Positions 1-64,000 of a stretch of DNA of 64,000 nt are shown here, in pieces. The stretch is taken from NCBI RefSeq assembly GCF_051903065.1, contig NZ_CP178438.1. The stretch is one strand, 5' to 3'. The notes beneath the pieces are model-generated. The model was given only the letters and a program-made list of their open reading frames with translations. It had not been told where the DNA came from and did no database searches. The stretch comes from Escherichia coli. GTDB taxonomy: Bacteria > Pseudomonadota > Gammaproteobacteria > Enterobacterales > Enterobacteriaceae. The translations under genes were made by a program, and so were the position numbers. Within the stretch, counting starts at the first letter, position 1. The number at the start of each line of letters is the position of its first letter.

Positions 1-359
1 TGACAGTGTTGACCAGCATGGAAGCCAGCGACCTGGCCGATCTTGGCGTGACACTGTCACCTGCAGATTATGCAGAACGTCTGGCGGCACTGACGCAAAA
101 ATGTGGCCTTGATGGTGTGGTGTGTTCTGCTCAGGAAGCCGTGCGCTTTAAACAGGTATTCGGTCAGGAGTTCAAACTGGTTACACCGGGCATTCGTCCG
201 CAGGGGAGTGAAGCAGGTGACCAGCGCCGCATTATGACGCCAGAACAGGCGTTGGCGGCTGGTGTTGATTATATGGTGATTGGTCGCCCGGTAACGCAAT
301 CGGTAGATCCAGCGCAGACGCTGAAAGCGATCAACGCCTCTTTACAGCGGAGTGCATGA
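1..359 (+). CDS. pyrF: Orotidine 5'-phosphate decarboxylase, C-terminal part (5' end lies outside the window)
   Basis: ORF 6..359 open to the window edge; C-terminal sequence (...[12 protein letters not shown]...) recognised as PyrF; stop overlaps yciH start. Confidence 0.85.
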
Positions 360-685
360 TGAGTGATTCCAACAGCCGTCTGGTCTACTCAACAGAAACC
401 GGGCGTATTGATGAGCCCAAAGCGGCCCCAGTACGCCCTAAAGGCGATGGTGTGGTGCGTATTCAGCGTCAGACCAGTGGACGTAAAGGTAAGGGCGTTT
501 GCCTGATTACCGGTATCGATCTCGATGATGCCGAACTGACAAAACTTGCAGCGGAACTGAAGAAAAAATGCGGCTGCGGCGGAGCAGTTAAAGATGGAGT
601 TATTGAAATCCAGGGCGATAAGCGTGATTTATTAAAATCACTACTTGAAGCGAAAGGGATGAAGGTAAAACTCGCAGGCGGTTAA
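356..685 (+). CDS. yciH: Sui1-family translation initiation factor homolog
   Basis: 109-aa ORF, ATGA overlap with pyrF stop; sequence recognised as YciH. Confidence 0.85.
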
Positions 686-691
686 CATAAA

Positions 692-718
692 AAGCCACGG
701 ATATATCCGTGGCTTTCG
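692..718. terminator. GC-rich hairpin (agccacgg-N6-ccgtggct) followed by T-run, between convergent yciH and osmB
   Basis: Inverted repeat read directly in sequence just after the yciH stop. Confidence 0.6.
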
Positions 719-810
719 AATATTTTACTGTGTGTATTATTCAGTTATTTCGTACTGAACAGAATCAAGCGTATTATAATTGCGAGTCGATAATCGACAT
801 TTATTTACGA

Positions 811-1029
811 TTATTTACCGACCTGGTGACCAATAACACCACCGACAGCTGCGCCGCCTAATGTACCCAACGTACTGCCATCGGTCAGTACTGCACCGCC
901 TAATGCCCCTGCACCCGCGCCGATTGCGGTGTTGCGGTCCCGTTTAGACCAGTTAGAACAGGCACTCAGAGACATTGCCAGGGTAATTGCCAGAACAGCC
1001 GCGGTCATTTTTTTGCTCGTTACAAACAT
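811..1029 (-). CDS. osmB: Osmotically inducible lipoprotein B
   Basis: 72-aa ORF with lipoprotein signal (LSAC) and Gly-rich mature region; recognised as OsmB. Confidence 0.85.
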   Translation of the reverse strand: MFVTSKKMTAAVLAITLAMSLSACSNWSKRDRNTAIGAGAGALGGAVLTDGSTLGTLGGAAVGGVIGHQVGK

Positions 1030-1290
1030 AATACTCTCTCCTGAATTTATGATTCACGGAAGTAAGCTCTCTATAACTATAATAGCTAAGAATAAGCCTG
1101 GTGAAATTATTCCGTGAAATCCGCTCGCGCGCAGGGTTATATCACGCAGGTGATAATGACTTCCTGTTATATCGCTGATAATAATTTTATATCTTGAGAG
1201 TGTTAATAACAGGTAAATAGTCTTAATTATCAACCAGGAATCATCTTAGAGCGGATGATTTGTCAAACTGCAAATGGTAATGACTCCAAC

Positions 1291-1794
1291 TTATTGATAG
1301 TGTTTTATGTTCAGATAATGCCCGATGACTTTGTCATGCAGCTCCACCGATTTTGAGAACGACAGCGACTTCCGTCCCAGCCGTGCCAGGTGCTGCCTCA
1401 GATTCAGGTTATGCCGCTCAATTCGCTGCGTATATCGCTTGCTGATTACGTGCAGCTTTCCCTTCAGGCGGGATTCATACAGCGGCCAGCCATCCGTCAT
1501 CCATATCACCACGTCAAAGGGTGACAGCAGGCTCATAAGACGCCCCAGCGTCGCCATAGTGCGTTCACCGAATACGTGCGCAACAACCGTCTTCCGGAGC
1601 CTGTCATACGCGTAAAACAGCCAGCGCTGGCGCGATTTAGCCCCGACATAGCCCCACTGTTCGTCCATTTCCGCGCAGACGATGACGTCACTGCCCGGCT
1701 GTATGCGCGAGGTTACCGACTGCGGCCTGAGTTTTTTAAGTGACGTAAAATCGTGTTGAGGCCAACGCCCATAATGCGGGCTGTTGCCCGGCAT
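1291..1794 (-). CDS. insB: IS1 InsB (expressed as InsAB' transposase by -1 frameshift)
   Basis: 167-aa ORF identical to IS1 InsB; overlaps insA in the -1 frame. Confidence 0.95.
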
Positions 1795-1988
1795 CCAACG
1801 CCATTCATGGCCATATCAATGATTTTCTGGTGCGTACCGGGTTGAGAAGCGGTGTAAGTGAACTGCAGTTGCCATGTTTTACGGCAGTGAGAGCAGAGAT
1901 AGCGCTGATGTCCGGCGGTGCTTTTGCCGTTACGCACCACCCCGTCAGTAGCTGAACAGGAGGGACAGCTGATAGAAACAGAAGCCAC
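1713..1988 (-). CDS. insA: IS1 InsA
   Basis: 91-aa ORF identical to IS1 InsA ([22 protein letters not shown]...). Confidence 0.95.
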
Positions 1989-2072
1989 TGGAGCACCTCA
2001 AAAACACCATCATACACTAAATCAGTAAGTTGGCAGCATCACCCTGCAAATCATCCGTAGAGAGGGAAATGG

Positions 2073-2822
2073 TTAAATGTCAACGACGTGAACGGTGAGT
2101 TTACTGTGCTCAAGATGCATCAGATCGCTGGCGCGTATTTTCGAATCGGTAATCACGCGATTGAATCGCTCAACGGGACCGATGGAGTATGAATGTACAG
2201 CACCAAATTTCGAGCTGTCAGTCAGGACTATCGCTTCGCACTCTTTTTCCAGCACGGCATTCACCACATCGGTACGCATCATATCGCGACCGGTGAATCC
2301 AGTTTCAGGTTGCCAGCCATCAATACCAATAAATGCTTTGCTGAAATGTACCTGTTGGATGCACTGGCGTGTCAACGGGCCAACCATACTTTCGCTTTTT
2401 TTCTGGTACACGCCACCGAGCAAAATAACTTCACAAGGCGCGTCTTTCAGCAAATGCGCGATGTAGCTGCTGACCGTGATGATAGTGACATTTTTCTTCT
2501 GCTCCCCCAGAGTCCGGGCGAGCAGGGCATTGCTGCTGCCATTTTCGATAAAGATGGTTTCGCCCGGTTGAACCAGTGACGCGGCAAACTCGGCGAGTTC
2601 ACGCTTCAGCGTATAGTTGCTCATCATACGGGTTTCGACGTCATCACTATCAAGCGAAACTGCAAAGCCATGTGCACGGCGGAGGTAACTCAGTTTTTCG
2701 AGGGTGTTGAGATCCTGGCGAATGGTAACTTCAGAAACTCCAGTGGCTTTTGCCAGATCGGTTACGCTAACCTGACCCTGGTCAATGACCATCTGTAGAA
2801 TAGTTTGTTGTCGGGAATTCAT
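2073..2822 (-). CDS. yciT: DeoR-family transcriptional regulator
   Basis: 249-aa ORF with N-terminal HTH and DeoR-type C-terminal domain; recognised as YciT. Confidence 0.85.
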
Positions 2823-2911
2823 CGCTGTAATTCTTATAACGTTATAATACTAAATAAAAAAATACTGACGCGCCGGGCATCCTCAAATAGGAAAACCTGA
2901 AGGCACGATTG

Positions 2912-3085
2912 TTAAATCTCCCAAGGTGCCTTCGGGATGTCTGGCGTAGATTCAGCAACCTGGCGCAAGAGTTCTGCTTTAAGTATCTCGAGATTATGGA
3001 TCGCAGAGTGGTAATCGCCTGCCACAAGGATATCTAACACAATATCAATACGTTCGGCAACGCGCTGGGCATCAAATTCAGACAT
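2912..3085 (-). CDS. yciZ: Small UPF0509-family protein
   Basis: ORF 2912..3094; start chosen at the internal Met ([14 protein letters not shown]...) from memory of K-12 YciZ (57 aa). Confidence 0.7.
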
Positions 3086-3232
3086 CAAGGACATCCTTAT
3101 AGCAAAAGGGGGAAAATGAATAATGCAAAAATTGCCGCTAAAAGAGAAGTGTTTAACAGCAACGGCTAATTATCATCCGGGAATACGATATATAATGACG
3201 GAATATAGCGCTAAGTATATATATTCATCTAC

Positions 3233-5218
3233 TTATGCGCGCTTCAGATAGCGTTTATACCAGCGTTCGAAGGCGACGGCGGGCATCGGTTTGGCAAACA
3301 AAAATCCTTGCCGCTCATTGATCCCATTCTTGGTTAAAAAAGCATCTTCCTTTGCACTCTCTACACCTTCGGCGATCACCTGAAGATTCAATGCCTGGGC
3401 CACAGCGACGATTGCCCGAACCAGTGACTGCGAGACAGGTTGTTTGTGAATATCTCGAACAAAAACCTGGTCAAGTTTGATGGCATCGATCGGAAAGCGC
3501 GCCAGTTGCGAAAGTGAAGAGTAGCCGGTACCAAAATCATCCAGATGCACTTGCGCACCTAGTTGGCTAAATTGTTGAATAACAGACAGTGCCAGTTCAT
3601 CATTCTCAATCAGACAACTCTCTGTCAATTCAACATCAATAGGGCAGTATTCAAAATTGAGTTCCTGGAGAACCTGTTTCAGGGCGGTGAAAATGGTTTG
3701 ATCGGCGAGCTGACGTGCAGAAATGTTTACCGCCACTCGCAGGTTAATGCCTTTATCCCGCCACTTCGCCACCTGGCGTACGACATCGAGAATCACCCAA
3801 CGGCCTAAAGGCACAATTAGCCCTGACTCTTCTGCGTAGGAAATGAAGTCCAACGGTGGAATCAACCCACGTTCAGGTGACTGCCAACGTACTAGTGCTT
3901 CCAGACTGCGCACTTCGCCACGCCAGGTGATTTTTGGTTGATAGTGAATAACCAACTGATCGTTTTCCAGTGCTTTACGCAAGTTGGTATCCAGCCAGAG
4001 ATATTCAAATACCCGTTGATTCATTTCTGGGGTAAAAACGCAAAATTGTCCTCGTCCGCCTTCCTTTGCTGTGTACATTGCTGTGTCGGCGTGACGAATA
4101 ATAGCCGCGCTGTCCGAACCATGTTCGGGAGAGAGTGCAATACCTACTGAACAGCTGGTATAAACTTCAATTAAACCAATGCGAAAGGGGAGCCGTAAGC
4201 GGGTCAAAATTCGTGATGCCATTGCTTCCAGCGCGCTTTGTGAGGTGTTGGATGCCAGTACCAGAAACTCATCGCCACCTGGACGCGCCAACACCTGGTC
4301 ATGTTCGAGACAGCTTAAAATAGCCAATGACACGTCGCGTAATAACTGGTCACCAAACAAATGCCCATAGGCGTCGTTGACCTTTTTAAAATTATCCAAA
4401 TCAAGATACACGACCCCAACTTTATTGTTATCTGCCTGATTAATAGCGTGATCGATTAACTCCTGCATTGCGTTACGATTCGGCAGTCCGGTGATACTGT
4501 CGGTATTTGCCAGAATACGCAGTCGTTCCTGAGCGCGGCGCTCTTCGGTAATGTCGGTGCCGGAACAGATTAAAAAAATCTCGTTTTTGCCACTGCCGCT
4601 GTGGACAAATTTATTGCGAAACAGAAACAGCCGCTGGCCTTTACGTGTTGGTATCCACAGTTCGACTTCATATGCATTGCCGCTTCGAAAAAATACACGG
4701 TTATTGCGCCTGGATGCCGCAGCTTCACGACGGCTCATAAACAGTTTAAACACGCTTTGCCCAATGACGTCGTGTTCGTTCAACCCTGTGTAATCTTCAC
4801 ATAACCGATTGAAGCGTTGGATATTCCCCCGGCTGTCGAGAATCACTATTGCGGAATGTGCTTCAGAAACTACCTGCTCAGCAAAGGAAAGTCCGTGTGA
4901 TAAATCACGAGCAACTGCTGGTGTGTCATGCCATGCAGACGCGTTGCCAGCCCATTCCCGTTTATTGATTTTTCGTCCTACCAGATGCACAGAAAGATCG
5001 CTCTCATCGACGGTCAGACTCATCATCAGGCTGGAGGTGATGACCGTCATTTCCCTGATGCGAGCAGCCTGTTCAGCAGATAACTGCAACGTACGTTCAG
5101 GTTCTGTGGTTTCGGTGGTAGAAAAGCGCAAAACATCGCTGCTTTCCGTCAACCGCCAGTATGGATTGTGCGATCCGAGAAAGTTGTACAACGTTGTGGA
5201 CTCCCTAACGGTTTTCAT
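3233..5218 (-). CDS. pdeR: Cyclic-di-GMP phosphodiesterase (PAS-GGDEF-EAL)
   Basis: 661-aa ORF; GGDEF-like and EAL-type domain signatures in the translation; recognised as PdeR/Gmr (YciR). Confidence 0.9.
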   Translation of the reverse strand: MKTVRESTTLYNFLGSHNPYWRLTESSDVLRFSTTETTEPERTLQLSAEQAARIREMTVITSSLMMSLTVDESDLSVHLVGRKINKREWAGNASAWHDTPAVARDLSHGLSFAEQVVSEAHSAIVILDSRGNIQRFNRLCEDYTGLNEHDVIGQSVFKLFMSRREAAASRRNNRVFFRSGNAYEVELWIPTRKGQRLFLFRNKFVHSGSGKNEIFLICSGTDITEERRAQERLRILANTDSITGLPNRNAMQELIDHAINQADNNKVGVVYLDLDNFKKVNDAYGHLFGDQLLRDVSLAILSCLEHDQVLARPGGDEFLVLASNTSQSALEAMASRILTRLRLPFRIGLIEVYTSCSVGIALSPEHGSDSAAIIRHADTAMYTAKEGGRGQFCVFTPEMNQRVFEYLWLDTNLRKALENDQLVIHYQPKITWRGEVRSLEALVRWQSPERGLIPPLDFISYAEESGLIVPLGRWVILDVVRQVAKWRDKGINLRVAVNISARQLADQTIFTALKQVLQELNFEYCPIDVELTESCLIENDELALSVIQQFSQLGAQVHLDDFGTGYSSLSQLARFPIDAIKLDQVFVRDIHKQPVSQSLVRAIVAVAQALNLQVIAEGVESAKEDAFLTKNGINERQGFLFAKPMPAVAFERWYKRYLKRA

Positions 5219-5452
5219 GATGCATATCCTCCGGTTAACAGCGGAGTCCGCGGTTAAATAAAAGGAACAACATGACTTACATGAAATTAACGGCGGCTAA
5301 ACACATTGTTTTTTTTATATATTTATTTGTAATCTAGTTTTGGAAAAACGCCAGTTTTCAAACGAAAGTCAGTTAAAAAACTGCCGGGATATGATGAAGG
5401 TAGAGCGGGGAAATAAACGGCCCATTCATAAGGAATGGGCCGTGAAAGGAGA

Positions 5453-7387
5453 TTACGCGACCGGGCGCGCAATAATGCTGCGGGTTTCCATGCGGACTTC
5501 GGCAATGGTGACGTCAATAACGTCAGTTACTTTATAAACCGTTTCACCTTTAATTTGTACGGTGCCGTTTTCCTGGCTGCAAACCAGTTCATCGCGCACA
5601 GCGTGTAAGAAAGGTGCCGGAATAAAGGCGATAGCGCCGTTATCAACCAAACGAACACGCATGCCGCCACGGCTGATATCGACAATTTCCGCTGCGAAAC
5701 GGGTGTCGGTCCCGGCTTTGTCTTTCAGGAAGCGTGCGTATAACCAGTCACCAACATCACGTTCTGCCATCCGGTTGAGACGGCGACGCTCGGCCATTTG
5801 GACAGTGATTTCATCCTGTGGACGCGTCGCAGTTTCACCTTTGATAACCGCTTTCAGCAGACGGTGGTTGATCATGTCGCCATATTTACGGATCGGCGAA
5901 GTCCAGGTGGCGTATGCCTCCAGACCGAGGCCAAAGTGAGGACCGGGTTCAGTGCTAATTTCAGCAAATGACTGGAAGCGACGAATGCGGCTGTCGAGGA
6001 AACCAGTTGGTTGCGCGTCCAGTTCACGACGCAGTTTGCAGAAACCGTCCAGCGTGAGCACTTCTTCGGCATCGACATGCAGACCGTGCGTTTTCAGCAA
6101 CGCTGCCAGCGCGTCGGCATTCGCCGGATCAAAGCCCATATGCACGTTATAGATGCCAAAACCGAGCTTATCGCGCAGTACGCGGGCCGCACAAATATTA
6201 GCGGCGATCATCGCTTCTTCGACGATACGGTTGGCAATGCGACGAGGCTCGGCGACGATATCCAGCACTTCACCTTTTTCACCGAGAATAAAGCGGTAAT
6301 CCGGGCGATCTTTAAACACCAGTGCGTGGTTATGACGCCACTCGCCGCGTCGTTGGCAAATTTGCGCTAGCAAACGGACTTGTTCGGCAATTGCTTCACT
6401 TTCAGGCTGCCAGTCACCGGTATTTTCCAGCCAGTCAGAAACCTGGTCATACACCAGCTTCGCTTTGGATTCGATGGTGGCGGCAAAGAATTCGATATTA
6501 TCTTCAATGGTGCCATCAGCGGAGAGCGTCATGCGGCATGCCAGTACCGGACGGACTTCATTGGCGCGCAGTGAGCAGAGATCGTCAGAAAGCTCGCGAG
6601 GAAGCATAGGGATGTTGAAGCCAGGCAGATAGTTGGTGAATGCGCGAATTTTCGCGGCTTTGTCCAGCTTGCTGCCTTCAGCAATCCACGCGGTTGGATC
6701 GGCAATCGCCACAATCAGCTGAAGTTTGTCATCCGGCAACGCCTTAGCGAAAAGGGCGTCATCCATATCTTCTGTGCTGGCACTGTCGATGGTGACAAAA
6801 TCCAGCGCGGTCAGATCTTCACGAACCAGACCTTCATCGAGCATTTCGGTAGCGACGCCGTCTGGTGCTTCTTTTTCCAGATTATGGCGCGCAAGTGTAA
6901 CCCACCACGGTACAAAGTGGTCGTCACCAAAAGTGATGTATTGTGTCAGTTCAGCATAGAAAGAACGATCGCCTTTCAGCGGATGACGGCGCATTTCGGC
7001 AACCGCCCAGTCGCCTTCTTTAAACTCGTGGTTCAGGCCACGGGCTGCGCGGCAAGGAATGGCGTCTTTTAAGAGTGGATGATCAGGAACGATGGCCAGA
7101 CGGTCATTTTTGCCCTGAACTTTACCCACGAAACGAGTCAGGAACGGTTCAACCAGTTCTTCTGGCTCTGCGGATTCACGTTCTTTTTCACTGTGGATCA
7201 CCGCGATAATTCGGTCGCCATGCATGACTTTTTTCATCTGCGGCGGCGGAATGAAATAACTTTTTTGCGCGTCGACTTCCAGGAAGCCAAAGCCTTTTTC
7301 TGTGGCTTTTACCACCCCTTCAGCGCGTGGCGTCTGGGAATGCAGTTGCTGTTTAAGCTGCGCTAGCAGCGGGTTGTCCTGAAACAT
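5453..7387 (-). CDS. rnb: Exoribonuclease II
   Basis: 644-aa ORF recognised as RNase II (RNB catalytic domain, C-terminal S1 domain). Confidence 0.9.
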
Positions 7388-7454
7388 AATTGTCTATTTT
7401 GGTGGCCATTAGAGCGGCTGACAGTTTTACGCGAATCTGTCTGACGCGGCAAGG

Positions 7455-8582
7455 TTAATATGTCTCACCCAACGCGATTTTTAAGCGATTTATCCAGCCA
7501 CACAGCCCGCTCCATACCAGCAGATTAATAATCTGCGTTGATGATTTTTCGTGTTCGAGTAAAGGGCTGAACTGGGCGGCGCTAAAGCGATCGGGTGCTC
7601 GGGTCAGCCATTGTATCGCCTGAACGGTAGCGCGCTCAACAGAATGACGGTCAGCCCATTGGTTAATTTCATTTTCGCCCTTGCGCAGAAGGGTGCTGAT
7701 TTTTTTATATTCATTTGATGAATCCATACAGGTGGCAAAACAAGCAGGACTGCCATTTATACGCGCGCATAACAACGCCGCAAGCTGATTATCCGGCTGT
7801 GTATTGACCCGTGTGCTGTTTAACAACTTTTCGAGAAGGGAAAGTGAAATAGGGTGGAGAGAGAGTATTTCGGCCAGTTGGCAAAGTTCTGCAGTTGAAC
7901 TTTTTGTGTGCTCTTCAGGTAGTTTTTCCACCTCATAGCTGCTTCGCCAGCGTAATGATTCATCAGCAAACAGTGACGCGTCGGCGTAGTTTTGTATCTC
8001 CAGCCCGGGTAACCAGCGTACCGGATGCCCGAGATAAGCCTGAAATGTCGCAATTGTCCGCGCCTGAAAGCCAATAAAACCAATGATTTGGTTAATGATC
8101 ACACAGTCCCAGGCAGTAAGACCGACGTCATTCAGATGCTGGCGCGATCGGTTGTCGATAATAGAAGGCGAGCTAGCCAGTTGGCGGGCATATTGCGTGA
8201 TTTGTGCCAACCGATGATTACTTTCCCTGGTGGAATCAGGCCCGGGGAGCGGCGTAAGTCGCGCCGAATAGTAGTTACATAACCGCTGGACGCCGCAAAC
8301 CTGAGCAACCGTCAGGGCCGTCGACAAGCGTTCATAAGCGGTGAAGGTCTGTGAACGGGTCACGGTAAGCTGGTCAGGGAACAAATCCACTGCAAGAACA
8401 CGCGCAGGGTCCAGCCATGAAAGGAAGGGGGCCAGCGTTTCTTTTTCAAGGATCACGTCGAGTAGAAAGGGATCGCTGACCTTTGCGGCTTCCGGGACCA
8501 GAGGCAGAACGTCATACTCCGTAGTACTGGATTGCGTTTCATGATACCAGTGGCTTTTGCCGGTGATGTGGCGTTGTTCCAT
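7455..8582 (-). CDS. yciW: Uncharacterised protein YciW
   Basis: ORF 7455..8660 (401 aa); start probably at the internal Met ([10 protein letters not shown]...) giving about 375 aa as in K-12; start uncertain. Confidence 0.7.
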
Positions 8583-8725
8583 GGGCGCTCCTTGGTCGTA
8601 AAGGAAATCGTTATCCTGACGCAAGGCGGGAAGGGGAGAAAGACGGATCGGCGATAACAAATATCAGAAAGGTATAACAGAGATAACGGGCGGCACAACG
8701 CCGCCCATCTTTACCAACAGAACGA

Positions 8726-9514
8726 TTATTTCAGTTCGAGTTCGTTCATTGCAGCAATGCTGAAACCGCCGTCAACGTGGACCACTTCACCGGAGATACC
8801 GGCAGAGAGATCGGAGCACAGGAATGCCGCAGAGTTACCCACATCTTCAATAGTAACGGTACGGCGAATCGGGGTAACGGCTTCGCAATGAGCCAGCATT
8901 TTGCGGAAGTCTTTGATGCCGGAGGCCGCCAGAGTACGGATCGGACCAGCAGAGATGGCGTTAACACGCACACCTTCCGGACCCATCGCGTTCGCCATAT
9001 AGCGCACGTTCGCTTCCAGAGACGCTTTTGCCAGACCCATAACGTTGTAGTTCGGGATAGCGCGCTCAGCGCCAAGGTAGGAAAGGGTCAGCAGGGCAGA
9101 ACCCGGATTCAGCATGGAGCGGCAAGCTTTTGCCATTGCAACGAAGCTGTAGGAGCTGATGTCGTGAGCAATTTTGAAGCCTTCACGGGTAACGGCGTTA
9201 ACATAGTCACCATCCAGCTGATCGCCAGGTGCAAAACCAATAGAGTGTACGAAACCGTCAAATTTCGGCCAAACTTTCCCCAGTTCAGCGAACATGGTGT
9301 CGATGCTGGCATCTTCGGCAACATCGCACTGCAGAACGATGTCAGAACCCAATTGAGCGGCAAATTCTTCTACGCGGCCTTTCAGTTTGTCGTTCTGGTA
9401 GGTGAATGCCAGTTCAGCTCCTTCGCGGTGCATCGCCTGAGCGATACCGTAGGCGATGGACAGTTTGCTGGCAACACCGGTTACCAGAATGCGCTTACCG
9501 GAAAGAAAACCCAT
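8726..9514 (-). CDS. fabI: Enoyl-[acyl-carrier-protein] reductase (NADH)
   Basis: 262-aa [43 protein letters not shown]... recognised as FabI. Confidence 0.95.
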
Positions 9515-9949
9515 AGCTTTAATCCTTATTGTTGATGCTTGTTTGCCTGAAAATCAGGCGATTCGTCGTTTTAGTAAACAGTACGAACAGATAAACGGTT
9601 ATTATAATCAACCTGGCTGTGGGTGGCTATAGTTGCGCTTTCTGTACCGGAGAGAAGCTGCGGTACAGAGCATTTTGCGTTATCTACTCTTGACGCCTGC
9701 AAGGGGTAGGTTGGGGAAATATCTTATAGAATCTGACTATGAAACTATTCGTATTAGCTCCGATAAGTTTGATGATGAAAACAGAACTGGCGACAACAAG
9801 TAGCTGCCTTTCTGATGAATTTACCCCAACTTAATATTGTCAACTATCTTCACAGAATCTCCACAATCTCTTCATTATCAGAATATGCACCATGGGTGAT
9901 GCTGCCAACTTACTGATTTAGTGTATGATGGTGTTTTTGAGGTGCTCCA

Positions 9950-10225
9950 GTGGCTTCTGTTTCTATCAGCTGTCCCTCCTGTTCAGCTACTGACGGGGTG
10001 GTGCGTAACGGCAAAAGCACCGCCGGACATCAGCGCTATCTCTGCTCTCACTGCCGTAAAACATGGCAACTGCAGTTCACTTACACCGCTTCTCAACCCG
10101 GTACGCACCAGAAAATCATTGATATGGCCATGAATGGCGTTGGATGCCGGGCAACAGCCCGCATTATGGGCGTTGGCCTCAACACGATTTTACGTCACTT
10201 AAAAAACTCAGGCCGCAGTCGGTAA
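9950..10225 (+). CDS. insA: IS1 InsA
   Basis: Identical 91-aa InsA. Confidence 0.95.
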
Positions 10226-10647
10226 CCTCGCGCATACAGCCGGGCAGTGACGTCATCGTCTGCGCGGAAATGGACGAACAGTGGGGCTATGTCGGGGCTA
10301 AATCGCGCCAGCGCTGGCTGTTTTACGCGTATGACAGGCTCCGGAAGACGGTTGTTGCGCACGTATTCGGTGAACGCACTATGGCGACGCTGGGGCGTCT
10401 TATGAGCCTGCTGTCACCCTTTGACGTGGTGATATGGATGACGGATGGCTGGCCGCTGTATGAATCCCGCCTGAAGGGAAAGCTGCACGTAATCAGCAAG
10501 CGATATACGCAGCGAATTGAGCGGCATAACCTGAATCTGAGGCAGCACCTGGCACGGCTGGGACGGAAGTCGCTGTCGTTCTCAAAATCGGTGGAGCTGC
10601 ATGACAAAGTCATCGGGCATTATCTGAACATAAAACACTATCAATAA
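10144..10647 (+). CDS. insB: IS1 InsB (InsAB' by -1 frameshift at the A6C motif near 10200..10207)
   Basis: Identical 167-aa InsB; ttaaaaaactc slippery run present. Confidence 0.95.
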
Positions 10648-10701
10648 GTTGGAGTCATTACCAAAAGCCAGTCAGACAGCGCAGTTGTTCGTATAAAAGA
10701 T

Positions 10702-23274: not shown

Positions 23275-24693
23275 CTATGCGTTTTTCAACATCCACTCAA
23301 TTTCTGTTTCTGTGATGAGGCGCTCAAACTGCAACAGCTCATCATTTTTACAGGCGTGATACACATGGCAAAACCGTTCGCCTAAATAGCGGCGCAGGTG
23401 ATCATTCTCGATAAACTCACCCAGGGCATCGCTCTGGCGAATCGGGAAGGGTAAGCCATCCTGTTCCAGCCCGTTGCCTTCGACTTCTTCCTGCAACGGC
23501 AGCTCGTTATCAAGACCGTGCAAAATACCGGCAAAAATCGCTGCCATCACCAGATATGGGTTGGCATCGGCACCCGCCACGCGATATTCCACGCGGTGAT
23601 TATGACGATCGCCGCATGGAATACGCAGGGCGACGGTACGGTTATTATGGCCCCACGACGCCTGCGTCGGTACATACATCCCTGGCTGGAAGCGGCGATA
23701 CGAGTTCACGTTTGGTGCCAGCAACGCCATTGATGACGGCATCAGGTCAATCATCCCGGCGAGCATCTTTTTCAGCAGCGGCGAATCTTCGCCTTCTGTG
23801 TCAGAAAGCACGTTCTCGCCACGATTATTTTGCATACTGATATGGATATGCATTCCGCTGCCCGCGTGCTCTTCATACGGCTTCGCCATAAAAGTGGCGT
23901 GCATCTTATGCTTTTCTGCCATCAGACGCACCAGGCGTTTTAGTGCCAGCGCATCATCGCAGGCTTCCAGCACGTTATCAGTATGGTAAAGGTTGATTTC
24001 AAACTGACCCGGCGAGGCCTCAGCGACCGCGCCATCTGCCGGAATCAGCTGTAACTGTGCCAGTTCATCAATATCATTGAGCACATCGGCGAAGTGGTTG
24101 AGGTTATCAACCGAGTAAACCTGGCTTTGTGTATTGCGGTCATCGGTGCCGGGTGCGCAGGGCGGTTGCAGATACCCTTCAGCGTCGCGCTGACGATCCA
24201 GTAAATAGAACTCCAGCTCTACCGCTACGACCGGGAACAATCCGCGCTGGCGCAGCTGCTGCCACAGGCGGTTAAGAACGTTCCGCGGCTCAACGTCAAA
24301 GGGAGCGCCATCTTCATCGACCATGGTCAGGAGCATCTGACCGATAAACTCTGGATCGGCGGCAGAAGGGGTTAAGGAACCGAGAACAGGAACACAGGTA
24401 CGATCCGGCTCGCCCATTTCCTGACCCAGACCCGCTTCTTCTACTACGTTGCCCAGAATATCCATTGCAAACACCGAGGCCGGGAAATAACACCCTTTCT
24501 CCAGCTTCTTCAGACTTGAAACAGGAATACGTTTTCCACGGAAGCAACCATTCAAATCGGTAAGTAAAACATCAACATATTGCGTATTCGGGTAGCGCTC
24601 CAGGTAGCGTTTCACTTCCTGCGTAAAGGCGCTACCCCGCCTCTCTTCTGACTGCTGAACAAAGTTCTCTACTTCAACGATATTGGTTTCCAT
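23275..24693 (-). CDS. puuA: Glutamate-putrescine ligase (glutamine-synthetase-like)
   Basis: ORF 23275..24771; start set at METNIVEVENF... (472 aa). Confidence 0.9.
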   Translation of the reverse strand: METNIVEVENFVQQSEERRGSAFTQEVKRYLERYPNTQYVDVLLTDLNGCFRGKRIPVSSLKKLEKGCYFPASVFAMDILGNVVEEAGLGQEMGEPDRTCVPVLGSLTPSAADPEFIGQMLLTMVDEDGAPFDVEPRNVLNRLWQQLRQRGLFPVVAVELEFYLLDRQRDAEGYLQPPCAPGTDDRNTQSQVYSVDNLNHFADVLNDIDELAQLQLIPADGAVAEASPGQFEINLYHTDNVLEACDDALALKRLVRLMAEKHKMHATFMAKPYEEHAGSGMHIHISMQNNRGENVLSDTEGEDSPLLKKMLAGMIDLMPSSMALLAPNVNSYRRFQPGMYVPTQASWGHNNRTVALRIPCGDRHNHRVEYRVAGADANPYLVMAAIFAGILHGLDNELPLQEEVEGNGLEQDGLPFPIRQSDALGEFIENDHLRRYLGERFCHVYHACKNDELLQFERLITETEIEWMLKNA

Positions 24694-24736
24694 GATTCTT
24701 CGCCTTTGGTTTGTTTTCCGCTCGTTATCAAAGCGT

Positions 24737-24923
24737 AAAATATAATGACCACCATTCGAATCTGTATGCAAACTAAATGTTTGTCAAATGTTAAATTGAG
24801 TTTGCAAAAAAGAAAACTCACTGCTAGATTGAAAAAATATTGAACAGAAAGGTCATTTAAACCGCAGTAATGGCGATAATTTAGTCCACTTTGTGAGATT
24901 GAGCATGGAAAATATAATGAACA
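24737..24923. promoter_or_regulatory. puuA/puuD divergent control region with three copies of an AAAATATAATGA(A/C)C-like motif (24737..24750, 24834..24846, 24909..24923)
   Basis: Motif copies read directly; the third overlaps the first codons of puuD; candidate PuuR operators. Confidence 0.5.
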
Positions 24924-25669
24924 ATCCGGTTATCGGTGTCGTAATGTGCAGGAACAGGCTTAAGGGTCATGCGACCCAGACTCTGCAAGAAAAGTACCTG
25001 AATGCCATCATCCACGCAGGCGGTTTGCCAATTGCGCTGCCACATGCGCTGGCGGAACCGTCGTTACTTGAACAACTTTTGCCGAAACTCGATGGCATTT
25101 ATCTTCCTGGTAGTCCCAGCAATGTGCAGCCGCACCTATATGGTGAAAACGGCGATGAGCCTGACGCCGATCCCGGGCGTGATCTTCTGAGCATGGCGTT
25201 AATTAATGCCGCACTCGAAAGGCGCATCCCCATTTTCGCCATCTGCCGGGGTTTACAGGAACTGGTGGTGGCAACCGGTGGTTCGTTGCATCGCAAGCTG
25301 TGCGAACAGCCTGAATTGCTGGAACATCGGGAAGATCCCGAACTGCCGGTGGAACAGCAATATGCACCGTCGCATGAAGTTCAGGTTGAAGAGGGGGGAT
25401 TACTGTCTGCGTTGTTACCTGAATGTAGCAACTTTTGGGTAAACTCTCTACATGGACAAGGGGCGAAGGTCGTTAGCCCACGGTTGCGTGTTGAAGCTCG
25501 CTCGCCGGATGGCTTAGTTGAGGCGGTTAGCGTCATCAATCATCCTTTTGCGCTGGGCGTACAGTGGCACCCGGAATGGAACAGTAGCGAGTACGCGCTT
25601 TCGCGTATATTGTTCGAGGGCTTTATCACCGCTTGTCAGCACCATATCGCTGAAAAACAGCGACTCTGA
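24905..25669 (+). CDS. puuD: Gamma-glutamyl-GABA hydrolase
   Basis: ORF 24893..25669; start set at MENIMNNPVIG... (254 aa). Confidence 0.9.
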   Translation: MENIMNNPVIGVVMCRNRLKGHATQTLQEKYLNAIIHAGGLPIALPHALAEPSLLEQLLPKLDGIYLPGSPSNVQPHLYGENGDEPDADPGRDLLSMALINAALERRIPIFAICRGLQELVVATGGSLHRKLCEQPELLEHREDPELPVEQQYAPSHEVQVEEGGLLSALLPECSNFWVNSLHGQGAKVVSPRLRVEARSPDGLVEAVSVINHPFALGVQWHPEWNSSEYALSRILFEGFITACQHHIAEKQRL

Positions 25670-25695
25670 CCACTACAGTTTAAGGAAATGCAAAT

Positions 25696-26253
25696 ATGAG
25701 TGATGAGGGACTGGCGCCAGGAAAACGCTTGTCGGAAATCCGCCAGCAGCAGGGGCTTTCACAACGTCGTGCCGCCGAACTCTCCGGGCTGACTCACAGT
25801 GCTATCAGTACGATAGAACAAGATAAAGTCAGCCCTGCCATCAGTACGCTGCAAAAGCTGCTGAAGGTGTATGGTCTGTCACTCTCGGAATTCTTTTCCG
25901 AGCCGGAAAAACCTGATGAGCCGCAGGTCGTCATTAATCAGGACGATTTAATTGAGATGGGCAGTCAGGGTGTGTCAATGAAGCTGGTTCATAACGGTAA
26001 CCCGAATCGCACGCTGGCGATGATCTTTGAAACGTACCAGCCGGGCACAACCACTGGGGAAAGAATTAAGCATCAGGGTGAGGAAATAGGCACTGTACTG
26101 GAAGGTGAAATTGTTCTGACGATTAATGGTCAGGATTACCACCTCGTCGCGGGGCAAAGTTATGCCATTAATACCGGCATCCCGCACAGTTTCAGTAATA
26201 CATCGGCAGGTATTTGCCGAATTATTAGCGCCCATACGCCCACCACGTTTTAA
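25696..26253 (+). CDS. puuR: HTH-XRE/cupin repressor of the puu genes
   Basis: 185-aa ORF with N-terminal HTH (LSQRRAAELSGLTHSAISTIEQ) and C-terminal cupin. Confidence 0.9.
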   Translation: MSDEGLAPGKRLSEIRQQQGLSQRRAAELSGLTHSAISTIEQDKVSPAISTLQKLLKVYGLSLSEFFSEPEKPDEPQVVINQDDLIEMGSQGVSMKLVHNGNPNRTLAMIFETYQPGTTTGERIKHQGEEIGTVLEGEIVLTINGQDYHLVAGQSYAINTGIPHSFSNTSAGICRIISAHTPTTF

Positions 26254-26402
26254 TCTTTTTGTTCTGTAAGCCGGGTAAGCGCAATGCGCCCGGCAATCCA
26301 TAAAGAATGTCGCCAGAAATAAACGGGCATACGGCCCGGGGATCTCTGCGCCCTGACGTTCACAAACTGCATATATCTGATAGTCGTGAAACAGGAGTCA
26401 TA

Positions 26403-27890
26403 ATGAATTTTCATCATCTGGCTTACTGGCAGGATAAAGCGTTAAGTCTCGCCATTGAAACCCGCTTATTTATTAACGGTGAATATACTGCTGCGGCGGA
26501 AAATGAAACCTTTGAAACCGTTGATCCGGTCACCCAGGCACCGCTGGCGAAAATTGCCCGCGGCAAGAGCGTCGATATCGACCGTGCGGTGAGCGCAGCA
26601 CGCGGCGTATTTGAACGCGGCGACTGGTCACTCTCTTCTCCGGCTAAACGTAAAGCAGTGCTGAATAAACTCGCCGATTTAATGGAAGCCAACGCCGAAG
26701 AGCTGGCACTGCTGGAAACTCTCGACACCGGCAAACCGATTCGTCACAGTCTGCGAGATGATATTCCCGGCGCGGCGCGCGCCATTCGCTGGTACGCCGA
26801 AGCGATCGACAAAGTGTATGGCGAAGTGGCGACCACCAGTAGCCATGAGCTGGCGATGATCGTGCGTGAACCGGTCGGCGTAATTGCCGCCATTGTACCG
26901 TGGAACTTCCCGCTGCTGCTGACTTGCTGGAAGCTTGGCCCGGCGCTGGCGGCGGGAAACAGCGTGATTCTAAAACCGTCTGAAAAATCACCGCTCAGTG
27001 CGATTCGTCTCGCGGGGCTGGCGAAAGAAGCAGGCTTGCCGGATGGTGTGTTGAACGTAGTAACGGGTTTTGGTCATGAAGCGGGGCAGGCGCTGTCGCG
27101 CCATAACGATATCGATGCCATCGCCTTTACCGGTTCAACCCGTACCGGGAAACAGCTGCTGAAAGATGCGGGCGACAGCAACATGAAACGCGTCTGGCTG
27201 GAAGCGGGCGGCAAAAGCGCCAACATCGTTTTCGCTGACTGCCCGGATTTGCAACAGGCGGCAAGCGCCACCGCAGCAGGCATCTTCTACAACCAGGGTC
27301 AGGTGTGCATCGCCGGAACGCGCCTGTTGCTGGAAGAGAGCATTGCCGATGAATTCTTAGCCCTGTTAAAACAGCAGGCGCAAAACTGGCAGCCGGGCCA
27401 TCCACTTGATCCCGCAACCACCATGGGCACCTTAATCGACTGCGCCCACGCCGACTCGGTCCATAGCTTTATTCGGGAAGGCGAAAGCAAAGGGCAACTG
27501 TTGTTGGATGGCCGTAACGCCGGGCTGGCTGCCGCCATCGGCCCGACCATCTTTGTGGATGTAGACCCGAATGCGTCCTTAAGCCGCGAAGAGATTTTCG
27601 GTCCGGTGCTGGTGGTCACGCGTTTCACATCAGAAGAACAGGCGCTACAGCTTGCCAACGACAGCCAGTACGGCCTTGGCGCGGCGGTATGGACGCGCGA
27701 CCTCTCCCGCGCGCACCGCATGAGCCGACGCCTGAAAGCCGGTTCCGTCTTCGTCAATAACTACAACGACGGCGATATGACCGTGCCGTTTGGCGGCTAT
27801 AAGCAGAGCGGCAACGGTCGCGACAAATCCCTGCATGCCCTTGAAAAATTCACCGAACTGAAAACCATCTGGATAAGCCTGGAGGCCTGA
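26403..27890 (+). CDS. puuC: Gamma-glutamyl-gamma-aminobutyraldehyde dehydrogenase (aldehyde dehydrogenase)
   Basis: ORF 26307..27890; start set at MNFHHLAYWQDK... (495 aa). Confidence 0.9.
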   Translation: MNFHHLAYWQDKALSLAIETRLFINGEYTAAAENETFETVDPVTQAPLAKIARGKSVDIDRAVSAARGVFERGDWSLSSPAKRKAVLNKLADLMEANAEELALLETLDTGKPIRHSLRDDIPGAARAIRWYAEAIDKVYGEVATTSSHELAMIVREPVGVIAAIVPWNFPLLLTCWKLGPALAAGNSVILKPSEKSPLSAIRLAGLAKEAGLPDGVLNVVTGFGHEAGQALSRHNDIDAIAFTGSTRTGKQLLKDAGDSNMKRVWLEAGGKSANIVFADCPDLQQAASATAAGIFYNQGQVCIAGTRLLLEESIADEFLALLKQQAQNWQPGHPLDPATTMGTLIDCAHADSVHSFIREGESKGQLLLDGRNAGLAAAIGPTIFVDVDPNASLSREEIFGPVLVVTRFTSEEQALQLANDSQYGLGAAVWTRDLSRAHRMSRRLKAGSVFVNNYNDGDMTVPFGGYKQSGNGRDKSLHALEKFTELKTIWISLEA

Positions 27891-27891
27891 A

Positions 27892-29172
27892 ATGACCGAA
27901 CATACCAGCAGTTATTACGCCGCCAGTGCGAATAAATACGCGCCATTCGACACGCTGAATGAGTCGATTTCCTGCGACGTTTGCGTGGTCGGCGGCGGCT
28001 ATACCGGGCTTTCCTCCGCGCTGCATCTGGCAGAAGCGGGCTTTGACGTGGTGGTTCTTGAAGCCTCACGCATCGGCTTCGGCGCAAGCGGACGCAACGG
28101 CGGGCAGCTTGTGAACTCCTACAGCCGTGACATCGACGTGATCGAAAAAAGCTACGGCATGGACACCGCCCGTATGCTCGGCAGCATGATGTTCGAAGGT
28201 GGTGAGATCATCCGCGAACGTATCAAACGTTATCAGATTGACTGCGACTATCGTCCTGGCGGTCTGTTTGTGGCGATGAATGATAAACAACTCGCCACAC
28301 TCGAAGAGCAGAAAGAGAACTGGGAACGCTACGGCAATAAACAACTGGAACTGCTGGACGCCAACGCCATTCGCCGTGAAGTGGCCAGCGACCGCTACAC
28401 CGGCGCGCTGTTGGATCACAGCGGCGGACATATTCACCCGTTGAACCTCGCCATTGGCGAAGCCGATGCCATTCGTCTCAACGGCGGACGTGTGTATGAG
28501 CTTTCTGCGGTGACGCAGATCCAGCACACCACGCCCGCCGTGGTGCGTACTACCAAAGGCCAGGTGACGGCGAAGTATGTAATTGTCGCCGGGAATGCGT
28601 ATCTGGGCGATAAAGTGGAGCCGGAACTGGCGAAACGCAGCATGCCGTGCGGCACGCAGGTGATCACCACCGAGCGGCTATCAGACGATTTAGCCCGTTC
28701 GCTGATCCCGAAAAACTACTGCGTTGAAGACTGTAACTATCTGCTTGATTACTACCGTCTGACTGCCGACAACCGCCTGCTGTACGGCGGCGGGGTAGTG
28801 TATGGCGCACGCGACCCGGATGACGTTGAGCGCCTTGTGGTGCCGAAACTGCTGAAAACCTTCCCGCAACTGAAGGGCGTCAAAATCGACTATCGCTGGA
28901 CGGGCAACTTCCTGCTGACCCTGTCGCGTATGCCGCAGTTCGGTCGCCTCGATACCAACATCTATTACATGCAGGGCTACAGCGGCCACGGCGTCACTTG
29001 TACCCACCTCGCCGGGCGTCTGATTGCCGAACTGCTGCGCGGCGACGCCGAACGTTTCGATGCCTTCGCCAATCTGCCGCATTACCCGTTCCCCGGCGGG
29101 CGCACGCTGCGTGTGCCGTTTACCGCGATGGGCGCGGCTTATTACAGCCTGCGCGATCGTCTGGGCGTTTAA
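27892..29172 (+). CDS. puuB: Gamma-glutamylputrescine oxidase (FAD-dependent)
   Basis: 426-aa ORF with N-terminal dinucleotide-binding motif VVGGGYTG. Confidence 0.9.
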   Translation: MTEHTSSYYAASANKYAPFDTLNESISCDVCVVGGGYTGLSSALHLAEAGFDVVVLEASRIGFGASGRNGGQLVNSYSRDIDVIEKSYGMDTARMLGSMMFEGGEIIRERIKRYQIDCDYRPGGLFVAMNDKQLATLEEQKENWERYGNKQLELLDANAIRREVASDRYTGALLDHSGGHIHPLNLAIGEADAIRLNGGRVYELSAVTQIQHTTPAVVRTTKGQVTAKYVIVAGNAYLGDKVEPELAKRSMPCGTQVITTERLSDDLARSLIPKNYCVEDCNYLLDYYRLTADNRLLYGGGVVYGARDPDDVERLVVPKLLKTFPQLKGVKIDYRWTGNFLLTLSRMPQFGRLDTNIYYMQGYSGHGVTCTHLAGRLIAELLRGDAERFDAFANLPHYPFPGGRTLRVPFTAMGAAYYSLRDRLGV

Positions 29173-29209
29173 TTTCCGATTAACAGTGAAGAGTCAAAAG
29201 GTGTGAAAC

Positions 29210-30475
29210 ATGAGCAACAATGAATTCCATCAGCGTCGTCTTTCTGCCACCCCGCGCGGGGTTGGCGTGATGTGTAACTTCTTCGCCCAGTCGGCAGAAA
29301 ACGCCACGCTTAAGGATGTTGAGGGCAACGAGTACATCGATTTCGCCGCAGGCATTGCGGTGCTGAACACGGGGCATCGCCACCCTGAATTGGTCGCGGC
29401 GGTGGAGCAGCAACTGCAACAGTTTACCCACACCGCGTACCAGATTGTGCCGTATGAAAGCTACGTCACCCTTGCGGAGAAAATCAACGCCCTTGCCCCG
29501 GTGAGCGGGCAGGCTAAAACTGCGTTCTTCACCACCGGCGCGGAAGCGGTGGAAAACGCGGTGAAAATCGCCCGCGCCCATACCGGACGCCCTGGTGTGA
29601 TTGCGTTTAGCGGCGGCTTCCACGGTCGTACGTATATGACTATGGCGTTAACTGGAAAGGTCGCGCCGTACAAAATCGGCTTCGGCCCGTTCCCTGGTTC
29701 GGTGTATCACGTAGCTTATCCGTCAGATTTACATGGCGTTTCAACACAGGACTCCCTCGACGCCATCGAACGCTTGTTTAAATCAGACATCGAAGCGAAG
29801 CAGGTCGCGGCCATTATTTTCGAACCGGTGCAGGGCGAGGGCGGTTTCAACGTTGCACCCAAAGAGCTGGTTGCCGCCATTCGCCGCCTGTGCGACGAGC
29901 ACGGTATTGTGATGATTGCTGATGAAGTGCAAAGCGGCTTTGCGCGTACCGGTAAGCTGTTTGCCATGGATCATTACGCCGATAAGCCGGATTTAATGAC
30001 GATGGCGAAAAGCCTCGCGGGCGGGATGCCGCTTTCGGGCGTGGTCGGTAACGCGAATATTATGGACGCACCCGCGCCGGGCGGGCTTGGCGGCACCTAC
30101 GCCGGTAACCCGCTGGCGGTGGCTGCTGCGCACGCGGTGCTCAACATTATCGACAAAGAATCACTCTGCGAACGCGCGAATCAACTGGGCCAGCGTCTGA
30201 CAAACACGCTGATTGATGCCAAAGAAAGCGTTCCGGCCATCGCGGCGGTACGTGGTCTGGGCTCGATGATTGCGGCAGAATTTAACGACCCGCAAACGGG
30301 CGAACCGTCAGCCGCCATTGCGCAAAAAATTCAGCAACGCGCGCTGGCGCAGGGACTGCTTCTACTGACCTGTGGCGCATACGGCAACGTGATTCGTTTC
30401 CTGTATCCGCTGACCATCCCGGATGCGCAATTCGATGCGGCAATGAAAATTTTGCAGGATGCGCTGAGAGATTAA
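29210..30475 (+). CDS. puuE: 4-aminobutyrate aminotransferase (PLP-dependent)
   Basis: 421-aa class-III aminotransferase ORF. Confidence 0.9.
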   Translation: MSNNEFHQRRLSATPRGVGVMCNFFAQSAENATLKDVEGNEYIDFAAGIAVLNTGHRHPELVAAVEQQLQQFTHTAYQIVPYESYVTLAEKINALAPVSGQAKTAFFTTGAEAVENAVKIARAHTGRPGVIAFSGGFHGRTYMTMALTGKVAPYKIGFGPFPGSVYHVAYPSDLHGVSTQDSLDAIERLFKSDIEAKQVAAIIFEPVQGEGGFNVAPKELVAAIRRLCDEHGIVMIADEVQSGFARTGKLFAMDHYADKPDLMTMAKSLAGGMPLSGVVGNANIMDAPAPGGLGGTYAGNPLAVAAAHAVLNIIDKESLCERANQLGQRLTNTLIDAKESVPAIAAVRGLGSMIAAEFNDPQTGEPSAAIAQKIQQRALAQGLLLLTCGAYGNVIRFLYPLTIPDAQFDAAMKILQDALRD

Positions 30476-30503
30476 TACGCAGAAGCAGGGGCAACGCAAT
30501 AAT

Positions 30504-30587
30504 GCCTGATATGCTGCGCTTATCAGACCTGCAAACGACGTATTGATTATGTATGCCGGATAAGGCGTTCACGCCGCATCCGGCAAG
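30504..30587. repeat. BIME: two REP elements in opposite orientation between puuE and pspF
   Basis: gcctgatatgctgcgcttatcagacc and gccggataaggcgttcacgccgcatccggc both match the REP consensus. Confidence 0.7.
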
Positions 30588-30605
30588 TTGTATTGCCCAA
30601 CTTCG

Positions 30606-31583
30606 CTAAATCTGGTGCTTTTTCAACAACGCGCGGAACTGATGATAGGTTAACCCCAGCAATTCAGCTGCGCGCTTCTGGTTATATTTCCCTTGTTGCA
30701 AACTGAGTTGCAGCAACTCTTTTTCCTGCTGCATCTGAAACTCACGTAAATCCAGCGGCAGCATCGGAAGCGAGGTGTTTTCTGAAACGGCGTTGGCTTC
30801 TTCTGGTGGACGCCGTTTAAAGGGATCAAGAATGATGTCATCAAGCGGATAATCGCTGGTGCCGTGGCGATACACTGAACGTTCCACCACGTTTTTCAAT
30901 TCACGAATATTTCCCGGCCAGCGATAATTCAGCAATGTTTCTCTGGCGTGCTCGGTAAAACCTGGGAACAGAGGCAGCTTGATTTCCCGACACATCTGGA
31001 TGGCAAAGTGTTCCGCCATCAACATAATGTCACTTTCGCGCTCGCGCAGTGGTGGCAGTTGCACAACATCAAAAGCCAGGCGGTCGAGCAGGTCAGCGCG
31101 AAAAGTACCTTCATTGACCATCGCCGGGAGATCGGCATTCGTCGCGCATACCAACCGCACATTCACCTGCAACGGCTGGCTGCCGCCAACGCGCTCCAGT
31201 TCACCGTACTCAATCACGCGCAATAATTTTTCCTGCACCATCATCGGTGCTGTAGCGAGTTCATCAAGAAATAGCGTACCGCCGTCGGCACGTTCAAATC
31301 TCCCTGGATGACGTTTTTGCGCACCGGTAAACGCCCCCGCTTCGTGACCAAACAGTTCGGAATCCAGCAGATTTTCATTTAACGCCGCGCAGTTAAGGGA
31401 AATAAACGGCCCTTGCCAACGGGAGGAGAGATAATGCAGGCGGCTGGCAATCAGCTCTTTACCGGTGCCGCGTTCGCCGATGATGAGCACCGGTTTGTCC
31501 AGTGGTGCGAGATGCGAAACCTGTTCCAGCACTTCGAGAAAGCTGTTCGCCTCACCGAGTAAATTATCTTTGTATTCTGCCAT
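30606..31583 (-). CDS. pspF: Sigma-54-dependent activator of the psp operon (AAA+ enhancer-binding protein)
   Basis: ORF 30606..31598; start set at MAEYKDNLLGE...; GAFTGA motif and C-terminal HTH present. Confidence 0.9.
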   Translation of the reverse strand: MAEYKDNLLGEANSFLEVLEQVSHLAPLDKPVLIIGERGTGKELIASRLHYLSSRWQGPFISLNCAALNENLLDSELFGHEAGAFTGAQKRHPGRFERADGGTLFLDELATAPMMVQEKLLRVIEYGELERVGGSQPLQVNVRLVCATNADLPAMVNEGTFRADLLDRLAFDVVQLPPLRERESDIMLMAEHFAIQMCREIKLPLFPGFTEHARETLLNYRWPGNIRELKNVVERSVYRHGTSDYPLDDIILDPFKRRPPEEANAVSENTSLPMLPLDLREFQMQQEKELLQLSLQQGKYNQKRAAELLGLTYHQFRALLKKHQI

Positions 31584-31677
31584 GATGAAATTCGCCACTT
31601 GTTAGTGTAATTCGCTAATTCATCCTGGCATGTTGCTGTTGATTCTTCAATCAGATCTTTATAAATCAAAAAGATAA

Positions 31678-32418
<741 letters not shown>

Positions 32419-32471
32419 TAACATCCAGGCGGCGTCCGAACGCGCCGCCGCTCATCGTCTAAGGAGTACTT

Positions 32472-32696
32472 ATGAGCGCGCTATTTCTGGCTATTCCGTT
32501 AACCATTTTTGTGCTGTTTGTTTTACCGATCTGGTTATGGCTGCATTACAGCAATCGTTCTGGTCGCAGTGAATTGTCGCAAAGTGAGCAGCAGCGATTA
32601 GCGCAACTGGCTGATGAAGCAAAACGGATGCGCGAACGTATTCAGGCGCTGGAATCTATTCTTGATGCAGAACATCCGAACTGGAGGGATCGCTAA
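32472..32696 (+). CDS. pspB: Phage shock protein B
   Basis: 74-aa single-TM ORF. Confidence 0.9.
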   Translation: MSALFLAIPLTIFVLFVLPIWLWLHYSNRSGRSELSQSEQQRLAQLADEAKRMRERIQALESILDAEHPNWRDR

Positions 32697-33055
32697 TGGC
32701 GGGCATTAATCTCAATAAAAAATTATGGCGTATTCCACAGCAGGGCATGGTCCGTGGCGTCTGCGCCGGGATTGCCAACTATTTTGATGTACCGGTAAAA
32801 CTGGTGCGTATCCTGGTGGTGCTGTCGATTTTCTTCGGTCTGGCGCTGTTTACCCTGGTTGCTTACATCATTTTGTCATTTGCGCTTGATCCAATGCCGG
32901 ACAACATGGCCTTTGGTGAGCAGCTACCTTCCAGCAGCGAATTGCTGGATGAAGTCGACCGTGAACTGGCGGCAAGTGAAACGCGTTTACGCGAGATGGA
33001 ACGTTATGTCACTTCCGATACTTTCACGTTACGTAGCCGTTTCCGTCAACTGTGA
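32696..33055 (+). CDS. pspC: Phage shock protein C
   Basis: 119-aa ORF overlapping the pspB stop. Confidence 0.9.
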
Positions 33056-33063
33056 GGAAAGTT

Positions 33064-33285
33064 ATGAATACTCGCTGGCAACAGGCCGGGCAAAAGGTGA
33101 AGCCTGGTTTCAAATTAGCAGGCAAGCTGGTACTTCTTACCGCACTGCGCTATGGCCCGGCGGGTGTGGCGGGCTGGGCGATAAAATCAGTTGCTCGCCG
33201 ACCGCTGAAAATGTTGCTGGCTGTGGCGCTGGAACCGCTGTTAAGTCGGGCTGCTAATAAACTGGCACAGCGTTATAAAAGGTGA
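33064..33285 (+). CDS. pspD: Phage shock protein D
   Basis: ORF 33052..33285; start set at [10 protein letters not shown]... Confidence 0.85.
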
Positions 33286-33359
33286 GGAGAGTTTCGCAAA
33301 AATTGTTAAATCTCAGGCCTATAATGGATGGCAATTTTCATCCATAGAAGGACACTTAC

Positions 33360-33674
33360 ATGTTTAAAAAAGGCTTACTTGCTCTGGCACTGGTGTTTTC
33401 ACTGCCCGTTTTTGCCGCTGAACACTGGATCGATGTTCGTGTTCCAGAGCAGTATCAGCAAGAGCACGTTCAGGGGGCCATCAATATTCCCCTGAAGGAA
33501 GTGAAAGAGCGCATTGCCACCGTCGTTCCGGATAAAAACGACACCGTGAAAGTGTATTGCAATGCCGGACGCCAGTCAGGGCAGGCAAAAGAGATCCTTA
33601 GCGAGATGGGATATACCCACGTTGAGAACGCCGGTGGCCTGAAAGACATCGCAATGCCGAAGGTCAAAGGTTAA
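33360..33674 (+). CDS. pspE: Periplasmic rhodanese (thiosulfate sulfurtransferase)
   Basis: 104-aa ORF with signal peptide and active-site Cys (CNAGRQS). Confidence 0.9.
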   Translation: MFKKGLLALALVFSLPVFAAEHWIDVRVPEQYQQEHVQGAINIPLKEVKERIATVVPDKNDTVKVYCNAGRQSGQAKEILSEMGYTHVENAGGLKDIAMPKVKG

Positions 33675-33687
33675 AAGAATTCACCAT

Positions 33688-33713
33688 GAGCGGCGCTTAT
33701 GCGCCGTTTTTTT
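33688..33713 (+). terminator. Rho-independent terminator after pspE (gcggcgc-ttat-gcgccg + T7)
   Basis: Hairpin plus T-run read directly. Confidence 0.75.
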
Positions 33714-33884
33714 CTGTCACACCTTATTTACATCCCTATAGATTATTTGCGTCAGCTCACAAATACGCTTTTTCCCTGGTAAAAAATGATTTCCTGCGTG
33801 ACTAAAACCCTTGTGCTCAATTGACAGTTTATTTTCTGCGGAGTAGTCTCTCATTTCATGGGACCGCTACCACGGAAAGGCAAC

Positions 33885-35564
33885 ATGAAACAGAAAATTA
33901 CGGATTACCTGGACGAAATCTACGGTGGAACATTTACCGCAACTCATTTACAGAAACTTGTAACGCGTCTTGAGAGTGCGAAACGATTAATTACACAGCG
34001 ACGTAAAAAACACTGGGATGAAAGTGACGTCGTGTTAATTACCTATGCCGATCAATTTCACAGTAATGGTTTAAAACCACTACCCACATTTAATCAGTTT
34101 TACCATCAATGGCTGCAATGCATTTTTTCACATGTTCATTTATTACCTTTTTACCCATGGTCATCTGATGATGGATTTTCGGTAATTGATTATCATCAGG
34201 TCGCCAGTGAAGCGGGGGAGTGGCAGGATATTCAGCAGCTCGGTGAATGCAGTCATTTAATGTTTGATTTTGTCTGCAACCATATGTCGGCAAAAAGTGA
34301 ATGGTTTAAAAACTATTTGCAACAGCTTCCGGGTTTTGAAGATTTTTTTATTGCGGTTGATCCGCAAACCGATCTCAGCGCTGTCACCCGTCCGCGTGCA
34401 TTACCGCTATTAACGCCGTTTCAAATGGATGATAATTCCACGCGCCATTTATGGACCACCTTTAGCGACGATCAAATTGACCTGAATTACCGTAGCCCTG
34501 ACGTGTTGCTGGCGATGGTGGATGTTTTGCTTTGTTACCTGGAAAAGGGCGCAGAGTATGTCCGCCTGGATGCCGTTGGCTTTATGTGGAAAGAGCCGGG
34601 AACAAGCTGCATCCATCTGGAAAAAACACATCTGATTATCAAACTGTTACGGTCGATTATTGATAACGTCGCGCCAGGCACAGTGATCATTACCGAGACC
34701 AATGTTCCGCATAAAGACAACATTGCTTACTTTGGCAACGGCGATGATGAAGCCCATATGGTGTATCAGTTCTCGTTGCCGCCGCTGGTGCTGCATGCGG
34801 TGCAAAAACAGAACGTCGAGGCGCTGTGCCAGTGGGCGCAAAGTCTGAGCTTGCCCTCCGGTAAAACGACCTGGTTTAACTTCCTCGCCTCTCACGATGG
34901 CATCGGGCTGAACCCACTGCGGGGCTTGTTACCAGAAAGCGAAATATTAGCGCTGGTCGAGGCATTACAGCAGGAAGGTGCATTAGTAAACTGGAAAAAT
35001 AATCCCGACGGTACGCGCAGTCCCTATGAAATAAATGTCACCTATATGGATGCGTTAAGCCGCCGCGAGAGTAGCGATGAAGAACGTTGCGCCAGGTTTA
35101 TCCTTGCCCATGCGATTTTGTTAAGTTTCCCCGGTGTGCCAGCGATATATATTCAAAGTATTCTGGGCTCGCGTAATGATTACGCAGGTGTCGAAAAACT
35201 CGGATATAACCGTGCGATTAACCGTAAAAAATATCACAGTGAAGAGATAACCCGAGAACTGAACGATGAAGCTACATTAAGGCATGCGGTATATCATGAG
35301 TTGTCGCGTTTAATTACACTTCGTCGCAGCCATAACGAGTTTCATCCGGATAATAATTTTACCATCGATACGGTTAATTCATCCGTAATGCGTATTCAAA
35401 GAAGTAACGCAGAGGGTAATTGTCTGACCGGATTGTTTAATGTCAGTAAAAATATTCAGCATGTAAATATTACTGGCCTGCACGGTCGGGATCTGATTAG
35501 TGAAGTTGATATATTGGGTAATAAAATAACGCTGCGCCCCTGGCAGGTTATGTGGATTAAATAA
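33885..35564 (+). CDS. ycjM: GH13-family sugar phosphorylase (sucrose/glucosylglycerate phosphorylase-like)
   Basis: ORF 33858..35564; start set at MKQKITDYLDE... Confidence 0.85.
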   Translation: MKQKITDYLDEIYGGTFTATHLQKLVTRLESAKRLITQRRKKHWDESDVVLITYADQFHSNGLKPLPTFNQFYHQWLQCIFSHVHLLPFYPWSSDDGFSVIDYHQVASEAGEWQDIQQLGECSHLMFDFVCNHMSAKSEWFKNYLQQLPGFEDFFIAVDPQTDLSAVTRPRALPLLTPFQMDDNSTRHLWTTFSDDQIDLNYRSPDVLLAMVDVLLCYLEKGAEYVRLDAVGFMWKEPGTSCIHLEKTHLIIKLLRSIIDNVAPGTVIITETNVPHKDNIAYFGNGDDEAHMVYQFSLPPLVLHAVQKQNVEALCQWAQSLSLPSGKTTWFNFLASHDGIGLNPLRGLLPESEILALVEALQQEGALVNWKNNPDGTRSPYEINVTYMDALSRRESSDEERCARFILAHAILLSFPGVPAIYIQSILGSRNDYAGVEKLGYNRAINRKKYHSEEITRELNDEATLRHAVYHELSRLITLRRSHNEFHPDNNFTIDTVNSSVMRIQRSNAEGNCLTGLFNVSKNIQHVNITGLHGRDLISEVDILGNKITLRPWQVMWIK

Positions 35565-35577
35565 AAAGGAACATCTC

Positions 35578-36870
35578 ATGATTAAATCAAAAATCGTGCT
35601 GTTATCAGCACTGGTTTCCTGCGCCCTGATTTCAGGCTGTAAAGAAGAAAATAAAACCCATGTATCCATCGAATTTATGCATTCTTCGGTGGAGCAGGAG
35701 CGTCAGGCAGTTATCAGCAAATTGATTGCCCGTTTTGAAAAAGAAAACCCAGGTATCACCGTTAAACAAGTGCCCGTGGAAGAAGACGCTTATAACACCA
35801 AAGTCATCACCCTTTCACGTAGCGGCTCGCTGCCGGAAGTGATCGAAACCAGCCATGACTACGCCAAAGTTATGGATAAAGAGCAGCTTATCGATCGCAA
35901 AGCGGTTGCCACGGTCATCAGCAACGTTGGTGAAGACGCGTTTTACGATGGCGTACTGCGTATTGTGCGTACCGAAGATGGGAGTGCCTAGACCGGTGTT
36001 CCCGTCAGCGCCTGGATTGGCGGCATCTGGTATCGCAAAGATGTGCTGGCAAAAGCCGGGCTGGAGGAGCCGAAAAACTGGCAACAGCTGCTGGACGTTG
36101 CACAGAAACTGAATGACCCGGCGAATAAAAAATACGGTATTGCGCTGCCTACGGCAGAAAGCGTGCTGACGGAACAATCCTTCTCCCAGTTTGCGTTATC
36201 CAACCAGGCCAATGTCTTTAACTCTGCAGGCAAAATCACCCTTGATACACCAGAGATGATGCAAGCACTGACCTATTACCGCGACCTTGCCACCAACACC
36301 ATGCCGGGTTCTAACGATATCATGGAAGTGAAAGACGCCTTTATGAACGGCACCGCGCCGATGGCGATTTACTCCACCTATATCCTTCCGGCTGTGATTA
36401 AAGAAGGCGATCCGAAAAACGTCGGTTTCGTCGTGCCAACGGAGAAAAACTCTGCGGTCTACGGCATGTTGACCTCGCTGACCATTACCGCCGGGCAAAA
36501 GACCGAAGAAACGGAAGCAGCAGAAAAATTCGTCACCTTTATGGAGCAGGCGGACAACATTGCCGACTGGGTGATGATGTCGCCAGGCGCGGCACTGCCG
36601 GTGAACAAAGCGGTTGTCACTACCGCCACCTGGAAAGACAACGACGTGATCAAGGCGCTGGGTGAACTGCCGAATCAGTTAATTGGTGAACTGCCAAATA
36701 TTCAGGTTTTTGGCGCAGTAGGGGATAAAAACTTTACCCGCATGGGTGATGTGACGGGTTCTGGCGTGGTGAGTTCAATGGTGCATAACGTCACCGTGGG
36801 TAAAGCCGATCTCTCTACTACGCTGCAAGCGAGCCAGAAAAAACTGGATGAACTGATCGAACAGCACTAA
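35578..36870 (+). pseudogene. ycjN: ABC-transporter periplasmic sugar-binding protein interrupted by an in-frame amber codon (TAG at 35989..35991)
   Basis: ORFs 35578..35991 and 36043..36870 are in the same frame; the protein reads continuously across the single TAG (...RTEDGSA*TGVPVSAWIGG...). Confidence 0.8.
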
Positions 36871-36890
36871 ACCCAGGACAGGAATCCGCA

Positions 36891-37772
36891 ATGAACAGGC
36901 TTTTTTCAGGTCGTTCCGATATGCCCTTTGCGCTGCTGCTTCTCGCGCCCAGCTTATTACTGCTGGGCGGTCTGGTGGCGTGGCCGATGGTGTCGAATAT
37001 CGAAATCAGTTTTTTACGTCTGCCGCTCAATCCCAACATCGAGTCAACGTTTGTTGGGGTGAGTAACTATGTACGCATTCTCTCCGATCCCGGCTTCTGG
37101 CACTCGCTGTGGATGACGGTCTGGTATACGGCGCTGGTGGTGGCGGGCAGCACCGTGCTCGGGCTGGCGGTGGCGATGTTTTTCAACCGCGAGTTCCGCC
37201 TGCGCAAAACCGCGCGTTCGCTGGTGATCCTCTCCTACGTAACGCCGTCTATTTCGCTGGTGTTTGCCTGGAAATACATGTTCAACAACGGCTACGGCAT
37301 TGTGAACTACCTCGGCGTCGATCTTCTGCATCTCTATGAGCAGGCACCGCTGTGGTTCGATAATCCGAGCAGTAGCTTTGTGCTGGTGGTGCTGTTCGCC
37401 ATCTGGCGCTACTTCCCGTATGCCTTTATCTCGTTTCTGGCGATTTTGCAGACCATCGACAAATCGCTGTACGAAGCGGCAGAGATGGATGGCGCTAATG
37501 CCTGGCAACGGTTTCGCATCGTCACGCTGCCCGCAATTATGCCGGTCCTGGCGACGGTGGTGACCCTGCGCACCATCTGGATGTTCTACATGTTCGCTGA
37601 CGTTTATCTGCTGACGACGAAGGTCGATATTCTCGGCGTTTATCTCTACAAAACCGCCTTTGCCTTTAATGACTTAGGGAAAGCGGCGGCGATCTCGGTG
37701 GTGCTCTTCATCATTATTTTCGCTGTCATTCTGCTGACCAGAAAACGGGTGAACCTCAATGGCAACAAATAA
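36891..37772 (+). CDS. ycjO: ABC transporter permease
   Basis: 293-aa polytopic membrane ORF, MalF/G-type. Confidence 0.85.
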   Translation: MNRLFSGRSDMPFALLLLAPSLLLLGGLVAWPMVSNIEISFLRLPLNPNIESTFVGVSNYVRILSDPGFWHSLWMTVWYTALVVAGSTVLGLAVAMFFNREFRLRKTARSLVILSYVTPSISLVFAWKYMFNNGYGIVNYLGVDLLHLYEQAPLWFDNPSSSFVLVVLFAIWRYFPYAFISFLAILQTIDKSLYEAAEMDGANAWQRFRIVTLPAIMPVLATVVTLRTIWMFYMFADVYLLTTKVDILGVYLYKTAFAFNDLGKAAAISVVLFIIIFAVILLTRKRVNLNGNK

Positions 37773-38601
37773 ACGCACACTCAGTCGCATCGGTTTTTAC
37801 TGCGGGCTGGCGCTGTTTCTCATCATCACGCTGTTTCCGTTTTTTGTGATGCTGATGACCTCGTTCAAGAGCGCAAAAGAGGCGATCTCGCTGCATCCTA
37901 CGCTGCTGCCACAGCAGTGGACGCTGGAGCATTACGTCGACATTTTTAACCCGATGATTTTCCCGTTTGTCGACTACTTCCGTAACAGCATGGTGGTGTC
38001 GGTGGTTTCATCCGTGGTGGTGGTATTTCTCGGTATTCTCGGGGCTTACGCGCTTTCTCGCCTGCGCTTTAAAGGTCGGATGACCATCAACGCCAGCTTT
38101 TACACGGTGTACATGTTCTCCGGCATTTTGCTGGTGGTGCCGCTGTTCAAAATTATCACCGCACTTGGCATTTACGACACCGAGATGGCGCTGATCATTA
38201 CCATGGTGACGCAAACTCTGCCCACCGCCGTGTTTATGCTGAAAAGTTACTTCGACACCATCCCTGATGAGATCGAAGAAGCGGCGATGATGGATGGCCT
38301 CAACCGTCTGCAAATCATCTTCCGTATCACCGTGCCCCTGGCGATGTCCGGGCTGATATCGGTGTTCGTCTACTGCTTTATGGTGGCGTGGAACGACTAT
38401 CTGTTTGCGTCGATTTTCCTCTCCAGCGCCAGCAATTTCACCTTACCGGTGGGCCTGAACGCGCTGTTCAGTACGCCTGATTACATCTGGGGACGGATGA
38501 TGGCGGCCTCGCTGGTGACCGCATTGCCGGTGGTGATTATGTATGCGCTTTCGGAACGTTTTATTAAGAGTGGTTTGACCGCCGGTGGCGTGAAGGGCTA
38601 A
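37759..38601 (+). CDS. ycjP: ABC transporter permease
   Basis: 280-aa polytopic membrane ORF. Confidence 0.85.
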   Translation: MATNKRTLSRIGFYCGLALFLIITLFPFFVMLMTSFKSAKEAISLHPTLLPQQWTLEHYVDIFNPMIFPFVDYFRNSMVVSVVSSVVVVFLGILGAYALSRLRFKGRMTINASFYTVYMFSGILLVVPLFKIITALGIYDTEMALIITMVTQTLPTAVFMLKSYFDTIPDEIEEAAMMDGLNRLQIIFRITVPLAMSGLISVFVYCFMVAWNDYLFASIFLSSASNFTLPVGLNALFSTPDYIWGRMMAASLVTALPVVIMYALSERFIKSGLTAGGVKG

Positions 38602-38631
38602 AGCGGCCAGTTTCTTTACAAGGAGTTTTAC

Positions 38632-39684
38632 ATGAAAAAGTTAGTAGCCACAGCACCGCGCGTTGCTGCGCTGGTTGAGTATGAAGATCGGGCGATTTTA
38701 GCCAATGAAGTGAAGATCCGCGTGCGTTTCGGCGCACCGAAACACGGAACGGAAGTGGTCGACTTCCGCGCCGCCAGCCCGTTTATCGATGAAGACTTTA
38801 ACGGCGAGTGGCAGATGTTCACCCCGCGTCCGGCAGATGCGCCGCGCGGCATTGAGTTTGGCAAATTCCAGCTTGGCAACATGGTGGTTGGCGACATTAT
38901 CGAGTGCGGCAGCGACGTTACCGACTACGCGGTGGGCGACAGCGTATGCGGCTACGGCCCGCTCTCCGAGACGGTCATCATTAACGCAGTGAATAACTAC
39001 AAGCTGCGCAAAATGCCGCAAGGCAGCTCCTGGAAAAACGCCGTCTGTTACGACCCGGCGCAGTTTGCCATGAGCGGCGTGCGCGATGCCAACGTACGCG
39101 TAGGGGATTTTGTCGTGGTGGTAGGGCTTGGCGCGATCGGTCAAATTGCCATCCAACTGGCGAAACGCGCTGGCGCATCGGTGGTAATTGGCGTCGATCC
39201 TATCGCCCATCGCTGTGATATTGCCCGTCGCCACGGTGCTGATTTCTGCCTTAACCCCATTGGCACTGACGTAGGCAAAGAGATCAAAACGCTGACCGGC
39301 AAGCAGGGTGCCGATGTGATTATCGAAACCAGCGGTTACGCCGACGCGCTGCAATCGGCGCTGCGCGGTCTGGCCTACGGCGGCACCATCTCTTATGTCG
39401 CGTTTGCCAAACCATTTGCTGAAGGTTTTAACCTCGGACGCGAAGCGCATTTCAATAACGCCAAAATTGTTTTCTCCCGCGCGTGCAGCGAACCGAACCC
39501 GGATTATCCGCGCTGGAGCCGTAAGCGTATTGAAGAAACCTGCTGGGAACTGCTGATGAACGGTTATCTCAATTGCGAAGATTTAATCGACCCGGTAGTG
39601 ACCTTTGCCAACAGCCCGGAAAGCTACATGCAGTATGTCGATCAGCATCCGGAACAGAGCATCAAAATGGGCGTTACGTTTTAA
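38632..39684 (+). CDS. ycjQ: Zn-dependent alcohol/sugar dehydrogenase (MDR family)
   Basis: 350-aa ORF with GLGAIG Rossmann motif. Confidence 0.85.
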   Translation: MKKLVATAPRVAALVEYEDRAILANEVKIRVRFGAPKHGTEVVDFRAASPFIDEDFNGEWQMFTPRPADAPRGIEFGKFQLGNMVVGDIIECGSDVTDYAVGDSVCGYGPLSETVIINAVNNYKLRKMPQGSSWKNAVCYDPAQFAMSGVRDANVRVGDFVVVVGLGAIGQIAIQLAKRAGASVVIGVDPIAHRCDIARRHGADFCLNPIGTDVGKEIKTLTGKQGADVIIETSGYADALQSALRGLAYGGTISYVAFAKPFAEGFNLGREAHFNNAKIVFSRACSEPNPDYPRWSRKRIEETCWELLMNGYLNCEDLIDPVVTFANSPESYMQYVDQHPEQSIKMGVTF

Positions 39685-39701
39685 TTCAAAGGAATGAAAA
39701 A

Positions 39702-40490
39702 ATGAAAATAGGCACACAGAATCAGGCATTCTTTCCGGAAAATATCCGCGAGAAATTTCGTTATATCAAAGAGATGGGCTTCGATGGTTTTGAGATTGAC
39801 GGCAAACTGCTGGTCAACAACATCGAAGAAGTCAAAGCGGCGATCAAAGAAACCGGTTTACCAGTGACCACCGCCTGCGGCGGCTATGACGGCTGGATTG
39901 GTGACTTTATCGAAGAGCGTCGTCTTAATGGCTTAAAGCAGATCGAACGCATTCTCGAAGCGCTGGCAGAAGTGGGGGGTAAAGGTATCGTCGTTCCGGC
40001 AGCGTGGGGCATGTTTACCTTCCGCTTACCGCCGATGACCTCGCCGCGTAGCCTGGACGGCGACCGCAAAATGGTGAGTGATTCCCTGCGCGTACTGGAA
40101 CAGGTCGCCGCGCGTACCGGAACCGTGGTGTATCTCGAACCGTTAAACCGCTATCAGGATCATATGATCAACACCCTCGCCGATGCTCGTCGTTACATCG
40201 TCGAAAACAATCTTAAACATGTGCAGATTATCGGCGATTTCTATCACATGAACATCGAAGAAGATAACCTCGCGCAGGCGCTGCACGACAACCGTGACTT
40301 GCTCGGTCATGTGCATATTGCCGATAACCATCGTTACCAGCCGGGCAGCGGCACCCTCGATTTCCACGCGCTGTTTGAACAGCTGCGCGCCGATAACTAT
40401 CAGGGTTATGTGGTGTATGAAGGGCGTATCCGGGCAGAAGATCCTGCCCAGGCGTACCGTGATTCGTTGGCCTGGTTGCGTACCTGCTAA
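39702..40490 (+). CDS. ycjR: Sugar-phosphate isomerase/epimerase (TIM-barrel xylose-isomerase-like)
   Basis: ORF 39573..40490 overlaps ycjQ; start set at MKIGTQNQAFF... Confidence 0.8.
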   Translation: MKIGTQNQAFFPENIREKFRYIKEMGFDGFEIDGKLLVNNIEEVKAAIKETGLPVTTACGGYDGWIGDFIEERRLNGLKQIERILEALAEVGGKGIVVPAAWGMFTFRLPPMTSPRSLDGDRKMVSDSLRVLEQVAARTGTVVYLEPLNRYQDHMINTLADARRYIVENNLKHVQIIGDFYHMNIEEDNLAQALHDNRDLLGHVHIADNHRYQPGSGTLDFHALFEQLRADNYQGYVVYEGRIRAEDPAQAYRDSLAWLRTC

Positions 40491-40499
40491 GAGGTCTTT

Positions 40500-41555
40500 G
40501 TGAAAAGTGCAATGACAAGCTCTCCGCTGCGTGTCGCGATAATAGGCGCAGGCCAGGTGGCGGATAAGGTTCATGCTTCGTACTACTGCACCCGCAACGA
40601 TCTGGAACTGGTGGCTGTCTGTGACAGCCGCCTTTCCCAGGCGCAGGCGCTGGCAGAAAAATACGGGAATGCATCCGTGTGGGACGATCCGCAGGCCATG
40701 CTGCTGGCGGTGAAACCTGATGTGGTTAGCGTCTGCTCACCTAACCGTTTTCATTACGAACATACCCTGATGGCGCTTGAAGCGGGCTGCCATGTGATGT
40801 GCGAAAAACCGCCCGCCATGACGCCAGAACAGGCGCGGGAAATGTGCGATACCGCGCGCAAACAGGGCAAGGTGCTGGCCTACGACTTTCACCATCGTTT
40901 TGCGCTCGATACGCAACAGCTGCGTGAACAGGTGACCAACGGCGTTTTGGGAGAGATTTACGTTACCACCGCCCGCGCCCTGCGTCGCTGCGGCGTTCCC
41001 GGCTGGGGTGTCTTTACCAATAAAGAACTGCAAGGTGGTGGCCCACTGATCGACATCGGCATTCATATGCTGGATGCTGCGATGTATGTGCTGGGCTTTC
41101 CGGCGGTGAAAAGCGTGAATGCGCATAGTTTTCAAAAGATCGGCACGCAAAAGAGCTGTGGTCAATTTGGCGAGTGGGATCCGGCAACTTACAGCGTCGA
41201 AGATTCGCTGTTTGGCACCATTGAATTTCATAACGGCGGCATTCTGTGGCTGGAAACGTCATTTGCACTCAACATCCGCGAACAGTCGATTATGAACGTC
41301 AGCTTTTGTGGTGATAAAGCCGGTGCGACGCTGTTTCCAGCACATATCTACACCGATAACAACGGTGAATTAATGACGCTGATGCAACGGGAAATGGCAG
41401 ACGACAACCGCCATTTGCGCAGCATGGAAGCCTTTATCAATCACGTACAGGGCAAGCCCGTGATGATAGCCGACGCCGAGCAGGGGTACATCATCCAGCA
41501 ACTGGTGGCGGCGTTATATCAATCCGCAGAAACAGGGACGCGTGTGGAATTATGA
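40500..41555 (+). CDS. ycjS: Gfo/Idh/MocA-family NAD-dependent oxidoreductase
   Basis: 351-aa ORF, GTG start; N-terminal Rossmann fold (RVAIIGAGQVA). Confidence 0.8.
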   Translation: MKSAMTSSPLRVAIIGAGQVADKVHASYYCTRNDLELVAVCDSRLSQAQALAEKYGNASVWDDPQAMLLAVKPDVVSVCSPNRFHYEHTLMALEAGCHVMCEKPPAMTPEQAREMCDTARKQGKVLAYDFHHRFALDTQQLREQVTNGVLGEIYVTTARALRRCGVPGWGVFTNKELQGGGPLIDIGIHMLDAAMYVLGFPAVKSVNAHSFQKIGTQKSCGQFGEWDPATYSVEDSLFGTIEFHNGGILWLETSFALNIREQSIMNVSFCGDKAGATLFPAHIYTDNNGELMTLMQREMADDNRHLRSMEAFINHVQGKPVMIADAEQGYIIQQLVAALYQSAETGTRVEL

Positions 41556-43819
41556 CCAGGCCAGTAACGTTATCAGAACCCCATTTCAGCCAGCATACCC
41601 TGAACAAGTATGCATCGCTGATGGCGCAGGGGAACGGCTATCTTGGGCTTCGCGCCAGCCATGAAGAAGATTACACGCGCCAGACGCGAGGGATGTATCT
41701 GGCGGGGCTGTATCATCGGGCGGGAAAAGGTGAAATCAACGAACTGGTGAACCTGCCTGATATCTTGGGGATGGAGATTGCCATAAATGGTGAGGTTTTC
41801 TCGTTATCCCACGAAGCCTGGCAGCGTGAGCTTGACTTTGCCAGTGGCGAATTACGCCGCAACGTTGTCTGGCGTACCAGCAACGGCGCAGGTTACACCA
41901 TCGCCAGCCGTCGCTTTGTTTCGGCAGACCAACTGCCGCTCATTGCGCTGGAAATCACTATTACGCCACTGGACGCCGACGCGTCAGTGCTGATTTCAAC
42001 AGGTATCGACGCCACGCAAACCAACCACGGTCGCCAACATCTCGACGAAACCCAGGTGCGGGTGTTTGGTCAGCATCTGATGCAGGGGATCTACACCACC
42101 CAGGATGGACGCAGTGATGTGGCCATCAGCTGTTGCTGTAAGGTGAGCGGTGATGTGCAGCAATGCTATACCGCCAAAGAGCGCCGTTTGCTGCAACATA
42201 CCAGTGCGCAGCTTCATGCAGGCGAGACAGTGACGTTGCAAAAACTGGTGTGGATCGACTGGCGGGATGACAGGCAAGCCGTTTTAGACGAGTGGGGCAG
42301 CGCGTCGCTTCGCCAGCTTGAAATGTGCGCGCAGCAGAGTTACGACCAACTTCTTGCAGCATCAACAGAAAACTGGCGTCAATGGTGGCAGAAACGTCGT
42401 ATCACGGTAAATGGCGGCGATGCGCACGATCAGCAAGCGTTAGATTATGCGCTTTATCATCTGCGCATCATGACGCCGGCTCACGACGAGCGCAGCAGTA
42501 TTGCGGCAAAAGGCTTAACCGGCGAAGGCTACAAAGGCCACGTTTTCTGGGATACAGAAGTATTTTTGCTACCGTTTCATCTGTTTAGCGATCCGACGGT
42601 TGCCCGAAGTTTACTGCGTTATCGCTGGCACAACTTGCCTGGCGCGCAGGAGAAAGCGCGACGCAATGGCTGGCAGGGCGCGCTATTTCCGTGGGAAAGC
42701 GCGCGCAGCGGCGAAGAAGAGACGCCAGAATTTGCCGCCATTAACATTCGTACCGGGCTGCGGCAAAAAGTGGCCTCGGCGCAGGCGGAACATCATCTGG
42801 TGGCCGATATCGCCTGGGCGGTTATTCAATACTGGCAGACCACGGGGGATGAAAGTTTCATTGCTCATGAAGGCATGGCGCTACTTCTGGAAACTGCAAA
42901 GTTCTGGATTAGCCGCGCGGTGAGGGTTAACGACCGTCTGGAAATTCATGATGTTATTGGGCCAGACGAATATACCGAACATGTCAATAATAACGCCTTC
43001 ACCAGCTATATGGCGTATTACAACGTCCAGCAGGCGCTGAACATCGCCCGCCGGTTCGGCTGTAGCGACGTTGCGTTTATCCATCGCGCCGAAATGTTCC
43101 TCAAAGAGTTGTGGCTGTCAGAAATTCAGCCCGACGGCGTTTTGCCGCAGGATGATTCGTTTATGGCTAAGCCGGCGATTAATCTGGCGAAATACAAAGC
43201 GGCGGCGGGGAAGCAAACCATTCTGCTGGATTATTCACGCGCAGAAGTGAACGAGATGCAGATCCTCAAACAAGCTGATGTGGTGATGCTCAATTACATG
43301 CTGCCGGAGCAGTTCTCAGCGGCATCGTGTCTTGCCAATCTGCAATTTTATGAACCGCGCACTATTCACGACTCGTCATTAAGTAAAGCAATCCACGGCA
43401 TTGTTGCCGCACGCTGTGGCCTGCTGACCCAAAGTTATCAGTTCTGGCGCGAAGGGACTGAAATCGATCTTGGTGCTGATCCGCATAGTTGTGATGATGG
43501 TATCCATGCTGCCGCAACTGGCGCTATCTGGCTGGGGGCGATTCAGGGTTTTGCCGGGGTGAGCGTGCGTGACGGTGAATTGCATCTAAATCCGGCGTTA
43601 CCTGAGCAGTGGCAACAGTTGTCTTTCCCTCTGTTCTGGCAGGGCTGCGAATTACAGGTCACGCTCGACGCGCAGCGTATTGCGATTCGAACTTCTGCGC
43701 CCGTTTCACTGCGTTTGAACGGGCAGCTTATATCCGTGGCTGAAGAATCTGTTTTCTGTTTGGGTGATTTTATTTTGCCCTTCAATGGGACCGCTACCAC
43801 GCATCAGGAGGATGAATGA
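41552..43819 (+). CDS. ycjT: GH65-family glycoside phosphorylase (kojibiose phosphorylase-like)
   Basis: 755-aa ORF. Confidence 0.85.
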
Positions 43820-44475
43820 AACTGCAAGGGGTAATTTTCGATCTGGATGGTGTAATCACCGACACCGCGCATCTGCATTTCCAGGCGTGGCAGCAGATTG
43901 CCGCTGAAATTGGCATCAGCATTGATGCGCAGTTTAACGAATCCCTAAAAGGGATTAGCCGCGATGAGTCTCTGCGGCGCATTCTGCAATACGGGGGCAA
44001 AGAGGGCGACTTTAACTCGCAGGAGCGGGCGCAACTGGCGTATCGCAAAAATCTGCTCTACGTCCACTCACTGCGCGAACTGACGGTTAATGCCGTTCTG
44101 CCGGGGATCCGGCCTTTGCTGGCAGATCTCCGCGCACAGCAGATCCCGGTAGGGCTGGCTTCCGTCTCCCTGAATGCGCCGACGATTTTAGCGGCGCTGG
44201 AGCTGCGCGAGTTTTTCACCTTCTGCGCGGATGCTTCCCAACTTAAAAACTCGAAACCGGATCCGGAAATCTTTCTCGCTGCCTGTGCTGGGCTGGGCGT
44301 GCCGCCGCAGGCATGTATCGGCATTGAAGATGCGCAGGCGGGCATTGACGCCATTAACGCCAGCGGTATGCGCTCGGTGGGGATCGGCGCGGGCTTAACC
44401 GGGGCGCAATTACTGTTGCCTTCAACGGACTCCCTGACCTGGTCGCGGTTATCGGCCTTCTGGCAAAACGTATAG
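43816..44475 (+). CDS. ycjU: Beta-phosphoglucomutase (HAD family)
   Basis: 219-aa ORF with HAD motif DLDGVITDT. Confidence 0.9.
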
Positions 44476-44488
44476 CAAAGGAATCAAC

Positions 44489-45571
44489 ATGGCTCAGCTT
44501 TCGTTACAACATATTCAAAAAATCTACGATAACCAGGTGCATGTGGTGAAGGACTTCAACCTGGAAATTGCCGATAAAGAGTTCATCGTATTTGTCGGCC
44601 CGTCGGGCTGCGGTAAATCGACCACCCTGCGCATGATTGCCGGGCTTGAGGAGATCAGCGGCGGCGATCTGTTGATCGACGGCAAACGAATGAATGACGT
44701 TCCAGCCAAAGCACGCAATATCGCGATGGTGTTCCAGAACTACGCGTTGTATCCGCATATGACGGTTTACGACAACATGGCGTTTGGCCTGAAGATGCAA
44801 AAAATCGCCAAAGAGGTGATTGATGAGCGGGTGAACTGGGCGGCGCAAATTCTCGGCCTGCGTGAGTACCTGAAACGCAAGCCGGGCGCGCTTTCCGGCG
44901 GGCAACGTCAGCGAGTGGCGCTCGGGCGGGCGATTGTACGCGAAGCGGGCGTGTTTTTAATGGATGAACCGCTCTCTAACCTTGATGCCAAGCTGCGCGT
45001 GCAAATGCGCGCAGAGATCAGCAAGCTGCATCAGAAACTGAACACCACCATGATCTACGTGACCCACGATCAGACCGAAGCGATGACCATGGCGACGCGG
45101 ATTGTGATTATGAAAGACGGGATTGTTCAGCAAGTGGGTGCGCCGAAAACCGTTTATAACCAACCCGCGAATATGTTTGTTGCCGGATTTATTGGATCAC
45201 CAGCGATGAATTTTATTCGCGGCACGATCGATGGCGATAAATTCGTTACGGAAACGCTTAAATTAACCATTCCCGAAGAGAAATTAGCGGTTCTGAAAAC
45301 ACAGGAAAGTTTGCATAAGCCCATCGTGATGGGAATGCGCCCGGAAGATATTCATCCGGACGCGCAAGAGGAAAATAATATTTCCGCCAAAATTAGCGTG
45401 GCAGAATTAACCGGTGCGGAATTTATGCTCTACACCACGGTTGGGGGGCACGAGTTAGTGGTCCGTGCTGGTGCGTTAAATGATTATCATGCAGGAGAAA
45501 ATATCACTATTCATTTTGATATGACTAAATGTCATTTCTTTGATGCAGAAACGGAAATAGCAATTCGCTAA
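44489..45571 (+). CDS. ycjV: ABC transporter ATP-binding protein (MalK-like), apparently intact
   Basis: 360-aa ORF with Walker A (GPSGCGKST), signature LSGGQRQR and C-terminal regulatory domain. Confidence 0.85.
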   Translation: MAQLSLQHIQKIYDNQVHVVKDFNLEIADKEFIVFVGPSGCGKSTTLRMIAGLEEISGGDLLIDGKRMNDVPAKARNIAMVFQNYALYPHMTVYDNMAFGLKMQKIAKEVIDERVNWAAQILGLREYLKRKPGALSGGQRQRVALGRAIVREAGVFLMDEPLSNLDAKLRVQMRAEISKLHQKLNTTMIYVTHDQTEAMTMATRIVIMKDGIVQQVGAPKTVYNQPANMFVAGFIGSPAMNFIRGTIDGDKFVTETLKLTIPEEKLAVLKTQESLHKPIVMGMRPEDIHPDAQEENNISAKISVAELTGAEFMLYTTVGGHELVVRAGALNDYHAGENITIHFDMTKCHFFDAETEIAIR

Positions 45572-45615
45572 ATACAGGGGGAAGGCATTCCCCCAGGATA
45601 ATACAAGGAACAATA

Positions 45616-46521
45616 ATGAAAAAGTTATTACCCTGTACCGCACTGGTGATGTGTGCGGGAATGGCCTGCGCACAGGCCGAGGAAAAGAACGACTGGCACT
45701 TTAATATCGGCGCGATGTACGAAATAGAAAACGTCGAGGGTTATGGCGAAGATATGGATGGGCTGGCGGAGCCTTCTGTCTATTTTAATGCCGCCAACGG
45801 GCCGTGGAGAATTTCTCTGGCCTATTATCAGGAAGGGCCGGTAGATTATAGCGCGGGTAAACGTGGAACGTGGTTTGATCGCCCGGAGCTGGAGGTGCAT
45901 TATCAGTTCCTCGAAAGCGATGATTTCAGTTTCGGTCTGACCGGCGGTTTCCGTAATTATGGTTATCACTACGTTGATGAACCGGGTAAAGACACGGCGA
46001 ATATGCAGCGCTGGAAAATCGCGCCAGACTGGGATGTGAAACTGACTGACGATCTACGTTTCAACGGTTGGTTGTCGATGTATAAATTTGCCAACGATTT
46101 GAACACGACCGGTTACGCTGATACCCGTGTCGAAACGGAAACAGGTCTGCAATATACCTTCAACGAAACGGTTGCTTTGCGAGTGAACTATTATCTCGAG
46201 CGCGGCTTCAATATGGACGACAGCCGCAATAACGGTGAGTTTTCCACGCAAGAAATTCGCGCCTATTTGCCGCTGACGCTCGGCAACCACTCGGTGACGC
46301 CGTATACGCGCATTGGGCTGGATCGCTGGAGTAACTGGGACTGGCAGGATGATATTGAACGTGAAGGCCATGATTTTAACCGTGTTGGTTTATTTTACGG
46401 TTATGATTTCCAGAATGGTCTTTCCATTTCGCTGGAATACGCGTTTGAGTGGCAGGATCACGACGAAGGCGACAGCGATAAATTCCATTATGCAGGTGTC
46501 GGCGTAAATTACTCGTTCTGA
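45616..46521 (+). CDS. ompG: Outer membrane porin G
   Basis: 301-aa ORF with signal peptide and C-terminal aromatic residue (..NYSF). Confidence 0.9.
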   Translation: MKKLLPCTALVMCAGMACAQAEEKNDWHFNIGAMYEIENVEGYGEDMDGLAEPSVYFNAANGPWRISLAYYQEGPVDYSAGKRGTWFDRPELEVHYQFLESDDFSFGLTGGFRNYGYHYVDEPGKDTANMQRWKIAPDWDVKLTDDLRFNGWLSMYKFANDLNTTGYADTRVETETGLQYTFNETVALRVNYYLERGFNMDDSRNNGEFSTQEIRAYLPLTLGNHSVTPYTRIGLDRWSNWDWQDDIEREGHDFNRVGLFYGYDFQNGLSISLEYAFEWQDHDEGDSDKFHYAGVGVNYSF

Positions 46522-46534
46522 TAATGGGCTAAAT

Positions 46535-46594
46535 TGCCGGATGCGGCGCGAGTACTTTATCCGATCTATAAATGTAGGCCGGATAAGATGCGCC
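46535..46594. repeat. REP elements; the second is split by IS150 and continues at 48027..48051
   Basis: gccggatgcggcgcgag...ttatccg, then taggccggataagatgcgcc | IS150 | gccagcatcgcatccggca. Confidence 0.65.
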
Positions 46595-47124
46595 TGAACT
46601 GCACCCCAAATGTTGGACATAATCTGACATCTGAAGGTGCAGTTTATGAAACATTCATTTGAAGTAAAACTTGCCGCTGTAAATCATTACCTGGCCGGTC
46701 ATGCAGGCATCATTTCTACGGCAAAACTCTTTCAACTTTCTCACACCAGCCTCTCACACTGGATTAATCTTTTTCTTCTTCACGGTCCTCAGGCACTGGA
46801 TTGCAGACACAAGCGTAGCTATTCTCCTGAAGATAAACTTTGCGTGGTTCTTTATGCTCTCGGGCATTCTGAGTCTCTACCCCGGGTAGCTGCCCGGTTT
46901 AACATTCCCAGCCACAACATGGTTAAAAACTGGATAAAAGGCTACCGCAAATCTGGTAATGAGGCCTTTATCAGGCGCAGGAAGGAGAAAAGCATGACCC
47001 GTTCTGATGATACCCATGAAAACGAGGCAAACATGACGCCGGAAGAGATGAAGAATGAGCTGCGTTATCTTCGCGCAGAAAATGCATATCTGAAAGCCAT
47101 GCAGGAGCATCTCCTGGAAAAAAA

Positions 47125-48020
<896 letters not shown>

Positions 48021-48066
48021 TGTTCAGCCAGCATCGCATCCGGCATTCAGGCAAGGTCGCTGGTAT

Positions 48067-49065
48067 TTATTTCAGCGTCATATGCGTGGCAACGGTAATA
48101 TTTTGTGGTGACGGTTTTCCGGCAATTAAGCGGAATAATAACTCACAGCTTTGTTGACCTAACTCCTGCGTCGGAACATCGATGCCGCCCGGTGCAGGCG
48201 TTAAAATAAATGACAGCGTTTCATTGCTATAACCCACCACCGCTAACTGCTGCGGAATAGCAATGTTTTTCTCTGCCGCCGCACGATAAATGCTCATTAA
48301 TTTCAGGCTGTCAGTGGCAAACACTGCCTCAGGCAACGGTGACTGACTTAATAATTGCCGTGCTGCTTGCAGTGCTGTTTCATGGGTATAACCGCCATCA
48401 ACAATCCATTCATCACGCACTGCAATATTATGATCTTCCAGACTCTGCTTATAACCATTTACCCGATCCACTGAAACATGGACATCAAGCGGTGCATGCA
48501 GACAGGCAATATTTTGATGTCCACTTTCAATTAACGCATCGGTCAACGCAATGCTGTCACCAAAATTATCGGTATCGACAGAATAAACATGGGCATATTG
48601 ACCTTCAACTTTGCCAATCACCACCACAGGAATATCGTATTTATCAAGTTGCGCAAAAAATGACTCATCCGCTGGCGAACTTAGCATAATAATGCCTTTA
48701 ATCATTTTCTGCTTAATTTTGCTTTCACATTTTTGTAAGTCTTCTGCCGGGTTGTGCGACGTCTGCAATATCACGTCGAAACCTTCTTCTTCCGCTTTGG
48801 CGGTGATGGCATGTAGAACCTCTGAGAAAAACGGATTACCCGCCGTAGTTTTGGTTGAACGGGTAGAAATCACCATAATGGCATCAAAACCCGAAGAGGT
48901 CAGCGCGCGGGCCAGCTTGTTTGGCTGATACTGTAATTCTTCAATGGCCCGTAACACTTTTTCGCGCGCTTCCGGGGAGATATTAGTTTGCTTATTCAGC
49001 ACGCGTGATACGGTGGATTTTGATACGCCTGCAACCCTGGCAATATCATAAATAGTAGGGGACAT
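48067..49065 (-). CDS. ycjW: LacI-family transcriptional regulator
   Basis: 332-aa ORF with N-terminal HTH ([21 protein letters not shown]). Confidence 0.9.
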
Positions 49066-49219
49066 AGGTCAGGAACTCCGTCCGAACGTGAATGCTGCAC
49101 ATCTTATGGAGTTCGCCCGTCGATGACAACACGGGCAGTTGATAATCAATGGCCTGGCCCCCACATTCATATCCTTACGAACGATTTTTTTCTGGTCTTC
49201 AGAGCAGCACAGGACAGCA

Positions 49220-50617
49220 ATGAAGCGACTTAAAAATGAACTTAATGCGCTGGTGAATCGGGGTGTCGACAGACATCTGCGCCTCGCCGTAACCGGACTT
49301 AGCCGCAGCGGCAAAACGGCGTTTATCACTGCGATGGTCAATCAGTTGCTCAATATTCACGCCGGAGCACGCTTGCCGCTGTTAAGCGCGGTGCGTGAAG
49401 AACGGCTGCTGGGCGTAAAACGCATTCCCCAGCGTGACTTTGGCATTCCGCGCTTCACCTATGATGAAGGGCTGGCGCAGTTATATGGCGATCCACCTGC
49501 CTGGCCAACGCCAACGCGCGGCGTCAGCGAAATTCGCCTGGCGCTACGTTTTAAATCGAACGATTCGCTGCTACGCCACTTTAAGGATACCTCCACGCTG
49601 TATCTGGAGATTGTGGATTATCCCGGCGAATGGTTGCTCGACCTGCCGATGCTGGCGCAGGACTATTTAAGCTGGTCGCGCCAGATGACGGGCTTACTTA
49701 ATGGTCAGCGCGGCGAATGGTCGGCGAAATGGCGAATGATGTGCGAAGGGCTGGACCCGCTAGCGCCTGCCGACGAAAACCGGCTGGCAGACATTGCCGC
49801 CGCGTGGACCGATTATCTCCACCACTGTAAACAGCAGGGGCTGCACTTTATTCAGCCAGGGCGCTTTGTCTTGCCGGGAGATATGGCAGGTGCGCCCGCG
49901 CTGCAATTCTTCCCGTGGCCGGATGTCGATGCCTGGGGCGAGTCCAAACTCGCGCAGGTCGATAAGCACACCAATGCCGGAATGCTGCGCGAGCGGTTTA
50001 ATTATTACTGCGAGAAAGTGGTGAAGGGGTTCTATAAGAATCATTTTCTGCGCTTTGACCGCCAGATTGTGCTGGTGGATTGCCTGCAACCTCTCAACAG
50101 TGGGCCACAGGCATTTAATGATATGCGTCTGGCGCTGACGCAGCTGATGCAAAGTTTCCACTACGGGCAGCGTACCCTGTTCAGGCGTTTGTTTTCGCCG
50201 GTTATCGATAAGCTATTGTTTGCTGCCACTAAAGCGGACCATGTGACCATTGATCAGCACGCCAATATGGTTTCATTGCTGCAACAACTAATTCAGGATG
50301 CCTGGCAAAATGCGGCGTTCGAAGGGATCAGCATGGATTGCCTGGGGTTGGCGTCAGTTCAGGCGACCACCAGTGGCATTATTGATGTTAACGGTGAGAA
50401 AATCCCGGCGCTGCGCGGTAATCGACTTAGCGATGGCGCACCGCTCACTGTTTATCCTGGCGAAGTTCCCGCACGTTTGCCTGGTCAGGCGTTCTGGGAT
50501 AAGCAAGGCTTCCAGTTTGAGGCATTTCGTCCGCAGGTGATGGATGTCGACAAACCCCTACCGCATATTCGTCTTGATGCTGCGCTGGAATTTTTAATAG
50601 GAGATAAATTGCGATGA
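49220..50617 (+). CDS. ycjX: P-loop NTPase of unknown function (DUF463)
   Basis: ORF 49139..50617; start set at [11 protein letters not shown]...; Walker A GLSRSGKT. Confidence 0.85.
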
Positions 50618-51675
50618 CCGAACCGTTAAAACCACGTATTGATTTCGACGGTCCGCTGGAGGTCGATCAGAATCCAAAATTCAGGGCGCAGCAGACCTTT
50701 GACGAAACTCAGGCGCAAAATTTTGCCCCGGCCACGCTCGACGAAGCGCAGGAAGAAGAGGGGCAAGTCGAAGCGGTAATGGACGCAGCGTTACGTCCGA
50801 AACGCAGCCTGTGGCGCAAAATGGTGATGGGCGGGCTGGCTCTGTTTGGCGCAAGCGTTGTCGGGCAGGGTATACAGTGGACAATGAATGCCTGGCAAAC
50901 TCAGGACTGGGTGGCGCTGGGTGGATGTGCCGCTGGGGCATTGATTATCGGCGCTGGCGTAGGTTCTGTGGTAACAGAGTGGCGGCGCTTATGGCGCTTG
51001 CGACAGCGCGCCCATGAACGCGACGAAGCGCGTGATTTATTGCATAGCCACGGAACCGGCAAAGGCCGCGCATTTTGCGAAAAACTGGCGCAGCAGGCGG
51101 GCATCGATCAGTCACATCCGGCGCTGCAACGCTGGTATGCCTCAATCCATGAAACGCAAAACGACCGTGAAGTGGTCAGTTTGTATGCGCATTTGGTCCA
51201 GCCAGTTTTAGATGCCCAGGCGCGGCGCGAAATCAGCCGCTCAGCAGCGGAATCAACGTTGATGATTGCGGTCAGTCCGCTGGCGCTGGTGGATATGGCA
51301 TTTATCGCCTGGCGCAATCTGCGTTTGATTAATCGCATCGCCACGCTGTATGGCATTGAACTGGGATATTACAGCCGTTTGCGCCTGTTCAAGCTGGTAT
51401 TGCTGAATATCGCTTTCGCCGGAGCCAGCGAATTGGTGCGCGAAGTGGGGATGGACTGGATGTCGCAAGATCTCGCTGCTCGTTTGTCTACCCGCGCAGC
51501 TCAGGGGATTGGTGCTGGGCTTCTGACGGCACGACTCGGGATTAAAGCTATGGAGCTTTGCCGCCCACTGCCGTGGATTGACGATGACAAACCTCGCCTC
51601 GGGGATTTCCGTCGTCAGCTTATCGGTCAGGTGAAAGAAACGCTGCAAAAAGGCAAAACGCCCAGCGAAAAATAA
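50614..51675 (+). CDS. ycjF: Inner-membrane protein of unknown function (DUF697)
   Basis: 353-aa ORF; ATGA overlap with the ycjX stop. Confidence 0.85.
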
Positions 51676-51734
51676 TGCAATATCGGGTGCTGACCGGATA
51701 TCTTTACGCCGAAGTGCCCGTTTTTCCGTCTTTG

Positions 51735-51752
51735 TGTCAATGATTGTTGACA
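51735..51752. promoter_or_regulatory. TyrR box-like palindrome TGTCAA-N6-TTGACA upstream of tyrR
   Basis: Perfect palindrome about 70 bp upstream of the tyrR start; fits TGTAAA-N6-TTTACA TyrR-box architecture. Confidence 0.6.
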
Positions 51753-51822
51753 GAAACCTTCCTGCTATCCAAATAGTGTCATATCATCATATTAATTGTT
51801 CTTTTTTCAGGTGAAGGTTCCC

Positions 51823-53364
51823 ATGCGTCTGGAAGTCTTTTGTGAAGACCGACTCGGTCTGACCCGCGAATTACTCGATCTACTCGTGCTAAGAGGCATT
51901 GATTTACGCGGTATTGAGATTGATCCCATTGGGCGAATCTACCTCAATTTTGCTGAACTGGAGTTTGAGAGTTTCAGCAGTCTGATGGCCGAAATACGCC
52001 GTATTGCAGGTGTTACCGATGTGCGTACTGTCCCGTGGATGCCTTCCGAACGTGAGCATCTGGCGTTGAGCGCGTTACTGGAGGCGTTGCCCGAACCTGT
52101 GCTCTCTGTCGATATGAAAAGCAAAGTGGATATGGCGAACCCGGCGAGCTGTCAGCTTTTTGGGCAAAAATTGGATCGCCTGCGCAACCATACCGCCGCA
52201 CAATTGATTAACGGCTTTAATTTTTTACGTTGGCTGGAAAGCGAACCGCAAGATTCGCATAACGAGCATGTCGTTATTAATGGGCAGAATTTCCTGATGG
52301 AGATTACGCCTGTTTATCTTCAGGATGAAAATGATCAACACGTCCTGACCGGTGCGGTGGTGATGTTGCGATCAACGATTCGTATGGGCCGTCAGTTGCA
52401 AAATGTCGCCGCCCTGGACGTCAGCGCCTTCAGTCAAATTGTCGCCGTCAGCCCGAAAATGAAGCATGTTGTCGAACAGGCGCAGAAACTGGCGATGCTA
52501 AGCGCGCCGCTGCTGATTACGGGTGACACAGGTACAGGTAAAGATCTTTTTGCCTACGCCTGCCATCAGGCAAGCCCCAGAGCGGGCAAACCTTACCTGG
52601 CGCTGAATTGCGCGTCTATACCGGAAGATGCGGTCGAGAGTGAATTGTTTGGTCATGCTCCGGAAGGGAAGAAAGGATTCTTTGAGCAGGCGAACGGTGG
52701 TTCGGTGCTGTTGGATGAAATAGGGGAAATGTCACCGCGGATGCAGGCGAAATTACTGCGTTTCCTTAATGATGGTACTTTCCGTCGGGTTGGTGAAGAC
52801 CATGAGGTGCATGTCGATGTGCGGGTGATTTGCGCTACGCAGAAGAATCTGGTCGAACTGGTGCAAAAAGGCATGTTCCGTGAAGATCTCTATTATCGTC
52901 TGAACGTGTTGACGCTTAATCTGCCGCCGCTACGTGACTGTCCGCAGGACATCATGCCGTTAACCGAGCTGTTCGTTGCCCGCTTTGCCGACGAGCAGGG
53001 CGTGCCGCGTCCGAAACTGGCCGCTGACCTGAATACTGTACTTACGCGTTATGCGTGGCCGGGAAATGTGCGGCAGTTAAAGAACGCTATCTATCGCGCA
53101 CTGACACAACTGGACGGCTATGAGCTGCGTCCTCAGGATATTTTGTTGCCGGATTATGACGCCGCAACGGTAGCCGTGGGCGAAGATGCGATGGAAGGTT
53201 CGCTGGACGAAATTACCAGCCGTTTTGAACGCTCGGTATTAACCCAGCTTTATCGCAATTATCCCAGCACGCGCAAACTGGCAAAACGTCTCGGCGTTTC
53301 ACATACCGCGATTGCCAATAAGTTGCGGGAATATGGCTTAAGCCAGAAGAAGAACGAAGAGTAA
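51823..53364 (+). CDS. tyrR: Transcriptional regulator of aromatic amino acid biosynthesis and transport
   Basis: ORF 51796..53364; start set at MRLEVFCEDRLGL...; sigma-54-activator-like central domain and C-terminal HTH. Confidence 0.9.
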   Translation: MRLEVFCEDRLGLTRELLDLLVLRGIDLRGIEIDPIGRIYLNFAELEFESFSSLMAEIRRIAGVTDVRTVPWMPSEREHLALSALLEALPEPVLSVDMKSKVDMANPASCQLFGQKLDRLRNHTAAQLINGFNFLRWLESEPQDSHNEHVVINGQNFLMEITPVYLQDENDQHVLTGAVVMLRSTIRMGRQLQNVAALDVSAFSQIVAVSPKMKHVVEQAQKLAMLSAPLLITGDTGTGKDLFAYACHQASPRAGKPYLALNCASIPEDAVESELFGHAPEGKKGFFEQANGGSVLLDEIGEMSPRMQAKLLRFLNDGTFRRVGEDHEVHVDVRVICATQKNLVELVQKGMFREDLYYRLNVLTLNLPPLRDCPQDIMPLTELFVARFADEQGVPRPKLAADLNTVLTRYAWPGNVRQLKNAIYRALTQLDGYELRPQDILLPDYDAATVAVGEDAMEGSLDEITSRFERSVLTQLYRNYPSTRKLAKRLGVSHTAIANKLREYGLSQKKNEE

Positions 53365-53369
53365 GCGCG

Positions 53370-53404
53370 AATATGCCTGATGGTGCAACACCATCAGGCA
53401 TATT
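53370..53404. terminator. Perfect 16-bp inverted repeat (aatatgcctgatggtg caa caccatcaggcatatt) between convergent tyrR and tpx
   Basis: Read directly in sequence. Confidence 0.7.
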
Positions 53405-53407
53405 AAC

Positions 53408-53914
53408 TTATGCTTTCAGTACAGCCAGAGCTGCTTCGTAATCCGGCTCGGTGGTGATTTCATCCACCAGCTGGCTGAAAATCACATTGTCATTTTCGTC
53501 AATAACCACAACGGCACGCGCTGCCAGACCTTTCAGTGGGCCATCAGCAATTGCCACACCGTAGGCTTGCAGGAATTCAGCGTTACGGAAAGTGGAGAGG
53601 GTGATAACGTTGTTCAGACCTTCTGCGCCGCAGAAACGAGACTGGGCGAACGGCAGATCGGCAGAGATACACAGCACAACGGTGTTGTCGATCTCGGTTG
53701 CCAGTTGGTTAAACTTACGTACTGATGCGGCGCAAACACCGGTATCAATACTCGGGAAAATGTTCAGCACTTTGCGTTTACCCGCAAACTGACCGAGGGT
53801 GACGTCAGACAGATCTTTTGCCACGAGAGTAAAAGTCTGCGCTTTGCTACCCGCCTGCGGGATGGAATTGGCGACTGTAACCGGGTTGCCCTGGAAATGA
53901 ACGGTTTGTGACAT
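53408..53914 (-). CDS. tpx: Thiol peroxidase (atypical 2-Cys peroxiredoxin)
   Basis: 168-aa ORF recognised as Tpx. Confidence 0.95.
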
Positions 53915-54032
53915 GATTATCTTTCCTGTTTACATATAGTTAACGTCACACCTAGTTTATGCTAACTGTCAATAACACAGCAAACGCTATTTGCGCTTAA
54001 TCCGCAGACCACCGCGACAACAAGGAGTAAAG

Positions 54033-54998
54033 ATGAGAACCGTTAAGGTATTTGAGGAAGCCTGGCCCTTACATACCCCGTTTGTGATTGCCCGGGGAAG
54101 TCGCAGTGAAGCGCGCGTGGTGGTGGTTGAACTGGAAGAAGAGGGTATTAAAGGCACCGGCGAATGCACGCCGTATCCGCGTTATGGAGAAAGTGATGCC
54201 TCGGTAATGGCGCAAATTATGAGCGTCGTACCGCAATTAGAGAAAGGGCTGACACGGGAGGAGTTGCAAAAAATTCTCCCTGCCGGCGCAGCACGTAATG
54301 CGCTGGATTGTGCATTGTGGGATCTGGCGGCGCGAAAACAGCAGCAATCGCTGGCTGATTTGATCGGCATAACGCTTCCCGAGACAGTCACCACTGCACA
54401 GACGGTAGTCATCGGTACGCCTGATCAGATGGCCAATAGCGCATCAACACTCTGGCAGGCCGGCGCGAAATTATTGAAAGTGAAGCTGGATAACCATCTT
54501 ATCAGTGAGCGGATGGTGGCAATTCGCACAGCTGTGCCCGATGCCACGCTGATCGTTGATGCAAATGAATCATGGCGTGCAGAAGGGTTGGCGGCACGTT
54601 GCCAGCTATTGGCGGATTTAGGCGTTGCTATGCTTGAACAACCGCTTCCTGCGCAGGACGATGCGGCACTGGAGAATTTTATTCATCCGTTACCGATTTG
54701 TGCTGATGAAAGTTGTCATACTCGTAGCAATCTGAAGGCGCTGAAAGGGCGCTATGAGATGGTTAACATTAAGCTCGATAAAACCGGGGGTCTGACGGAA
54801 GCGCTGGCGCTGGCGACTGAAGCACGTGCACAAGGTTTTCGTCTGATGCTGGGCTGCATGTTGTGTACCTCTCGTGCCATTAGCGCCGCTTTACCGCTGG
54901 TGCCGCAGGTCAGTTTCGCCGATCTTGACGGACCGACCTGGCTGGCGGTAGATGTGGAACCGGCGCTTCAGTTCACGACGGGCGAATTGCATCTTTAG
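54033..54998 (+). CDS. ycjG: L-Ala-D/L-Glu epimerase (enolase superfamily)
   Basis: ORF 53991..54998; start set at MRTVKVFEEAWPL... Confidence 0.85.
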   Translation: MRTVKVFEEAWPLHTPFVIARGSRSEARVVVVELEEEGIKGTGECTPYPRYGESDASVMAQIMSVVPQLEKGLTREELQKILPAGAARNALDCALWDLAARKQQQSLADLIGITLPETVTTAQTVVIGTPDQMANSASTLWQAGAKLLKVKLDNHLISERMVAIRTAVPDATLIVDANESWRAEGLAARCQLLADLGVAMLEQPLPAQDDAALENFIHPLPICADESCHTRSNLKALKGRYEMVNIKLDKTGGLTEALALATEARAQGFRLMLGCMLCTSRAISAALPLVPQVSFADLDGPTWLAVDVEPALQFTTGELHL

Positions 54999-55701
54999 GA
55001 TGCCAGCGCAGCAAGTTTGCCATCGCAAAGAGATATTTTTCGCTGGCTTCGTCGGAGGAGATGGGCGGAAACTCTGCGGTGATGCAATGCAAGTTCAGAT
55101 CTGCACACCAACTGCCGAAAGAGCCAGGCGTTTCATAACCGACGCTGGTTACCAGAGGCAATTCAAACGCCTGAGCCAGCCATTCGCCTAATTCGCTGTG
55201 TCTGGGATCTTCAATACAGGCCAGTGGATCGTGGAATGAGACCACCCAGGCAGGTTGAATGCGGTGTATAAGCTGGCACAGCGCCTGGGTTTCAGGTTCG
55301 GAGCCAGGTTTGTCACCAGTCAGTAATACGACATCACGTTCTTCAGCGGCGCTGTTCCAGCGATAAACCGTTTCACCTTCCTTCCAGTTTGCCGCCGGAA
55401 AGTTTCTGTTTAAATCCACACCATTAGCATTGGCCCGTAACCCCAGCTGGCAGCCGTCAGGATTCACACACAGCACCACATGATGGCGGCGCAAAGAAGG
55501 TGTCAAAGTCCGCAGAGCACAGGAGAGCGTGACGACCGAAGAGTTTTCATCACCGTGAGTGCCAGCCAGAATCAAACCACTTTCGCGACTGGCTGCAGGG
55601 GCCGGAAACCAGATTAACGGCGCGCCCAATAATGAACGTCCGTAATGTTCTGTTCCGGGCGGAAATGCGCCGCGTTCGGCGCGTGGGCGGGTTACGGTCA
55701 T
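54973..55701 (-). CDS. mpaA: Murein tripeptide amidase (gamma-D-Glu-Dap amidase, M14-like)
   Basis: ORF 54973..55761; start set at MTVTRPRAERG... (242 aa); overlaps the 3' end of ycjG on the opposite strand. Confidence 0.85.
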   Translation of the reverse strand: MTVTRPRAERGAFPPGTEHYGRSLLGAPLIWFPAPAASRESGLILAGTHGDENSSVVTLSCALRTLTPSLRRHHVVLCVNPDGCQLGLRANANGVDLNRNFPAANWKEGETVYRWNSAAEERDVVLLTGDKPGSEPETQALCQLIHRIQPAWVVSFHDPLACIEDPRHSELGEWLAQAFELPLVTSVGYETPGSFGSWCADLNLHCITAEFPPISSDEASEKYLFAMANLLRWHPKDAIRPS

Positions 55702-55991
55702 GATCGTCTCTGGTTCAGGAAGTATTACAGGCAGTGTTGTGCAAATTTTGCGGATTATCAAATCCTTTTCTTCAACGCTATGTCATCGATCTTGTATCAC
55801 TTTTTTGCCGGAAGTTGTTTGTATTTTTATTGATGTGCAGATATTAGAATTGTCGTAATGTTATATACATGGCGTATTTTATTCTTACTGGTTCTACACA
55901 TGTTAATCGCATCTGATTGATCAGTTCACCTTAATAAGTTTAATAAATCGTACTGCACATAGTACAGTACGATGGTGGCTATATAATTGAT

Positions 55992-56642
55992 TTACATGAA
56001 GAATGGCTTATCGCCATCAGTCCCGGGTTGATTGATGCCTATATTCTCACCAATGTGTTTCTCAGGTTTATCGATGATATCTGTAATTAATGCTGCGACA
56101 CTCTTACGTGATACGATCGTACCTTTGAATGGTTCATTGCGTGAGGTAAGCTCATAATCAATAATATCTTCATCCGTCAGCCAGGCAGGGCGAAGAATTG
56201 TATAATCCAGTCCAGAAGCCTCAATTGCATCCGCAGCCCTGCGGAATGGTTTTAGGGGCTCACCAATAACTGCATTATTCCATTCGCCAAATTTTCCTGG
56301 AACTTCATCATAAATGCCGAGGGAAAGAACAAAGATCAGACGTTTAACATCACAGGCTTTCATCGCAGCGATCACTGAATTTGCCTGAATATCTAAATCT
56401 TCCCCCGTAAGGTTGGCATACACAATATCCTGTCCCTGCATGGCCTGCTTCAGTGCTGCATGATTCAGTACATCCCCCATAATAATCTGGCTATTAGTTG
56501 GATAGGGTTTGTGTATTTTTGCTGGCTGACGAGCAAATAAAGTTTGTTTAATGGTTTGTTTATCTGCCAGTTGATTAATCACATGGCGGGCTATCTGACC
56601 GCCAGCACCAAGAATGAGTACTTTTTTCATAATATTTCTCAT
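55992..56642 (-). CDS. ymjC: NAD(P)-binding (NmrA/SDR-like) protein, apparently intact ymjC homolog
   Basis: 216-aa ORF with Rossmann motif ILGAGGQIARH. Confidence 0.7.
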   Translation of the reverse strand: MRNIMKKVLILGAGGQIARHVINQLADKQTIKQTLFARQPAKIHKPYPTNSQIIMGDVLNHAALKQAMQGQDIVYANLTGEDLDIQANSVIAAMKACDVKRLIFVLSLGIYDEVPGKFGEWNNAVIGEPLKPFRRAADAIEASGLDYTILRPAWLTDEDIIDYELTSRNEPFKGTIVSRKSVAALITDIIDKPEKHIGENIGINQPGTDGDKPFFM

Positions 56643-56647
56643 GAAAC

Positions 56648-57580
56648 TTATCCCAGATGGGTGTTGAAAAAAGGAATAACTTTTTCCAGCGCCTCCTGAA
56701 CTGCTTCCGGTTTGTCATACAGTTCATAATGTGAGAAATCGGGTAATGAAACTAACTGACGATCCTGCGAAACCATCGCCCGGCCATAGACTTCCAGTCC
56801 ATCACGATAAGCACCGAAGGCACCGACTTTTTCACCAACTACTACCATCACCGGCTGAGTCAGTAACACTTCAGTAAATGCGAAGGCATCCCAGGCCAGC
56901 GTTTTCTGTGCATGTGAGAACAACATTTTTGTCGCACCTCCCGGTTGTTGCCCGCGTGGTGTTTTATAGTAGTCAGTTGCTTCATAAACATCGCGTTCGG
57001 TCAGTCCATGGGCTTTTGCTGCATCCAGGCTGGCGGGAAGTAATTCGTTGATCTGTAATTCTCCACCACGAGCCTCTTTGGTTCGTTGCGACGCCATTGC
57101 ATTCAATGCGCCAATCGGATCGTAATTGCTGAAACCTTCCCGAAAAAGACGCCCGATATTAACACCCGTAATACTCACTACAGCTTTAATTCGTTTTTCT
57201 GTCAGCGCGGCATTAATGGCATAGCCCCTCCCCCCACACACACCCAGCACGCCAATGCGTTCAGCATCAACATATGGCAGAGTTACTGCATAATCGATAA
57301 CACGGCTAATATCCTCTACGCGCTGTGTCGGATCTTCTATCCAACGAGGCTCCCCACCAGATTCTCCCTGGAAATTGGCGTCATAAGCGAGAACGACATA
57401 GCCTTTTTCAGCCAATGCCTTGCCATAGATATTGCCAGACGTCTGCTCCTTACAACTGCCAAAAGGATGGACGCTGATAATCGCCGGATACTGTTTTGAC
57501 TCATCAAAATTTGGTGGAAACTGAATATTGGCAGCAATATGCCAGGCCATATCACTATTGCGGATTTGAATATGTTTCAT
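56648..57580 (-). CDS. Alpha/beta hydrolase (dienelactone-hydrolase-like, Cys nucleophile GVCGG)
   Basis: 310-aa ORF; paralog of the adjacent upstream gene. Confidence 0.75.
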   Translation of the reverse strand: MKHIQIRNSDMAWHIAANIQFPPNFDESKQYPAIISVHPFGSCKEQTSGNIYGKALAEKGYVVLAYDANFQGESGGEPRWIEDPTQRVEDISRVIDYAVTLPYVDAERIGVLGVCGGRGYAINAALTEKRIKAVVSITGVNIGRLFREGFSNYDPIGALNAMASQRTKEARGGELQINELLPASLDAAKAHGLTERDVYEATDYYKTPRGQQPGGATKMLFSHAQKTLAWDAFAFTEVLLTQPVMVVVGEKVGAFGAYRDGLEVYGRAMVSQDRQLVSLPDFSHYELYDKPEAVQEALEKVIPFFNTHLG

Positions 57581-58512
57581 TACAGAGTTTCCTCAAAGAA
57601 CGGAGCTAATACTGAAATTGCTTCAGCCACATAGGCTTTGCCGTCATAAAGATCCATATGGTTTGCGCCTTCAACAATGTGATAGCGTTTATCCTGGCTT
57701 GATGCCCGATCGTACAGGTCGTCACTCATCCATTTGCTCCCTGCCTGGCTGCCCGCCACAATCTGCATCGGCTGAGTCAGGTACACTTCCGCCATATGGT
57801 AAGCATCATAGGTAATAATCTGGTTAAGGCTGCGCAAAGTAGCGTAACCCGGTGCTGTTGGATACTGCGCACGAGGGGTGTGGTAATACTCCCAGGCCTG
57901 ACGCAGTTCTTCGTTCGGCGCATCGGCCTCCTTCATTGGAGCCAGTGGCATAATGGCGTATTCTTCGCTGCTAATATCGCTGGTTCGGGCGTTTGAGCCA
58001 GCTTCAATGTGTGGCAGAGCATCAATAGATTTCACATTGTTTTCCCAACCATTGCGGAACATCGAACCAATATTGACCGCACTAACGGTACCGATGGCCT
58101 TGATGCGGCGATCCTGAATTGCAGCATTGGCTGTATATCCTGCACCGGCACAAATTCCCATCGCACCAATTCGGGTATTGTCGACATAAGAAAGCGTTGT
58201 CAGGTAATCAATCACGGCACTGATGTCTTCAGTACGAATGTATGGGTTTTCTAACTGACGCGGCTCGCCGCCACTTTCACCCTGATAAGATGCGTCATAA
58301 GCAATAGTGACAAATCCCTTTTCCGCCAGTTTTTCGGCATAGGTCCCGGCCGTTTGTTCTTTAACGCCCCCACCTGGGTGAGATACCACAATTGCCGGAT
58401 ATTGACGGGTTTCATCAAATTTTGGAGGAAAATAGATCACTGCAGACAAAGAGATGGTTGGATTATTGCTGTTAGTGAAGCTGACTTTATTATTCATCAT
58501 TCCGTTCCTCAT
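57580..58512 (-). CDS. ycjY: Alpha/beta hydrolase (dienelactone-hydrolase-like, GICAG), ycjY-like
   Basis: 310-aa ORF; TAATG stop/start overlap with the downstream paralog. Confidence 0.7.
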   Translation of the reverse strand: MRNGMMNNKVSFTNSNNPTISLSAVIYFPPKFDETRQYPAIVVSHPGGGVKEQTAGTYAEKLAEKGFVTIAYDASYQGESGGEPRQLENPYIRTEDISAVIDYLTTLSYVDNTRIGAMGICAGAGYTANAAIQDRRIKAIGTVSAVNIGSMFRNGWENNVKSIDALPHIEAGSNARTSDISSEEYAIMPLAPMKEADAPNEELRQAWEYYHTPRAQYPTAPGYATLRSLNQIITYDAYHMAEVYLTQPMQIVAGSQAGSKWMSDDLYDRASSQDKRYHIVEGANHMDLYDGKAYVAEAISVLAPFFEETL

Positions 58513-58570
58513 GGAGTTGTTGGTTCGTTTTAACGGTTGGTGATATCACTATAGATATTGATCATTAAGT

Positions 58571-58615
58571 TGATTAGACCCAAAATCATGATTAGACCTA
58601 TCATTTAAATGATTA
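58571..58615. promoter_or_regulatory. pgrR divergent control region: direct repeat TGATTAGACC x2 plus palindrome ATCATTTAAATGAT (T-N11-A type)
   Basis: Read directly; sits between divergent hydrolase operon and pgrR. Confidence 0.5.
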
Positions 58616-58637
58616 ATAGATTGTATGGAGATACTGA

Positions 58638-59537
58638 ATGAAGCGTGAAGAGATCGCTGATCTGATGGCGTTTGTCGTCGTTGCAGAGGAGCGTAGCTTC
58701 ACTCGAGCAGCAGCCCGCCTGAGCATGGCGCAGTCAGCTTTAAGCCAGATAGTGCGCCGTATAGAAGAACGATTGGGATTGCGGCTTCTGACGCGAACTA
58801 CGCGCAGCGTTGTACCAACTGAAGCGGGCGAGCATCTTTTGTCTGTTCTTGGCCCTATGTTGCATGACATAGATTCTGCCCTGACATCCCTGAGCGATCT
58901 GCAGAACCGCCCATCCGGGACAATACGTATTACTACTGTAGAACATGCAGCAAAAACGATATTGTTACCAGCCATGCGCACATTCCTGAGATCGCATCCT
59001 GAAATTGATATTCAGCTCACCATTGATTATGGTTTGACCGATGTCGTTTCTGAACGTTTTGATGCAGGCGTCCGTCTGGGTGGGGAGATGGATAAAGATA
59101 TGATCGCCATTCGAATCGGGCCAGATATACCAATGGCTATTGTTGGCTCACCGGATTATTTTTCTCGCCGAAGTGTTCCAACGTCAGTGTCACAATTAAT
59201 AGATCATCAGGCAATTAATTTGTATCTTCCCACATCGGGTACAGCAAATCGCTGGAGATTAATACGCGGTGGACGTGAAGTTCGTGTTCGCATGGAAGGT
59301 CAGCTTTTACTGAATACGATAGACCTGATCATTGATGCTGCAATTGATGGGCATGGATTGGCGTATCTACCTTATGATCAGGTTGAGCGGGCTATTAAAG
59401 AAAAAAAACTGATACGTGTTTTGGATAAATTCACACCAGATTTACCCGGTTATCACCTGTACTATCCACACCGTCGACATGCTGGCTCGGCATTCTCATT
59501 ATTTATAGATAGGCTGAAGTATAAAGGTGCTGTTTAG
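58638..59537 (+). CDS. pgrR: LysR-family transcriptional regulator
   Basis: 299-aa ORF with N-terminal HTH (FTRAAARLSMAQSALSQ); recognised as PgrR/YcjZ. Confidence 0.85.
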   Translation: MKREEIADLMAFVVVAEERSFTRAAARLSMAQSALSQIVRRIEERLGLRLLTRTTRSVVPTEAGEHLLSVLGPMLHDIDSALTSLSDLQNRPSGTIRITTVEHAAKTILLPAMRTFLRSHPEIDIQLTIDYGLTDVVSERFDAGVRLGGEMDKDMIAIRIGPDIPMAIVGSPDYFSRRSVPTSVSQLIDHQAINLYLPTSGTANRWRLIRGGREVRVRMEGQLLLNTIDLIIDAAIDGHGLAYLPYDQVERAIKEKKLIRVLDKFTPDLPGYHLYYPHRRHAGSAFSLFIDRLKYKGAV

Positions 59538-59873
59538 CACTACTTGCTGATACATTAATTTAATTCTTCTCTTAACGTATTCTCAGTTCCTTTCAACGTT
59601 TTGGTTATTTTTTATTCTTCGTACAATGGCGACAGATGCTGATTATGATACCGAAAACTGGTTTGAACGTGTGAAGCCCGAACGTAGTGTTCGGTGTTCT
59701 ATGTGCTTTGCCGCATTTTGGCGTCTATTATTTACACTAAATATGATTTAATATATTGATACATAAAACATTTTATGCTTCCTGTGTCACTTTTTTGATG
59801 GAAGTTGTTTGCATTTCTTTAAGGCGAAACAAATAATTACGCATCAATTTTAATGTCGGTTAGAGGGAAACTT

Positions 59874-61487
59874 ATGAAGCACTCTGTTTCAGTCACGTGT
59901 TGTGCGCTGTTGGTCAGCAGCATTTCTCTTTCGTATGCTGCAGAAGTTCCGAGCGGCACAGTACTGGCAGAGAAGCAGGAGCTGGTGCGCCACATTAAAG
60001 ATGAGCCTGCGTCGCTGGATCCCGCTAAAGCCGTGGGCCTGCCAGAGATTCAGGTCATTCGCGATCTTTTTGAAGGACTGGTGAATCAGAACGAGAAAGG
60101 GGAGATTGTCCCCGGCGTTGCGACTCAGTGGAAAAGTAATGACAACCGTATCTGGACTTTTACCCTGCGCGATAACGCAAAATGGGCGGATGGCACACCG
60201 GTAACGGCGCAAGATTTTGTCTACAGCTGGCAGCGTCTGGTGGACCCGAAAACGCTATCGCCATTTGCATGGTTTGCCGCGCTGGCGGGAATCAACAACG
60301 CACAGGCGATTATTGATGGTAAAGCTACGCCTGACCAGCTTGGCGTCACCGCAGTTGATGCCCATACTTTGAAAATTCAGCTTGATAAACCGTTGCCGTG
60401 GTTTGTGAATTTAACCGCTAACTTTGCCTTCTTCCCGGTGCAAAAAGCCAACGTAGAAAGCGGTAAAGAGTGGACGAAACCCGGAAATCTGATCGGCAAT
60501 GGCGCTTATGTTCTTAAAGAGCGCGTAGTCAATGAAAAACTGGTCGTGGTACCGAATACCCATTATTGGGATAACGCCAAAACGGTACTGCAAAAAGTGA
60601 CCTTCCTGCCAATTAATCAGGAATCCGCAGCCACTAAGCGTTACCTCGCGGGGGATATTGATATCACCGAATCCTTCCCGAAAAATATGTATCAGAAGCT
60701 GTTGAAGGATATTCCGGGGCAGGTTTATACGCCGCCGCAGCTCGGGACCTATTATTATGCGTTTAACACGCAAAAAGGGCCGACGGCAGATCAGCGCGTT
60801 CGTCTGGCATTAAGTATGACGATAGATCGCCGCCTGATGACCGAAAAAGTATTAGGGACGGGCGAAAAGCCAGCGTGGCATTTTACACCAGATGTTACCG
60901 CCGGATTTACGCCGGAACCTTCGCCGTTTGAACAAATGAGTCAGGAAGAACTGAATGCGCAGGCAAAAACTTTGTTGAGCGCAGCTGGTTATGGTCCGCA
61001 AAAACCGCTGAAGCTGACGCTTTTGTATAACACTTCAGAAAACCATCAAAAAATTGCGATTGCTGTAGCATCGATGTGGAAAAAGAACCTTGGCGTAGAT
61101 GTTAAATTGCAAAATCAGGAATGGAAAACCTATATCGATAGCCGTAACACCGGCAATTTTGATGTTATCCGCGCCTCATGGGTGGGGGATTATAATGAAC
61201 CCTCCACTTTCCTGACATTATTAACGTCAACGCATTCAGGAAATATTTCACGCTTTAACAATCCGGCATACGACAAAGTTCTGGCCCAGGCATCGACGGA
61301 AAATACCGTTAAAGCGCGTAATGCCGATTACAACGCGGCAGAAAAAATCCTCATGGAGCAAGCACCGATTGCACCAATTTATCAATATACCAATGGACGA
61401 TTAATCAAGCCGTGGCTGAAAGGTTATCCCATTAATAACCCGGAAGATGTGGCGTACAGTCGGACTATGTATATTGTGAAGCATTGA
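59874..61487 (+). CDS. mppA: Periplasmic murein tripeptide-binding protein
   Basis: ORF 59853..61487; start set at MKHSVSVTCCALL... (537 aa) after an agagggaaa ribosome-binding site. Confidence 0.9.
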   Translation: MKHSVSVTCCALLVSSISLSYAAEVPSGTVLAEKQELVRHIKDEPASLDPAKAVGLPEIQVIRDLFEGLVNQNEKGEIVPGVATQWKSNDNRIWTFTLRDNAKWADGTPVTAQDFVYSWQRLVDPKTLSPFAWFAALAGINNAQAIIDGKATPDQLGVTAVDAHTLKIQLDKPLPWFVNLTANFAFFPVQKANVESGKEWTKPGNLIGNGAYVLKERVVNEKLVVVPNTHYWDNAKTVLQKVTFLPINQESAATKRYLAGDIDITESFPKNMYQKLLKDIPGQVYTPPQLGTYYYAFNTQKGPTADQRVRLALSMTIDRRLMTEKVLGTGEKPAWHFTPDVTAGFTPEPSPFEQMSQEELNAQAKTLLSAAGYGPQKPLKLTLLYNTSENHQKIAIAVASMWKKNLGVDVKLQNQEWKTYIDSRNTGNFDVIRASWVGDYNEPSTFLTLLTSTHSGNISRFNNPAYDKVLAQASTENTVKARNADYNAAEKILMEQAPIAPIYQYTNGRLIKPWLKGYPINNPEDVAYSRTMYIVKH

Positions 61488-61500
61488 TGTGATGGGAACT

Positions 61501-61524
61501 GGCGTTACCCTTGTGGATAACGCC
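61501..61524. terminator. Hairpin (ggcgttaccc...ggataacgcc) between convergent mppA and ynaI
   Basis: Inverted repeat read directly. Confidence 0.55.
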
Positions 61525-61537
61525 AGTGATGTCTGAT

Positions 61538-62569
61538 TTAGCGGCCCTGTTCCGGCGGTGTAATGTTATCCATATACAGCGTCTGGCTGGGGAAGGCAAA
61601 GTCCGCGCCGTGTGACTGTACAATATCGATAATCTTCAAATAAACGTCTTGCTGTGCAGCAAGCCACTCAGCCCATACCGTGGTTTTGGTAAAGCAATAA
61701 ACCATAATATTCAATGACGAGTCAGCAAACTGGTTGAAATAAACCAGTAAGGTTTGTCGCTGGTCGATGGCCGGGTGATTTTTCAGCATCTCACGTACGG
61801 CTTCGACGATAACGCCCACTTTTGCCGCATCCTCATAACGTAAACCAATGGTCGTGGTAATGCGGCGGTTGGTCATTCGTCCTGGGTTTTCTACGCTGAT
61901 CGACGAAAACAGCGAGTTCGGTACGTACAATGGACGATTATCAAAGGTCGTAATTTTGGTAATTCGCCAGCCAATTTCCGCTACTGTACCTTCGATATTT
62001 CTGTCCGGTGAACGGATCCAGTCGCCAATACTGAAAGGACGGTCGAAATAGAGCATGATCCCGGAAAAGAAATTACTCAGAATATCTTTACCGGCCATAC
62101 CGACAGCCAGACCACCAATACCACCAAAGGTCAGCAAGCCAGAAAGGCTCATGCCGAAATGTTCGCCATAAAGCAGAACAAGCACCACAATAATGGTGAT
62201 TTTGATAATGCGCGACATAATCCGCGCACTGGTGATATCGCGACCTTTTTTAATCTGCTGTTTTTCAAACTGATTAATCAGCAGAAATAGCTTAATCGTC
62301 AGAATAACCGCAATCAGGGACGTACAGATAAAATCGATAACGCCTGGGGTGATAAATTTGAGTTTATAGTTTTCTATAACATAATTAATAATGCTACCAA
62401 CAGCACTGATAATTATGGTGTAGATTAAAAATTGCACCGCATGGAATAAAAAACCTTTTCTTTTACGATTTCCGCGGCGAAACCAAAAGCTCATCAGAAT
62501 CAATGCTGCGCAGCTACCGAAAATAATGACCAGATTAAGCGCATTATTTGTAAACAGTTCAGCGATCAT
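61538..62569 (-). CDS. ynaI: MscS-family mechanosensitive channel
   Basis: 343-aa ORF with N-terminal TM helices and MscS-type C-terminal domain. Confidence 0.85.
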
Positions 62570-62812
62570 TGTTTTATCAGGCTCCTCCAGATAATTGTCG
62601 TCATGCCGGAAACCCCTGGCGGGGCTATTTTACCGCGACAATTCATTCAGATCATCAATAGTCAGGGAAGGAAGTAGCAACATTAGCTAACTAATCAATG
62701 CGTTGATTGTAAATCCAGCTAAGAGGTGAGGTTTTCAGAGCAGACAACGGTGAAATGTCATGGTATTGTTACGTTTAGGTAACAAGAAATTTGTCTGCAC
62801 AAGGATTACATC

Positions 62813-63070
62813 ATGATTATGGCGAAACTGAAGTCAGCGAAAGGGAAGAAATTTCTCTTTGGTTTGTTGGCGGTTTTCATTATTGCGGCGTCGGTTGTGA
62901 CTCGCGCGACTATCGGCGGCGTTATAGAACAGTACAATATTCCGCTGTCTGAGTGGACGACATCAATGTATGTGATTCAGTCATCGATGATTTTTGTTTA
63001 TAGCCTGGTCTTTACTGTGTTGCTGGCAATCCCGTTGGGAATTTATTTCCTTGGCGGCGAAGAGCAGTAA
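62813..63070 (+). CDS. ynaJ: Small inner-membrane protein (DUF2534)
   Basis: 85-aa two-TM ORF. Confidence 0.8.
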   Translation: MIMAKLKSAKGKKFLFGLLAVFIIAASVVTRATIGGVIEQYNIPLSEWTTSMYVIQSSMIFVYSLVFTVLLAIPLGIYFLGGEEQ

Positions 63071-63079
63071 GTAAAAAAT

Positions 63080-63099
63080 AGGCCCGATAACTCGGGCCT
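63080..63099. terminator. Hairpin (aggcccg-ataact-cgggcct) between convergent ynaJ and uspE
   Basis: Read directly. Confidence 0.65.
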
Positions 63100-63119
63100 T
63101 GTCAGTTATTGAAGAGTCG

Positions 63120-64000
63120 TTAATCGTCTTCTTCGTCATCCAGTTCAACGGGTGTCTGATACTGGTCAGGTTTAATGACCAACAGATCGCAGCGAAGATG
63201 ATCAATCACCTGTTCCGCCGTGTTGCCGAGGAATGCTGCTGAAATACCGGTGCGTCCTACCGTGCCCAGAACCACAATCCCCGCCTGTAAGTGCTCCGCC
63301 AAATCAGGAATCACCTCTTCTGGCAGACCTTTTTCTACGTGCGTCATGTTTTCATTAATGCCGAATTTCTGCCGCAGGGCTTTCATTGCCAGCAAATGTT
63401 GCCCACGAATGGCATCGTTATAAACGCTCGGATCAAATTCCGGCAGTTCAATCGCGATATTAATTGGCGTTACTGGGTAAGCGCCAACCAGATGAACTTC
63501 GGTATGGTTGACTTGTTCTGCCAGTTCGATCGTCTCTTTGACCAGTTTTTCATTGAGCGCATTATGATACGGCTCTTCACTGGCGAGATTCACCGCCACC
63601 AGCGCCTTACCTCCTTCCGGCCACGGCTGGTCTTTCACCATCCACACCGGGCTTGGGCATTTGCGTAACAGATGCCAGTCCGTTGGCGTAAAAATCACCG
63701 CTTCCAGACGGTCATGTTGGTGCGCCATTTTTAGCACCAAATCGTGCCCGCCGCTGATCACTTCCTGAATGATGGCTTCGAAAGGACGGTTATGCCAGAC
63801 CACTTTAATTTCAATGGGAACGCCAGCATTGAGATAATATTTTGCCTGCTCGTGGATCCAGGCTGTACGCTGGCTGATGACGCCCTGACGCATAGCGGTA
63901 CGTTCGTCCGGGGAGAGCAGGGTGGTCATTTCGTATGAGAAGTCATAGATCGGCAAAAAGGCTTTAATTTTGCCACCAATCCGTTGATGTAAATAAACAG
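63120..64000 (-). CDS. uspE: Universal stress protein E (tandem Usp domains); N-terminus lies beyond the window end
   Basis: ORF open to the 3' window edge; C-terminus (...[15 protein letters not shown]) recognised as UspE. Confidence 0.85.

Follow-up and report, generated by a model that had tools for sequence, protein, structure and literature searches.

Pairs of IS1 copies can form compound transposons, with the two copies in direct orientation in Tn9 and in inverted orientation in Tn1681, where they lie around a heat-stable toxin gene. Deletions promoted by IS1 were reportedly described by Reif and Saedler and, for the replicative kind, by Turlan and Chandler in 1995. The target duplications of IS1 are 8 or 9 bp long (PMC12428005). 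Two explanations have been given for absent duplications, namely adjacent deletion and recombination between copies of the IS (PMC11708052).

In this work, a stretch of 64,000 nucleotides of Escherichia coli DNA (the window) was analyzed, in which two IS1 copies enclose the chromosomal segment from yciT to fabI and one of the copies adjoins a deletion. As a reference for the reconstruction, the near-identical E. coli ECNB21-M121 (L002 in the coordinates below) was used, which carries neither IS1 and is 99.92-99.99% identical to the window across all flanks. The IS1 pair and the deletion are a textbook case and represent ordinary genome wear.

Structure and insertion of the IS1 copies

The window holds only two IS1 copies, located at 1276-2043 (minus strand) and 9895-10662 (plus strand). 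They are 768 bp each and were found by direct string comparison to be exact reverse complements; an inverted-repeat search likewise returned one pair, with arms at 1275-2044 and 9894-10663 (770 nt, 100% complementary). Both results bear out the first-pass annotation, which had described two identical IS1 copies in inverted orientation. The distance between them is 7,851 bp. Copy 1 is of the IS1A type, with the IRR end at 1276 and the IRL end at 2043, and its open reading frames are insA (1713-1988) and the insB frame (1291-1794), both on the minus strand. In copy 2, IRL occupies 9895-9917 and IRR 10640-10662, with insA at 9950-10225 and the insB frame at 10144-10647 on the plus strand. The terminal inverted repeats, IRL GGTGATGCTGCCAACTTACTGAT and IRR GGTAATGACTCCAACTTATTGAT, are identical at 18 of 23 positions, and the A6C frameshift motif of copy 2 is found at 10201-10207 (TTAAAAAAC spans 10199-10207). 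The NCBIfam model NF033558 matched both reading frames of copy 2: the insA product (91 aa) covers model positions 1-81 and also matches the IS1/IS1595 zinc-binding domain, and the insB-frame product covers positions 75-199 with 145.6 bits against a cut-off of 100. In NZ_AP045789.1, both elements were annotated by PGAP as "IS1-like element IS1A family transposase" with a "programmed frameshift". The length of ~768 bp, the imperfect inverted repeats of ~23 bp, the insA/insB' -1 frameshift and, at copy 1, the 8-bp duplication are those of the IS1 family; the structure is the same throughout as that of IS1A/IS1 of E. coli K-12, from which the elements differ only in their clone-specific insertion sites.

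On both sides of copy 1 the 8-bp sequence CTGCAAAT is found as a target-site duplication, at 1268..1275 on the left and 2044..2051 on the right. In the IS-free relative, the empty site (L002 7461-7468) contains a single CTGCAAAT, and a random 8-bp match at these flanks has a probability of ~4^-8. Because of the duplication and the empty site, copy 1 is a simple insertion, as the first-pass annotation had claimed. The distance of 29 bp given there from the yciT stop to the IS1 end was also correct, the stop codon starting at 2073 and the spacer being 2044-2072. On the other side, copy 1 is located 246 bp upstream of the start codon of osmB (811..1029, minus strand), its transposase is transcribed towards osmB, and promoter-like sites were found between the insertion site and osmB.

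In other genomes, the duplication was 8 bp long in three and 9 bp long in four of seven nearby IS1 insertions. IS1 was found inside a 3.5-kb query in 18 genomes, with identical orientation in 7/7 examined; the search joins pieces on one strand only, so that IS1 insertions of the opposite orientation fall under its coverage cut. With ~11 chromosomal IS1 copies per genome, a target of 2.7 kb and 5,426 genomes, ~16 same-orientation insertions are expected. The osmB-yciT region was therefore rejected as an IS1 hotspot with orientation bias, the search being one-stranded and the count near expectation.

Both sets of junctions were found in two of 5,426 complete genomes, 23CRST027 and 23CRST031, which belong to one Ecuadorian collection, and both IS1 events are specific to this clone. 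Since IS copies are a classic source of misassembly, and 1-bp indels in homopolymers of the IS1 copies separate the window from the clone-mate assemblies, it was considered whether one IS1 copy or the deletion had arisen from a collapsed or misplaced repeat. This is highly unlikely: the window shares all four IS1-chromosome junctions without any difference with two complete genomes that were assembled independently, each junction sequence is unique, and a proper duplication flanks copy 1. The refuting condition named in the first-pass annotation, that the copies are assembly artefacts of one element, was thus not upheld. The chromosome of this clone contains ~37 IS1 copies, compared with ~28 in the IS-free relative; hence, IS1 has apparently been active recently in this lineage.

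The deletion at copy 2

Copy 2 is flanked by GCACCATG on the left and AAAAGCCA on the right, and re-inspection of the flanks found no direct repeat, as had been stated earlier. On comparison with the IS-free relative, it was found that the window skips L002 15313-18000, exactly 2,688 bp, and that copy 2 occupies this place. The copy lacks a duplication because of this deletion, and the earlier proposal that the missing duplication marks an IS1-associated deletion was thereby supported. The comparison with relatives free of each IS1, which the first-pass annotation had recommended, gave both events from a single genome, and the two insertions, the duplication and the exact deletion were all observed.

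The deletion lies wholly within an accessory RND-efflux island (TetR-adaptor-RND-OMF-MFS) situated between fabI and sapF, which the first-pass annotation had not recognized. At the left junction (9894..9895), the last kept base is the counterpart of L002 15312; it lies upstream of both the fabI ATG (by 380 bp) and the start of the lost TetR/AcrR gene (by 96 bp). At the right junction (10662..10663), the first kept base corresponds to L002 18001, in codon 253 of the RND permease gene. According to the annotation and the NCBIfam matches, the lost DNA comprised the TetR/AcrR regulator gene, the RND adaptor gene and codons 1-252 of the RND permease. What is left of the last is a 5'-truncated pseudogene (10663..13014, plus strand) without its first 252 codons, in which the profile match begins at ~264-266 of ~1040 model positions. 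The remainder of the island (13018..15563) is intact and consists of an outer-membrane factor (13018-14391) and a Bcr/CflA-type MFS transporter (14400-15563), both on the plus strand; the accessions of the two proteins are identical to those of the IS-free relative. It was thus the efflux operon that was destroyed at copy 2; fabI, its proximal promoter region and the whole 380 bp upstream of the gene are untouched by IS1.

Two further readings of these junctions were rejected. The IS1 junction is not the island boundary, as K-12-like homology stops at L002 15081, 231 bp before it. A translational fusion of InsB with the RND remnant does not result either; the reading frame is shared, yet the TAA stop of insB intervenes.

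A comparable event was found in E. coli AVS0968 (NZ_CP124392.1), where an IS1 in the same orientation, also without duplication, replaces fabI-proximal DNA of the same island. That IS1 is a different variant (93% identical), and the deletion has its endpoints at L002 15097 and 16025, with 927 bp (the TetR/AcrR gene) lost and the pump genes intact. The deletion of the TetR gene in AVS0968 is independent of that in the window.

Routes to the deletion

The account that is favored, with guarded confidence, is that two separate recent transpositions of IS1A took place in situ in one clone and that copy 2 then made an adjacent deletion. Copy 1 made a clean insertion between osmB and yciT, creating the 8-bp duplication, and copy 2 would initially have inserted somewhere in the efflux island that separates fabI from sapF. 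Intramolecular replicative transposition may have followed, with one end of copy 2 attacking an AT-rich site close by on that chromosome, in which case 2,688 bp would have been discarded as a circle and a single IS1 without duplication would have remained. AT-rich targets are preferred by IS1, and the left endpoint is AT-rich (GC 0.25, against 0.40 at the right endpoint). The net effects are the loss of RND pump function, as regulator, adaptor and N-terminal part of the permease are all absent, and a stretch of 7.85 kb of native chromosome that happens to sit between identical inverted IS1 copies. The replicative-transposition route, the order of the events and any effect on expression are what we infer.

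The locus resembles the adjacent deletions known for IS1 and for IS150 in the long-term evolution experiment (PMC11708052), in that an IS end abuts a kilobase-scale gap without duplication; it differs in that the precursor was not observed, and recombination between IS copies is equally compatible with it. Indeed, the end product fits intramolecular transposition and recombination between direct IS1 copies equally. In the recombination route, local hopping would have placed two direct IS1 copies ~2.7 kb apart, one of them upstream of the TetR gene, the other inside the RND permease gene, with a duplication around each, and RecA-dependent recombination would have deleted the interval to leave one hybrid IS1. 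In mutation-accumulation lines of E. coli, 46% of IS-bounded deletions were ≤3 kb, and most deletions of this size were ascribed to a proximal (local) transposition with subsequent recombination between the direct copies (PMC5009759), which speaks for this route and counts against the favored account. However, three events would be required at the locus rather than two, and neither precursor insertion was found in any of 5,426 genomes. One-ended adjacent deletions are made readily by IS1, which also counts against recombination, and this route is considered a real possibility but the less probable of the two. The precursor of the adjacent deletion, an IS1 at one endpoint with an intact duplication, was not found among the 5,426 complete E. 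coli genomes either.

It is improbable that IS1 arrived and 2.7 kb were lost in a single aberrant transposition in which no duplication was ever made, and we know of no event of such a kind shown for IS1. Moves of IS5 and IS481 have been found to coincide with rearrangements, without duplication or detectable precursor (PMC11708052), and a precursor is likewise missing here among the 5,426 genomes. Against this, 14/14 IS150 cases in the long-term evolution experiment proceeded by insertion followed by adjacent deletion (PMC11708052).

The bracketed segment

The segment between the copies (2052..9894, minus strand, ~7.85 kb) is native chromosome. It contains yciT (2073-2822), yciZ (2912-3085), pdeR (3233-5218), rnb (5453-7387), yciW (7455-8582) and fabI (8726-9514), all on the minus strand, together with ymiD on the plus strand; fabI is essential and is the triclosan target. 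The gene content agrees with that first reported (ymiD aside) and with the RefSeq annotation of the near-identical chromosome NZ_AP045789.1. On comparison with L002 7461-15312, the segment was found to be 99.96% identical as one collinear block with unchanged orientation.

In the first-pass annotation, the pair was described as a composite-transposon-like structure enclosing fabI and rnb and as a substrate for inversion by recombination. The geometry stands in both cases: two intact IS1 copies, here identical, lie around a passenger segment of a few kb, as in Tn9 and Tn1681, and are inverted as in the latter. In contrast to these transposons, the passenger is a native neighbourhood in its ancestral place with the essential fabI, no duplication surrounds the unit and no second copy was found elsewhere. 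It is extremely unlikely that the 9.4-kb IS1-fabI...yciT-IS1 block functions as a composite transposon and arrived or moved as one unit, or that it is a duplicative-inversion product of one IS1. IS-free relatives have the interior in the same order and orientation, the outer neighbours are the normal ones (osmB, and the island with sapF), and the outer flanks, CTGCAAAT (1268-1275) and AAAAGCCA (10663-10670), do not form a duplication; two IS flanks are thus present, but neither a unit duplication nor a new context or other replicon. Duplicative inversion was rejected, as the segment is not inverted and such an event would have parted the two duplication copies of copy 1, both of which still adjoin it.

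A search of a plasmid database, with matches taken at record level, did not find an IS1-flanked plasmid-borne copy of the segment; the matches to the E. coli segment were whole chromosomes or large non-mobilizable records. Plasmid capture of fabI likewise found no support; in the one Klebsiella record inspected, a small "plasmid", fabI is bounded by IS26 and prophage genes and not by IS1. The inverted isomer was not seen in the two public clone-mates, whose orientation is that of the window. With a native interior and without a unit duplication, a plasmid copy or an inverted isomer, the composite transposon and the inversion are structural potential only.

With ~37 IS1 copies in the genome, ~2 equally close pairs are expected by chance. 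It is very unlikely that the pair already acts as a nascent compound transposon, or as a segment able to invert, that could move or flip fabI together with rnb and pdeR, or that the IS1 events at this locus were selected. If the pair were mobile, it would mark the beginning of a path to an Enterobacterial fabI that is carried on a plasmid and mobilised by IS1. If there had been selection, the candidates would be loss or rewiring of the RND/OMF/MFS island, as well as a rare deletion of 1 bp at 9544 in the leader of fabI. The 768-bp inverted repeat pair could in principle flip 7.85 kb of core chromosome.

Beyond strain bookkeeping, the significance is small: a recent IS1 expansion in a human-gut E. 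coli clone has turned an accessory RND operon into a pseudogene. The locus can serve as a worked example of how an IS without target duplication flags an adjacent deletion, and of how such an event can be traced to the base pair with the help of a close relative that lacks the IS.

An Rfam scan of 1-16000 did not find a structured RNA family at the gathering threshold. The 5' leader of fabI was observed to carry a rare 1-bp deletion.

The IS1 pair in its clone

The window holds exactly two IS1 copies of 768 bp each, at 1276-2043 (copy 1, minus strand) and 9895-10662 (copy 2, plus strand), and the 7.85-kb segment between them carries yciT, yciZ, ymiD, pdeR, rnb, yciW and fabI. The first-pass annotation had described two identical, inverted copies bracketing yciT-yciZ-pdeR-rnb-yciW-fabI; this was confirmed by a string comparison, in which the copies are perfect reverse complements, and by a repeat search, which returned 770-nt arms of 100% complementarity. 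The 23-bp terminal repeats are imperfect (18/23 matching), the insA ORF and the insB-frame ORF each match the NCBIfam IS1 transposase model NF033558, and the frameshift motif TTAAAAAAC lies at 10199-10207 in copy 2. It was found that the observation and its reading were both correct: these are two recent IS1A insertions, one of them with a 2.7-kb IS1-associated deletion that makes an accessory efflux operon a pseudogene. The pair and its deletion are ordinary biology of an already known kind.

At 99.99% identity, the window matches the chromosome of E. coli 23CRST027 (NZ_AP045789.1, from position 1687955) and that of its sibling 23CRST031, both isolated from human faeces in Santo Domingo, Ecuador; a few bases differ from both, which makes it a third member of this clone. 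All four IS1-chromosome junctions are identical in the three genomes, which rules out an assembly artefact, a possibility raised earlier. In 23CRST027 (copy 1) and 23CRST031 (both copies), the G4/C4 run that occupies the equivalent position of each copy, 1546 and 10395 in the window, has one base fewer, and PGAP therefore calls those transposases "frameshifted"; the shortening probably reflects homopolymer assembly errors rather than real inactivation. Within pdeR, a single synonymous A/G difference from both clone-mates is present at 5075, and the encoded protein is identical to that of E. coli ECNB21-M121.

Copy 1 between osmB and yciT

The genome of ECNB21-M121 (NZ_CP083585.1; locus L002) has neither IS1 and is 99.92-99.99% identical over all three flanking blocks, and it served as the IS-free reference. 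CTGCAAAT stands on either side of copy 1, at 1268-1275 and 2044-2051, and the empty site in L002 has this sequence only once (7461-7468); hence, copy 1 is a simple insertion that duplicated 8 bp, as had been proposed. This length is usual for IS1: its target duplication is reported as "8 bp or 9 bp" (PMC12428005), and at seven other nearby IS1 insertions in other genomes it was 8 bp in three and 9 bp in four.

The insertion is separated from the downstream osmB ATG by 246 bp that include both promoter-like sites, and it splits a stable hairpin located 20-47 nt beyond the yciT stop codon. This palindrome, GGATGATTTG-N8-CAAATCATCC (window 1248-1275 and 2044-2056; L002 7441-7468 region), has a perfect 10-bp stem and a predicted RNA fold of -18.4 kcal/mol (z-score -3.7); no U-tract follows, so it does not qualify as a canonical intrinsic terminator. 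Copy 1 may make yciT termination less efficient or shield osmB from the sequence upstream.

Copy 2 and the efflux island

The flanks of copy 2, GCACCATG and AAAAGCCA, form no repeat, so that the reported lack of a duplication was borne out. The comparison with a related genome lacking either IS1, which had been recommended, revealed both the empty site of copy 1 and the DNA missing at copy 2: exactly 2,688 bp (L002 15313-18000) is replaced by the element, in line with the IS1-mediated adjacent deletion or rearrangement that had been suggested. The loss comprises a TetR/AcrR-family regulator gene (L002 15409-15975), an RND periplasmic adaptor gene (L002 16124-17245) and the first 252 codons of the RND permease gene (L002 17245-20352), the residual pseudogene of which begins at about position 265 of the ~1040-position profile. 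Downstream of it are an intact outer-membrane factor (OMF) gene and an intact Bcr/CflA-type MFS transporter gene. The RND pump would thus be inactivated, and the OMF and MFS genes would be deprived of their native upstream promoter and regulator; these two genes, which share the transcriptional direction of the IS1 transposase, may receive read-through from the element. The truncated RND remnant starting at 10663 continues the insB reading frame, but the insB stop TAA (10645-10647) stands between them and prevents an InsB-RND fusion.

An IS without duplication exactly at a deletion is the textbook mark of adjacent deletion or of recombination between two directly oriented copies (PMC11708052; PMC5009759). 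On balance we lean towards adjacent deletion, in which an IS1 already present at the copy 2 locus would have undergone intramolecular replicative transposition. IS1 is a classic maker of replicative one-ended deletions, reportedly a subject of Turlan and Chandler (1995); for this reason, and because one event fewer is needed, adjacent deletion is favoured. Local hopping to give two directly oriented copies, followed by recombination between them, would leave the same product but takes one event more, and is a somewhat less probable route. A precursor of the deletion was not found among 5,426 complete E. coli genomes. Two in-situ IS1 insertions and an IS1-associated deletion are common to adjacent deletion and two-copy recombination, and this much is essentially certain.

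The TetR-adaptor-RND-OMF-MFS block is accessory: 2,043 of the 5,426 genomes carry this island between fabI and sapF, and K-12-like genomes have ycjD at this position instead. Homology between the two types stops at L002 15081, 150 bp upstream of the fabI ATG, and the left junction of copy 2 is 231 bp deeper into the island; the deletion is therefore wholly in accessory DNA, with fabI and the conserved 150 bp upstream intact. There is no sign that either IS1 affects fabI. In what is presumably the 5' leader of fabI, 30 nt before the start codon (9514, minus strand), the window has a 1-bp deletion at 9544 (TGCTTGTTGTGCC to TGCTTGTTTGCC, relative to the clone-mates and ECNB21-M121). JNE170426 is the only one of 5,422 complete E. 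coli genomes with an exact match to the window over a 121-bp stretch here; the change reflects either a genuine but rare mutation close to the gene for the triclosan target or a sequencing error.

In E. coli AVS0968 (NZ_CP124392.1), an independent IS1-family element (6382-7149 of its locus, 93% identical), also without duplication, is found in the same island. It replaces 927 bp (L002 15098-16024) and only the TetR/AcrR regulator gene is lost, the adaptor, RND and OMF genes being intact; this loss might derepress the pump.

Mobility, inversion and IS1 density

Compound transposons are known with inverted (Tn1681) or direct (Tn9) IS1 copies. The composite-transposon-like character ascribed to the present pair holds in geometry only, and movement as a unit was rejected: the interior retains its ancestral neighbourhood, orientation and neighbours, no duplication surrounds the whole unit, and copy 1 has its own intact duplication, which also excludes duplicative inversion. 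The plasmid database yielded no plasmid-borne copy of the E. coli segment with IS1 at its ends, flanks being inspected in one Klebsiella circle. The E. coli matches were either chromosomes of 4.8-4.9 Mb entered as plasmids or large non-mobilizable records of 250-390 kb, and the small Klebsiella circles with fabI carry this segment in its Klebsiella version. In the inspected circle (K. pneumoniae CP089956.1, a 27.8-kb circular record), it lies between IS26 and lambdoid prophage genes. The circle contains Klebsiella chromosomal rnb-yciW-fabI-...-sapFDC, with a prophage integrase adjoining sapC, and resembles the product of an aberrant prophage excision that took fabI along.

Inversions bounded by IS elements are common in experimental evolution (PMC5009759), so two inverted repeats of 768 bp separated by 7.85 kb could certainly recombine. 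The pair is thus an inversion substrate in principle, but the inverted isomer was not seen in either public clone-mate, both being collinear with the window.

This chromosome has ~37 IS1 copies vs ~28 in ECNB21-M121. Random placement of 37 copies on 4.94 Mb would give an expected ~2.1 neighbouring pairs no more than 7.85 kb apart, a number that local hopping would push up (PMC5009759); a close pair is unremarkable against chance. Independent IS1 insertions, each with an 8- or 9-bp duplication, were observed in seven other E. coli genomes in yciH, osmB-yciT (three further sites), yciZ-ymiD, pdeR and pdeR-rnb. Clustering around osmB-yciT in other genomes was rejected, as background IS1 density accounts for it, and an apparently uniform orientation there was an artefact of the search joining matches strand by strand.

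Elsewhere in the window, an IS3-family element (~46646-47994), with an IS1397-like transposase and programmed frameshift, lies between ompG and ycjW, and ycjN (35578-36870), encoding an ABC transporter substrate-binding protein, is interrupted by a stop at codon 138; the clone-mate annotation lists it as a pseudogene.

Follow-up and report, generated by a model that had tools for sequence, protein, structure and literature searches.

Three related motifs in the puuA-puuD control region of Escherichia coli are very probably operators of the repressor PuuR

Three copies of a 15-nt motif, AAAATATAATGAACA, lie between and at the start of the divergent genes puuA and puuD of Escherichia coli, and they are very probably three of the four operators of PuuR, the putrescine-responsive XRE-HTH/cupin repressor. 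An earlier note on this DNA had reported the copies from the sequence. All three were present where it had placed them within the window (the whole 64,000-nucleotide stretch that was analysed), and an independent repeat search returned the same three 15-mers. Its count holds for these copies, but a fourth related and conserved site (O4, Table 1) had been overlooked. The system was known before: that PuuR represses puuA and puuD through sites in their spacer is textbook-level knowledge on E. coli, already exploited in putrescine biosensors. The finding rediscovers three operators out of the four published for PuuR, and is correct and ordinary. Compared with the K-12 operators curated in EcoCyc/RegulonDB, locus and regulator are the same, the number of sites is equal once O4 is counted, and nothing differs substantively. 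The additions made by this analysis are modest, namely the fourth site, an 18-bp frame, conserved spacing and a codon-level footprint at the puuD start.

The region under study is the puu (putrescine-utilisation) cluster of E. coli. The 1-kb stretch around the motifs, annotated as puuA and puuD, is 100% identical in several E. coli chromosomes and is present in 4,371 of 5,426 complete genomes. According to the annotation of a 100%-identical strain, puuP, ymjE and puuA stand on one side of the divergent region and puuD, puuR, puuC, puuB and puuE on the other. The puuA-puuD spacer covers 24694-24904 (211 bp), and the motifs sit in this divergent control region next to puuR. The puuD reading frame is opened by the ATG at 24905-24907 and closed by the stop at 25669, and its 254-residue product agrees with RefSeq. 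PuuR contains the Pfam domains HTH_3 (residues 13-66, E 6.4e-15) and Cupin_2 (residues 111-178, E 6.3e-19), that is, an N-terminal XRE-type HTH and a C-terminal cupin, the architecture of a family of dimeric local repressors. Window coordinates are converted to those of K-12 MG1655 by adding 1336215; around the spacer, 4 of 332 positions differ from MG1655 (24811, 24818, 24847 and 24862), none of them inside the motifs. The features discussed are collected in Table 1.

Table 1. Genes, operators, other control elements and published reporter fragments, in window coordinates
Feature	Coordinates	Strand	Description
puuA (glutamate-putrescine ligase)	23275-24693	-	Pfam Gln-synt_C, E 3e-106; RefSeq; divergent from puuD
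O1 (holds copy 1)	24734-24751	+	cGTaaAATATAATgaCCA; end 41 bp upstream of puuA start codon (24693)
Conserved block between O1 and O2	24764-24809		conservation 0.83; not a PuuR motif
puuD promoter, predicted	24802-24830	+	-35-like TTGCAA (24802-24807), 17-bp spacer, extended -10-like TGcTAGATT (24822-24830)
O2 (holds copy 2)	24829-24846	+	TTGaaAAAATATTgaACA; adjoins conserved extended -10-like TGcTAGATT; PWM rank 1 in 64 kb
O4 (block D), candidate fourth PuuR site	24871-24888	+	TGGcgATAATTTAgtCCA; puuD leader; arms TGG and CCA perfect
O3 (holds copy 3)	24906-24923	+	TGGaaAATATAATgaACA; covers puuD codons 1-7
puuD (gamma-glutamyl-GABA hydrolase)	24905-25669	+	Pfam Peptidase_C26, E 8e-70; RefSeq
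puuR (repressor)	25696-26253	+	second gene of puuDR transcription unit; PuuR in 100%-identical strain
PpuuDF	24694-24942		all four sites; PuuR ON/OFF 36.2 (PMC9951944; primers mapped here)
PpuuDS	24761-24904		O2 and O4; PuuR ON/OFF 6.9 (PMC9951944; primers mapped here)
PpuuAF	24694-24929		all four sites; PuuR ON/OFF 2.18 (PMC9951944; primers mapped here)
PpuuAS	24694-24817		O1 alone; PuuR ON/OFF 1.95 (PMC9951944; primers mapped here)

Copy 3 (24909-24923) matches AAAATATAATGAACA without mismatch, and copy 1 (24737-24750, AAAATATAATGACC) differs from it at one position when read as a 15-mer (24737-24751, AAAATATAATGACCA). Copy 2 (24834-24846, AAAATATTGAACA) is the motif less 2 nt and had been described as a spacer variant; its position stands, but the gap is unneeded if the copy is aligned two bases leftward, where 24832-24846 (AAAAAATATTGAACA) has two mismatches. 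At a threshold of two mismatches these three are the only matches on either strand of the 64-kb window, and the three observed compare with a mean of 0.005 in 2,000 dinucleotide-preserving shuffles of 24694-24930. Copies 1 and 3 have an exact 12-mer in common; 8 of the 2,000 shuffles yielded a repeat at least as long. The likeness of O2 to O3 extends leftward in a 19-nt repeat (D3; 24828-24846 versus 24905-24923, 84%). Inverted repeats of 7-8 nt (I2-I4) were at the level expected by chance for an A/T-rich region.

An 18-20 bp, partly palindromic sequence, TG(G/T)-N2-AATATAWT-N2-(C/A)CA, appears to describe the operator unit better, with the motif of the earlier note as its centre and right arm. 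In the 64-kb window, the three best matches to a position weight matrix (PWM) built from the four site blocks of every species are copies 2, 3 and 1, in that order. The matrix also matches the opposite strand with a shift of 3 nt (24906-24920 for copy 3 and 24734-24748 for copy 1), and the same pairs of matches are seen in Klebsiella, Citrobacter, Serratia, Erwinia and Hafnia, which suggests that partly dyad-symmetric operators of 18 bp would be the better description. The left arm of O3, TGG, is made up of bases 2-3 of the ATG and the first base of codon 2, and in most species O3 reads TGGGCAATATATTTGACA, with 13 of the 14 specified positions of the ideal dyad. O4 scores 12.6 with the PWM, the ninth best match in the window, and agrees poorly with the E. 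coli 15-mer (6/15).

The symmetry is partial, with 3-6 of 9 symmetric pairs in each majority sequence and a weak left arm in O2. When the idealised palindrome TGGNCAATATATTGNCCA was searched for in E. coli, O3 came first, O1 and O2 were level with two chance matches and O4 was among 18. It separates O1, O2 and O4 from background no better than the 15-mer does, and strong dyad symmetry is therefore not claimed. A dyad reading of the operators, with binding by a dimer, would nevertheless fit the XRE-cupin family. PWM matches outside the spacer (62518-62532, 38144-38158 and 18361-18375) lie inside open reading frames and were treated as chance; the highest of them, 62518-62532 (CGAAAATAATGACCA, 16.3 bits), is 37-51 nt inside the 5' end of the minus-strand frame 61538-62569. 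Directly after O2, GGTCATT (24851-24857) is a perfect inverted copy of the O1 arm AATGACC. This element, limited to E. coli and its closest relatives and not conserved elsewhere, might be an extra half-site or an alternative candidate to O4 as the published fourth site.

Conservation was assessed by scanning one genome per species with PuuD, which gave 79 loci. We used 41 Enterobacterales loci, from the genera Escherichia, Klebsiella, Raoultella, Citrobacter, Enterobacter, Pluralibacter, Cedecea, Buttiauxella, Yokenella, Franconibacter, Hafnia, Erwinia and Serratia. puuA is divergent from puuD in all 41, and puuR follows puuD in the 39 loci with enough sequence, with PuuR identities of 84-100%. 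All four sites and their spacing are kept alongside PuuR in the 41 loci. Measured as the mean majority-base frequency in a spacer alignment of 42 sequences, conservation was 0.95 for copy 1 (flanks 0.70-0.71), 0.92 for copy 2, 0.88 for copy 3, 0.86 for ATAATTTAGTCCA (24876-24888) in block D and 0.95 for CTGCTAGATTG, directly left of copy 2; the segments between conserved islands ranged from 0.57 to 0.71.

The distance from O1 to O2 is 95 bp in 37 of the 42 sequences, that from O2 to O4 is 41-42 bp and that from O4 to O3 is 34-35 bp; the length of the puuA leader is variable (53 to 88 bp). In E. coli, the O1-O2 (95 bp) and O2-O4 (42 bp) distances are near whole helical turns and the O4-O3 distance (35 bp) is not integral. 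Such fixed spacing is compatible with cooperative binding and does not prove it. The sole sizeable length change between operators among the 42 sequences is a 10-bp insertion, ATATTGAGCA, after the O2 equivalent of Buttiauxella sp. A111; it resembles the right half of O2 repeated in tandem, and its length is about one helical turn. Nine Serratia loci share a conserved insertion of ~25 bp, beginning GTCTGTGGTTCTCACACTTATTG, between the puuA start and O1, which lengthens the puuA leader and leaves the inter-operator spacing unaltered. Farther afield, the divergent puuA-puuD spacer of Halotalea alkalilenta contains a PuuR-like 18-mer, TGGAATATATATCTTACA, and a PuuR-like gene fragment lies at the end of that locus. 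The spacers of six loci of Kiloniella spp. (Alphaproteobacteria) contain two 18-mers, TGTTCGTTATATTGATCA and TGTTCAGAATAACGATCA, and no PuuR homologue was found within 3 kb in these loci.

The PuuR sites of the K-12 puuA-puuD region were reportedly footprinted with DNase I by Nemoto et al. in 2012. We take their 15-bp consensus to be AAAATATAATGAACA, identical to copy 3, and the 20-nt consensus of EcoCyc is presumably ATGGaCAATATATTGaCCAT, which resembles the 18-20 bp frame. Agreement with the footprint coordinates is judged here from this 15-bp consensus and from a paper citing that work. A full-text literature search for the string AAAATATAATGAACA found none, and literature searches on PuuR footprint, consensus, SELEX and transcription start returned secondary mentions only. 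PuuR site positions have been re-curated in EcoCyc ('relocalization'). In the citing paper, PuuR is said to bind the puuA and puuD promoter regions and the spacer to carry four PuuR DNA-binding motifs (Zhao et al. 2023, PMC9951944, citing Nemoto). PuuR leaves the DNA on sensing putrescine (PMC7901475).

We mapped the reporter primers of that study onto the window (Table 1); the distal PpuuAF primer falls at 24906-24929, over O3 (PMC9951944). With an ON/OFF ratio of 6.9 for the short puuD fragment versus 36.2 for the full one, fragments with O2 and O4 alone were repressed and O1 and O3 together added ~5-fold, as measured in a heterologous host (C. glutamicum) and with O1 and O3 removed jointly, so that O3 is not isolated. 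Shortening the puuD promoter or recoding the first puuD codons should be expected to cause partial loss of repression. The proposal that the copies are operators of the adjacent PuuR is thus supported by their position in the control region, their co-occurrence with PuuR in 41 species and the published reporters.

The promoter-like elements of puuD are conserved (GTTTGCA and CTGCTAGATT, about 0.95), and both are included in the active truncated promoter PpuuDS. Their positions place the predicted puuD start point (~24837) inside O2. On the puuA side, O1 would lie over -10-like hexamers of the puuA strand, or a short way downstream of a conserved minus-strand TTGACA (24787 to 24782). A stricter sigma-70 scan gave no promoter in the spacer, its sole match lying inside puuD and being due to the TATAAT of copy 3. 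This hexamer raises the question of whether the copies are themselves promoter elements (TATAAT -10 hexamers with A-rich upstream tracts) that recur through a sigma-70 consensus common to the two divergent promoters and an internal promoter-like sequence, rather than repressor sites, which we consider highly unlikely. Copies 1 and 3 do contain a perfect TATAAT, but copy 2 does not, and the conserved columns go beyond the hexamer (GnCCAC, ACA and the left arm). The scan calls TTGTGA-16-TATAAT (24891-24918, 10/12) over copy 3, where a promoter would start within puuD, past the start codon. The reverse complement of copy 1 has TATATT, a possible puuA -10, whereas on the plus strand there is no conserved -35 upstream of this copy. 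PuuR-dependent repression, moreover, maps to the fragments bearing the copies. An operator may overlap a -10 at O1, so a promoter role there is compatible with the sites being PuuR operators.

The conserved block between O1 and O2 contains, besides the perfect TTGACA on its minus strand, the ArcA-like direct repeats TGTTT (24778-24782) and TGTTA (24789-24793), 11 bp apart. They are surrounded by a 12-nt inverted repeat (I1), TGCAAACTAAAT and ATTGAGTTTGCA (24767-24778 and 24795-24806, 92% complementary). This block is probably an ArcA, and perhaps also FNR, control element of puuA and puuD. It is extremely unlikely that the three motifs are themselves sites of another regulator (ArcA, FNR, NtrC/sigma-54-related, IHF or Fis) and not of PuuR. 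They are A/T-rich, which nucleoid proteins such as IHF or Fis favour, but they are unlike the FNR consensus, TTGAT-N4-ATCAA. The absence of any further match with up to two mismatches in the 64 kb is expected of a local, single-target regulator and not of a global one, and the motif co-occurs with PuuR-encoding loci, including the related palindrome and PuuR-like fragment of Halotalea. ArcA directly represses puuA and puuDR (PMC3798270), and published descriptions place FNR and ArcA sites in the spacer; the ArcA-like repeats, however, occupy a conserved block of their own (24778-24793), separate from the motifs.

The third copy had been described as embedded in the first five codons of puuD. 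The overlap with the puuD start is confirmed, although the codons listed (ATG GAA AAT ATA ATG AAC) number six, and the motif extends from position 2 of codon 2 to position 1 of codon 7. Across species the N-terminus of PuuD varies (MENIMNN, MENIMYK, MGNIFDK, MGNIFNR and MVDIFDK) and the operator bases are retained, which confirms 24905 as the true start of puuD. Each of the 39 species examined (39 of 39) has the rare ATA at codon 4 (Ile4), a codon used at 10.8% of the other puuD Ile positions, and each has T as the last base of codon 3, against 47% elsewhere. The first base is invariably G in codon 2 and A in codon 7, and codon 6 is NAC throughout. These observations argue for constraint at the nucleotide level, that is, selection on the DNA sequence, inside codons 2-7. 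The use of AGA or AGG at Arg7 (15 of 15 species) was set aside as weak evidence of constraint, because AGR already makes up 21% of puuD Arg codons.

Might copy 3 be kept by the demands of translation initiation (rare codons and an A/T-rich 5' coding region free of structure), its resemblance to the other copies being incidental? A/T-rich N-termini with rare codons are a common feature of bacterial genes, and the region of copy 3 is A/T-rich, with its rare ATA fixed; at codon 4, ATA to ATT is the sole synonymous change that keeps the A/T content. A preference for A/T, however, does not account for the 12 nt that copy 3 shares exactly with copy 1. Nor does it predict the invariant G at +4 or the ACA over codons 6/7, kept though the encoded residues vary (E/G/V/D, N/Y/D and N/K/R), or the fixed 34-35 bp distance to O4. 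Zhao et al., moreover, placed the primer of their full-length puuA promoter over copy 3 (PMC9951944). We therefore regard an origin of copy 3 in translational constraint as very unlikely, and a PuuR operator at this position as the preferred reading.

Each operator of ~18 bp would most likely be bound by a PuuR dimer. O1 would cover the core promoter or the early transcribed region of puuA, and O2 the predicted start point of puuD; O4, in the puuD leader, and O3, across the puuD start codon, would lie downstream, in the transcribed region. At low putrescine, PuuR on this array would repress puuAP and puuDR, the two divergent units, the second of which includes puuR itself. Putrescine would bind the cupin domain and release PuuR. 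O3 and O4 may act as downstream roadblocks or as cooperative partners. As the earlier note had it, the third operator does span the translation start; its effect, however, would be on transcription and not on translation initiation or ribosome binding, because PuuR is a DNA-binding HTH protein.

A further reading, which we hold tentatively and think rather doubtful, is that the four operators form a phase-locked array on which one higher-order repression complex assembles by cooperativity or looping, with O3 old enough to dictate the first seven PuuD codons across the Enterobacterales. It is supported by the near-invariant spacing (95, 41-42 and 34-35 bp) and the +10 bp change of one lineage. 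The part played by O3 is supported by the fixed ATA, the constant G at +4 and the ACA over codons 6/7, which stays unchanged despite amino-acid drift.

In the lac (O1/O2/O3) and gal (OE/OI) systems, promoter-proximal operators are combined with auxiliary ones, lacO2 lying in lacZ and galOI in galE. The PuuR array is similar in having a promoter-proximal operator and auxiliaries, with O3 inside the first structural gene, puuD. Its spacing, too, is fixed, and its outer sites raise repression ~5-fold in the reporter (PMC9951944). This likeness concerns a possible mode of working, in which looping or tetramerisation of PuuR would be hypothetical, and not family membership.

By family, PuuR belongs with the XRE-cupin regulators, palindrome-binding dimers that repress neighbouring genes and bind core promoter regions (Trouillon et al. 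2021, PMC7901475). The Pseudomonas aeruginosa regulators PauR, PsdR and ErfA have the same HTH_3 and Cupin_2 architecture; like PuuR, the XRE-cupin repressors of this species act on adjacent metabolic genes, have sites beside their own gene and are released by small molecules (PMC7901475). PauR is the PuuR homologue controlling polyamine gamma-glutamylation genes; it acts on 29 genes at 12 locations, whereas PuuR apparently acts at one locus with four clustered operators (PMC7901475 for PauR). The binding consensus varies among family members (PMC7901475), and the PuuR sites are weakly symmetric.

Some minor observations were made at the same locus. No PuuR-like motif was found in the gap between puuA and puuP. 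The RefSeq gene ymjE (54 aa, minus strand) lies at 22962-23126 (positions 6663-6827 of locus L081), with its start in this gap, and runs over the 5' end of puuP. A mirror-image 8 nt is found at the two gene starts, TTTCCATG at 24687-24694 and CATGGAAA at 24904-24911, and both proteins begin Met-Glu; it is seen in the E. coli/Klebsiella clade only and is probably a coincidence. Finally, puuD codons 16 and 18 (24950-24958, AGG AAC AGG) are the rare AGG, a codon that accounts for 102 of the 550 puuD Arg codons of the species compared, an unusually high share.

Follow-up and report, generated by a model that had tools for sequence, protein, structure and literature searches.

The ycjN gene, which encodes the sugar-binding protein of the YcjNOPV importer, is very probably a young, lineage-specific pseudogene in the Escherichia coli genome analyzed here, produced by one G>A transition that converted the Trp138 codon TGG into the amber codon TAG. 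The gene lies in a window of 64,000 nucleotides (contig NZ_CP178438.1, assembly GCF_051903065.1). The mutation originated in a single clone of E. coli and was carried along as this clone spread, as shown by its distribution among genomes and contigs described below. The ycj cluster, which is dispensable and has been repeatedly eroded in natural E. coli, has suffered many independent lesions, of which this is one; ycjN is in this respect an ordinary recent pseudogene, of modest value as one data point on the erosion of the cluster.

Sequence and ancestral state of the ycjN locus

Read in frame 1, the ycjN locus comprises 431 codons, with a sole internal stop, at codon 138, and a normal TAA at the end, exactly the situation reported in a preliminary description of this DNA, which had noted a single in-frame TAG splitting an ORF of about 430 codons. 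In the list of ORFs, the gene is cut into two pieces in the same frame, one spanning 35578..35991 (137 aa) and the other corresponding to the C-terminal remnant (Table 1), and precomputed matches to the Pfam families PF01547 and PF13416 fall on these two fragments. When Trp is restored at position 138, the protein aligns with K-12 YcjN (PDB 8VQK) over residues 1-430 (E = 1.3e-279) and shows full-length similarity to YcjN-type sugar substrate-binding proteins (SBP_bac_1, subcluster D-I). The gene also occupies its expected place in the ycjM-N-O-P-Q-R-S-T-U-V-ompG cluster, in which the gene order is the same as in K-12. Besides ycjN, the remaining genes of the operon are intact, including those for YcjO, YcjP, and YcjV and for all enzymes of the cluster; the 360-codon ORF of ycjV bears out the earlier statement that this gene is undamaged in the window.

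The N-terminus of YcjN carries a lipoprotein signal, with a lipobox that is read directly from the sequence as MIKSKIVLLSALVSCALISG followed by C. YcjN has been characterized as a lipoprotein binding protein of structural subcluster D-I that is acylated at Cys21, with diacylation demonstrated (PMC11543891). The designation "periplasmic binding protein" in the preliminary description is thus to be refined, the protein not being free in the periplasm.

Table 1. Positions of the features of the ycjN locus and the transporter genes in the window
Feature	Coordinates	Strand	Remarks
ycjN pseudogene	35578..36870	+	430 codons plus terminal stop, interrupted at codon 138
ycjN signal peptide and lipobox, intact	35578..35640	+	LISG/C, Cys21 codon 35638..35640; read from sequence
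Premature amber TAG, ycjN codon 138	35989..35991	+	Derived base A at 35990; ancestral TGG (Trp138)
ycjN C-terminal remnant ORF	36043..36870	+	GTG start, 275 aa, same frame
C-rich, G-poor stretch in untranslated part of ycjN	36166..36315	+	C/G about 2 in 78-nt windows; candidate Rho-loading site
ycjN T5 run, intact in window	36703..36707	+	One T lost in sister sub-lineage of TAG carriers
ycjO, permease subunit, intact	36891..37772	+	293 aa
ycjP, permease subunit, intact	37759..38601	+	280 aa; derived A88V (C>T at 38021) common to 23CRST027/031
ycjV, ATPase subunit, intact	44489..45571	+	360 aa; G6 run 45443..45448

A megablast search with ycjN against 5426 complete E. coli genomes produced a match in 5001. 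Two of these, the Ecuadorian genomes 23CRST027 (NZ_AP045789.1) and 23CRST031 (NZ_AP045800.1), of human faecal origin, have a ycjN with 100% identity to that of the window, and in both, PGAP annotates the identical gene as pseudo with the label "internal stop." The ycjN pseudogene is therefore already known, being flagged in the RefSeq annotation, and no natural ycjN nonsense allele is apparent in the titles and abstracts of the papers listed as mentioning ycjN. The next allele in order of similarity, from ECNB21-M121 (meat, China), is 99.9% identical to that of the window, and the best match after it is 98.3% identical. The ECNB21-M121 allele is a single base apart from the window, at position 35990 (G there, A here), and reads TGG. 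Because the nearest intact allele differs only at this position, the lesion is a G>A transition from TGG to TAG, the change that had been put forward earlier as one possibility. Alignment with other E. coli also identifies TGG as the ancestral codon: Trp is encoded at codon 138 in PapRG-06-5, in K-12 (8VQK), and in an unrelated metagenome contig (L016). This position is occupied by Trp in the close orthologue 7V09 and by Tyr in more distant sugar-binding proteins. The locus accordingly combines an in-frame stop, in an ORF that runs uninterrupted in relatives, with a sense codon at the same position in the closest of these, the signature of a nonsense pseudogene.

Distribution of the amber allele and alternative readings of the stop codon

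Compared with 23CRST027, the window contains one SNP, at 26657, over 21 kb; compared with 23CRST031, it contains two, at 26657 and 47162, over 41 kb, none of them in ycjN. The SNP at 26657 is synonymous, lies in puuC, and is private to the window. Given only one or two SNPs outside ycjN, the window is evidently, as judged from its sequence, a further genome of the clone represented by 23CRST027 and 23CRST031. Among the 5001 RefSeq complete genomes with ycjN, these two are the only carriers of the TAG allele. Outside this set, an exact look-up of the 137-aa YcjN product returned 65 index blocks, and the product is present on 49 contigs (NCBI, ENA, and Logan; several submitters). An intact 430-aa allele is carried by 104 contigs of the same lineage and is thus commoner than the TAG product. 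Lineage-specific alleles of YcjO and YcjV, on 161 and 158 contigs, respectively, come near the sum of both ycjN states. Several other truncated YcjN alleles cluster with the 137-aa product; most of these are labelled "partial" and are probably contig-end artefacts, and one, from a long-read assembly, is the product of a frameshift. Such N-terminal fragments are not reliable as evidence of further independent nonsense alleles.

A second lesion is present in part of the TAG carriers. In GCA_949766195.1 and in the assembly of run SRR13019302, one T is missing from the T5 run, which results in a frameshift in ycjN. The 225-aa remnant that follows from this deletion is encoded on 16 contigs, compared with 31 that encode the unshifted 275-aa remnant, so that about a third of the TAG carriers bear the second lesion. 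A second disabling mutation at this frequency points to relaxed constraint after the nonsense lesion and shows that the part of ycjN 3' of the stop is no longer maintained.

These observations bear on three readings under which ycjN would not be a pseudogene. The reading that the TAG stems from an error of sequencing or assembly and that the gene is really intact is extremely unlikely: a single-base difference does fit the type of an error, and the nearest relative has G at 35990, but the same base is found in the two RefSeq complete genomes, in GCA_949766195.1, and in at least three assemblies from unrelated runs (ERR3317511, SRR21141812, and SRR13019302), all with the identical allele. This reproduction in independent assemblies, the number of contigs that encode the 137-aa product, and the location of the site outside any homopolymer all argue against an error. 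The probability that the locus is naturally composed of two genes for a split binding protein is smaller still, close to nil. Although gene callers give two products, the 137-aa protein and, on 31 contigs, a separate 275-aa protein, all homologues examined, three solved structures among them, are single chains of about 430 residues, and the two-gene arrangement that the preliminary description regarded as speaking against a nonsense mutation was not seen among them. Both pieces share one reading frame, with the stop and 17 codons between them, and the second has neither a signal peptide for export nor a clear Shine-Dalgarno sequence upstream.

Partial rescue through readthrough or suppression of the amber codon, with some full-length YcjN still made, is very unlikely, if somewhat less so than an error. 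In its favour, the other transporter genes and the enzyme genes of the operon have all stayed intact, and the stop is followed by A (TAGA), which is not the strongest termination context. Against this reading, the stop is confined to one sub-lineage rather than conserved, and the frameshift in the T5 run, being beyond rescue by readthrough, is evidence that the downstream frame is not under selection in about a third of the carriers. A tRNA scan of the 64-kb window detected no tRNA genes. Inactivation of ycjN by the amber mutation is thus the reading that we adopt for what follows.

Predicted loss of uptake, erosion of the ycj cluster, and other features of the window

Translation of the mutant allele would stop after 137 residues, so that the two-lobed binding protein would lack over two thirds of its length; the approximately 116 residues left in the mature protein are probably too few for a two-lobed fold. 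With the signal peptide and lipobox kept, a short lipidated YcjN stub may be exported, but it would have no binding site, and the C-terminal remnant, if translated at all, would have no export signal. ABC importers of the binding-protein-dependent type do not normally work without that protein, as established for the maltose system. A megablast search of 23CRST027 found a single copy of ycjN and no second ycjN-like place. Because neither a cognate binding protein nor a second copy of ycjN is at hand, YcjOPV-mediated uptake is likely, by analogy, to be lost despite intact YcjO, YcjP, and YcjV. As to the compound transported, a nanoDSF screen detected no binding to YcjN for any tested ligand, including kojibiose and maltose (PMC11543891), and a role in relation to maltose has been claimed for YcjN in a later paper (PMC13053599). 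The mutation could also affect downstream genes: with 0.9 kb of ycjN left untranslated, Rho-dependent termination might occur and reduce expression from ycjO to ompG. Given the base composition of the candidate Rho-loading stretch (Table 1), such polarity on ycjO through ompG is plausible.

The permease gene ycjP carries missense changes in several TAG sub-lineages, namely A88V in the window and the Ecuadorian genomes, P257S in another sub-lineage (L007), and A176V, located in the EAA coupling motif, in a third (L008). Three of the six SNPs among TAG carriers fall in ycjP, which makes up 5.5% of the compared length, in a look-up whose display favours contigs that differ from one another. We considered whether these changes could compensate for the loss of ycjN and rejected this possibility: A176V and P257S are rare (two contigs and one contig, respectively), and A88V is found, too, in L016, which belongs to an unrelated E. 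coli lineage (96.8% identical) and has an intact ycjN. The proposal that A88V, A176V, and P257S would adapt an orphaned YcjOPV to work without its binding protein, in the manner of MBP-independent malF/malG mutants, is thus unsupported.

Damage to the ycj cluster extends well beyond this clone. No ycjN match was found in 425 of the 5426 complete E. coli genomes (~8%), and when the 25-kb region was followed through an evenly spaced sample of the matches, 4 of 59 chromosomes retained the flanks only. In PK8275, pspE directly adjoins ycjX, and the segment corresponding to window positions 33694..49206 (ycjM to ycjW) is absent. In P276M, a deletion bounded by IS1 extends from ycjM to ompG; WL164 combines an internal stop in ycjM with a deletion from ycjR to ycjT; and in PI7, ycjM, ycjN, and the 5' end of ycjO are lost beside prophage remnants and pgmB is frameshifted. 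The statement of the preliminary description that the transporter was inactivated in two lineages therefore holds as far as it goes but understates the extent of the loss, the cluster being damaged or absent in many lineages.

Repeated damage of this kind raises the question of selection. If knockout of the ycj importer were advantageous, the loss of ycjN would have been selected, and recurrent hits would be expected; the amber codon here, the frameshifted ycjV of K-12 and wild bovine isolates, the other deletions and pseudogenes, and the absence of the cluster from PK8275 are compatible with this expectation, as is the presence of the TAG allele on about a third of the sampled contigs of its lineage. 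Yet the lesions affect enzyme, porin, and transporter genes alike, as predicted by neutral decay of a rarely used locus, ~92% of genomes retain ycjN at a coverage of at least 80%, and clonal hitch-hiking accounts for the frequency of the allele equally well. We therefore regard selection for the loss of ycjN as unlikely, and the more specific claim that loss of the importer is under recurrent positive selection, with different subunits hit in different lineages, as rather less likely again. Because genes of all three kinds are affected alike, neutral erosion of a rarely needed locus fits the lesions of the ycj cluster better than selection targeted against the importer.

Several other features of the window are of note. 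An IS1397 element (IS3 family) occupies 46594..48026, where the 3' ends of ompG and ycjW converge; in other E. coli, the match to the window breaks off after 46593 and resumes at 48027, around the element. The insertion is present also in ECNB21-M121 and, because ycjN is intact in that strain, predates the TAG mutation. Further upstream, an IS1A copy at 9895..10662 abuts a gene for an RND efflux permease at 10654..13014, the N-terminus of which is missing according to PGAP. The permease gene is followed by genes for an outer-membrane factor and an MFS transporter, and the block lies between fabI and sapF. With this permease gene, inactivated by an IS insertion, the window contains a second pseudogene of a transporter. 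Another IS1A copy (1276..2043), between osmB and yciT, is annotated as frameshifted in 23CRST027, and an ungapped comparison of the window with that genome goes out of register from about position 1546, inside this element, which suggests an indel difference between the two within the IS1A copy. Finally, a 75-bp fragment of queH (epoxyqueuosine reductase) with both ends absent is annotated by PGAP in the matching 23CRST027 sequence, at about 59635..59709 of the window, between pgrR and mppA.

Comparison with K-12 and other known systems

The importer is also defective in K-12, as the preliminary description had stated. In the MG1655 annotation, ycjV (b1318) and ymjB (b4524) are pseudogenes, and alignment reveals a 1-bp deletion in the G6 run that is intact in the window; the deletion puts the last ~40 codons of the gene out of frame. 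In at least part of the literature, including metabolic-engineering studies, K-12 ycjV is taken as a known pseudogene. A 49-mer specific for the G5 allele was found in 371 genomes, and its G6 version in 4620; the G5 genomes are nearly all K-12 laboratory derivatives, with the addition of a few wild isolates, bovine ones among them. The latter include the non-K-12 Okinawa isolates OkiPb01676 and OkiPb01710, and in OkiPb01676 (L017, NZ_AP042480.1), the one of the two that was examined, PGAP marks ycjV as "frameshifted." The loss of G in these isolates reflects either slippage that recurs at this homopolymer as a mutational hotspot or an assembly error in the homopolymer.

Because different genes and different types of mutation are involved, the inactivation of ycjV in K-12 and that of ycjN in the window are independent, as had been proposed on the condition that both lesions are real. 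K-12 is the main strain in which the ycj cluster has been studied, and it has a broken gene for the importer ATPase; work on transport by YcjNOPV needs all four genes intact. ECNB21-M121 (TGG) and 23CRST027 (TAG) form a natural pair with very few SNPs around the locus.

Among known systems, the ycjN pseudogene with an "internal stop" in 23CRST027 and 23CRST031 represents the very allele of the window, in genomes of its own clone, with nothing of substance to distinguish it. K-12 YcjN (b1310; 8VQK) resembles the protein of the window in being encoded between ycjM and ycjO, in its length, signal peptide, and Cys21, and in showing few residue differences over 430 positions, but its gene has TGG at codon 138, whereas the window has TAG and encodes only the first 137 residues. 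A parallel in kind is offered by ycjV'/ymjB of K-12 (b1318/b4524), where, as in ycjN here, a lesion of a single nucleotide has inactivated an importer subunit within one lineage. There, however, the lesion lies near the 3' end and removes the C-terminal regulatory domain from the ATPase, whereas in the window ycjV is intact and it is the binding protein that has been lost.

What the first reader, a model, noticed from the sequence alone, without database searches (positions are those of the whole stretch)
49220..51675. Conserved ycjX-ycjF pair of unknown function (P-loop NTPase plus membrane protein), translationally coupled
ATGA stop/start overlap at 50614..50617 links a DUF463 P-loop NTPase to a DUF697 membrane protein. 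The pair is widely conserved but its biochemical role is still unclear, so it remains a reasonable target in an otherwise well-annotated region.
Basis: partly seen in the sequence, partly recalled or inferred. Interest (0 to 1): 0.25.

Follow-up and report, generated by a model that had tools for sequence, protein, structure and literature searches.

The report
Stress-induced GTPase and membrane partner pair
This is the ordinary, already annotated E. coli ycjX-ycjF gene pair, a heat-shock-induced Ras-like GTP-binding protein and its inner-membrane partner made from overlapping genes; its physiological job is still unknown, and it appears to be a detached remnant of the phage-shock (Psp) membrane-stress locus.

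Summary
ycjX (49220-50617, 465 aa, DUF463) and ycjF (50614-51675, 353 aa, DUF697/TIGR01620) overlap by ATGA at 50614-50617, with a GGAG ribosome-binding site inside the last ycjX codons.

The window is E. coli chromosome. 5413 of 5426 complete genomes carry the pair, and RefSeq annotates it.

A Shewanella orthologue has a crystal structure (6NZ4-6, "Ras-like GTP-binding protein"). The pair is reported as sigma-32 regulated and induced early by heat. No paper I found explains its physiological role, so "function unclear" stands.

New here:
- The 4-nt overlap occurs in 83 of 89 loci, down to about 30% YcjF identity.
- DUF463 precedes DUF697 in all 88 loci long enough to show the upstream gene.
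- The widespread layout is sapA-pspF|pspABC(D)-ycjXF-tyrR. In this window a 15.5-kb ycjM-ycjW sugar island splits psp from ycjXF; 373 E. coli genomes lack that split.
- A sigma-32-like promoter is conserved about 80 nt upstream of ycjX, except where ycjX abuts pspD.
- YcjX's nearest folds after 6NZ4 are Rag/Arf/Sar1/SR-beta/G-alpha switches, not dynamins.

Best reading: a membrane-docked GTPase switch for envelope and heat stress. Already known; low interest.

The parts
49138..49166 (+). Putative sigma-32 (heat-shock) promoter of ycjX: GTTGATA, 14 nt, CCCCACAT
   Evidence: Best match to CTTGAAA-N12-15-CCCCATNT in the ycjW-ycjX gap has 3 mismatches. Such matches occur 28 times in the 128 kb of both strands of the window, so about 0.03 are expected in this 154-nt gap. 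A match with 3 or fewer mismatches sits at -74 to -82 from the ATG in 46 of 83 related loci. A sigma-32 promoter for ycjX is reported in the literature (PMC3041696, citing Nonaka 2006). The position was not tested experimentally here.
49167..49219 (+). ycjX 5' untranslated region with AGGA ribosome-binding site (49210-49213) and a UACG motif (49176-49179)
   Evidence: Sequence. The K-12 equivalent of A49177 (NC_000913.3:1384073) is a low-level (3-15%) TadA A-to-I editing site named 'ycjX-5p' (supplement of PMC13170351), which shows that this stretch is transcribed. No Rfam family matches and no stable fold is predicted (z=+1.6).
49220..50617 (+). ycjX, 465-aa Ras-like GTP-binding protein (DUF463): G1 GLSRSGKT 26-33, G3 DYPGE 133-137, G4 TKAD 337-340
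50600..50617 (+). Coupling junction: Shine-Dalgarno GGAG (50600-50603) inside the conserved YcjX C-terminal G-D-K-L codons, then the ATGA stop/start overlap (50614-50617)
   Evidence: The junction reads [GGAG/GGGG]A[T/C]AA[A/G]...ATGA in Enterobacterales and in the distant loci L082, L088 and L091. The overlap is 4 nt in 83 of 89 loci. By the called gene L084 also has a 4-nt overlap, and L092 a 1-nt overlap.
50614..51675 (+). ycjF, 353-aa inner-membrane protein (TIGR01620; DUF697 at residues 183-341)
   Evidence: Family-averaged hydropathy shows three hydrophobic segments at about 64-96, 93-126 and 210-236, and a marginal one at 258-276. The AF2 model has pLDDT 85.9 and pTM 0.75 and is all helical. 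Residues D200, D227, R234, Y246, G298 and R317 are invariant in 99 diverse homologues.
51676..51822 (+). ycjF-tyrR spacer: no terminator-like site, and a TyrR-box-like palindrome TGTCAATGATTGTTGACA (51735-51752)
   Evidence: No terminator-like site was found between ycjF and tyrR. The palindrome is unique in the window, with 0.01 expected by chance. This is consistent with the reported ycjX-ycjF-tyrR transcription unit plus tyrR's own promoter (PMC3041696). Reading the palindrome as a TyrR box rests on my own knowledge.
30606..33674 (.). pspF (minus strand) and pspABCDE (plus strand), the neighbour of ycjXF in the widespread layout, here 15.5 kb upstream
   Evidence: Annotation of the 99.99% identical strain. 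The sigma-54 promoter-like site TGGCACGCAAATTGTA lies at 31683-31698. In many relatives pspABC(D/E) is followed directly by ycjXF.

Best explanation
ycjX-ycjF is a two-gene stress module. YcjX is a soluble Ras-like GTPase switch. YcjF is its integral inner-membrane partner. The 4-nt overlap lets ribosomes finishing ycjX restart on ycjF, so the two proteins are made together in a fixed ratio. I infer that YcjX docks on the cytoplasmic face of YcjF, and that its GTP/GDP state controls something YcjF does in or at the membrane, in the way Sar1, Arf, SR-beta and Rag GTPases work through membrane-bound partners. In the most widespread layout the module is an appendix of the Psp membrane-stress operon. 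In this E. coli it has been separated from psp by a sugar-utilisation island and runs from its own heat-shock (sigma-32) promoter, continuing into tyrR. Shown here or in the literature: the gene structure, the families, the GTPase fold, the membrane segments, the conservation of pairing, overlap and synteny, and stress induction. Inferred: the physical complex, the switch logic, and a role in membrane maintenance.
Against: No experiment shows that YcjX binds YcjF. The fused-chain AF2 model was inconclusive: pTM 0.61, and the YcjF N-terminal tail became less ordered, not more. In Yersinia, where ycjXF lies in the psp operon, robust phenotypes in non-polar deletion studies were associated only with PspF, A, B and C (PMC3467454). 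Popp 2022 found DUF463 in 14% of genomes that lack Psp (PMC9239133). In E. coli the pair has no sigma-54 site upstream, and Huvet 2010 argues that psp and ycjXF are expressed under different conditions. The sigma-32 motif here has 3 mismatches. The YcjF topology (three transmembrane segments versus a hairpin plus a re-entrant segment) is unresolved.
Confidence: 0.6

Rival explanations
1. Split dynamin-like membrane-remodelling machine. YcjX supplies the GTPase and YcjF supplies the helical stalk and membrane 'paddle'. Together they would carry out GTP-driven membrane fusion, fission or repair alongside PspA, which is ESCRT-III-like.
Confidence: 0.12
2. GTPase-gated channel or transporter, a split analogue of FeoB. 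YcjF would form a conduit whose conserved membrane-embedded charges carry an ion or small solute, and YcjX would gate it during stress.
Against: Only two or three clear transmembrane segments are present, which is few for a pore unless YcjF oligomerises. No transporter family matches by sequence. The screen hit did not survive the second round.
Confidence: 0.12
3. Heat-shock translation or ribosome-associated GTPase, like HflX or SRP/FtsY. YcjX would act on ribosomes or nascent membrane proteins, and YcjF would merely localise it.
Against: The matches to translation factors cover only the shared G domain. YcjX has none of their RNA- or ribosome-binding domains (a single Pfam family). The strict pairing with a membrane protein and with psp points to the membrane. 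I found no ribosome data in the searchable literature.
Confidence: 0.08
4. Component of a biological-conflict (anti-phage) GTPase system. Ravi 2024 places the psp-linked GTPase in the 'DO-GTPase' family of Kaur 2020.
For: PMC11237479 calls the psp-linked protein a DO-GTPase, citing the YcjX structure paper. The G3 motif DYPGE carries the Walker-B glutamate that Kaur 2020 gives as a family hallmark (PMC7159879). One distant pair lies next to a ZorA-like gene (L092). The pair is induced by phiX174 infection (PMC8125068).
Against: No PADLOC model matches either protein. The pair is core genome (5413 of 5426 E. coli genomes) with stable synteny across orders. By annotation and Pfam listing, no second paralogous GTPase gene and no variable effector gene lies next to it; GAP1 itself could not be searched for. 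Ravi 2024 itself predicts 'membrane-related stresses' for this subgroup.
Confidence: 0.04

Closest known systems
YcjX of Shewanella oneidensis (PDB 6NZ4/6NZ5/6NZ6; Tsai et al. 2019, J Mol Biol 431:3179)
   Different: A different species, and I could not read the paper, so its biochemical details are not used here. The structure is of YcjX alone, and nothing solved includes YcjF.
Yersinia enterocolitica pspABCD-ycjXF operon
   Same: The same two genes in the same order, attached to the Psp locus (PMC3467454, PMC9239133). This layout occurs in many Enterobacterales and in distant relatives.
   Different: In this window ycjXF lies 15.5 kb from pspE, behind ycjW, with its own sigma-32-like promoter and no sigma-54 site.
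Membrane-recruited small GTPase switches (Sar1-Sec12, SR-beta-SR-alpha, Arf, Rag-Ragulator)
   Different: Sequence identity is only 10-19%. YcjX is 465 aa with large insertions, and YcjF has no detectable similarity to Sec12, SR-alpha or Ragulator. This is an analogy of mechanism, not family membership.
Bacterial dynamin-like proteins (BDLP, LeoA, IniA)
   Different: The YcjX G domain is not dynamin-like, the two parts are separate proteins, and the resemblance is within the noise for helical bundles.

Membership tests
YcjX family (Pfam PF04317, DUF463) | Full-length match to the family HMM above the gathering score | tested here: met
   604.4 bits against a cut-off of 25; residues 20-464 cover profile positions 1-443 of 443.
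YcjX family (Pfam PF04317, DUF463) | GTPase motifs G1 GxxxxGK[ST], G3 DxxG and G4 [NT]KxD | tested here: met
   GLSRSGKT 26-33, DYPGE 133-137 and TKAD 337-340. The motifs are conserved in distant pairs (sequences) and in 6NZ5.
YcjX family (Pfam PF04317, DUF463) | Fold of the solved YcjX structure | tested here: met
   [not shown]
YcjX family (Pfam PF04317, DUF463) | GTP binding and hydrolysis by this protein | not testable with these tools
   This needs biochemistry. It is known only for the Shewanella orthologue, from a paper not held in the library.
YcjF family (TIGR01620; Pfam PF05128, DUF697) | HMM matches above the curated cut-offs | tested here: met
   TIGR01620 scores 431.9 bits against a cut-off of 160; PF05128 scores 188.1 against 27.7.
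YcjF family (TIGR01620; Pfam PF05128, DUF697) | Integral membrane protein | tested here: met
   Hydrophobic segments at 69-88, 98-123 and 210-236 in this protein and in the average of 99 homologues. The exact topology is unresolved.
Translationally coupled gene pair | Stop/start overlap with a ribosome-binding site inside the upstream gene | tested here: met
   ATGA at 50614-50617 and GGAG at 50600-50603; conserved in 83 of 89 loci.
Translationally coupled gene pair | Translation of ycjF depends on translation of ycjX | not testable with these tools
   This needs a premature-stop or reporter experiment.
Sigma-32 (RpoH) regulon | Promoter matching CTTGAAA-N13-14-CCCCATNT upstream of the gene | tested here: met
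   GTTGATA-14-CCCCACAT at 49138-49166, 3 mismatches; conserved in position in 46 of 83 loci. This is a moderate match, not proof.
Sigma-32 (RpoH) regulon | RpoH-dependent heat induction | not testable with these tools
   Reported in the literature (PMC3041696 citing Nonaka 2006; PMC7572479 lists the pair as early heat-responsive).
Psp (phage shock protein) system | Encoded in, or co-transcribed with, the pspA operon from the sigma-54/PspF promoter | tested here: not met
   In this window ycjX starts 15.5 kb after pspE and behind the divergent ycjW. The only good sigma-54-like site near psp is at 31683-31698, and there is none between 47131 and 52384. The feature is met in many relatives.
Psp (phage shock protein) system | A Psp-related phenotype on deletion | not testable with these tools
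   The literature associates robust phenotypes only with PspF, A, B and C in Yersinia (PMC3467454).
Dynamin-like proteins | Dynamin-type large G domain | tested here: not met
   [not shown]
Dynamin-like proteins | Helical stalk with a membrane paddle | tested here: inconclusive
   [not shown]
DO-GTPase conflict systems (Kaur et al. 2020) | GAP1 partner gene, often two paralogous GTPase genes, and variable effector genes | tested here: inconclusive
   By annotation and Pfam listings the neighbours are ycjW, tyrR or psp genes, with no second GTPase gene and no variable effectors, and there is no PADLOC hit. GAP1 has no model in the available libraries, so its absence could not be tested by profile.

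The most novel reading that the evidence does not exclude
YcjX-YcjF is a GTP-driven accessory arm of the Psp membrane-repair system. An Arf/Sar1/SR-beta-like switch (YcjX) would be recruited by a membrane receptor (YcjF) that has a transmembrane hairpin and a proline-kinked re-entrant wedge. Together they would sense or reshape damaged inner membrane alongside PspA (ESCRT-III-like). Some Enterobacteriaceae, including this E. coli, appear to have moved the module from sigma-54/PspF control to sigma-32 control. This would be a bacterial counterpart of small-GTPase-controlled membrane remodelling.
Probability: 0.15. Interest if true: 0.6.

Novelty: already known. Interest (0 to 1): 0.22.

Why it matters
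ycjXF is one of the few strongly heat-induced, widely conserved proteobacterial gene pairs that still lacks a physiological role, and it travels with the Psp envelope-stress system, which matters for virulence in several pathogens. As a genome-scan finding it is ordinary: the genes, their families, a crystal structure and their stress regulation are already on record. This analysis adds sharper hypotheses for an experimentalist: an obligate and deeply conserved translational coupling, an origin as a psp appendix, a change of promoter between lineages, an Arf/Sar/SR-beta-like rather than dynamin-like G domain, and a short list of invariant YcjF residues (D200, D227, R234, Y246, G298, R317) to mutate.

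Tried and rejected
1. The search for homologous proteins with YcjF returned only Enterobacteriaceae, which was useless for diversity. The 50%-cluster search was used instead.
With 14 sequences it ran, but the 80 loci kept were all Enterobacterales. Distant contexts came from the look-up of encoding contigs. L089 was too short to show the upstream gene.
3. A fused YcjX-linker-YcjF AF2 run was meant to reveal an interface. It gave pTM 0.61, the YcjF N-terminal tail pLDDT fell from about 65 to 33-53, no PAE or coordinates were available, and there were only 12 well-aligned paired rows. The result is inconclusive and is not used as evidence of binding.
4. The AFDB Foldseek search, intended to find GTPase-DUF697 fusions, was unavailable. 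My recollection that Pfam describes DUF697 as 'sometimes associated with GTPase domains' therefore remains untested. No GTPase-sized extension was seen among the top 150 YcjF clusters; the one long protein (P0194, 510 aa) has a low-complexity N-terminus.
5. The split-dynamin idea arose and was weakened.
6. The defence-system idea found no support: there is no PADLOC hit.
7. A structured RNA in the 5' UTR or the intergenic spacers was ruled out as far as Rfam and folding can tell.
8. The Tsai 2019 and Nonaka 2006 papers could not be opened. Their content is cited only through other papers or marked as my own knowledge.

Full report
WHAT IS THERE

The window is E. coli chromosome. The 2.9 kb around the finding is present in 5413 of 5426 complete E. 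coli genomes and is 100% identical in three of them. The whole window is 99.99% identical to strain 23CRST027. RefSeq annotates ycjW (minus strand), then ycjX ('YcjX family GTP-binding protein'), ycjF ('YcjF family protein'), tyrR and tpx.

From the raw sequence, ycjX runs from ATG 49220 to TGA 50615-50617 (465 aa) and ycjF from ATG 50614 to TAA 51673-51675 (353 aa). The junction reads ...GGA GAT AAA TTG CGA TGA cc. ATGA at 50614-50617 is therefore a true 4-nt stop/start overlap, and GGAG at 50600-50603 is a well-placed Shine-Dalgarno sequence 10 nt before the ATG.

Pfam assigns DUF463 (E=1.8e-181) to YcjX and DUF697 (E=1.2e-55) to YcjF, and NCBIfam assigns TIGR01620 to YcjF.

IS THE OVERLAP MORE THAN CHANCE?

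A 4-nt overlap by itself is commonplace. The same window has one at ycjS/ycjT, ycjT/pgmB and sapB/sapA. Its conservation is what matters.

I collected 80 genome loci with a YcjF relative and 11 contigs encoding distant YcjF representatives, 91 related loci in all. Of the 89 in which both genes could be scored, 83 have the ATGA overlap. These include L082, L088 and L091, where YcjF is only 30-38% identical to the E. coli protein.

Going by the gene calls for those contigs, L084 also has a 4-nt overlap and L092 a 1-nt overlap. The other exceptions are a 7-nt overlap (L087), gaps of 32 and 39 nt (L086, L090) and one truncated ycjX (L047).

The ribosome-binding site is written into the codons of a conserved YcjX C-terminal motif (G-D-K-L, GGAGAUAAA...). 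The protein motif and the translation signal therefore constrain each other. Coupling is thus strongly suggested, but it is not demonstrated.

WHAT THE PROTEINS ARE

YcjX has G1 GLSRSGKT (26-33), G3 DYPGE (133-137) and G4 TKAD (337-340) and no hydrophobic segment. It matches the solved 'YcjX stress protein' of Shewanella (6NZ4/5/6) with E about 1e-123 over nearly its full length. [quoted passage not shown] 2019). I saw the citation, but the paper is not in the library.

YcjF is an all-helical membrane protein. Its AF2 model, built on 99 diverse homologues, has pLDDT 85.9 and pTM 0.75. Hydropathy, both for this protein and averaged over the family, shows three features:
- a hairpin of two transmembrane helices (about 69-88 and 98-123);
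- a very hydrophobic segment at 210-236;
- a marginal segment at 258-276.

Positive charges flank the hairpin on both sides, and the C-terminal tail carries a net +4.8 charge. This argues that the N-terminal tail, the region 124-209 and the C-terminus are all cytoplasmic. The model breaks segment 210-236 at the nearly invariant S221-P222, so it could be a re-entrant wedge rather than a third span. This is unresolved.

CONTEXT AND EVOLUTION

In every locus long enough to show the upstream gene (88 of 88), a DUF463 gene sits immediately upstream of the DUF697 gene.

The recurrent layout in the distant contigs is sapA...|pspF|pspA-pspB-pspC-ycjX-ycjF-(phhA)-tyrR-like (L082, L084, L086, L088, L091). 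Within Enterobacterales there are two layouts:
- a contiguous pspABCD(E)-ycjXF-tyrR, seen in Klebsiella, Kosakonia, Kluyvera, Serratia, Pectobacterium, E. albertii and one E. coli (L003);
- ycjW(minus strand)-ycjXF-tyrR.

In this window pspF|pspABCDE lies at 30606-33674, and the ycjM...ompG/ycjW sugar-utilisation cluster (with a strain-specific IS1397) fills the 15.5 kb up to ycjX. A probe across a pspE-ycjX junction is covered at 80% or more in 373 of 5426 E. coli genomes, so both layouts coexist within the species.

The simplest reading is that ycjXF began as the tail of the psp locus and was separated from it by insertion of the sugar island. This agrees with, and extends, Huvet 2010 (32 of 81 psp operons carry ycjX; PMC3041696) and Popp 2022 (PMC9239133).

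REGULATION

The best sigma-32-like site in the ycjW-ycjX gap is GTTGATA-14 nt-CCCCACAT at 49138-49166. It has 3 mismatches, and about 0.03 such matches are expected by chance in this gap.

A site with 3 or fewer mismatches occurs at -74 to -82 from the ATG in 46 of 83 loci. It is found in ycjW-adjacent loci and in many psp-adjacent ones. It is absent (6 mismatches) where ycjX follows pspD by only about 50 nt, as in Kluyvera, Kosakonia and Serratia, and also in Pectobacterium (5 mismatches), where ycjX follows pspC. In those genomes the pair is probably read through from the psp promoter.

In this window the only good sigma-54-like site near psp is the pspA promoter (31683-31698), and there is none ahead of ycjX. 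No terminator-like site separates ycjF from tyrR, which fits the reported ycjX-ycjF-tyrR unit (PMC3041696). A unique TyrR-box-like palindrome lies at 51735-51752.

The literature reports:
- early heat induction (PMC7572479);
- induction at RNA and protein level during phiX174 lysis (PMC8125068);
- ycjF up-regulation under several stresses (PMC9501238);
- membership of the PgrR peptidoglycan-recycling regulon (PMC5934670).

In Yersinia, robust phenotypes in non-polar deletion studies were associated only with PspF, A, B and C (PMC3467454).

HOW IT MOST LIKELY WORKS

I commit to a membrane-docked GTPase switch (confidence 0.6 for the general model). YcjX and YcjF are made together in a fixed ratio. 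YcjX binds the cytoplasmic face of YcjF. The nucleotide state of YcjX controls an activity of YcjF in or at the inner membrane that helps cells cope with heat and envelope damage, originally as an accessory of PspABC.

The structural neighbours of YcjX (Sar1, Arf, SR-beta, Rag, G-alpha) all signal through membrane-bound partners, which is why I prefer this to the alternatives. The complex itself and its output are inferences. My attempt to predict the interface with a fused chain was inconclusive: pTM was 0.61, there was no gain of order in YcjF, and only 12 usable paired sequences were available.

RIVALS
- A split dynamin-like remodeller (0.12). It is supported only by weak YcjF-to-stalk matches and is contradicted by the non-dynamin G domain.
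- A FeoB-like GTPase-gated conduit (0.12). It is suggested by the conserved charges in hydrophobic helices.
- A ribosome- or translocon-associated heat-shock GTPase (0.08).
- A conflict or defence system of the DO-GTPase type (0.04). Ravi 2024 uses that family name, but the pair is core genome with fixed neighbours and has no PADLOC hit.

COMPARISON WITH THE KNOWN, AND NOVELTY

The pair is a full member of the YcjX/DUF463 and YcjF/TIGR01620 families, and every sequence-level criterion is met. In this genome it is not part of the psp operon, although it is in many relatives. It works most like a small-GTPase and membrane-receptor pair, but it is not a member of any of those families.

The finding is already known. 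The genes are annotated, one has a solved orthologue, and their stress regulation and psp linkage are published. The modest additions here are:
- the depth of conservation of the coupling;
- the ribosome-binding site embedded in the GDKL codons;
- the sugar-island insertion that split psp from ycjXF, and its polymorphism within E. coli;
- the lineage-dependent presence of the sigma-32 promoter;
- the Arf/Sar/SR-beta-like character of the G domain;
- a list of residues to mutate.

VERDICT

The feature is real and ordinary. Interest is 0.22. The most novel reading not excluded is a GTP-driven arm of the Psp membrane-repair system, with a probability of about 0.15.

Noticed in passing
window 33885-49065 (ycjM...ompG, IS1397, ycjW), between pspE (33360-33674) and ycjX (49220): The psp operon and ycjXF, which are contiguous in many relatives, are split here by a 15.5-kb sugar-utilisation island. 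373 of 5426 complete E. coli genomes have pspE directly next to ycjX, as do E. albertii (L005) and E. coli SCPM-O-B-8794 (L003). The layout is therefore polymorphic within the species.
   Followed up: partly
window ~46533-47994: An IS3-family IS1397 copy is inserted between ompG and ycjW. This exact ompG/IS junction is found in only 3 of 5426 complete E. coli genomes.
   Followed up: yes
window 49176-49179 (UACG; A49177), ycjX 5' UTR: The K-12 equivalent (NC_000913.3:1384073) is listed as a low-level (3-15%) TadA A-to-I RNA-editing site named 'ycjX-5p' in the supplement of PMC13170351. The window differs from K-12 by one base just downstream (C at 49183 where K-12 has U). No stable hairpin is predicted around the site. 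With the inferred sigma-32 promoter the site would lie only about 4-5 nt from the transcription start, which is odd for a stem-loop substrate.
   Followed up: partly
window 21200-30500 (ymjA, puuP, puuA, puuDRCBE), between sapA (19252-20895) and pspF (30606-31583): In distant relatives a sapA-like gene abuts pspF directly (L082, L084, L086, L088, L091). The putrescine-utilisation cluster therefore looks like a second insertion into a widely conserved sap-psp-ycjXF-tyrR block.
   Followed up: partly
window 51735-51752: A perfect palindrome TGTCAA-N6-TTGACA lies in the ycjF-tyrR spacer. It is unique in the window, with 0.01 expected by chance. It looks like the TyrR autoregulatory box; that reading rests on my own knowledge. 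A tyrR-like gene follows ycjF even in relatives with 30% identity.
   Followed up: partly
Loci L030, L034, L038, L042, L051, L053 (Kluyvera), L052, L059, L060, L063, L066, L068 (Kosakonia), L077 (Serratia), L078 (Pectobacterium); about 140 nt upstream of ycjX: Where ycjX follows pspD by about 50 nt (and in Pectobacterium L078, where it follows pspC), the sigma-32-like promoter seen elsewhere is missing, with 5-6 mismatches. This suggests that control of the pair switches between sigma-32 and the psp (sigma-54) promoter in different lineages.
   Followed up: partly
window 35578-36870 and 9950-13014: In the RefSeq annotation of the 99.99% identical strain, ycjN carries an internal stop (pseudogene) and an RND efflux permease gene is truncated at its N-terminus by an IS1A copy. 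A second, frameshifted IS1A lies at 1291-1987.
   Followed up: no
L092 328-7287; L047 6599-8001: In one distant contig the DUF463-DUF697 pair follows a ZorA-like gene and an unannotated 477-aa gene. In Phytobacter massiliensis (L047) ycjX appears truncated by a premature stop while ycjF is intact.
   Followed up: no
[not shown]
   Followed up: partly

Follow-up and report, generated by a model that had tools for sequence, protein, structure and literature searches.

A 37-bp direct repeat upstream of mpaA and mppA in Escherichia coli, very probably produced by insertion of a foreign pgrR cassette

The target-site duplications left by transposons and insertion sequences usually measure 2 to 14 bp, and genomic islands are often flanked by direct repeats of tens of base pairs. 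Similar sequences upstream of two genes may also be read as sites for a common regulator and, for the LysR-type regulator PgrR, genomic SELEX placed the local binding site at ycjY/ycjZ (PMC5934670). The locus described here, in a 64-kb stretch of E. coli DNA that was analysed as a whole (the window), invites comparison with both kinds of system: the genes mpaA and mppA, which act in murein-peptide recycling, carry similar sequences upstream of them, and pgrR is situated between the two. In the 5 kb that were compared, the window shows 100% identity to E. coli strain 23CRST027.

The repeat and the empty site

The preliminary description of the window had reported a 32-bp motif at 55797-55828 and again at 59787-59818, both on the + strand, and had proposed a shared cis-regulatory element, perhaps a site for PgrR. 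The two copies are present at these positions and in this orientation and are identical at 28 of 32 nucleotides; the coordinates hold, although the sequences written out with them were only 30 nt long. Chance was ruled out as the source of the similarity, as a mismatch-tolerant pattern search gave a match in 0 of 100 dinucleotide-preserving shuffles, and the same kind of search found exactly two copies in the window. A repeat-family search extended the similarity 7 nt leftward, to 55790-55826 versus 59780-59816, with 32/37 positions identical, and the next 10 nt to the left agree at 5/10, which is not significant. Copy 1 lies 89 to 127 nt upstream of the mpaA ATG (55701, minus strand), and 55 nt separate the end of copy 2 from the mppA ATG (59874). 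Rfam covariance models gave no match at either copy, their sole hit being sub-threshold and inside pgrR. The features of the locus are the following, in window coordinates:

54973-55701, minus strand: mpaA, left flanking core gene (annotation, gene mapping)
55733-55761, minus strand: mpaA promoter, TTGATA-17-AACACT; K-12 start site 1390623 corresponds to window 55726
55790-55826, plus strand: repeat copy 1 (left direct repeat); keeps the ancestral GCCGG, right side joined to foreign DNA
55827-59779, no strand: inserted DNA, 3953 bp; missing from the mpaA-mppA spacer of 75 species and of E. coli ST648
55947-55973, minus strand: 12-bp hairpin followed by UUUAUU, terminator-like, directly after the SDR stop codon
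55992-56630, minus strand: SDR gene, a reductase (annotation)
56648-57580, minus strand: alpha/beta hydrolase gene (annotation)
57580-58500, minus strand: ycjY, a hydrolase gene (annotation)
58638-59537, plus strand: pgrR (annotation)
59635-59709, plus strand: queH pseudogene fragment (annotation)
59765, plus strand: distal mppA start site (K-12 1393117), within the insert and 15 nt to the left of copy 2
59780-59816, plus strand: repeat copy 2 (right direct repeat); its right end is the -35 hexamer of the proximal mppA promoter
59808-59837, plus strand: proximal mppA promoter, TTTGCA-18-AATAAT; K-12 start site 1393195 (0-based) corresponds to window 59843
59874-61487, plus strand: mppA, right flanking core gene (annotation, gene mapping)

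We took the mpaA locus from 80 Enterobacteriaceae species representatives and mapped the neighbouring genes by tblastn. In 75 of the 80, mppA and mpaA are adjacent and divergent, with a spacer mostly of 182-185 nt; the genera include Citrobacter, Enterobacter, Klebsiella, Kluyvera, Leclercia, Lelliottia, Pluralibacter and others, and the same layout occurs in E. albertii, E. whittamii and three further Escherichia lineages. The intergenic region of these cassette-free relatives holds a single copy of the motif. Among the fetched representatives, ycjY and pgrR lie between mpaA and mppA only in Escherichia sp. E1V33, and they do so as well in E. coli K-12 and in the window strain. Conservation in orthologous upstream regions had been set beforehand as one of the tests of the shared element, and the motif is conserved there.

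The anatomy of the two copies is settled by comparison with E. coli ST648, in which mpaA and mppA are adjacent, divergent and annotated 182 nt apart. In an ungapped comparison, positions 1-125 of the ST648 spacer match window 55702-55826 at 98.4% identity, which drops to about 30% beyond 55826, and positions 89-182 match window 59780-59873 at 95.7%, which falls to about 23% left of about 59770 (spacer position ~79). The 125 nt of the left junction and the 94 nt of the right one, with an overlap of 37 nt that corresponds to the repeat, rebuild the 182-nt spacer. Because the two junctions overlap by 37 nt on the empty site, the copies, which immediately bracket 55827-59779 in direct orientation, are its duplicated borders, and a one-copy site equal to the sum of the junctions is found in the 75 species and in ST648. 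We consider it very probable that the repeat was made when 3953 bp of foreign DNA entered the ancestral 182-bp divergent control region of mpaA and mppA. Each copy would then descend from the central piece of this region, and the foreign DNA would consist of a mobile pgrR/ycjY/hydrolase/SDR module together with a queH fragment. The copies are alike because the target was duplicated at the cassette borders, so that selection for a common site is not needed, and the feature is of an ordinary kind: an insertion scar on either side of an acquired islet, at a locus that is already well studied.

Of 5426 complete E. coli genomes, 5243 have the part of the insert on the pgrR side (58638-59779), and the exact empty-site sequence occurs in at least 144 genomes. 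These empty E. coli sites could be ancestral or could have arisen by excision between the repeats, both of which fit the site sequence: recombination within GGAAGTTGTTTGCATTT would regenerate the ancestral sequence, so the site alone does not separate the two.

The number of differences between the copies, 5/37, is high for a recent duplication and thus counts against such an origin, but it is offset by changes that are confined to E. coli or to one strain. The CC-to-AT change of copy 2 (GATGG, 59798-59799) was seen in each of the 11 cassette-bearing E. coli loci examined and is absent from every empty site and from E1V33, in which copy 2 keeps the ancestral GCCGG, and a C-to-T change of copy 1 is specific to the window strain. 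The left-edge changes of copy 2 are either older or reflect a fuzzy edge of the duplication. Across the same 11 loci no variation occurs in the core of copy 2, whereas two strains (the window strain and L091) have single-base variants in copy 1, a pattern that in this small sample is consistent with constraint on copy 2 only.

The preliminary description had also pointed to a possible 17-codon ORF across copy 1 and to a similar peptide encoded by copy 2. The ORF (55780-55833) reads as described and starts with an ATG in E. coli, but translation of a 17-residue peptide from it is barely conceivable. Neither start codon nor frame is conserved, an ATG occupying the aligned column in 5/75 orthologous spacers, all from Escherichia; the 3' end of the ORF falls in unrelated foreign DNA, and the K-12 SMRT-Cappable-seq operon table (PMC6131387) has no start site upstream on its strand. 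The peptide of copy 2 is a by-product of the duplication.

A mobile module and its arrival in the spacer

The foreign character of the bracketed DNA is apparent from its distribution on plasmids, ICE and islands of other genera and from its divergence in E1V33. Homologues of PgrR that are 87-89% identical occur in Klebsiella, Raoultella, Kluyvera, Citrobacter, Enterobacter, Salmonella, Pantoea and Serratia, one of them annotated on a plasmid. The set formed by pgrR, two hydrolases and the SDR was found in six other contexts (L083-L088), at quite different sites, some of which add a short-chain dehydrogenase and an OYE-type flavin reductase. The settings comprise a chromosome, an ICE with TraG and TraC genes, the neighbourhood of an arsenic-resistance operon and plasmid-like contigs. 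The DNA identity is about 79% for the module on Klebsiella plasmids, and likewise for the ICE and the arsenic-resistance island, and about 69% for plasmids of Agrobacterium, Rhizobium and Kozakia (plasmid hits H57-H66). In E1V33 (L005), the cassette is about 2% diverged from that of K-12 and the flanking genes 10-15%; as it is far less diverged than its flanks, the cassette also moved between Escherichia lineages. The E1V33 cassette carries the same two deletions as K-12 (see below), which points to a recent transfer of a K-12-type allele between Escherichia lineages. Away from E. coli, the module shows no association with peptidoglycan genes. The analysis suggests that the native role of PgrR is the control of its own mobile module.

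Several structural forms of the cassette exist, four alleles and an IS1 replacement having been seen. A deleted allele, with gaps at window 55828-56491 and 56631-57522 (K-12 junctions in L002: 5725/5726 and 5863/5877), occurs in K-12 and in many further E. coli. The first deletion starts a few nucleotides from the right end of copy 1, shows the microhomology TTTTATT and takes away the 3' part of the SDR gene and the hairpin at 55947-55973; the second takes most of the middle hydrolase gene, and ymjC and ymjD remain. A 96-nt stretch containing this hairpin has a folding energy of -22.8 kcal/mol (z = -3.7), and one of the other module contexts (L083) has a hairpin of different sequence at the equivalent place. 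It may be only in this deleted allele that mpaA forms part of the published ycjY-ymjD-ymjC-mpaA operon and is under PgrR control. In E. coli NH-21 (L098, 3339-4447), IS1 replaces the cassette, and the last ~150 nt of the insert are left with copy 2.

DNA homology between this insert and the other copies of the module runs from 55921 or 55983 on the left through 59536 on the right and thus stops 94 nt (left) and about 242-243 nt (right) inside the repeats. Since it always ends inside them, the outer 94 nt and 242 nt are specific to the E. coli insert. A plasmid search gave no match extending into either of these edges. When the translated queH fragment was searched against proteins, all matches were fragments from E. 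coli or Shigella, none of them a donor of the insert edge, and a tblastn search of the adh_short gene neighbouring the module in L083 against the left edge gave nothing significant. The insert ends differ from the module ends seen elsewhere, and both resemble arbitrary breakpoints, the right one being an internal queH fragment.

These boundaries bear on a reading in which the two copies are attL and attR sites and the element once had a site-specific recombinase, now lost, that integrated it. The length of the repeat, the location of the module in an ICE and on plasmids elsewhere, and the repeated insertions into the spacer in other lineages would all agree with it, but we consider it very unlikely. 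The annotated genes in or beside 55827-59779 include no integrase, recombinase or transposase, the insert carrying only the SDR, two hydrolases, pgrR and the queH fragment. The motif was not found beside the module in any of its six other contexts, with up to 8/29 mismatches allowed, so that the module does not carry the repeat elsewhere as an attP would be carried. The module homology ends well inside the repeats, a piece from the interior of a gene forms the insert's right edge, and the inserts in this spacer in Citrobacter sp. 18056 and Salmonella lack a comparable duplication. A target-site duplication by a transposon agrees no better with the locus: 37 bp is far above the usual length, no pair of inverted repeats joining the ends of the insert was found, and the insert encodes no transposase. 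The likeliest route to the 37-bp duplication would be an irregular (illegitimate) insertion that copied its target.

Insertions have entered the mpaA-mppA spacer repeatedly. In Salmonella enterica subsp. arizonae and diarizonae (L023, 7449-9677; L025) it contains an islet of about 3 kb that encodes a cytolethal distending toxin B subunit (NCBIfam NF011787, E = 1e-113), with a left breakpoint within the motif region and the mppA-proximal promoter blocks replaced. In Citrobacter sp. 18056 (L056, 811-10000), a 9-kb insert with a single ORF of 2866 residues has its breakpoints at spacer positions of about 73 and about 92, and the motif is not duplicated. A 12-nt sequence, CTTTTTTGATGG, identical to the E. 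coli variant of copy 2, lies about 130 nt upstream of mppA in the two Salmonella subspecies (L023, L025); with unrelated flanks that do not align, this identity is possibly due to chance.

That the shared motif is instead a PgrR operator co-regulating mpaA and mppA, the explanation suggested at the outset, is highly improbable. The position of pgrR between the copies speaks for it, as does the assignment of mpaA to the PgrR regulon in the K-12 literature, and the E. coli-specific change from GCCGG to GATGG brings copy 2 slightly nearer to ATCATTTAAATGAT, a perfect palindrome at 58600-58613 between ycjY and pgrR. Klebsiella-type modules have kept this palindrome, a candidate PgrR box. The change raises the likeness of copy 2 from 7 to 9/14, the best score of the motif and still at chance level, and copy 1 reaches 10/14 against an unrelated stretch, so that the palindrome is matched no better than unrelated parts. 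Across genomes the motif and pgrR do not travel together: the motif is kept in about 75 species without pgrR at the locus, and the module moves without the motif. The genomic SELEX study (PMC5934670) reported ycjY/ycjZ as the local site and none at mppA or upstream of mpaA. The similarity of the copies is fully accounted for by the duplication.

Promoters of mpaA and mppA and the part played by each copy

Three start sites at this locus are listed in the SMRT-Cappable-seq operon table of K-12 (PMC6131387, Supplementary Data 2). They were transferred to window coordinates by alignment offset. The forward-strand positions in the table are 0-based: thrL is given there as 147, and its annotated start is 148. 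The Cappable-seq supplement (PMC4782308) has no entries for the mpaA-mppA region.

The mpaA promoter is single-copy and lies immediately left of copy 1, and both its hexamers fall within the most conserved blocks of the cross-genus alignment, in which CAGTGTTGTGCAAAA and AATCAAAT are the conserved blocks close to mpaA. The proximal mppA promoter, also found by a consensus scan, has its hexamers 18 nt apart and its mapped start site at 59843, and its -35 hexamer (59808-59813) is the right end of copy 2, which spans -63 to -27 of this promoter. TTTGCAT and, to the right of the motif, GAAACAAATAATTAC are conserved across genera; the conserved blocks within the motif are ATCA..TTT, AAG and TTTGCATTT, and mean conservation is 0.74 for the motif versus 0.67 and 0.69 for its flanks. 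Relative to the mpaA start site, copy 1 occupies -64 to -100; it is on the opposite strand, faces the cassette and has no promoter-like partner: the matching -10 block was lost and foreign sequence follows.

From the K-12 start sites and this conservation we infer that the proximal mppA promoter still makes use of copy 2 and that copy 1 is a relic. The duplicated piece would carry the -35 hexamer and the upstream zone of this promoter from -63 to -36. As the hexamer of copy 1 has no partner, the motif is a promoter fragment rather than a stand-alone regulatory element. The proposal of shared cis-regulation was thus sound in placing the motif in regulatory DNA, copy 2 being in the mppA promoter, but the likeness of the copies is due to duplication.

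The distal mppA start site (59765) has TATATT 8-13 nt upstream, and the insertion seems to have brought mppA an additional promoter. Transcription from this site would give a 109-nt mppA leader that contains copy 2 as RNA. For CRP, a site reported by ChIP-seq in ETEC for ycjZ/mppA, CGTGAACCGGGTCACA, has no match within 3 mismatches near either copy.

A further reading, compatible with the duplication, is that the 37-mer is a conserved site for some other regulator of the ancestral divergent promoters and that the duplication left both genes supplied with it. It is tentative, and we hold it to be rather unlikely. The conservation across genera of ATCA..TTT, AAG and TTTGCATTT fits it, and the positions of the copies, -63 to -27 of the proximal mppA promoter and -64 to -100 of mpaA, are those at which activators act; mppA and mpaA are also missing from the text of the paper on constitutive RpoD promoters, which may hint at a need for an activator. 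Against it, TTTGCA is already explained as a -35 hexamer, the T-run is compatible with an UP-like element, the motif is only slightly more conserved than its flanks, and the consensus of no known factor was recognised in it. The variation of copy 1 within E. coli, set against the invariant core of copy 2 in the small sample above, also counts against a site needed by both genes.

A stronger form of this reading makes the 37-mer more than a scar, either a joint regulator site through whose duplication the insertion was tolerated or a means of pairing between the mppA and mpaA mRNAs, and we judge it unlikely. In the pairing variant, the long mppA transcript from 59765 would hold copy 2, and read-through of the cassette toward mpaA would hold the complement of copy 1, so that two mRNAs of the murein-peptide pathway could base-pair over about 37 nt. 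The duplex between the long mppA UTR and the antisense of copy 1 has a calculated energy of -46.7 kcal/mol, compared with -34 +/- 4.6 for shuffles, but this strength arises because the copies are repeats by construction and is no evidence of function. We retain the duplication of the target at the cassette borders as the preferred explanation of the two copies.

Significance and comparison with known systems

These results illustrate that, where two genes of linked function share an upstream motif, the motif can simply be a border sequence duplicated when an insertion divided a single control region, and a historical reading of the shared motif here replaces the tempting regulatory one. In the E. 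coli lineage, two genes of peptidoglycan recycling were separated by the arrival of a mobile module made up of pgrR and its hydrolase and reductase companions. This landing site may account for much of the reported link between PgrR and mpaA in K-12, to which the later deletion of the terminator-like hairpin in the K-12-type allele may also contribute. As a by-product, the analysis provides base-level promoter assignments for mpaA and mppA.

Compared with LysR-type operators such as a PgrR box, the motif is likewise A/T-rich, has weak dyad character and lies near a LysR-family gene; it differs in having no significant similarity to ATCATTTAAATGAT, no co-occurrence with the regulator and no published binding at the copies. 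As in a divergent sigma-70 promoter region, copy 2 has TTTGCA at -35 to -30, whereas the hexamer of copy 1, present in most strains, has neither a -10 partner nor a gene ahead of it. Copy 2 also resembles UP-like upstream elements in its T-run at about -53 to -48, the T-run and the hexamer both being conserved across genera. With the target-site duplications of transposons and IS elements the locus shares a stretch of target copied on both sides of the insert, but it departs from them in the 37-bp length and in having no transposase or terminal inverted repeats. Finally, the locus has much in common with the repeat-flanked islets found at core-gene hotspots: same-strand copies bracket foreign DNA, a one-copy empty site exists in relatives and in some strains of the same species, the cargo occurs on plasmids and ICEs of other genera, and other inserts have entered the same spacer. 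It differs from these islets in having no integrase, tRNA target or defined element ends, and its repeat is imperfect (32/37) and comes from the promoter region of the recipient.

Follow-up and report, generated by a model that had tools for sequence, protein, structure and literature searches.

The window analysed here, a 64,000-nt stretch of Escherichia coli contig NZ_CP178438.1 (assembly GCF_051903065.1), carries three consecutive minus-strand genes and the divergent LysR-type regulator gene pgrR (ycjZ) between mppA and mpaA (Table 1). The first two, ycjY (H1) and a gene designated H2 here, encode paralogs (42% identity over 299 amino acids, E = 2e-78) which are cytoplasmic alpha/beta-hydrolases with cysteine replacing serine in the nucleophile elbow; the Cys codon of ycjY (motif GICAG) occupies 58150-58152. 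They are translationally coupled, the TAA of ycjY (57582-57580) and the ATG of H2 (57580-57578) sharing one base. The third gene encodes an atypical short-chain dehydrogenase/reductase (SDR). Curated starts differ slightly from those of the longest frames: RefSeq/PGAP and PDB entry 5XB6 begin ycjY four codons downstream, at 58500 (306 aa), and RefSeq/PGAP, which names the third product 'SDR family oxidoreductase', begins it at the second ATG, 56630 (212 aa). The initial annotation had described two 310-aa Cys-elbow paralogs (GICAG and GVCGG) overlapping by TAATG and followed by a 216-aa NAD(P)-binding protein gene. The open reading frames, the identity of the paralogs and the match of the third product to PF13460 (NAD_binding_10, E = 1e-54 over residues 12-193) all agree with this description, and re-inspection for premature stops gave none in the three frames.

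Table 1. Features of the pgrR-ycjY-H2-reductase locus (window coordinates)
Feature	Position	Strand	Description
Direct repeat, left copy	55790-55826	+	37 nt; segment of the mppA-mpaA spacer, present twice
Terminator-like hairpin	55947-55973	-	12-bp stem then UUUAUU; ~20 nt past the reductase stop
Reductase (intact ymjC)	55992-56642	-	216 aa from first ATG; NmrA / NAD_binding_10 atypical SDR
H2 (full-length form of K-12 ymjD)	56648-57580	-	310-aa Cys-nucleophile alpha/beta-hydrolase, LGVCGGRGY
H2 codons 115-119	57224-57238	-	TGT GGG GGG AGG GGC (C-G-G-R-G); catalytic Cys and interrupted G run
ycjY/H2 stop/start overlap, TAATG	57578-57582	-	GAGG 10 nt upstream of ATG
ycjY (H1)	57580-58512	-	310-aa ORF with MGICAGAGY; Cys-nucleophile alpha/beta-hydrolase; RefSeq annotation
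Divergent promoter/operator region, ycjY-pgrR	58501-58637	n/a	Contains the palindrome ATCATTTAAATGAT, and TGATTAGACC twice
pgrR (ycjZ)	58638-59537	+	LysR-type regulator of the cassette; ORF and RefSeq annotation
Direct repeat, right copy	59780-59816	+	37 nt; insert end, just upstream of mppA

The corresponding region of E. coli K-12 is the same locus, with orthologous ycjY and pgrR and 97-98% DNA identity over the shared parts. Unlike K-12, the window encodes the second hydrolase and the reductase at full length and keeps the hairpin that ends the operon. Alignment with K-12 reveals losses of 867 bp and 660 bp, consistent with the K-12 state given in the initial annotation (ycjY plus ymjD and ymjC fragments). 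The larger (window 56659-57525) is an in-frame deletion that spares 18 codons at the start of H2 and 3 at its end, leaving MKHIQIRNSDMDWHIAANNLG*, the 21-aa YmjD. The smaller (55832-56491) removes most of the reductase gene together with the hairpin and leaves a 138-nt stub, K-12 ymjC representing approximately the first 46 reductase codons. Microhomology amounts to 2 nt at one junction and 4 nt at the other, and the window contains an additional 12 bp at the reductase start. Because the K-12 remnant retains both ends of H2, and because Serratia and Klebsiella share the gene order and the TAATG junction, the window state is the parent, from which the K-12 state was derived by two deletions. 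EcoGene/EcoCyc already list the K-12 ymjD and ymjC as deletion remnants. Unequal crossing-over between the paralogs was rejected as the origin of the H2 loss since the junction lies inside H2 (codon 18 to 308), involves only 2 nt of microhomology and leaves ycjY untouched.

The pgrR-ycjY-H2-reductase block forms a 3.95-kb insert (window about 55827-59779) between mppA and mpaA. In Citrobacter and Enterobacter these two genes are neighbours, 185 bp apart, and both edges of the insert align to the Citrobacter mppA-mpaA spacer. A repeat search identified the flanking 37-nt direct repeats (86% identical, spacing 3990), a sequence present in single copy in the Citrobacter spacer, and the GC content over the block is 41-50% versus 52-54% in ycjG/mpaA. 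A site empty in close relatives, a target duplication and atypical GC are the properties of a horizontally inserted genomic islet. The E. coli copy contains no integrase or transposase; a resolvase adjoins the Klebsiella copy. The cassette was acquired in the Escherichia lineage through insertion into the short spacer separating the divergent mppA and mpaA, with duplication of 37 nt. The arrangement had been called ancestral, which is accurate within Escherichia, where the K-12 state descends from it, but not beyond, where the block is an insertion between two adjacent genes. The possibility that the 37-nt repeat is a sigma-54 promoter was discarded on inspection of the sequence, the spacing being GG-N9-GC and not GG-N10-GC.

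The cassette is widespread in Alpha- and Gammaproteobacteria, together with its regulator and operator. The order LysR/H1/H2(/SDR) also occurs in Serratia marcescens, Klebsiella variicola and Afipia carboxidovorans, with protein identities of 74-88% for the divergent LysR (Serratia, Klebsiella and Afipia genes), 80-92% for H1, 81-86% for H2 and 68-85% for the SDR. The enterobacterial cassettes are colinear at the DNA level (76-79% identity); Serratia and Klebsiella share the TAATG junction, and Afipia has a 58-nt gap there. A genome scan found H1 directly adjoining H2 in ~27 of 36 loci, with a divergent LysR gene wherever the DNA fetched extends far enough. None of the 36 loci from other genera has mpaA, ycjG or mppA beside the cassette, Escherichia alone having them. 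Many cassettes lack the reductase or have a truncated form of it, so that hydrolysis and reduction are not an obligatory pair. In Serratia and Klebsiella the cassette includes further genes encoding two SDRs, a flavodoxin-like protein and an OYE ene-reductase; Pfam and NCBIfam gave only generic SDR, flavodoxin and OYE names for these and no clue to a pathway.

The pgrR and ycjY genes diverge from a region of 137 bp (from the curated ycjY start). Its ATTMATCA..AATGATARG and GTCTAATC blocks are conserved from E. coli to the Alphaproteobacteria: ATCA-N6-TGAT and GTCTAATC are kept across 11 cassettes from two classes, as expected of a divergent operon controlled by a LysR-type regulator through a palindromic, T-N11-A-like site in the spacer. 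Binding of PgrR at ycjY/ycjZ in SELEX experiments and negative autoregulation have been reported (PMC5934670, PMC10505187).

At the other end of the operon, the reductase carries the Rossmann GxxGxxG signature (LILGAGGQIA) at its N-terminus, characteristic of NmrA / NAD_binding_10 atypical SDRs. Within the NmrA/BVR-B/ChuY group of SDRs (3QVO, 5FFQ, 1HDO) it is essentially 3QVO, deposited as 'NmrA family protein' (E = 8e-138). It is next closest to ChuY/ShuY and biliverdin-IXbeta/flavin reductase, with which the Rossmann motif is shared; ChuY is only distantly related (E about 4e-7). A simple terminator scan detected no hairpin past the reductase gene, the tail not being a clean T-run, but RNA folding did: the segment 55925-55995(-) folds with -19.3 kcal/mol (z = -3.6, 0/200 shuffles as good). 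The hairpin lies inside the segment deleted from K-12, and homology with the Klebsiella cassette runs through it, to 55921. Since the undeleted operon is set apart from mpaA by this strong hairpin, co-transcription of mpaA may be a by-product of the K-12 type of deletion.

The full-length arrangement is already known and is ordinary, not rare, in E. coli. Among 5,426 complete E. coli genomes, the locus was found in 5,242, the body of the reductase gene in 2,942 and that of H2 in 1,282, where it is annotated in RefSeq. The full-length locus is thus carried by approximately one in four sequenced E. coli, and H2 is unbroken in ~18%. Escherichia sp. E4742 has the full form, and E1V33 that of K-12. 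Strain SE11 (H2 WP_000680607.1; reductase WP_000800177.1) shows the same three-gene order and TAATG junction as the window. Genes annotated in >1,000 RefSeq genomes, with crystal structures for both YcjY and the reductase, make the observation itself of little novelty.

In E. coli, H2 is a decaying gene that has been inactivated repeatedly and independently. The 867-bp deletion is present in ~73% of the complete genomes. O157:H7, which has the full-length locus type like the window but with H2 frameshifted, and O55:H7 carry poly-G frameshifts in the catalytic-Cys motif (G9 and G10 alleles, the lengths being those given by many independent assemblies). O145:H28 has the nonsense codon Q71* and E110019 an indel. 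As most E. coli have lost H2, any function it performs is dispensable in the species. The locus illustrates in compact form the stepwise decay of an acquired cassette, through a deletion, frameshifts in a homopolymer, a nonsense codon and missense changes.

The H2 allele of the window differs from that of SE11 by S69N and, in the elbow, by GGRG instead of GGGG (G118R). In a residue-conservation alignment of 41 sequences (31-98% identity), position 118 holds Gly in 37 sequences, Ala in 3 and Arg in the window alone, making the second elbow, GVCGG-R-GY, unique among the family members sampled; N at residue 69 likewise occurs in 1/41. Position 118 falls in the first turn of the helix following the nucleophile in the AlphaFold model, and the rule of small residues after the nucleophile (C-x-G-G-G-Y) is obeyed by H1 and broken by H2 of the window (Arg118). 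The exact allele occurs in 1 of the 5,426 complete genomes and, in a large contig collection, on 8 contigs, whereas the SE11 allele is on 1,000 or more. Judged from these substitutions, H2 of the window has an open frame yet is probably impaired by G118R, and its activity is doubtful. Of the initial suggestion that the module is possibly functional, the intact frames stand; the two substitutions and the repeated inactivation of H2 in E. coli make the second hydrolase doubtful.

A stronger version holds that the module of this strain has lost part of its function, H2 being an early-stage pseudogene whose enzyme is dead or crippled by G118R together with S69N. Rare substitutions at conserved positions, the scarcity of the allele and the loss of H2 across the species (deletion, G9/G10 frameshifts, E110019 indel, Q71*) fit this reading, which we regard as a serious possibility, a little short of an even chance. 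Weighing against it, the 310-codon frame is intact, Cys115 and His284 are retained and the effect of G118R is a prediction. Moreover, the G-to-A change interrupts a slippery G run and could equally stabilise the frame.

The G run itself raises the question of whether H2 could be phase-variable, a contingency gene whose expression is toggled by poly-G slippage after the catalytic-Cys codon. In the allele alignment, the equivalent of G6-A-G4 of the window is an unbroken G8-G11 run causing frameshifts in other strains. About 394 of the 5,426 genomes have such an uninterrupted tract (approximately 70 with G8, 212 with G9 and 73 with G10, plus G11). Its length differs among near-identical O145 isolates (G9 in RM9872, G8 in RM9873-C1 and RM9467-C1), and O157:H7 strains span G8 to G11. 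However, homopolymer length is a classic long-read assembly error, and part of this variation may be artefactual. Tract-bearing genomes are mostly out of frame, and some of those in frame carry other lesions such as Q71*. Furthermore, 877 genomes have the non-slippery version GGGGGTGGTGG, and H2 of other genera encodes the glycine motif with GGC/GGT codons. A contingency locus is recognised by an uninterrupted homopolymer within the open reading frame, reversibly variable in length within a clone; the tract of the window is interrupted and cannot switch. Phase variation is therefore improbable, the simpler reading being that a mutational hazard arose from one synonymous change, GGT to GGG: a single silent substitution can produce a slippery G8 run within an active-site motif.

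As regards the fold, H1 and H2 can be assigned from sequence and modelling to the alpha/beta-hydrolases of the YcjY/PA2218 (COG1073-like) subfamily. H1 is ~97% identical to 5XB6 (YcjY; E = 1.4e-200), which H2 matches with E = 1.1e-67. The AlphaFold model of H2 (pLDDT 94.9) has a TM-score of 0.91 to 5XB6 and 0.86 to 2HDW (PA2218). Above Pfam gathering cut-offs, H1 matches S15, DLH, Hydrolase_4, Abhydrolase_1 and S9, and H2 matches S15, DLH, S9, AXE1 and BAAT_C, with Hydrolase_4, Abhydrolase_1 and PETase just below. NCBIfam gave only sub-threshold matches for both hydrolases and the reductase. In the 41-sequence alignment the nucleophile column is Cys in 36 sequences, and His284 and Asp67 are each present in 40. 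In the H2 model, C115 is located between strand 104-114 and helix 116-127 and His284 follows strand 274-283. The canonical acid positions after beta7 (250-253) are not conserved (E/S/D/T; G/D), the conserved acids being D67 and D/E286. Membership of the S9/S15 serine peptidases was rejected: the nucleophile is Cys, not Ser, and the S9 match is confined to ~75 residues around the elbow. The characterised structures nearest to the H2 model, YcjY and PA2218 aside, are DcsB, a thioesterase/lactonising enzyme, GrgF, PET46, feruloyl esterases and monoglyceride lipases. Both 5XB6 and 2HDW are structural-genomics proteins without assigned function; literature searches returned no biochemical or functional study for 5XB6, PA2218, ycjY, ymjC or ymjD, and no member of the hydrolase family has a demonstrated substrate.

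A useful point of comparison is dienelactone hydrolase (ClcD/TfdE type, PF01738, EC 3.1.1.45), which shares with H1 and H2 the alpha/beta fold, the G-x-C-x-G motif and the catalytic His, and whose pathway has a similar logic of hydrolysis followed by NAD(P)H-dependent reduction. There are also differences. The dienelactone hydrolase profile, although above its gathering cut-off, covers only the N-terminal half of H1 and H2 (11-123 of 217), and in these ~90 additional residues (roughly 142-240) form a helical insertion not present in dienelactone hydrolase. Its triad is Cys-His-Asp, and the matching acid is not identifiable in H1/H2. No chloroaromatic pathway genes are found near the cassette.

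The observed gene content, deletions, insertion, conservation as far as the Alphaproteobacteria and repeated inactivation of H2 are those of an undeleted, inserted and self-contained pgrR-ycjY-ymjD-ymjC locus, an explanation which we consider very probable overall. The likeliest function, though at well under an even chance, is one in which, by analogy with dienelactone hydrolase, ester, thioester or lactone hydrolysis plus reduction is controlled by PgrR. PgrR would sense a small molecule and de-repress the ycjY-H2-reductase operon; H1 and H2 would cleave an ester or thioester, or open an (unsaturated) lactone, via a Cys-His acyl-enzyme; and the NmrA-type reductase would reduce the product, the two extra SDRs, flavodoxin-like protein and OYE ene-reductase adding to reduction in Serratia and Klebsiella. 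The cassette would then be a catabolic or detoxification block rather than a peptidoglycan-recycling module. A more elaborate form of this idea, possible but on balance unlikely, is that of a mobile, self-regulated Alpha/Gamma cassette whose two Cys-hydrolases cooperate on an ester- or lactone-type compound, either in successive steps or within a hetero-oligomer. The peptidoglycan label of PgrR and YcjY would in that case be an accident of K-12, due to the landing site and then to the terminator deletion fusing the transcript to mpaA.

The principal functional alternative is that the hydrolases are peptidoglycan-recycling peptidases or amidases acting on murein peptides and working with MpaA. 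The PgrR regulon (Shimada 2013) is listed in PMC5934670 as ycjG, ycjXF-tyrR and ycjY-ymjDC-mpaA, and PMC5934670 and PMC5210515 tie PgrR and the K-12 unit ycjY-ymjD-ymjC-mpaA to the degradation of peptidoglycan peptides. EcoCyc places pgrR under 'peptidoglycan degradation' (PMC5210515), YcjY is labelled '(putative) peptidoglycan degradation' (PMC12711010), and over-expression of ycjY leads to filamentation (PMC3614548). The peptidase families S15 and S9 are also among the best Pfam matches. However, those families are defined by a Ser nucleophile, not Cys, and the characterised proteins closest in fold are esterases and thioesterases. The block was inserted between mppA and mpaA, and where it is undeleted a strong hairpin lies between its operon and mpaA. 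The cassette, its regulator and its operator are maintained in genera without mpaA, mppA or ycjG nearby, which also speaks against the earlier suggestion of a tie to mpaA and peptidoglycan-derived substrates. A role in peptidoglycan recycling consequently seems unlikely. Current interpretations of YcjY and PgrR draw on the proximity of mpaA, and that proximity is a product of insertion. Since the cassette travels without cell-wall genes, a strain with the full cassette and non-peptidoglycan substrates would suit work on YcjY.

Compared with the tentative hydrolysis-plus-reduction scheme, two further proposals fare poorly. The closest curated family of both hydrolases in NCBIfam is the N-acyl-homoserine lactone (AHL) lactonase UilS (NF047920; E = 6e-25 for H1 and 9e-21 for H2), the quorum-quenching lactonase of Serratia and the nearest characterised family by sequence. 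UilS, annotated as a dienelactone hydrolase, has been shown by experiment to be an AHL lactonase (PMC11633161); on this hypothesis H1 and H2 would be lactonases of the same type. Their scores of 88.5 and 74.8 bits are nevertheless about one fifth of the 400-bit cut-off, so that they are not members, and the cassette content (LysR, reductases) gives no hint of AHL signalling; this assignment is distinctly improbable. Finally, the proposal that YcjY-type proteins are polymerases of short-chain conjugated poly-3-hydroxybutyrate (cPHB), an old prediction from the GXCXG motif alone that a review (PMC3709699) reports for ycjY, ysgA and yghX, can practically be set aside, the nearest folds being hydrolases and a LysR-regulated mobile cassette with reductases being unlike PHA synthesis loci.

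The three ORFs flanked by mpaA and the LysR-type regulator gene pgrR are uninterrupted, and two 310-aa paralogs with a cysteine in the nucleophile elbow, their TAATG overlap and a 216-aa NAD(P)-binding gene are all present as initially annotated. The product of the first gene is YcjY (match to PDB 5XB6, E = 1.4e-200). Its paralog, referred to here as H2 (42% identity over 299 residues, E = 2e-78), is the full-length form of ymjD of E. coli K-12 MG1655. Both proteins match α/β-hydrolase profiles including Peptidase_S15, DLH and Hydrolase_4, with elbow motifs MGICAGAGY (YcjY) and LGVCGGRGY (H2). The genes overlap by one base (TAA 57582-57580, ATG 57580-57578), and a GAGG sequence lies 10 nt upstream of the H2 start. 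The third ORF, the intact form of K-12 ymjC, encodes a reductase of the NAD_binding_10 type (E = 1e-54) whose crystal structure is available (3QVO, E = 8e-138). Twelve extra bases (ATGAGAAATATT, 56631-56642) precede its start in full-length alleles compared with K-12 and intermediate-type alleles, giving rise to the alternative 216-aa reading.

Positions of the principal features of the locus and of the segments deleted in K-12
Feature	Position	Strand	Remarks
mpaA	54973-55701	minus	one flank of the three ORFs
37-nt direct repeat	55790-55826 and 59780-59816		86% identical; brackets the pgrR-ycjY-H2-reductase block
Second K-12 deletion	55832-56491		660 bp; TATT microhomology
Terminator-like hairpin	55947-55973	minus	just 3' of reductase stop; 12-bp stem, then UUUAUU
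Reductase ORF	55992-56642	minus	216 aa; 212 aa from curated start
H2 ORF	56648-57580	minus	310 aa; curated start also 310 aa
First K-12 deletion	~56659-57525		867 bp, in frame; AT microhomology at junction
ycjY ORF	57580-58512	minus	310 aa; 306 aa from curated start
pgrR/ycjZ (RefSeq), LysR gene	58638-59537	divergent from ycjY	other flank; followed by mppA and ynaI

Alignment to MG1655 reveals two gaps, in agreement with the initial statement that K-12 has only ycjY and remnants of ymjD and ymjC. The first deletion joins H2 codon 18 to the last three H2 codons, leaving MKHIQIRNSDMDWHIAANNLG*, the 21-aa YmjD. The second takes the C-terminal three quarters of the reductase together with 160 bp of downstream sequence; what remains is a stub of 138 nt, ymjC, flagged in RefSeq as an incomplete "NAD-dependent dehydratase". 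A third state is found in strain HET6, where the first deletion alone has occurred and ycjY and the ymjD remnant are accompanied by an intact reductase gene. The window locus is therefore the parent state of the K-12 remnants. This undeleted arrangement is common and catalogued. Among 5,426 complete E. coli genomes, 5,242 carry the locus, 1,282 (23.6%) the H2 body and 2,942 (54.2%) the reductase body; by subtraction, about 24% are full-length, 31% intermediate and 42% K-12-like. In RefSeq the full form carries the annotation "alpha/beta hydrolase (x2) | SDR family oxidoreductase", and the presence or absence of ymjC has been noted in pan-genome work (PMC9602453). Since the full and doubly deleted forms both occur in cryptic Escherichia (E4742 with H2 and reductase, E1V33 in the K-12 state), the insertion and the deletions are either old or have spread by recombination.

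The proposal of an ancestral module holds only with respect to these remnants, as the block is itself an insertion. The genes mppA and mpaA are direct, divergent neighbours in Citrobacter and Enterobacter, separated by 185 bp, with otherwise identical tyrR-tpx-ycjG-mpaA surroundings. When the Citrobacter spacer is aligned to the window, the match on the mpaA side extends as far as 55826 and that on the mppA side starts at 59787, about 30 nt of the spacer being shared by both matches. The 37-nt direct repeat is single-copy in this spacer, which indicates that the 3.95-kb segment enclosed by the two window copies, comprising the reductase gene, H2, ycjY, pgrR and short tails, was inserted between mppA and mpaA. 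Across the block the GC content drops to 41-50%, compared with 52-54% in ycjG and mpaA. On the pgrR side, the tail leading to the right repeat also contains a 75-nt RefSeq pseudogene fragment of "epoxyqueuosine reductase QueH" (window ~59635-59709; L003 6736-6810), which may be left over from DNA that flanked the cassette in the donor.

The same cassette is found in other genera. H2 homologs with 79-86% identity occur in Serratia, Klebsiella, Citrobacter and Shimwellia, and equally close ones in Alphaproteobacteria (Afipia carboxidovorans, Mesorhizobium, Agrobacterium, Sphingobium, Brevundimonas and others). S. marcescens, K. variicola and A. carboxidovorans share the order divergent LysR, YcjY-like hydrolase, H2-like hydrolase and NAD_binding_10 reductase, with respective identities to the E. 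coli proteins of 74-88%, 80-92%, 81-86% and 68-85%. In a scan of 36 loci from species-representative genomes, the two hydrolase genes directly adjoin in about 27, and a divergent LysR gene lies upstream of the first wherever the retrieved DNA extends far enough. The TAATG junction is kept in the Serratia and Klebsiella cassettes examined; in Afipia there is a 58-nt gap. Additional genes include one or two SDRs and an OYE-type flavoenzyme in Serratia and Klebsiella, and a flavodoxin-like protein also in Serratia. The initial annotation implied a tie to peptidoglycan through mpaA. However, none of mpaA, ycjG and mppA lies near the cassette outside Escherichia among these 36 loci, and in E. coli the block interrupts the mppA-mpaA spacer. 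A built-in functional link to murein-peptide recycling is thus not supported: the block is not a peptidoglycan module but an acquired two-hydrolase cassette under LysR control. The added value is modest, a re-reading of the context of YcjY and PgrR, and the locus provides an example of an acquired cassette decaying stepwise. A resolvase gene neighbours the cassette in K. variicola (L010 3359-3934) and a Gp49/HigB-like toxin-antitoxin pair in S. marcescens (L008 3251-3911), which fits a mobile context.

The reductase is the dispensable end of the cassette: several copies in Serratia, Citrobacter and Alphaproteobacteria lack the gene or carry it in truncated form. Internal deletions or truncations of this gene were observed in Citrobacter sp. 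Awk 4, Agrobacterium, Microvirga and Camelimonas, so E. coli is not alone in showing decay from the 3' end.

Two blocks of the pgrR-ycjY spacer, ATTMATCA..AATGATARG and GTCTAATC, are conserved from E. coli to Alphaproteobacteria; PgrR-type regulators therefore belong to the cassette. The conserved core is presumably the PgrR operator. In the window, the spacer (58556-58620) contains a palindrome, ATCATTTAAATGAT, and two copies of TGATTAGACC 18 nt apart. At the other end, the stable terminator-like hairpin (-19.3 kcal/mol, z = -3.6) belongs to the cassette, since the homology to the Klebsiella copy extends across it. It falls within the second K-12 deletion, whose left edge and the insert boundary are a few bases apart at most. 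A ycjY-ymjD-ymjC-mpaA transcription unit has been attributed to PgrR control in K-12 (PMC5934670). As the deletion removes the hairpin, it may be what extended this unit into mpaA, and the joint transcription of ycjY and mpaA in K-12 would then be a side effect of the deletion.

Besides the 867-bp deletion, H2 has been broken in several independent ways. It is annotated as frameshifted in RefSeq in O157:H7, O55:H7 and E110019, and the frameshifts sit exactly in the codons following the catalytic cysteine. After TGT, the in-frame allele of strain SE11 reads GGG GGT GGT GGC; O157:H7 has G9 then TGGC (+1), O55:H7 G10 then TGGC (+2), and E110019 has lost GT and carries G9 (-1). In other genera the CGGGGY motif is encoded by GGC and GGT codons; judging from the codons, one synonymous substitution, GGT to GGG, would suffice to produce a slippery G8 run. 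Among the 1,282 H2-bearing genomes, about 877 have the non-slippery SE11-type elbow and about 394 (O157:H7, O55:H7, O145 and others) an uninterrupted tract of G8 to G11: about 70 G8, 212 G9, 73 G10 and 39 others including G11, after subtraction of ~10 partial hits from each tract count. G11 adds one glycine and is annotated as intact. These counts leave roughly 950 genomes (about 18%) in which the H2 frame is not visibly broken at the elbow. Tract length varies even among near-identical isolates, reflecting either real hypermutability or homopolymer assembly error. A further independent inactivation occurs in O145:H28 RM13514, where the RefSeq "internal stop" is Q71* and the G tract is in frame.

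Of 41 members of the hydrolase family (31-98% identity), 36 have Cys as the nucleophile, and His284 and Asp67 are each conserved in 40; the canonical acid position after strand β7 is not conserved. In the AlphaFold model of H2 (pLDDT 94.9), Cys115 lies between strand 104-114 and helix 116-127. The model superposes on YcjY (TM 0.91) and PA2218 (TM 0.86); a literature search on 5XB6 and PA2218 yielded no functional study. Among the solved structures that come next are a Chloroflexus α/β-hydrolase, the lactonising thioesterase DcsB, GrgF, PET46, feruloyl esterases and monoglyceride lipases, all characterised enzymes except the first. The GXCXG box of YcjY was long ago taken as a putative cPHB polymerase signature (PMC3709699). 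By sequence, the AHL lactonase UilS is the nearest curated family, but the proteins score 75-88 bits where 400 are required, and so do not belong to it. Fold, motif and gene neighbourhood allow a tentative and rather doubtful scheme in which LysR-induced hydrolases would cleave an ester, thioester or lactone through a Cys-His acyl-enzyme, followed by NAD(P)H-dependent reduction.

The suggestion that the window genes may be functional is uncertain for H2 in this strain; ycjY and the reductase look normal. At 57224-57238 H2 reads TGT GGG GGG AGG GGC (C-G-G-R-G), in frame, the G run being interrupted by A. The resulting Arg118, placed by the AlphaFold model in the first turn of the helix that follows the nucleophile, occupies a column in which 37 of the 41 sequences have Gly and 3 have Ala; this active-site substitution is suspicious. 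The protein also carries S69N within the conserved DASFQGESGG block. The allele is rare: of the 5,426 genomes, a single one has its exact elbow sequence, that of strain 23CRST027, which matches the entire 2.7-kb query at 100% identity. The exact protein is found on 8 contigs of a large collection, whereas the SE11 allele is on at least 1,000.

Follow-up and report, generated by a model that had tools for sequence, protein, structure and literature searches.

What recognizes the palindrome and the direct repeat that lie between the LysR-type regulator gene pgrR (ycjZ) of Escherichia coli and the divergent hydrolase gene ycjY? An earlier note on this DNA took them for a PgrR operator of the T-N11-A type, controlling pgrR and the divergent hydrolase, ymjC and mpaA genes. 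We analysed the whole 64,000-nucleotide stretch of DNA that contains them (the window, whose positions are used throughout and become NC_000913.3 coordinates on addition of 1,333,353). We conclude that the block at 58556-58617 is very probably the operator of PgrR, a LysR-type regulator (LTTR), set within two back-to-back promoters.

Binding of PgrR to this promoter and its autorepression have already been published, and what we present is a refinement of that knowledge to the level of single bases, not a discovery. According to the accounts of Shimada 2013 in PMC5934670 and PMC4797297, gSELEX places PgrR on the ycjY/ycjZ spacer and assigns to its regulon ycjY-ymjDC-mpaA, ycjG and ycjXF-tyrR; the published reports on K-12 PgrR also include repression of ycjY-ymjDC-mpaA. 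In DAP-seq, PgrR reaches a fold value of 5632 at the pgrR promoter, comparable to the 4413 of LacI at lacZYA (PMC10505187, Supplementary Data 6). The same study reports by PPTP-seq that pgrR knock-down raises the activity of the pgrR promoter (log2 +0.97), confirms negative autoregulation in a strain with titratable PgrR, and finds a weak change of the ycjY promoter under pgrR knock-down that was not called significant (log2 +0.60, +0.28 and +0.34). A base-level layout of the site and its conservation outside Escherichia are not described in the texts cited here, and some of this may be contained in the 2013 paper itself.

The spacer measures 137 bp and is flanked by pgrR on the plus strand and ycjY on the minus strand, the place between a LysR gene and its divergent target where an LTTR operator is expected. 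It differs from that of K-12 MG1655 at two positions, both outside the conserved block, and the block itself is identical; the K-12 literature therefore applies to the window. A 351-bp segment containing the site matches E. coli ATCC 8739 at 100% identity and is found in 5226 of 5426 complete E. coli genomes, in which the flanking genes are annotated as pgrR and ycjY, and the 70 bp at 58548-58617 are 100% identical in 4476 of 5220 E. coli genomes. An alternative start of the ycjY reading frame is possible at 58512. The SDR gene, which is full length in the window (Table 1), has only the ymjC/ymjD remnants as its K-12 counterpart, and all four genes from pgrR to the SDR gene are retained in 1269 of the 5426 complete genomes.

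Both direct reading and a repeat finder bear out the exact 10-mer TGATTAGACC, present in two copies whose starts are 18 bp apart. The 17-mer TATCATTTAAATGATTA, which the earlier note called a near-perfect palindrome, does stand at 58599-58615, but it is not the symmetric unit. That unit is the perfect 14-bp dyad ATCATTTAAATGAT, centred between 58606 and 58607, and the T...TA flanks are unpaired. The T-N11-A label proved to be wrong. The dyad is of even length and a symmetric T-N11-A is therefore impossible; in a scan of each T-N9-12-A in the 137-bp spacer, T58601-N10-A58612 gives seven of eight complementary pairs, whereas the best T-N11-A gives four of eight. The site thus falls outside a strict T-N11-A definition and inside the broader definition of an LTTR box, since PMC8407307 documents T-N10-A and T-N9-A boxes among other members of the LysR family.

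Sites of related geometry lie upstream of this dyad. The centre of the second dyad, at 58561-58574, the better formed of the candidate ABS dyads, is 39 bp from that of the 14-mer, about 3 bp out of helical phase, and its left arm is variable, reading ATTA in Citrobacter and being lost in alphaproteobacterial copies of the locus. The weak site at 58579-58592 has its centre 21 bp, or two helical turns, from the same point. Each copy of TGATTAGACC supplies the strong TGAT half of one of these two candidate dyads, and the repeats themselves, 18 bp apart, have a geometry ill-suited to one symmetric dimer. The palindrome at 58540-58549 is conserved in some enterics only.

Table 1. Features of the pgrR/ycjY spacer and its surroundings in the window
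Feature	Position	Strand	Sequence or motif	Remark
Perfect 14-bp dyad	58600-58613		ATCATTTAAATGAT, ATCA-N6-TGAT	Proposed PgrR recognition-binding site (RBS); NC_000913.3 1391953-1391966
Extended conserved RBS block	58599-58617		TATCATTTAAATGATTAAT	0.99 mean identity
Direct-repeat copy 1	58571-58580	+	TGATTAGACC	Proposed activation-site (ABS) region; overlaps predicted pgrR -35
Direct-repeat copy 2	58589-58598	+	TGATTAGACC	Within pgrR promoter spacer; -48 to -57 of predicted ycjY promoter
Second dyad	58561-58574		ATCATTAAGTTGAT, ATCA-N6-TGAT	RBS-like geometry; candidate distal ABS subsite
Weak dyad-like site	58579-58592		CCCAAAATCATGAT, 6/8 of ATCA-N6-TGAT	Candidate proximal ABS subsite, putative
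10-bp perfect palindrome	58540-58549		GTGATATCAC, GTGAT/ATCAC half-sites	At predicted ycjY +1
Predicted pgrR -35	58575-58580	+	TAGACC	Consensus scan; within repeat copy 1
Predicted pgrR -10	58599-58604	+	TATCAT	18-nt spacer from -35; left dyad arm
Predicted -10 of ycjY/hydrolase operon	58548-58553	-	TATAGT	Predicted start near 58541
Non-conserved pgrR leader	58618-58637	+	GGAG (58627-30)	Enteric-specific insertion of ~22 nt
mpaA	54973-55701/55761	-
Hairpin	55947-55973	-	12-nt arms	Just 3' of SDR stop codon, within cassette; possible operon end
SDR gene	55992-56642	-		Full length, NAD(P)H-binding, 216 aa
Second alpha/beta hydrolase gene	56648-57580	-		~40% identical to YcjY; absent from K-12
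ycjY	57580-58500	-		Alpha/beta hydrolase; RefSeq start equivalent to 58500
pgrR (ycjZ)	58638-59537	+		LysR-type regulator, 299 aa; HTH_1 and LysR_substrate domains
mppA	59853-61487	+

The repeat and the palindrome are real, non-random features. When the spacer was shuffled 20,000 times with its dinucleotide composition preserved, 1.4% of the shuffles contained a palindrome of 14 bp or longer, 1.5% a direct repeat of 10 bp or longer and 0.03% the two jointly. The tetramers TGAT and ATCA occur nine times in the spacer, versus 1.7 expected from mononucleotide and 3.8 from dinucleotide composition, a count reached by 36 of the 20,000 dinucleotide shuffles. In the 64-kb window as a whole, TGATTAGACC has no further occurrence beyond its two spacer copies, perfect palindromes of at least 14 bp number four, variants of the palindrome occur at chance-level frequency, and the remaining matches to ATCA-N6-TGAT all lie in coding DNA. 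A search for a comparable operator motif upstream of ycjG (53915-54032) and ycjX, the other reported PgrR targets in the window, gave nothing convincing. Two other leads were set aside: a second spot dense in TGAT/ATCA, at 18600-18790, which is GC-rich, coding-like sequence, and an RNA element or attenuator, for which there was no Rfam match at E <= 1 and no significant fold (z-score -0.66 versus shuffled controls).

A scan with the PgrR protein, taking one genome per species, recovered orthologous enteric loci in Citrobacter, Kluyvera, Pseudocitrobacter, Shimwellia, several Serratia and MAGs, with PgrR 84-88% identical to that of E. coli, and in one more distant ortholog, L010, with PgrR 58% identical. 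The four-fold degenerate sites in pgrR and ycjY are essentially saturated, with 31-43% identity to E. coli. The 14-bp dyad is 99% identical across 9 non-Escherichia enteric lineages, and 58599-58617 likewise has an identity of 0.99 to E. coli. Repeat copy 1 retains 98% in the other enterics and 58556-58617 overall 0.89, versus 0.57 in the ycjY leader and 0.21 in the 20 nt that separate the palindrome from the pgrR ATG (58618-58637). The block is thus a sharp-edged phylogenetic footprint of about 62 bp, 58556-58617, and its length agrees with the contact region of about 50-60 bp expected for an LTTR, the span being one of conservation and not a nuclease footprint. Copy 2 has an identity of 0.78 and reads consistently TGATTGGACT in the other enteric genera. 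Conservation across enterics, which the earlier note had named as a check, accordingly holds for the block (89-99% identical where four-fold sites are saturated) but not for the exact direct repeat, which is Escherichia-specific. In the alphaproteobacterial copies and L010, the LysR ATG lies at the columns equivalent to 58616-18.

The same arrangement is found far outside the enterics. A LysR/hydrolase/hydrolase/SDR cassette is carried on plasmids of Rhizobium tropici, Agrobacterium fabrum and Kozakia baliensis, with PgrR 70-74% identical, and also on Klebsiella conjugative plasmids and an Agrobacterium pusense plasmid. Over the Rhizobium, Agrobacterium and Kozakia cassettes, PgrR is 61-74% identical, and integrases or IS elements usually adjoin the plasmid copies. 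All other hosts share with E. coli a segment of homology, about 55921 to 59538, bounded by the hairpin that follows the SDR stop and by the pgrR stop codon; mpaA, ycjG and mppA fall outside it. With the dyad as anchor, about 80 columns can be aligned with zero gaps across the spacers of E. coli, six other enteric lineages and three alphaproteobacterial plasmids. Invariant in these ten lineages are A58548, T58550, TAG58552-54, ATT58564-66, GATTAGA(C) at 58572-79, AAT58584-86, TT.G.C at 58592-97, TATCA.T at 58599-605 and TGAT at 58610-13; most of these columns have changed in the L010 spacer, which is part of the same alignment.

Within this alignment, the core GATTAGAC of repeat copy 1 is nearly invariant from Gamma to Alpha lineages, and copy 2 is more degenerate in the latter (TTRGNCY). 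The dyad arms ATCAY and RTGAT are retained from Gamma to Alpha, the central four nucleotides vary (TTAA, TGAA, TGAG, TGGA), and the fifth arm position co-varies from T:A to C:G, so that ATCAT...ATGAT becomes ATCAC...GTGAT in A. fabrum, Kozakia and A. pusense. Fixed or co-varying arms around a variable centre are the pattern expected if two half-sites are read by a symmetric dimer. In A. pusense, whose PgrR is 61% identical, the RBS dyad is retained and GATTAGAC is replaced by a second perfect dyad, CTATCAT-TCC-ATGATAG, which is built from RBS half-sites and has its centre 31.5 bp upstream, at the position of E. coli repeat copy 1.

In the lineages with the E. coli dyad, the HTH region of PgrR is 89-93% identical over the first 71 residues and the segment AQSALSQIVRR is unchanged, and the 58%-identical L010 ortholog has both a changed HTH region and a diverged operator. 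The conserved block accompanies pgrR and ycjY at every occurrence of these genes. Paralogous LysR genes with other partner genes (46-55% identical) were not used to define the PgrR site because their dyads differ. They too keep GATTAGA and TATnnT upstream at equal spacing, as well as CCTAT, so that some of the conservation may stem from the -35 and -10 of the regulator gene itself, and copy 1 may owe its conservation mainly to a role as pgrR -35. As copy 1 coincides with this predicted -35, it need not be purely an operator element.

How the block relates to the promoters of the two genes can be read from consensus matches (Table 1). The hexamers predicted for pgrR, TAGACC and TATCAT, are independently listed for this gene by Shimada et al. 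2014 (PMC3946193), who also report an RpoD-holoenzyme SELEX peak in the ycjY/pgrR spacer, and TAGACC-18-TATCAT is conserved in all lineages. From a predicted start near 58611, the dyad would span about -11 to +3 and so cover the predicted pgrR -10 and +1, as an autorepressor site should; autorepression itself is experimental (PMC10505187).

On the minus strand, the predicted ycjY -10 takes the forms TATAGT, TAGATT and TACCAT among Gamma and Alpha copies, its T-12, A-11 and T-7 being invariant in the ten lineages, in which it also keeps a fixed, indel-free distance from the dyad; in L010, TAGATT is shifted by one base. The -35 that would pair with this -10 fits poorly, at 2-3 of 6 positions. 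The ycjY promoter given in PMC3946193, ATGATA-19-TCTAAT, appears less likely, as its spacer, by our count, is 20 nt and its -10 is without the -11 A, and TATAGT is preferred because TAnnnT at 58553-48 is invariant. Counted from a start near 58541, copy 1 would occupy -30 to -39 and copy 2 -48 to -57, and the dyad would be centred at about -65.5; the placement near -65 thus depends on a predicted minus-strand -10 with a poor -35. The start map of Kim 2012 has none in the spacer, its only entries for this locus being the start of mpaA and one within pgrR on the antisense strand, and the start supplements of ROSE, Adams 2021 and Cappable-seq have no entry for ycjY/pgrR or their coordinates. Published holoenzyme SELEX data show strong signals of RpoE and RpoH at the spacer; a sigma-E promoter of the form GGAACTT-N16-TCAAA was not seen by eye on either of its strands.

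From this layout we infer the bases that PgrR contacts, both transcription starts, the roles of the repeat copies and the response to an effector. The dyad would be the high-affinity RBS, bound by one DNA-binding-domain dimer of PgrR, and PgrR seated there would occlude RNA polymerase at the pgrR -10 and start, giving self-repression, a step that has functional support in the published autoregulation data. For the divergent ycjY-hydrolase-SDR operon, the same dyad would sit about 65 bp upstream of where transcription is predicted to begin. The region 58561-58598, with both copies of TGATTAGACC, would form a lower-affinity ABS region interleaved with the two -35 regions, and a second dimer of the PgrR oligomer may contact it over the weak ycjY -35. 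The ycjY operon would then stay off until an effector alters this upstream PgrR contact.

Might the block be conserved solely for the -35 and -10 elements of a pair of divergent sigma-70 promoters that overlap, with the palindrome and repeats as by-products that PgrR does not contact? The predicted pgrR -35 and -10 do fall in copy 1 and the left dyad arm, the minus-strand TATAGT is a good -10, RpoD holoenzyme selects the spacer (PMC3946193), and GATTAGA and CCTAT are retained upstream of paralogous LysR genes. We nevertheless regard this as unlikely, because the right dyad arm AAATGATTAAT (58607-17), downstream of the -10 and without a promoter role, is 99% conserved and co-varies with the left arm, copy 2 is 78% conserved despite lying inside the promoter spacer, A. 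pusense swaps the -35 region for a second dyad of the same half-sites, and published work has PgrR binding this promoter very strongly in vitro and repressing it. That the dyad and repeats serve another protein (H-NS, Fis, IHF, a Fur-like or other regulator) and PgrR sits elsewhere in the spacer is very improbable: the block is held in exact register on plasmids in Alphaproteobacteria, whose global regulators differ, PgrR is the only regulator encoded with it, near-identical PgrR HTH regions go with the same dyad as the L010 HTH changes go with a diverged operator, and the spacer offers no further conserved candidate. These points weigh against the AT-richness of the spacer (33% GC), the PPTP-seq data (PMC10505187), in which hns knock-down affects the ycjY promoter and several other knock-downs affect the pgrR promoter, and the strong RpoE and RpoH signals mentioned above.

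Chance in AT-rich intergenic DNA would explain either feature alone in about 1.5% of shuffled spacers, and further palindromes of 12-14 bp are present in the window; the two features jointly are far rarer, and the block is near-invariant where synonymous sites are saturated and aligns without gaps from Gamma to Alpha. The conservation data therefore effectively refute this explanation, to which we assign a negligible probability. The remaining alternative keeps PgrR as the binding protein and changes the assembly: a candidate higher-order complex, such as a CrgA-like octamer or a pair of tetramers, would engage many TGAT/ATCA half-sites over 58540-58613, GTGATATCAC included. AphB and CrgA, of which the latter is an octamer, are among the closest solved relatives, and the nine tetramers within about 75 bp, with three ATCA-Nx-TGAT arrangements and the palindrome at 58540-49, speak for such a complex. 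Deep conservation, however, is limited to the RBS, GATTAGAC and a few other columns, and most of the extra tetramers, those of 58540-49 among them, are confined to enterics, which makes the larger assembly quite unlikely.

The reading of the block as a PgrR operator for pgrR and ycjY thus stands, on the footprint, on co-inheritance with both genes and on the published gSELEX, DAP-seq and autorepression data. Its extension to mpaA, also part of the earlier note, is doubtful: this gene is not part of the conserved cassette, it has a mapped start of its own, which the Kim 2012 supplement puts at the equivalent of window 55784, and the SDR gene is followed by the hairpin with 12-nt arms. A consensus scan did not call this hairpin a terminator.

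What, then, is PgrR for? Together with the two hydrolase genes, the SDR gene and the operator, pgrR is a mobile cassette that landed between two murein-peptide genes. The cassette operator, GATTAGAC ... TATCAY-N4-RTGAT, is in unchanged register from alphaproteobacterial plasmids to enterobacterial chromosomes. The operator and four genes move independently of mpaA, mppA and ycjG, and the direct tie of PgrR to murein recycling is therefore questioned. It is possible, and we put it forward tentatively, that PgrR is the dedicated sensor of an ancient mobile 3.6-kb cassette and not primarily a regulator of peptidoglycan recycling, the Escherichia copy having landed at mpaA/mppA and since decayed in most strains, K-12 included. 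If so, the reported effect on mpaA would be read-through or secondary, and PgrR would respond to a compound that the hydrolase/SDR pathway consumes or makes, such as a lactone or ester. Both hydrolases show a weak, UilS-lactonase-like similarity. The co-movement of the cassette points to where the PgrR effector might be sought.

Several known systems offer a comparison. The BenM/CatM operators at benA and catB of Acinetobacter baylyi have sites 1-3, of the form ATAC-N7-GTAT. Like them, the PgrR region would combine a perfect dyad (58600-13) with two weaker copies of like geometry (58579-92 and 58561-74), and the spacing of 21 bp between the RBS and the proximal copy is shared; the half-site and the spacing within the dyad differ, as does the distance to the distal site, 39 bp for PgrR versus about 52 bp. 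CrgA, an octamer, acts in a divergent promoter and autorepresses, and the reported sites of CrgA and AphB are of the T-N11-A type. These two proteins are the closest solved homologues of PgrR, AphB from Vibrio cholerae (3szp, 3t1b, E = 2e-30) and CrgA from Neisseria meningitidis (3hhg, E = 1e-29), with low sequence identity to it.

In the general LTTR layout, an RBS near -65 and an ABS near -35 are contacted over 50-60 bp (PMC8407307). The PgrR site, functionally an ordinary operator of this family, resembles it in its divergent promoter, its one strong dyad with weaker upstream sites, its span of about 60 bp, the predicted -65 placement and an RBS that overlaps the regulator's own promoter, with documented autorepression. 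It differs in that the dyad is a 14-bp, even-length T-N10-A element with half-sites 10 bp apart in place of 11, and in that the ABS region consists of direct repeats 18 bp apart, without a clear second dyad. The K-12 PgrR site of Shimada, Yamazaki and Ishihama (2013, Genes Cells 18:123) coincides with ours, the block being identical, and in the accounts of that work its resolution is that of the promoter. Our analysis gives it a concrete base-level form: a T-N10-A dyad at K-12 1391953-66, correcting the T-N11-A label, together with two TGATTAGACC elements and predicted starts for both genes.

The cassette spans 3.6 kb (window 55921-59538) and comprises pgrR, ycjY, a second hydrolase gene and the SDR gene. 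Homology between E. coli and other copies of the cassette (loci L002-L013, L017-L020 and L027 compared) stops exactly at the ends of the SDR and pgrR genes. Other enterobacterial chromosomes hold the cassette without mpaA, mppA or ycjG, as do conjugative plasmids of Klebsiella. On plasmids of Rhizobium, Agrobacterium and Kozakia, where it again comes without these three genes, it adjoins integrases, IS21 or ISNCY. Within E. coli, only 1,269 of the 5,426 complete genomes have the full cassette, the window among them; the rest either lack the second hydrolase or retain ymjC/ymjD remnants alone, the latter being the state of K-12 and ATCC 8739.

Features of the cassette and its spacer, in window coordinates
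Feature	Position	Strand	Description
Hydrolase/SDR part of the cassette	55992-57580		full cassette codes for an SDR protein of 216 aa plus two hydrolases
Hairpin	55947-55973	-	12-nt arms, 92% complementary, 3-nt loop; directly 3′ of the SDR stop codon
Perfect 10-bp palindrome GTGATATCAC	58540-58549		at the predicted ycjY +1

The hairpin behind the SDR gene may form the end of the cassette operon ahead of mpaA. The tail that follows it is weakly T-rich, and a consensus terminator scan called no terminator at this position. A transcription start for mpaA was mapped by Kim et al. 2012 at NC_000913.2 position 1388705 (window 55784, - strand). It falls outside the cassette, and the long mpaA open reading frame begins 23 nt downstream of it, so mpaA has a promoter of its own. 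The same study reports two starts within the pgrR coding region: an antisense start at 1390556 (window about 59179, -), attributed to ycjY with a leader of 667 nt, and a sense start at 1390762 (window about 59385, +), assigned to mppA.

In the spacer between ycjY and pgrR (58501-58637), Shimada et al. 2017 found strong holoenzyme SELEX peaks for RpoE (17.2) and RpoH (4.4); a sigma-E-type promoter motif was not seen in this interval. On the ycjY side, the half-sites of GTGATATCAC, GTGAT and ATCAC, are those of the alpha-proteobacterial dyads, and the palindrome is kept in some enterics only. On the pgrR side, the LysR ATG of the alpha-proteobacterial copies and of the 58%-identical ortholog lies 3-5 nt past the dyad (the proposed PgrR recognition palindrome), in the columns of 58616-58618, at which E. 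coli reads ATA. The enterics have about 22 nt of unconserved sequence inserted here (58616-58637), which provides a leader along with a GGAG Shine-Dalgarno sequence.

Variant arrangements occur in relatives. An ortholog on an Agrobacterium pusense plasmid (L027, 2383-2501) retains the dyad as ATCAC-TGAG-GTGAT, and GATTAGAC gives way to another perfect dyad, CTATCAT-TCC-ATGATAG, whose centre lies 31.5 bp, or three helical turns, upstream. Paralogous LysR genes, about 53% identical and partnered with genes for an aldo/keto reductase or an alcohol dehydrogenase, are found on Pararhizobium, Tistrella and Ensifer plasmids (L021, L022 and L023). Upstream of their ATG, CGATTAGAT and CCTAT are retained at an unchanged 25-nt spacing, and the downstream dyad differs.

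Finally, both hydrolases (57583-58500 and 56651-57580) weakly resemble the UilS family; the matches, with E = 6e-25 and 9e-21, respectively, are sub-threshold and far below the curated cut-off. UilS-family proteins are quorum-quenching N-acyl-homoserine lactonases, and this likeness in sequence is a lead to the substrate of the cassette, short of an assignment.
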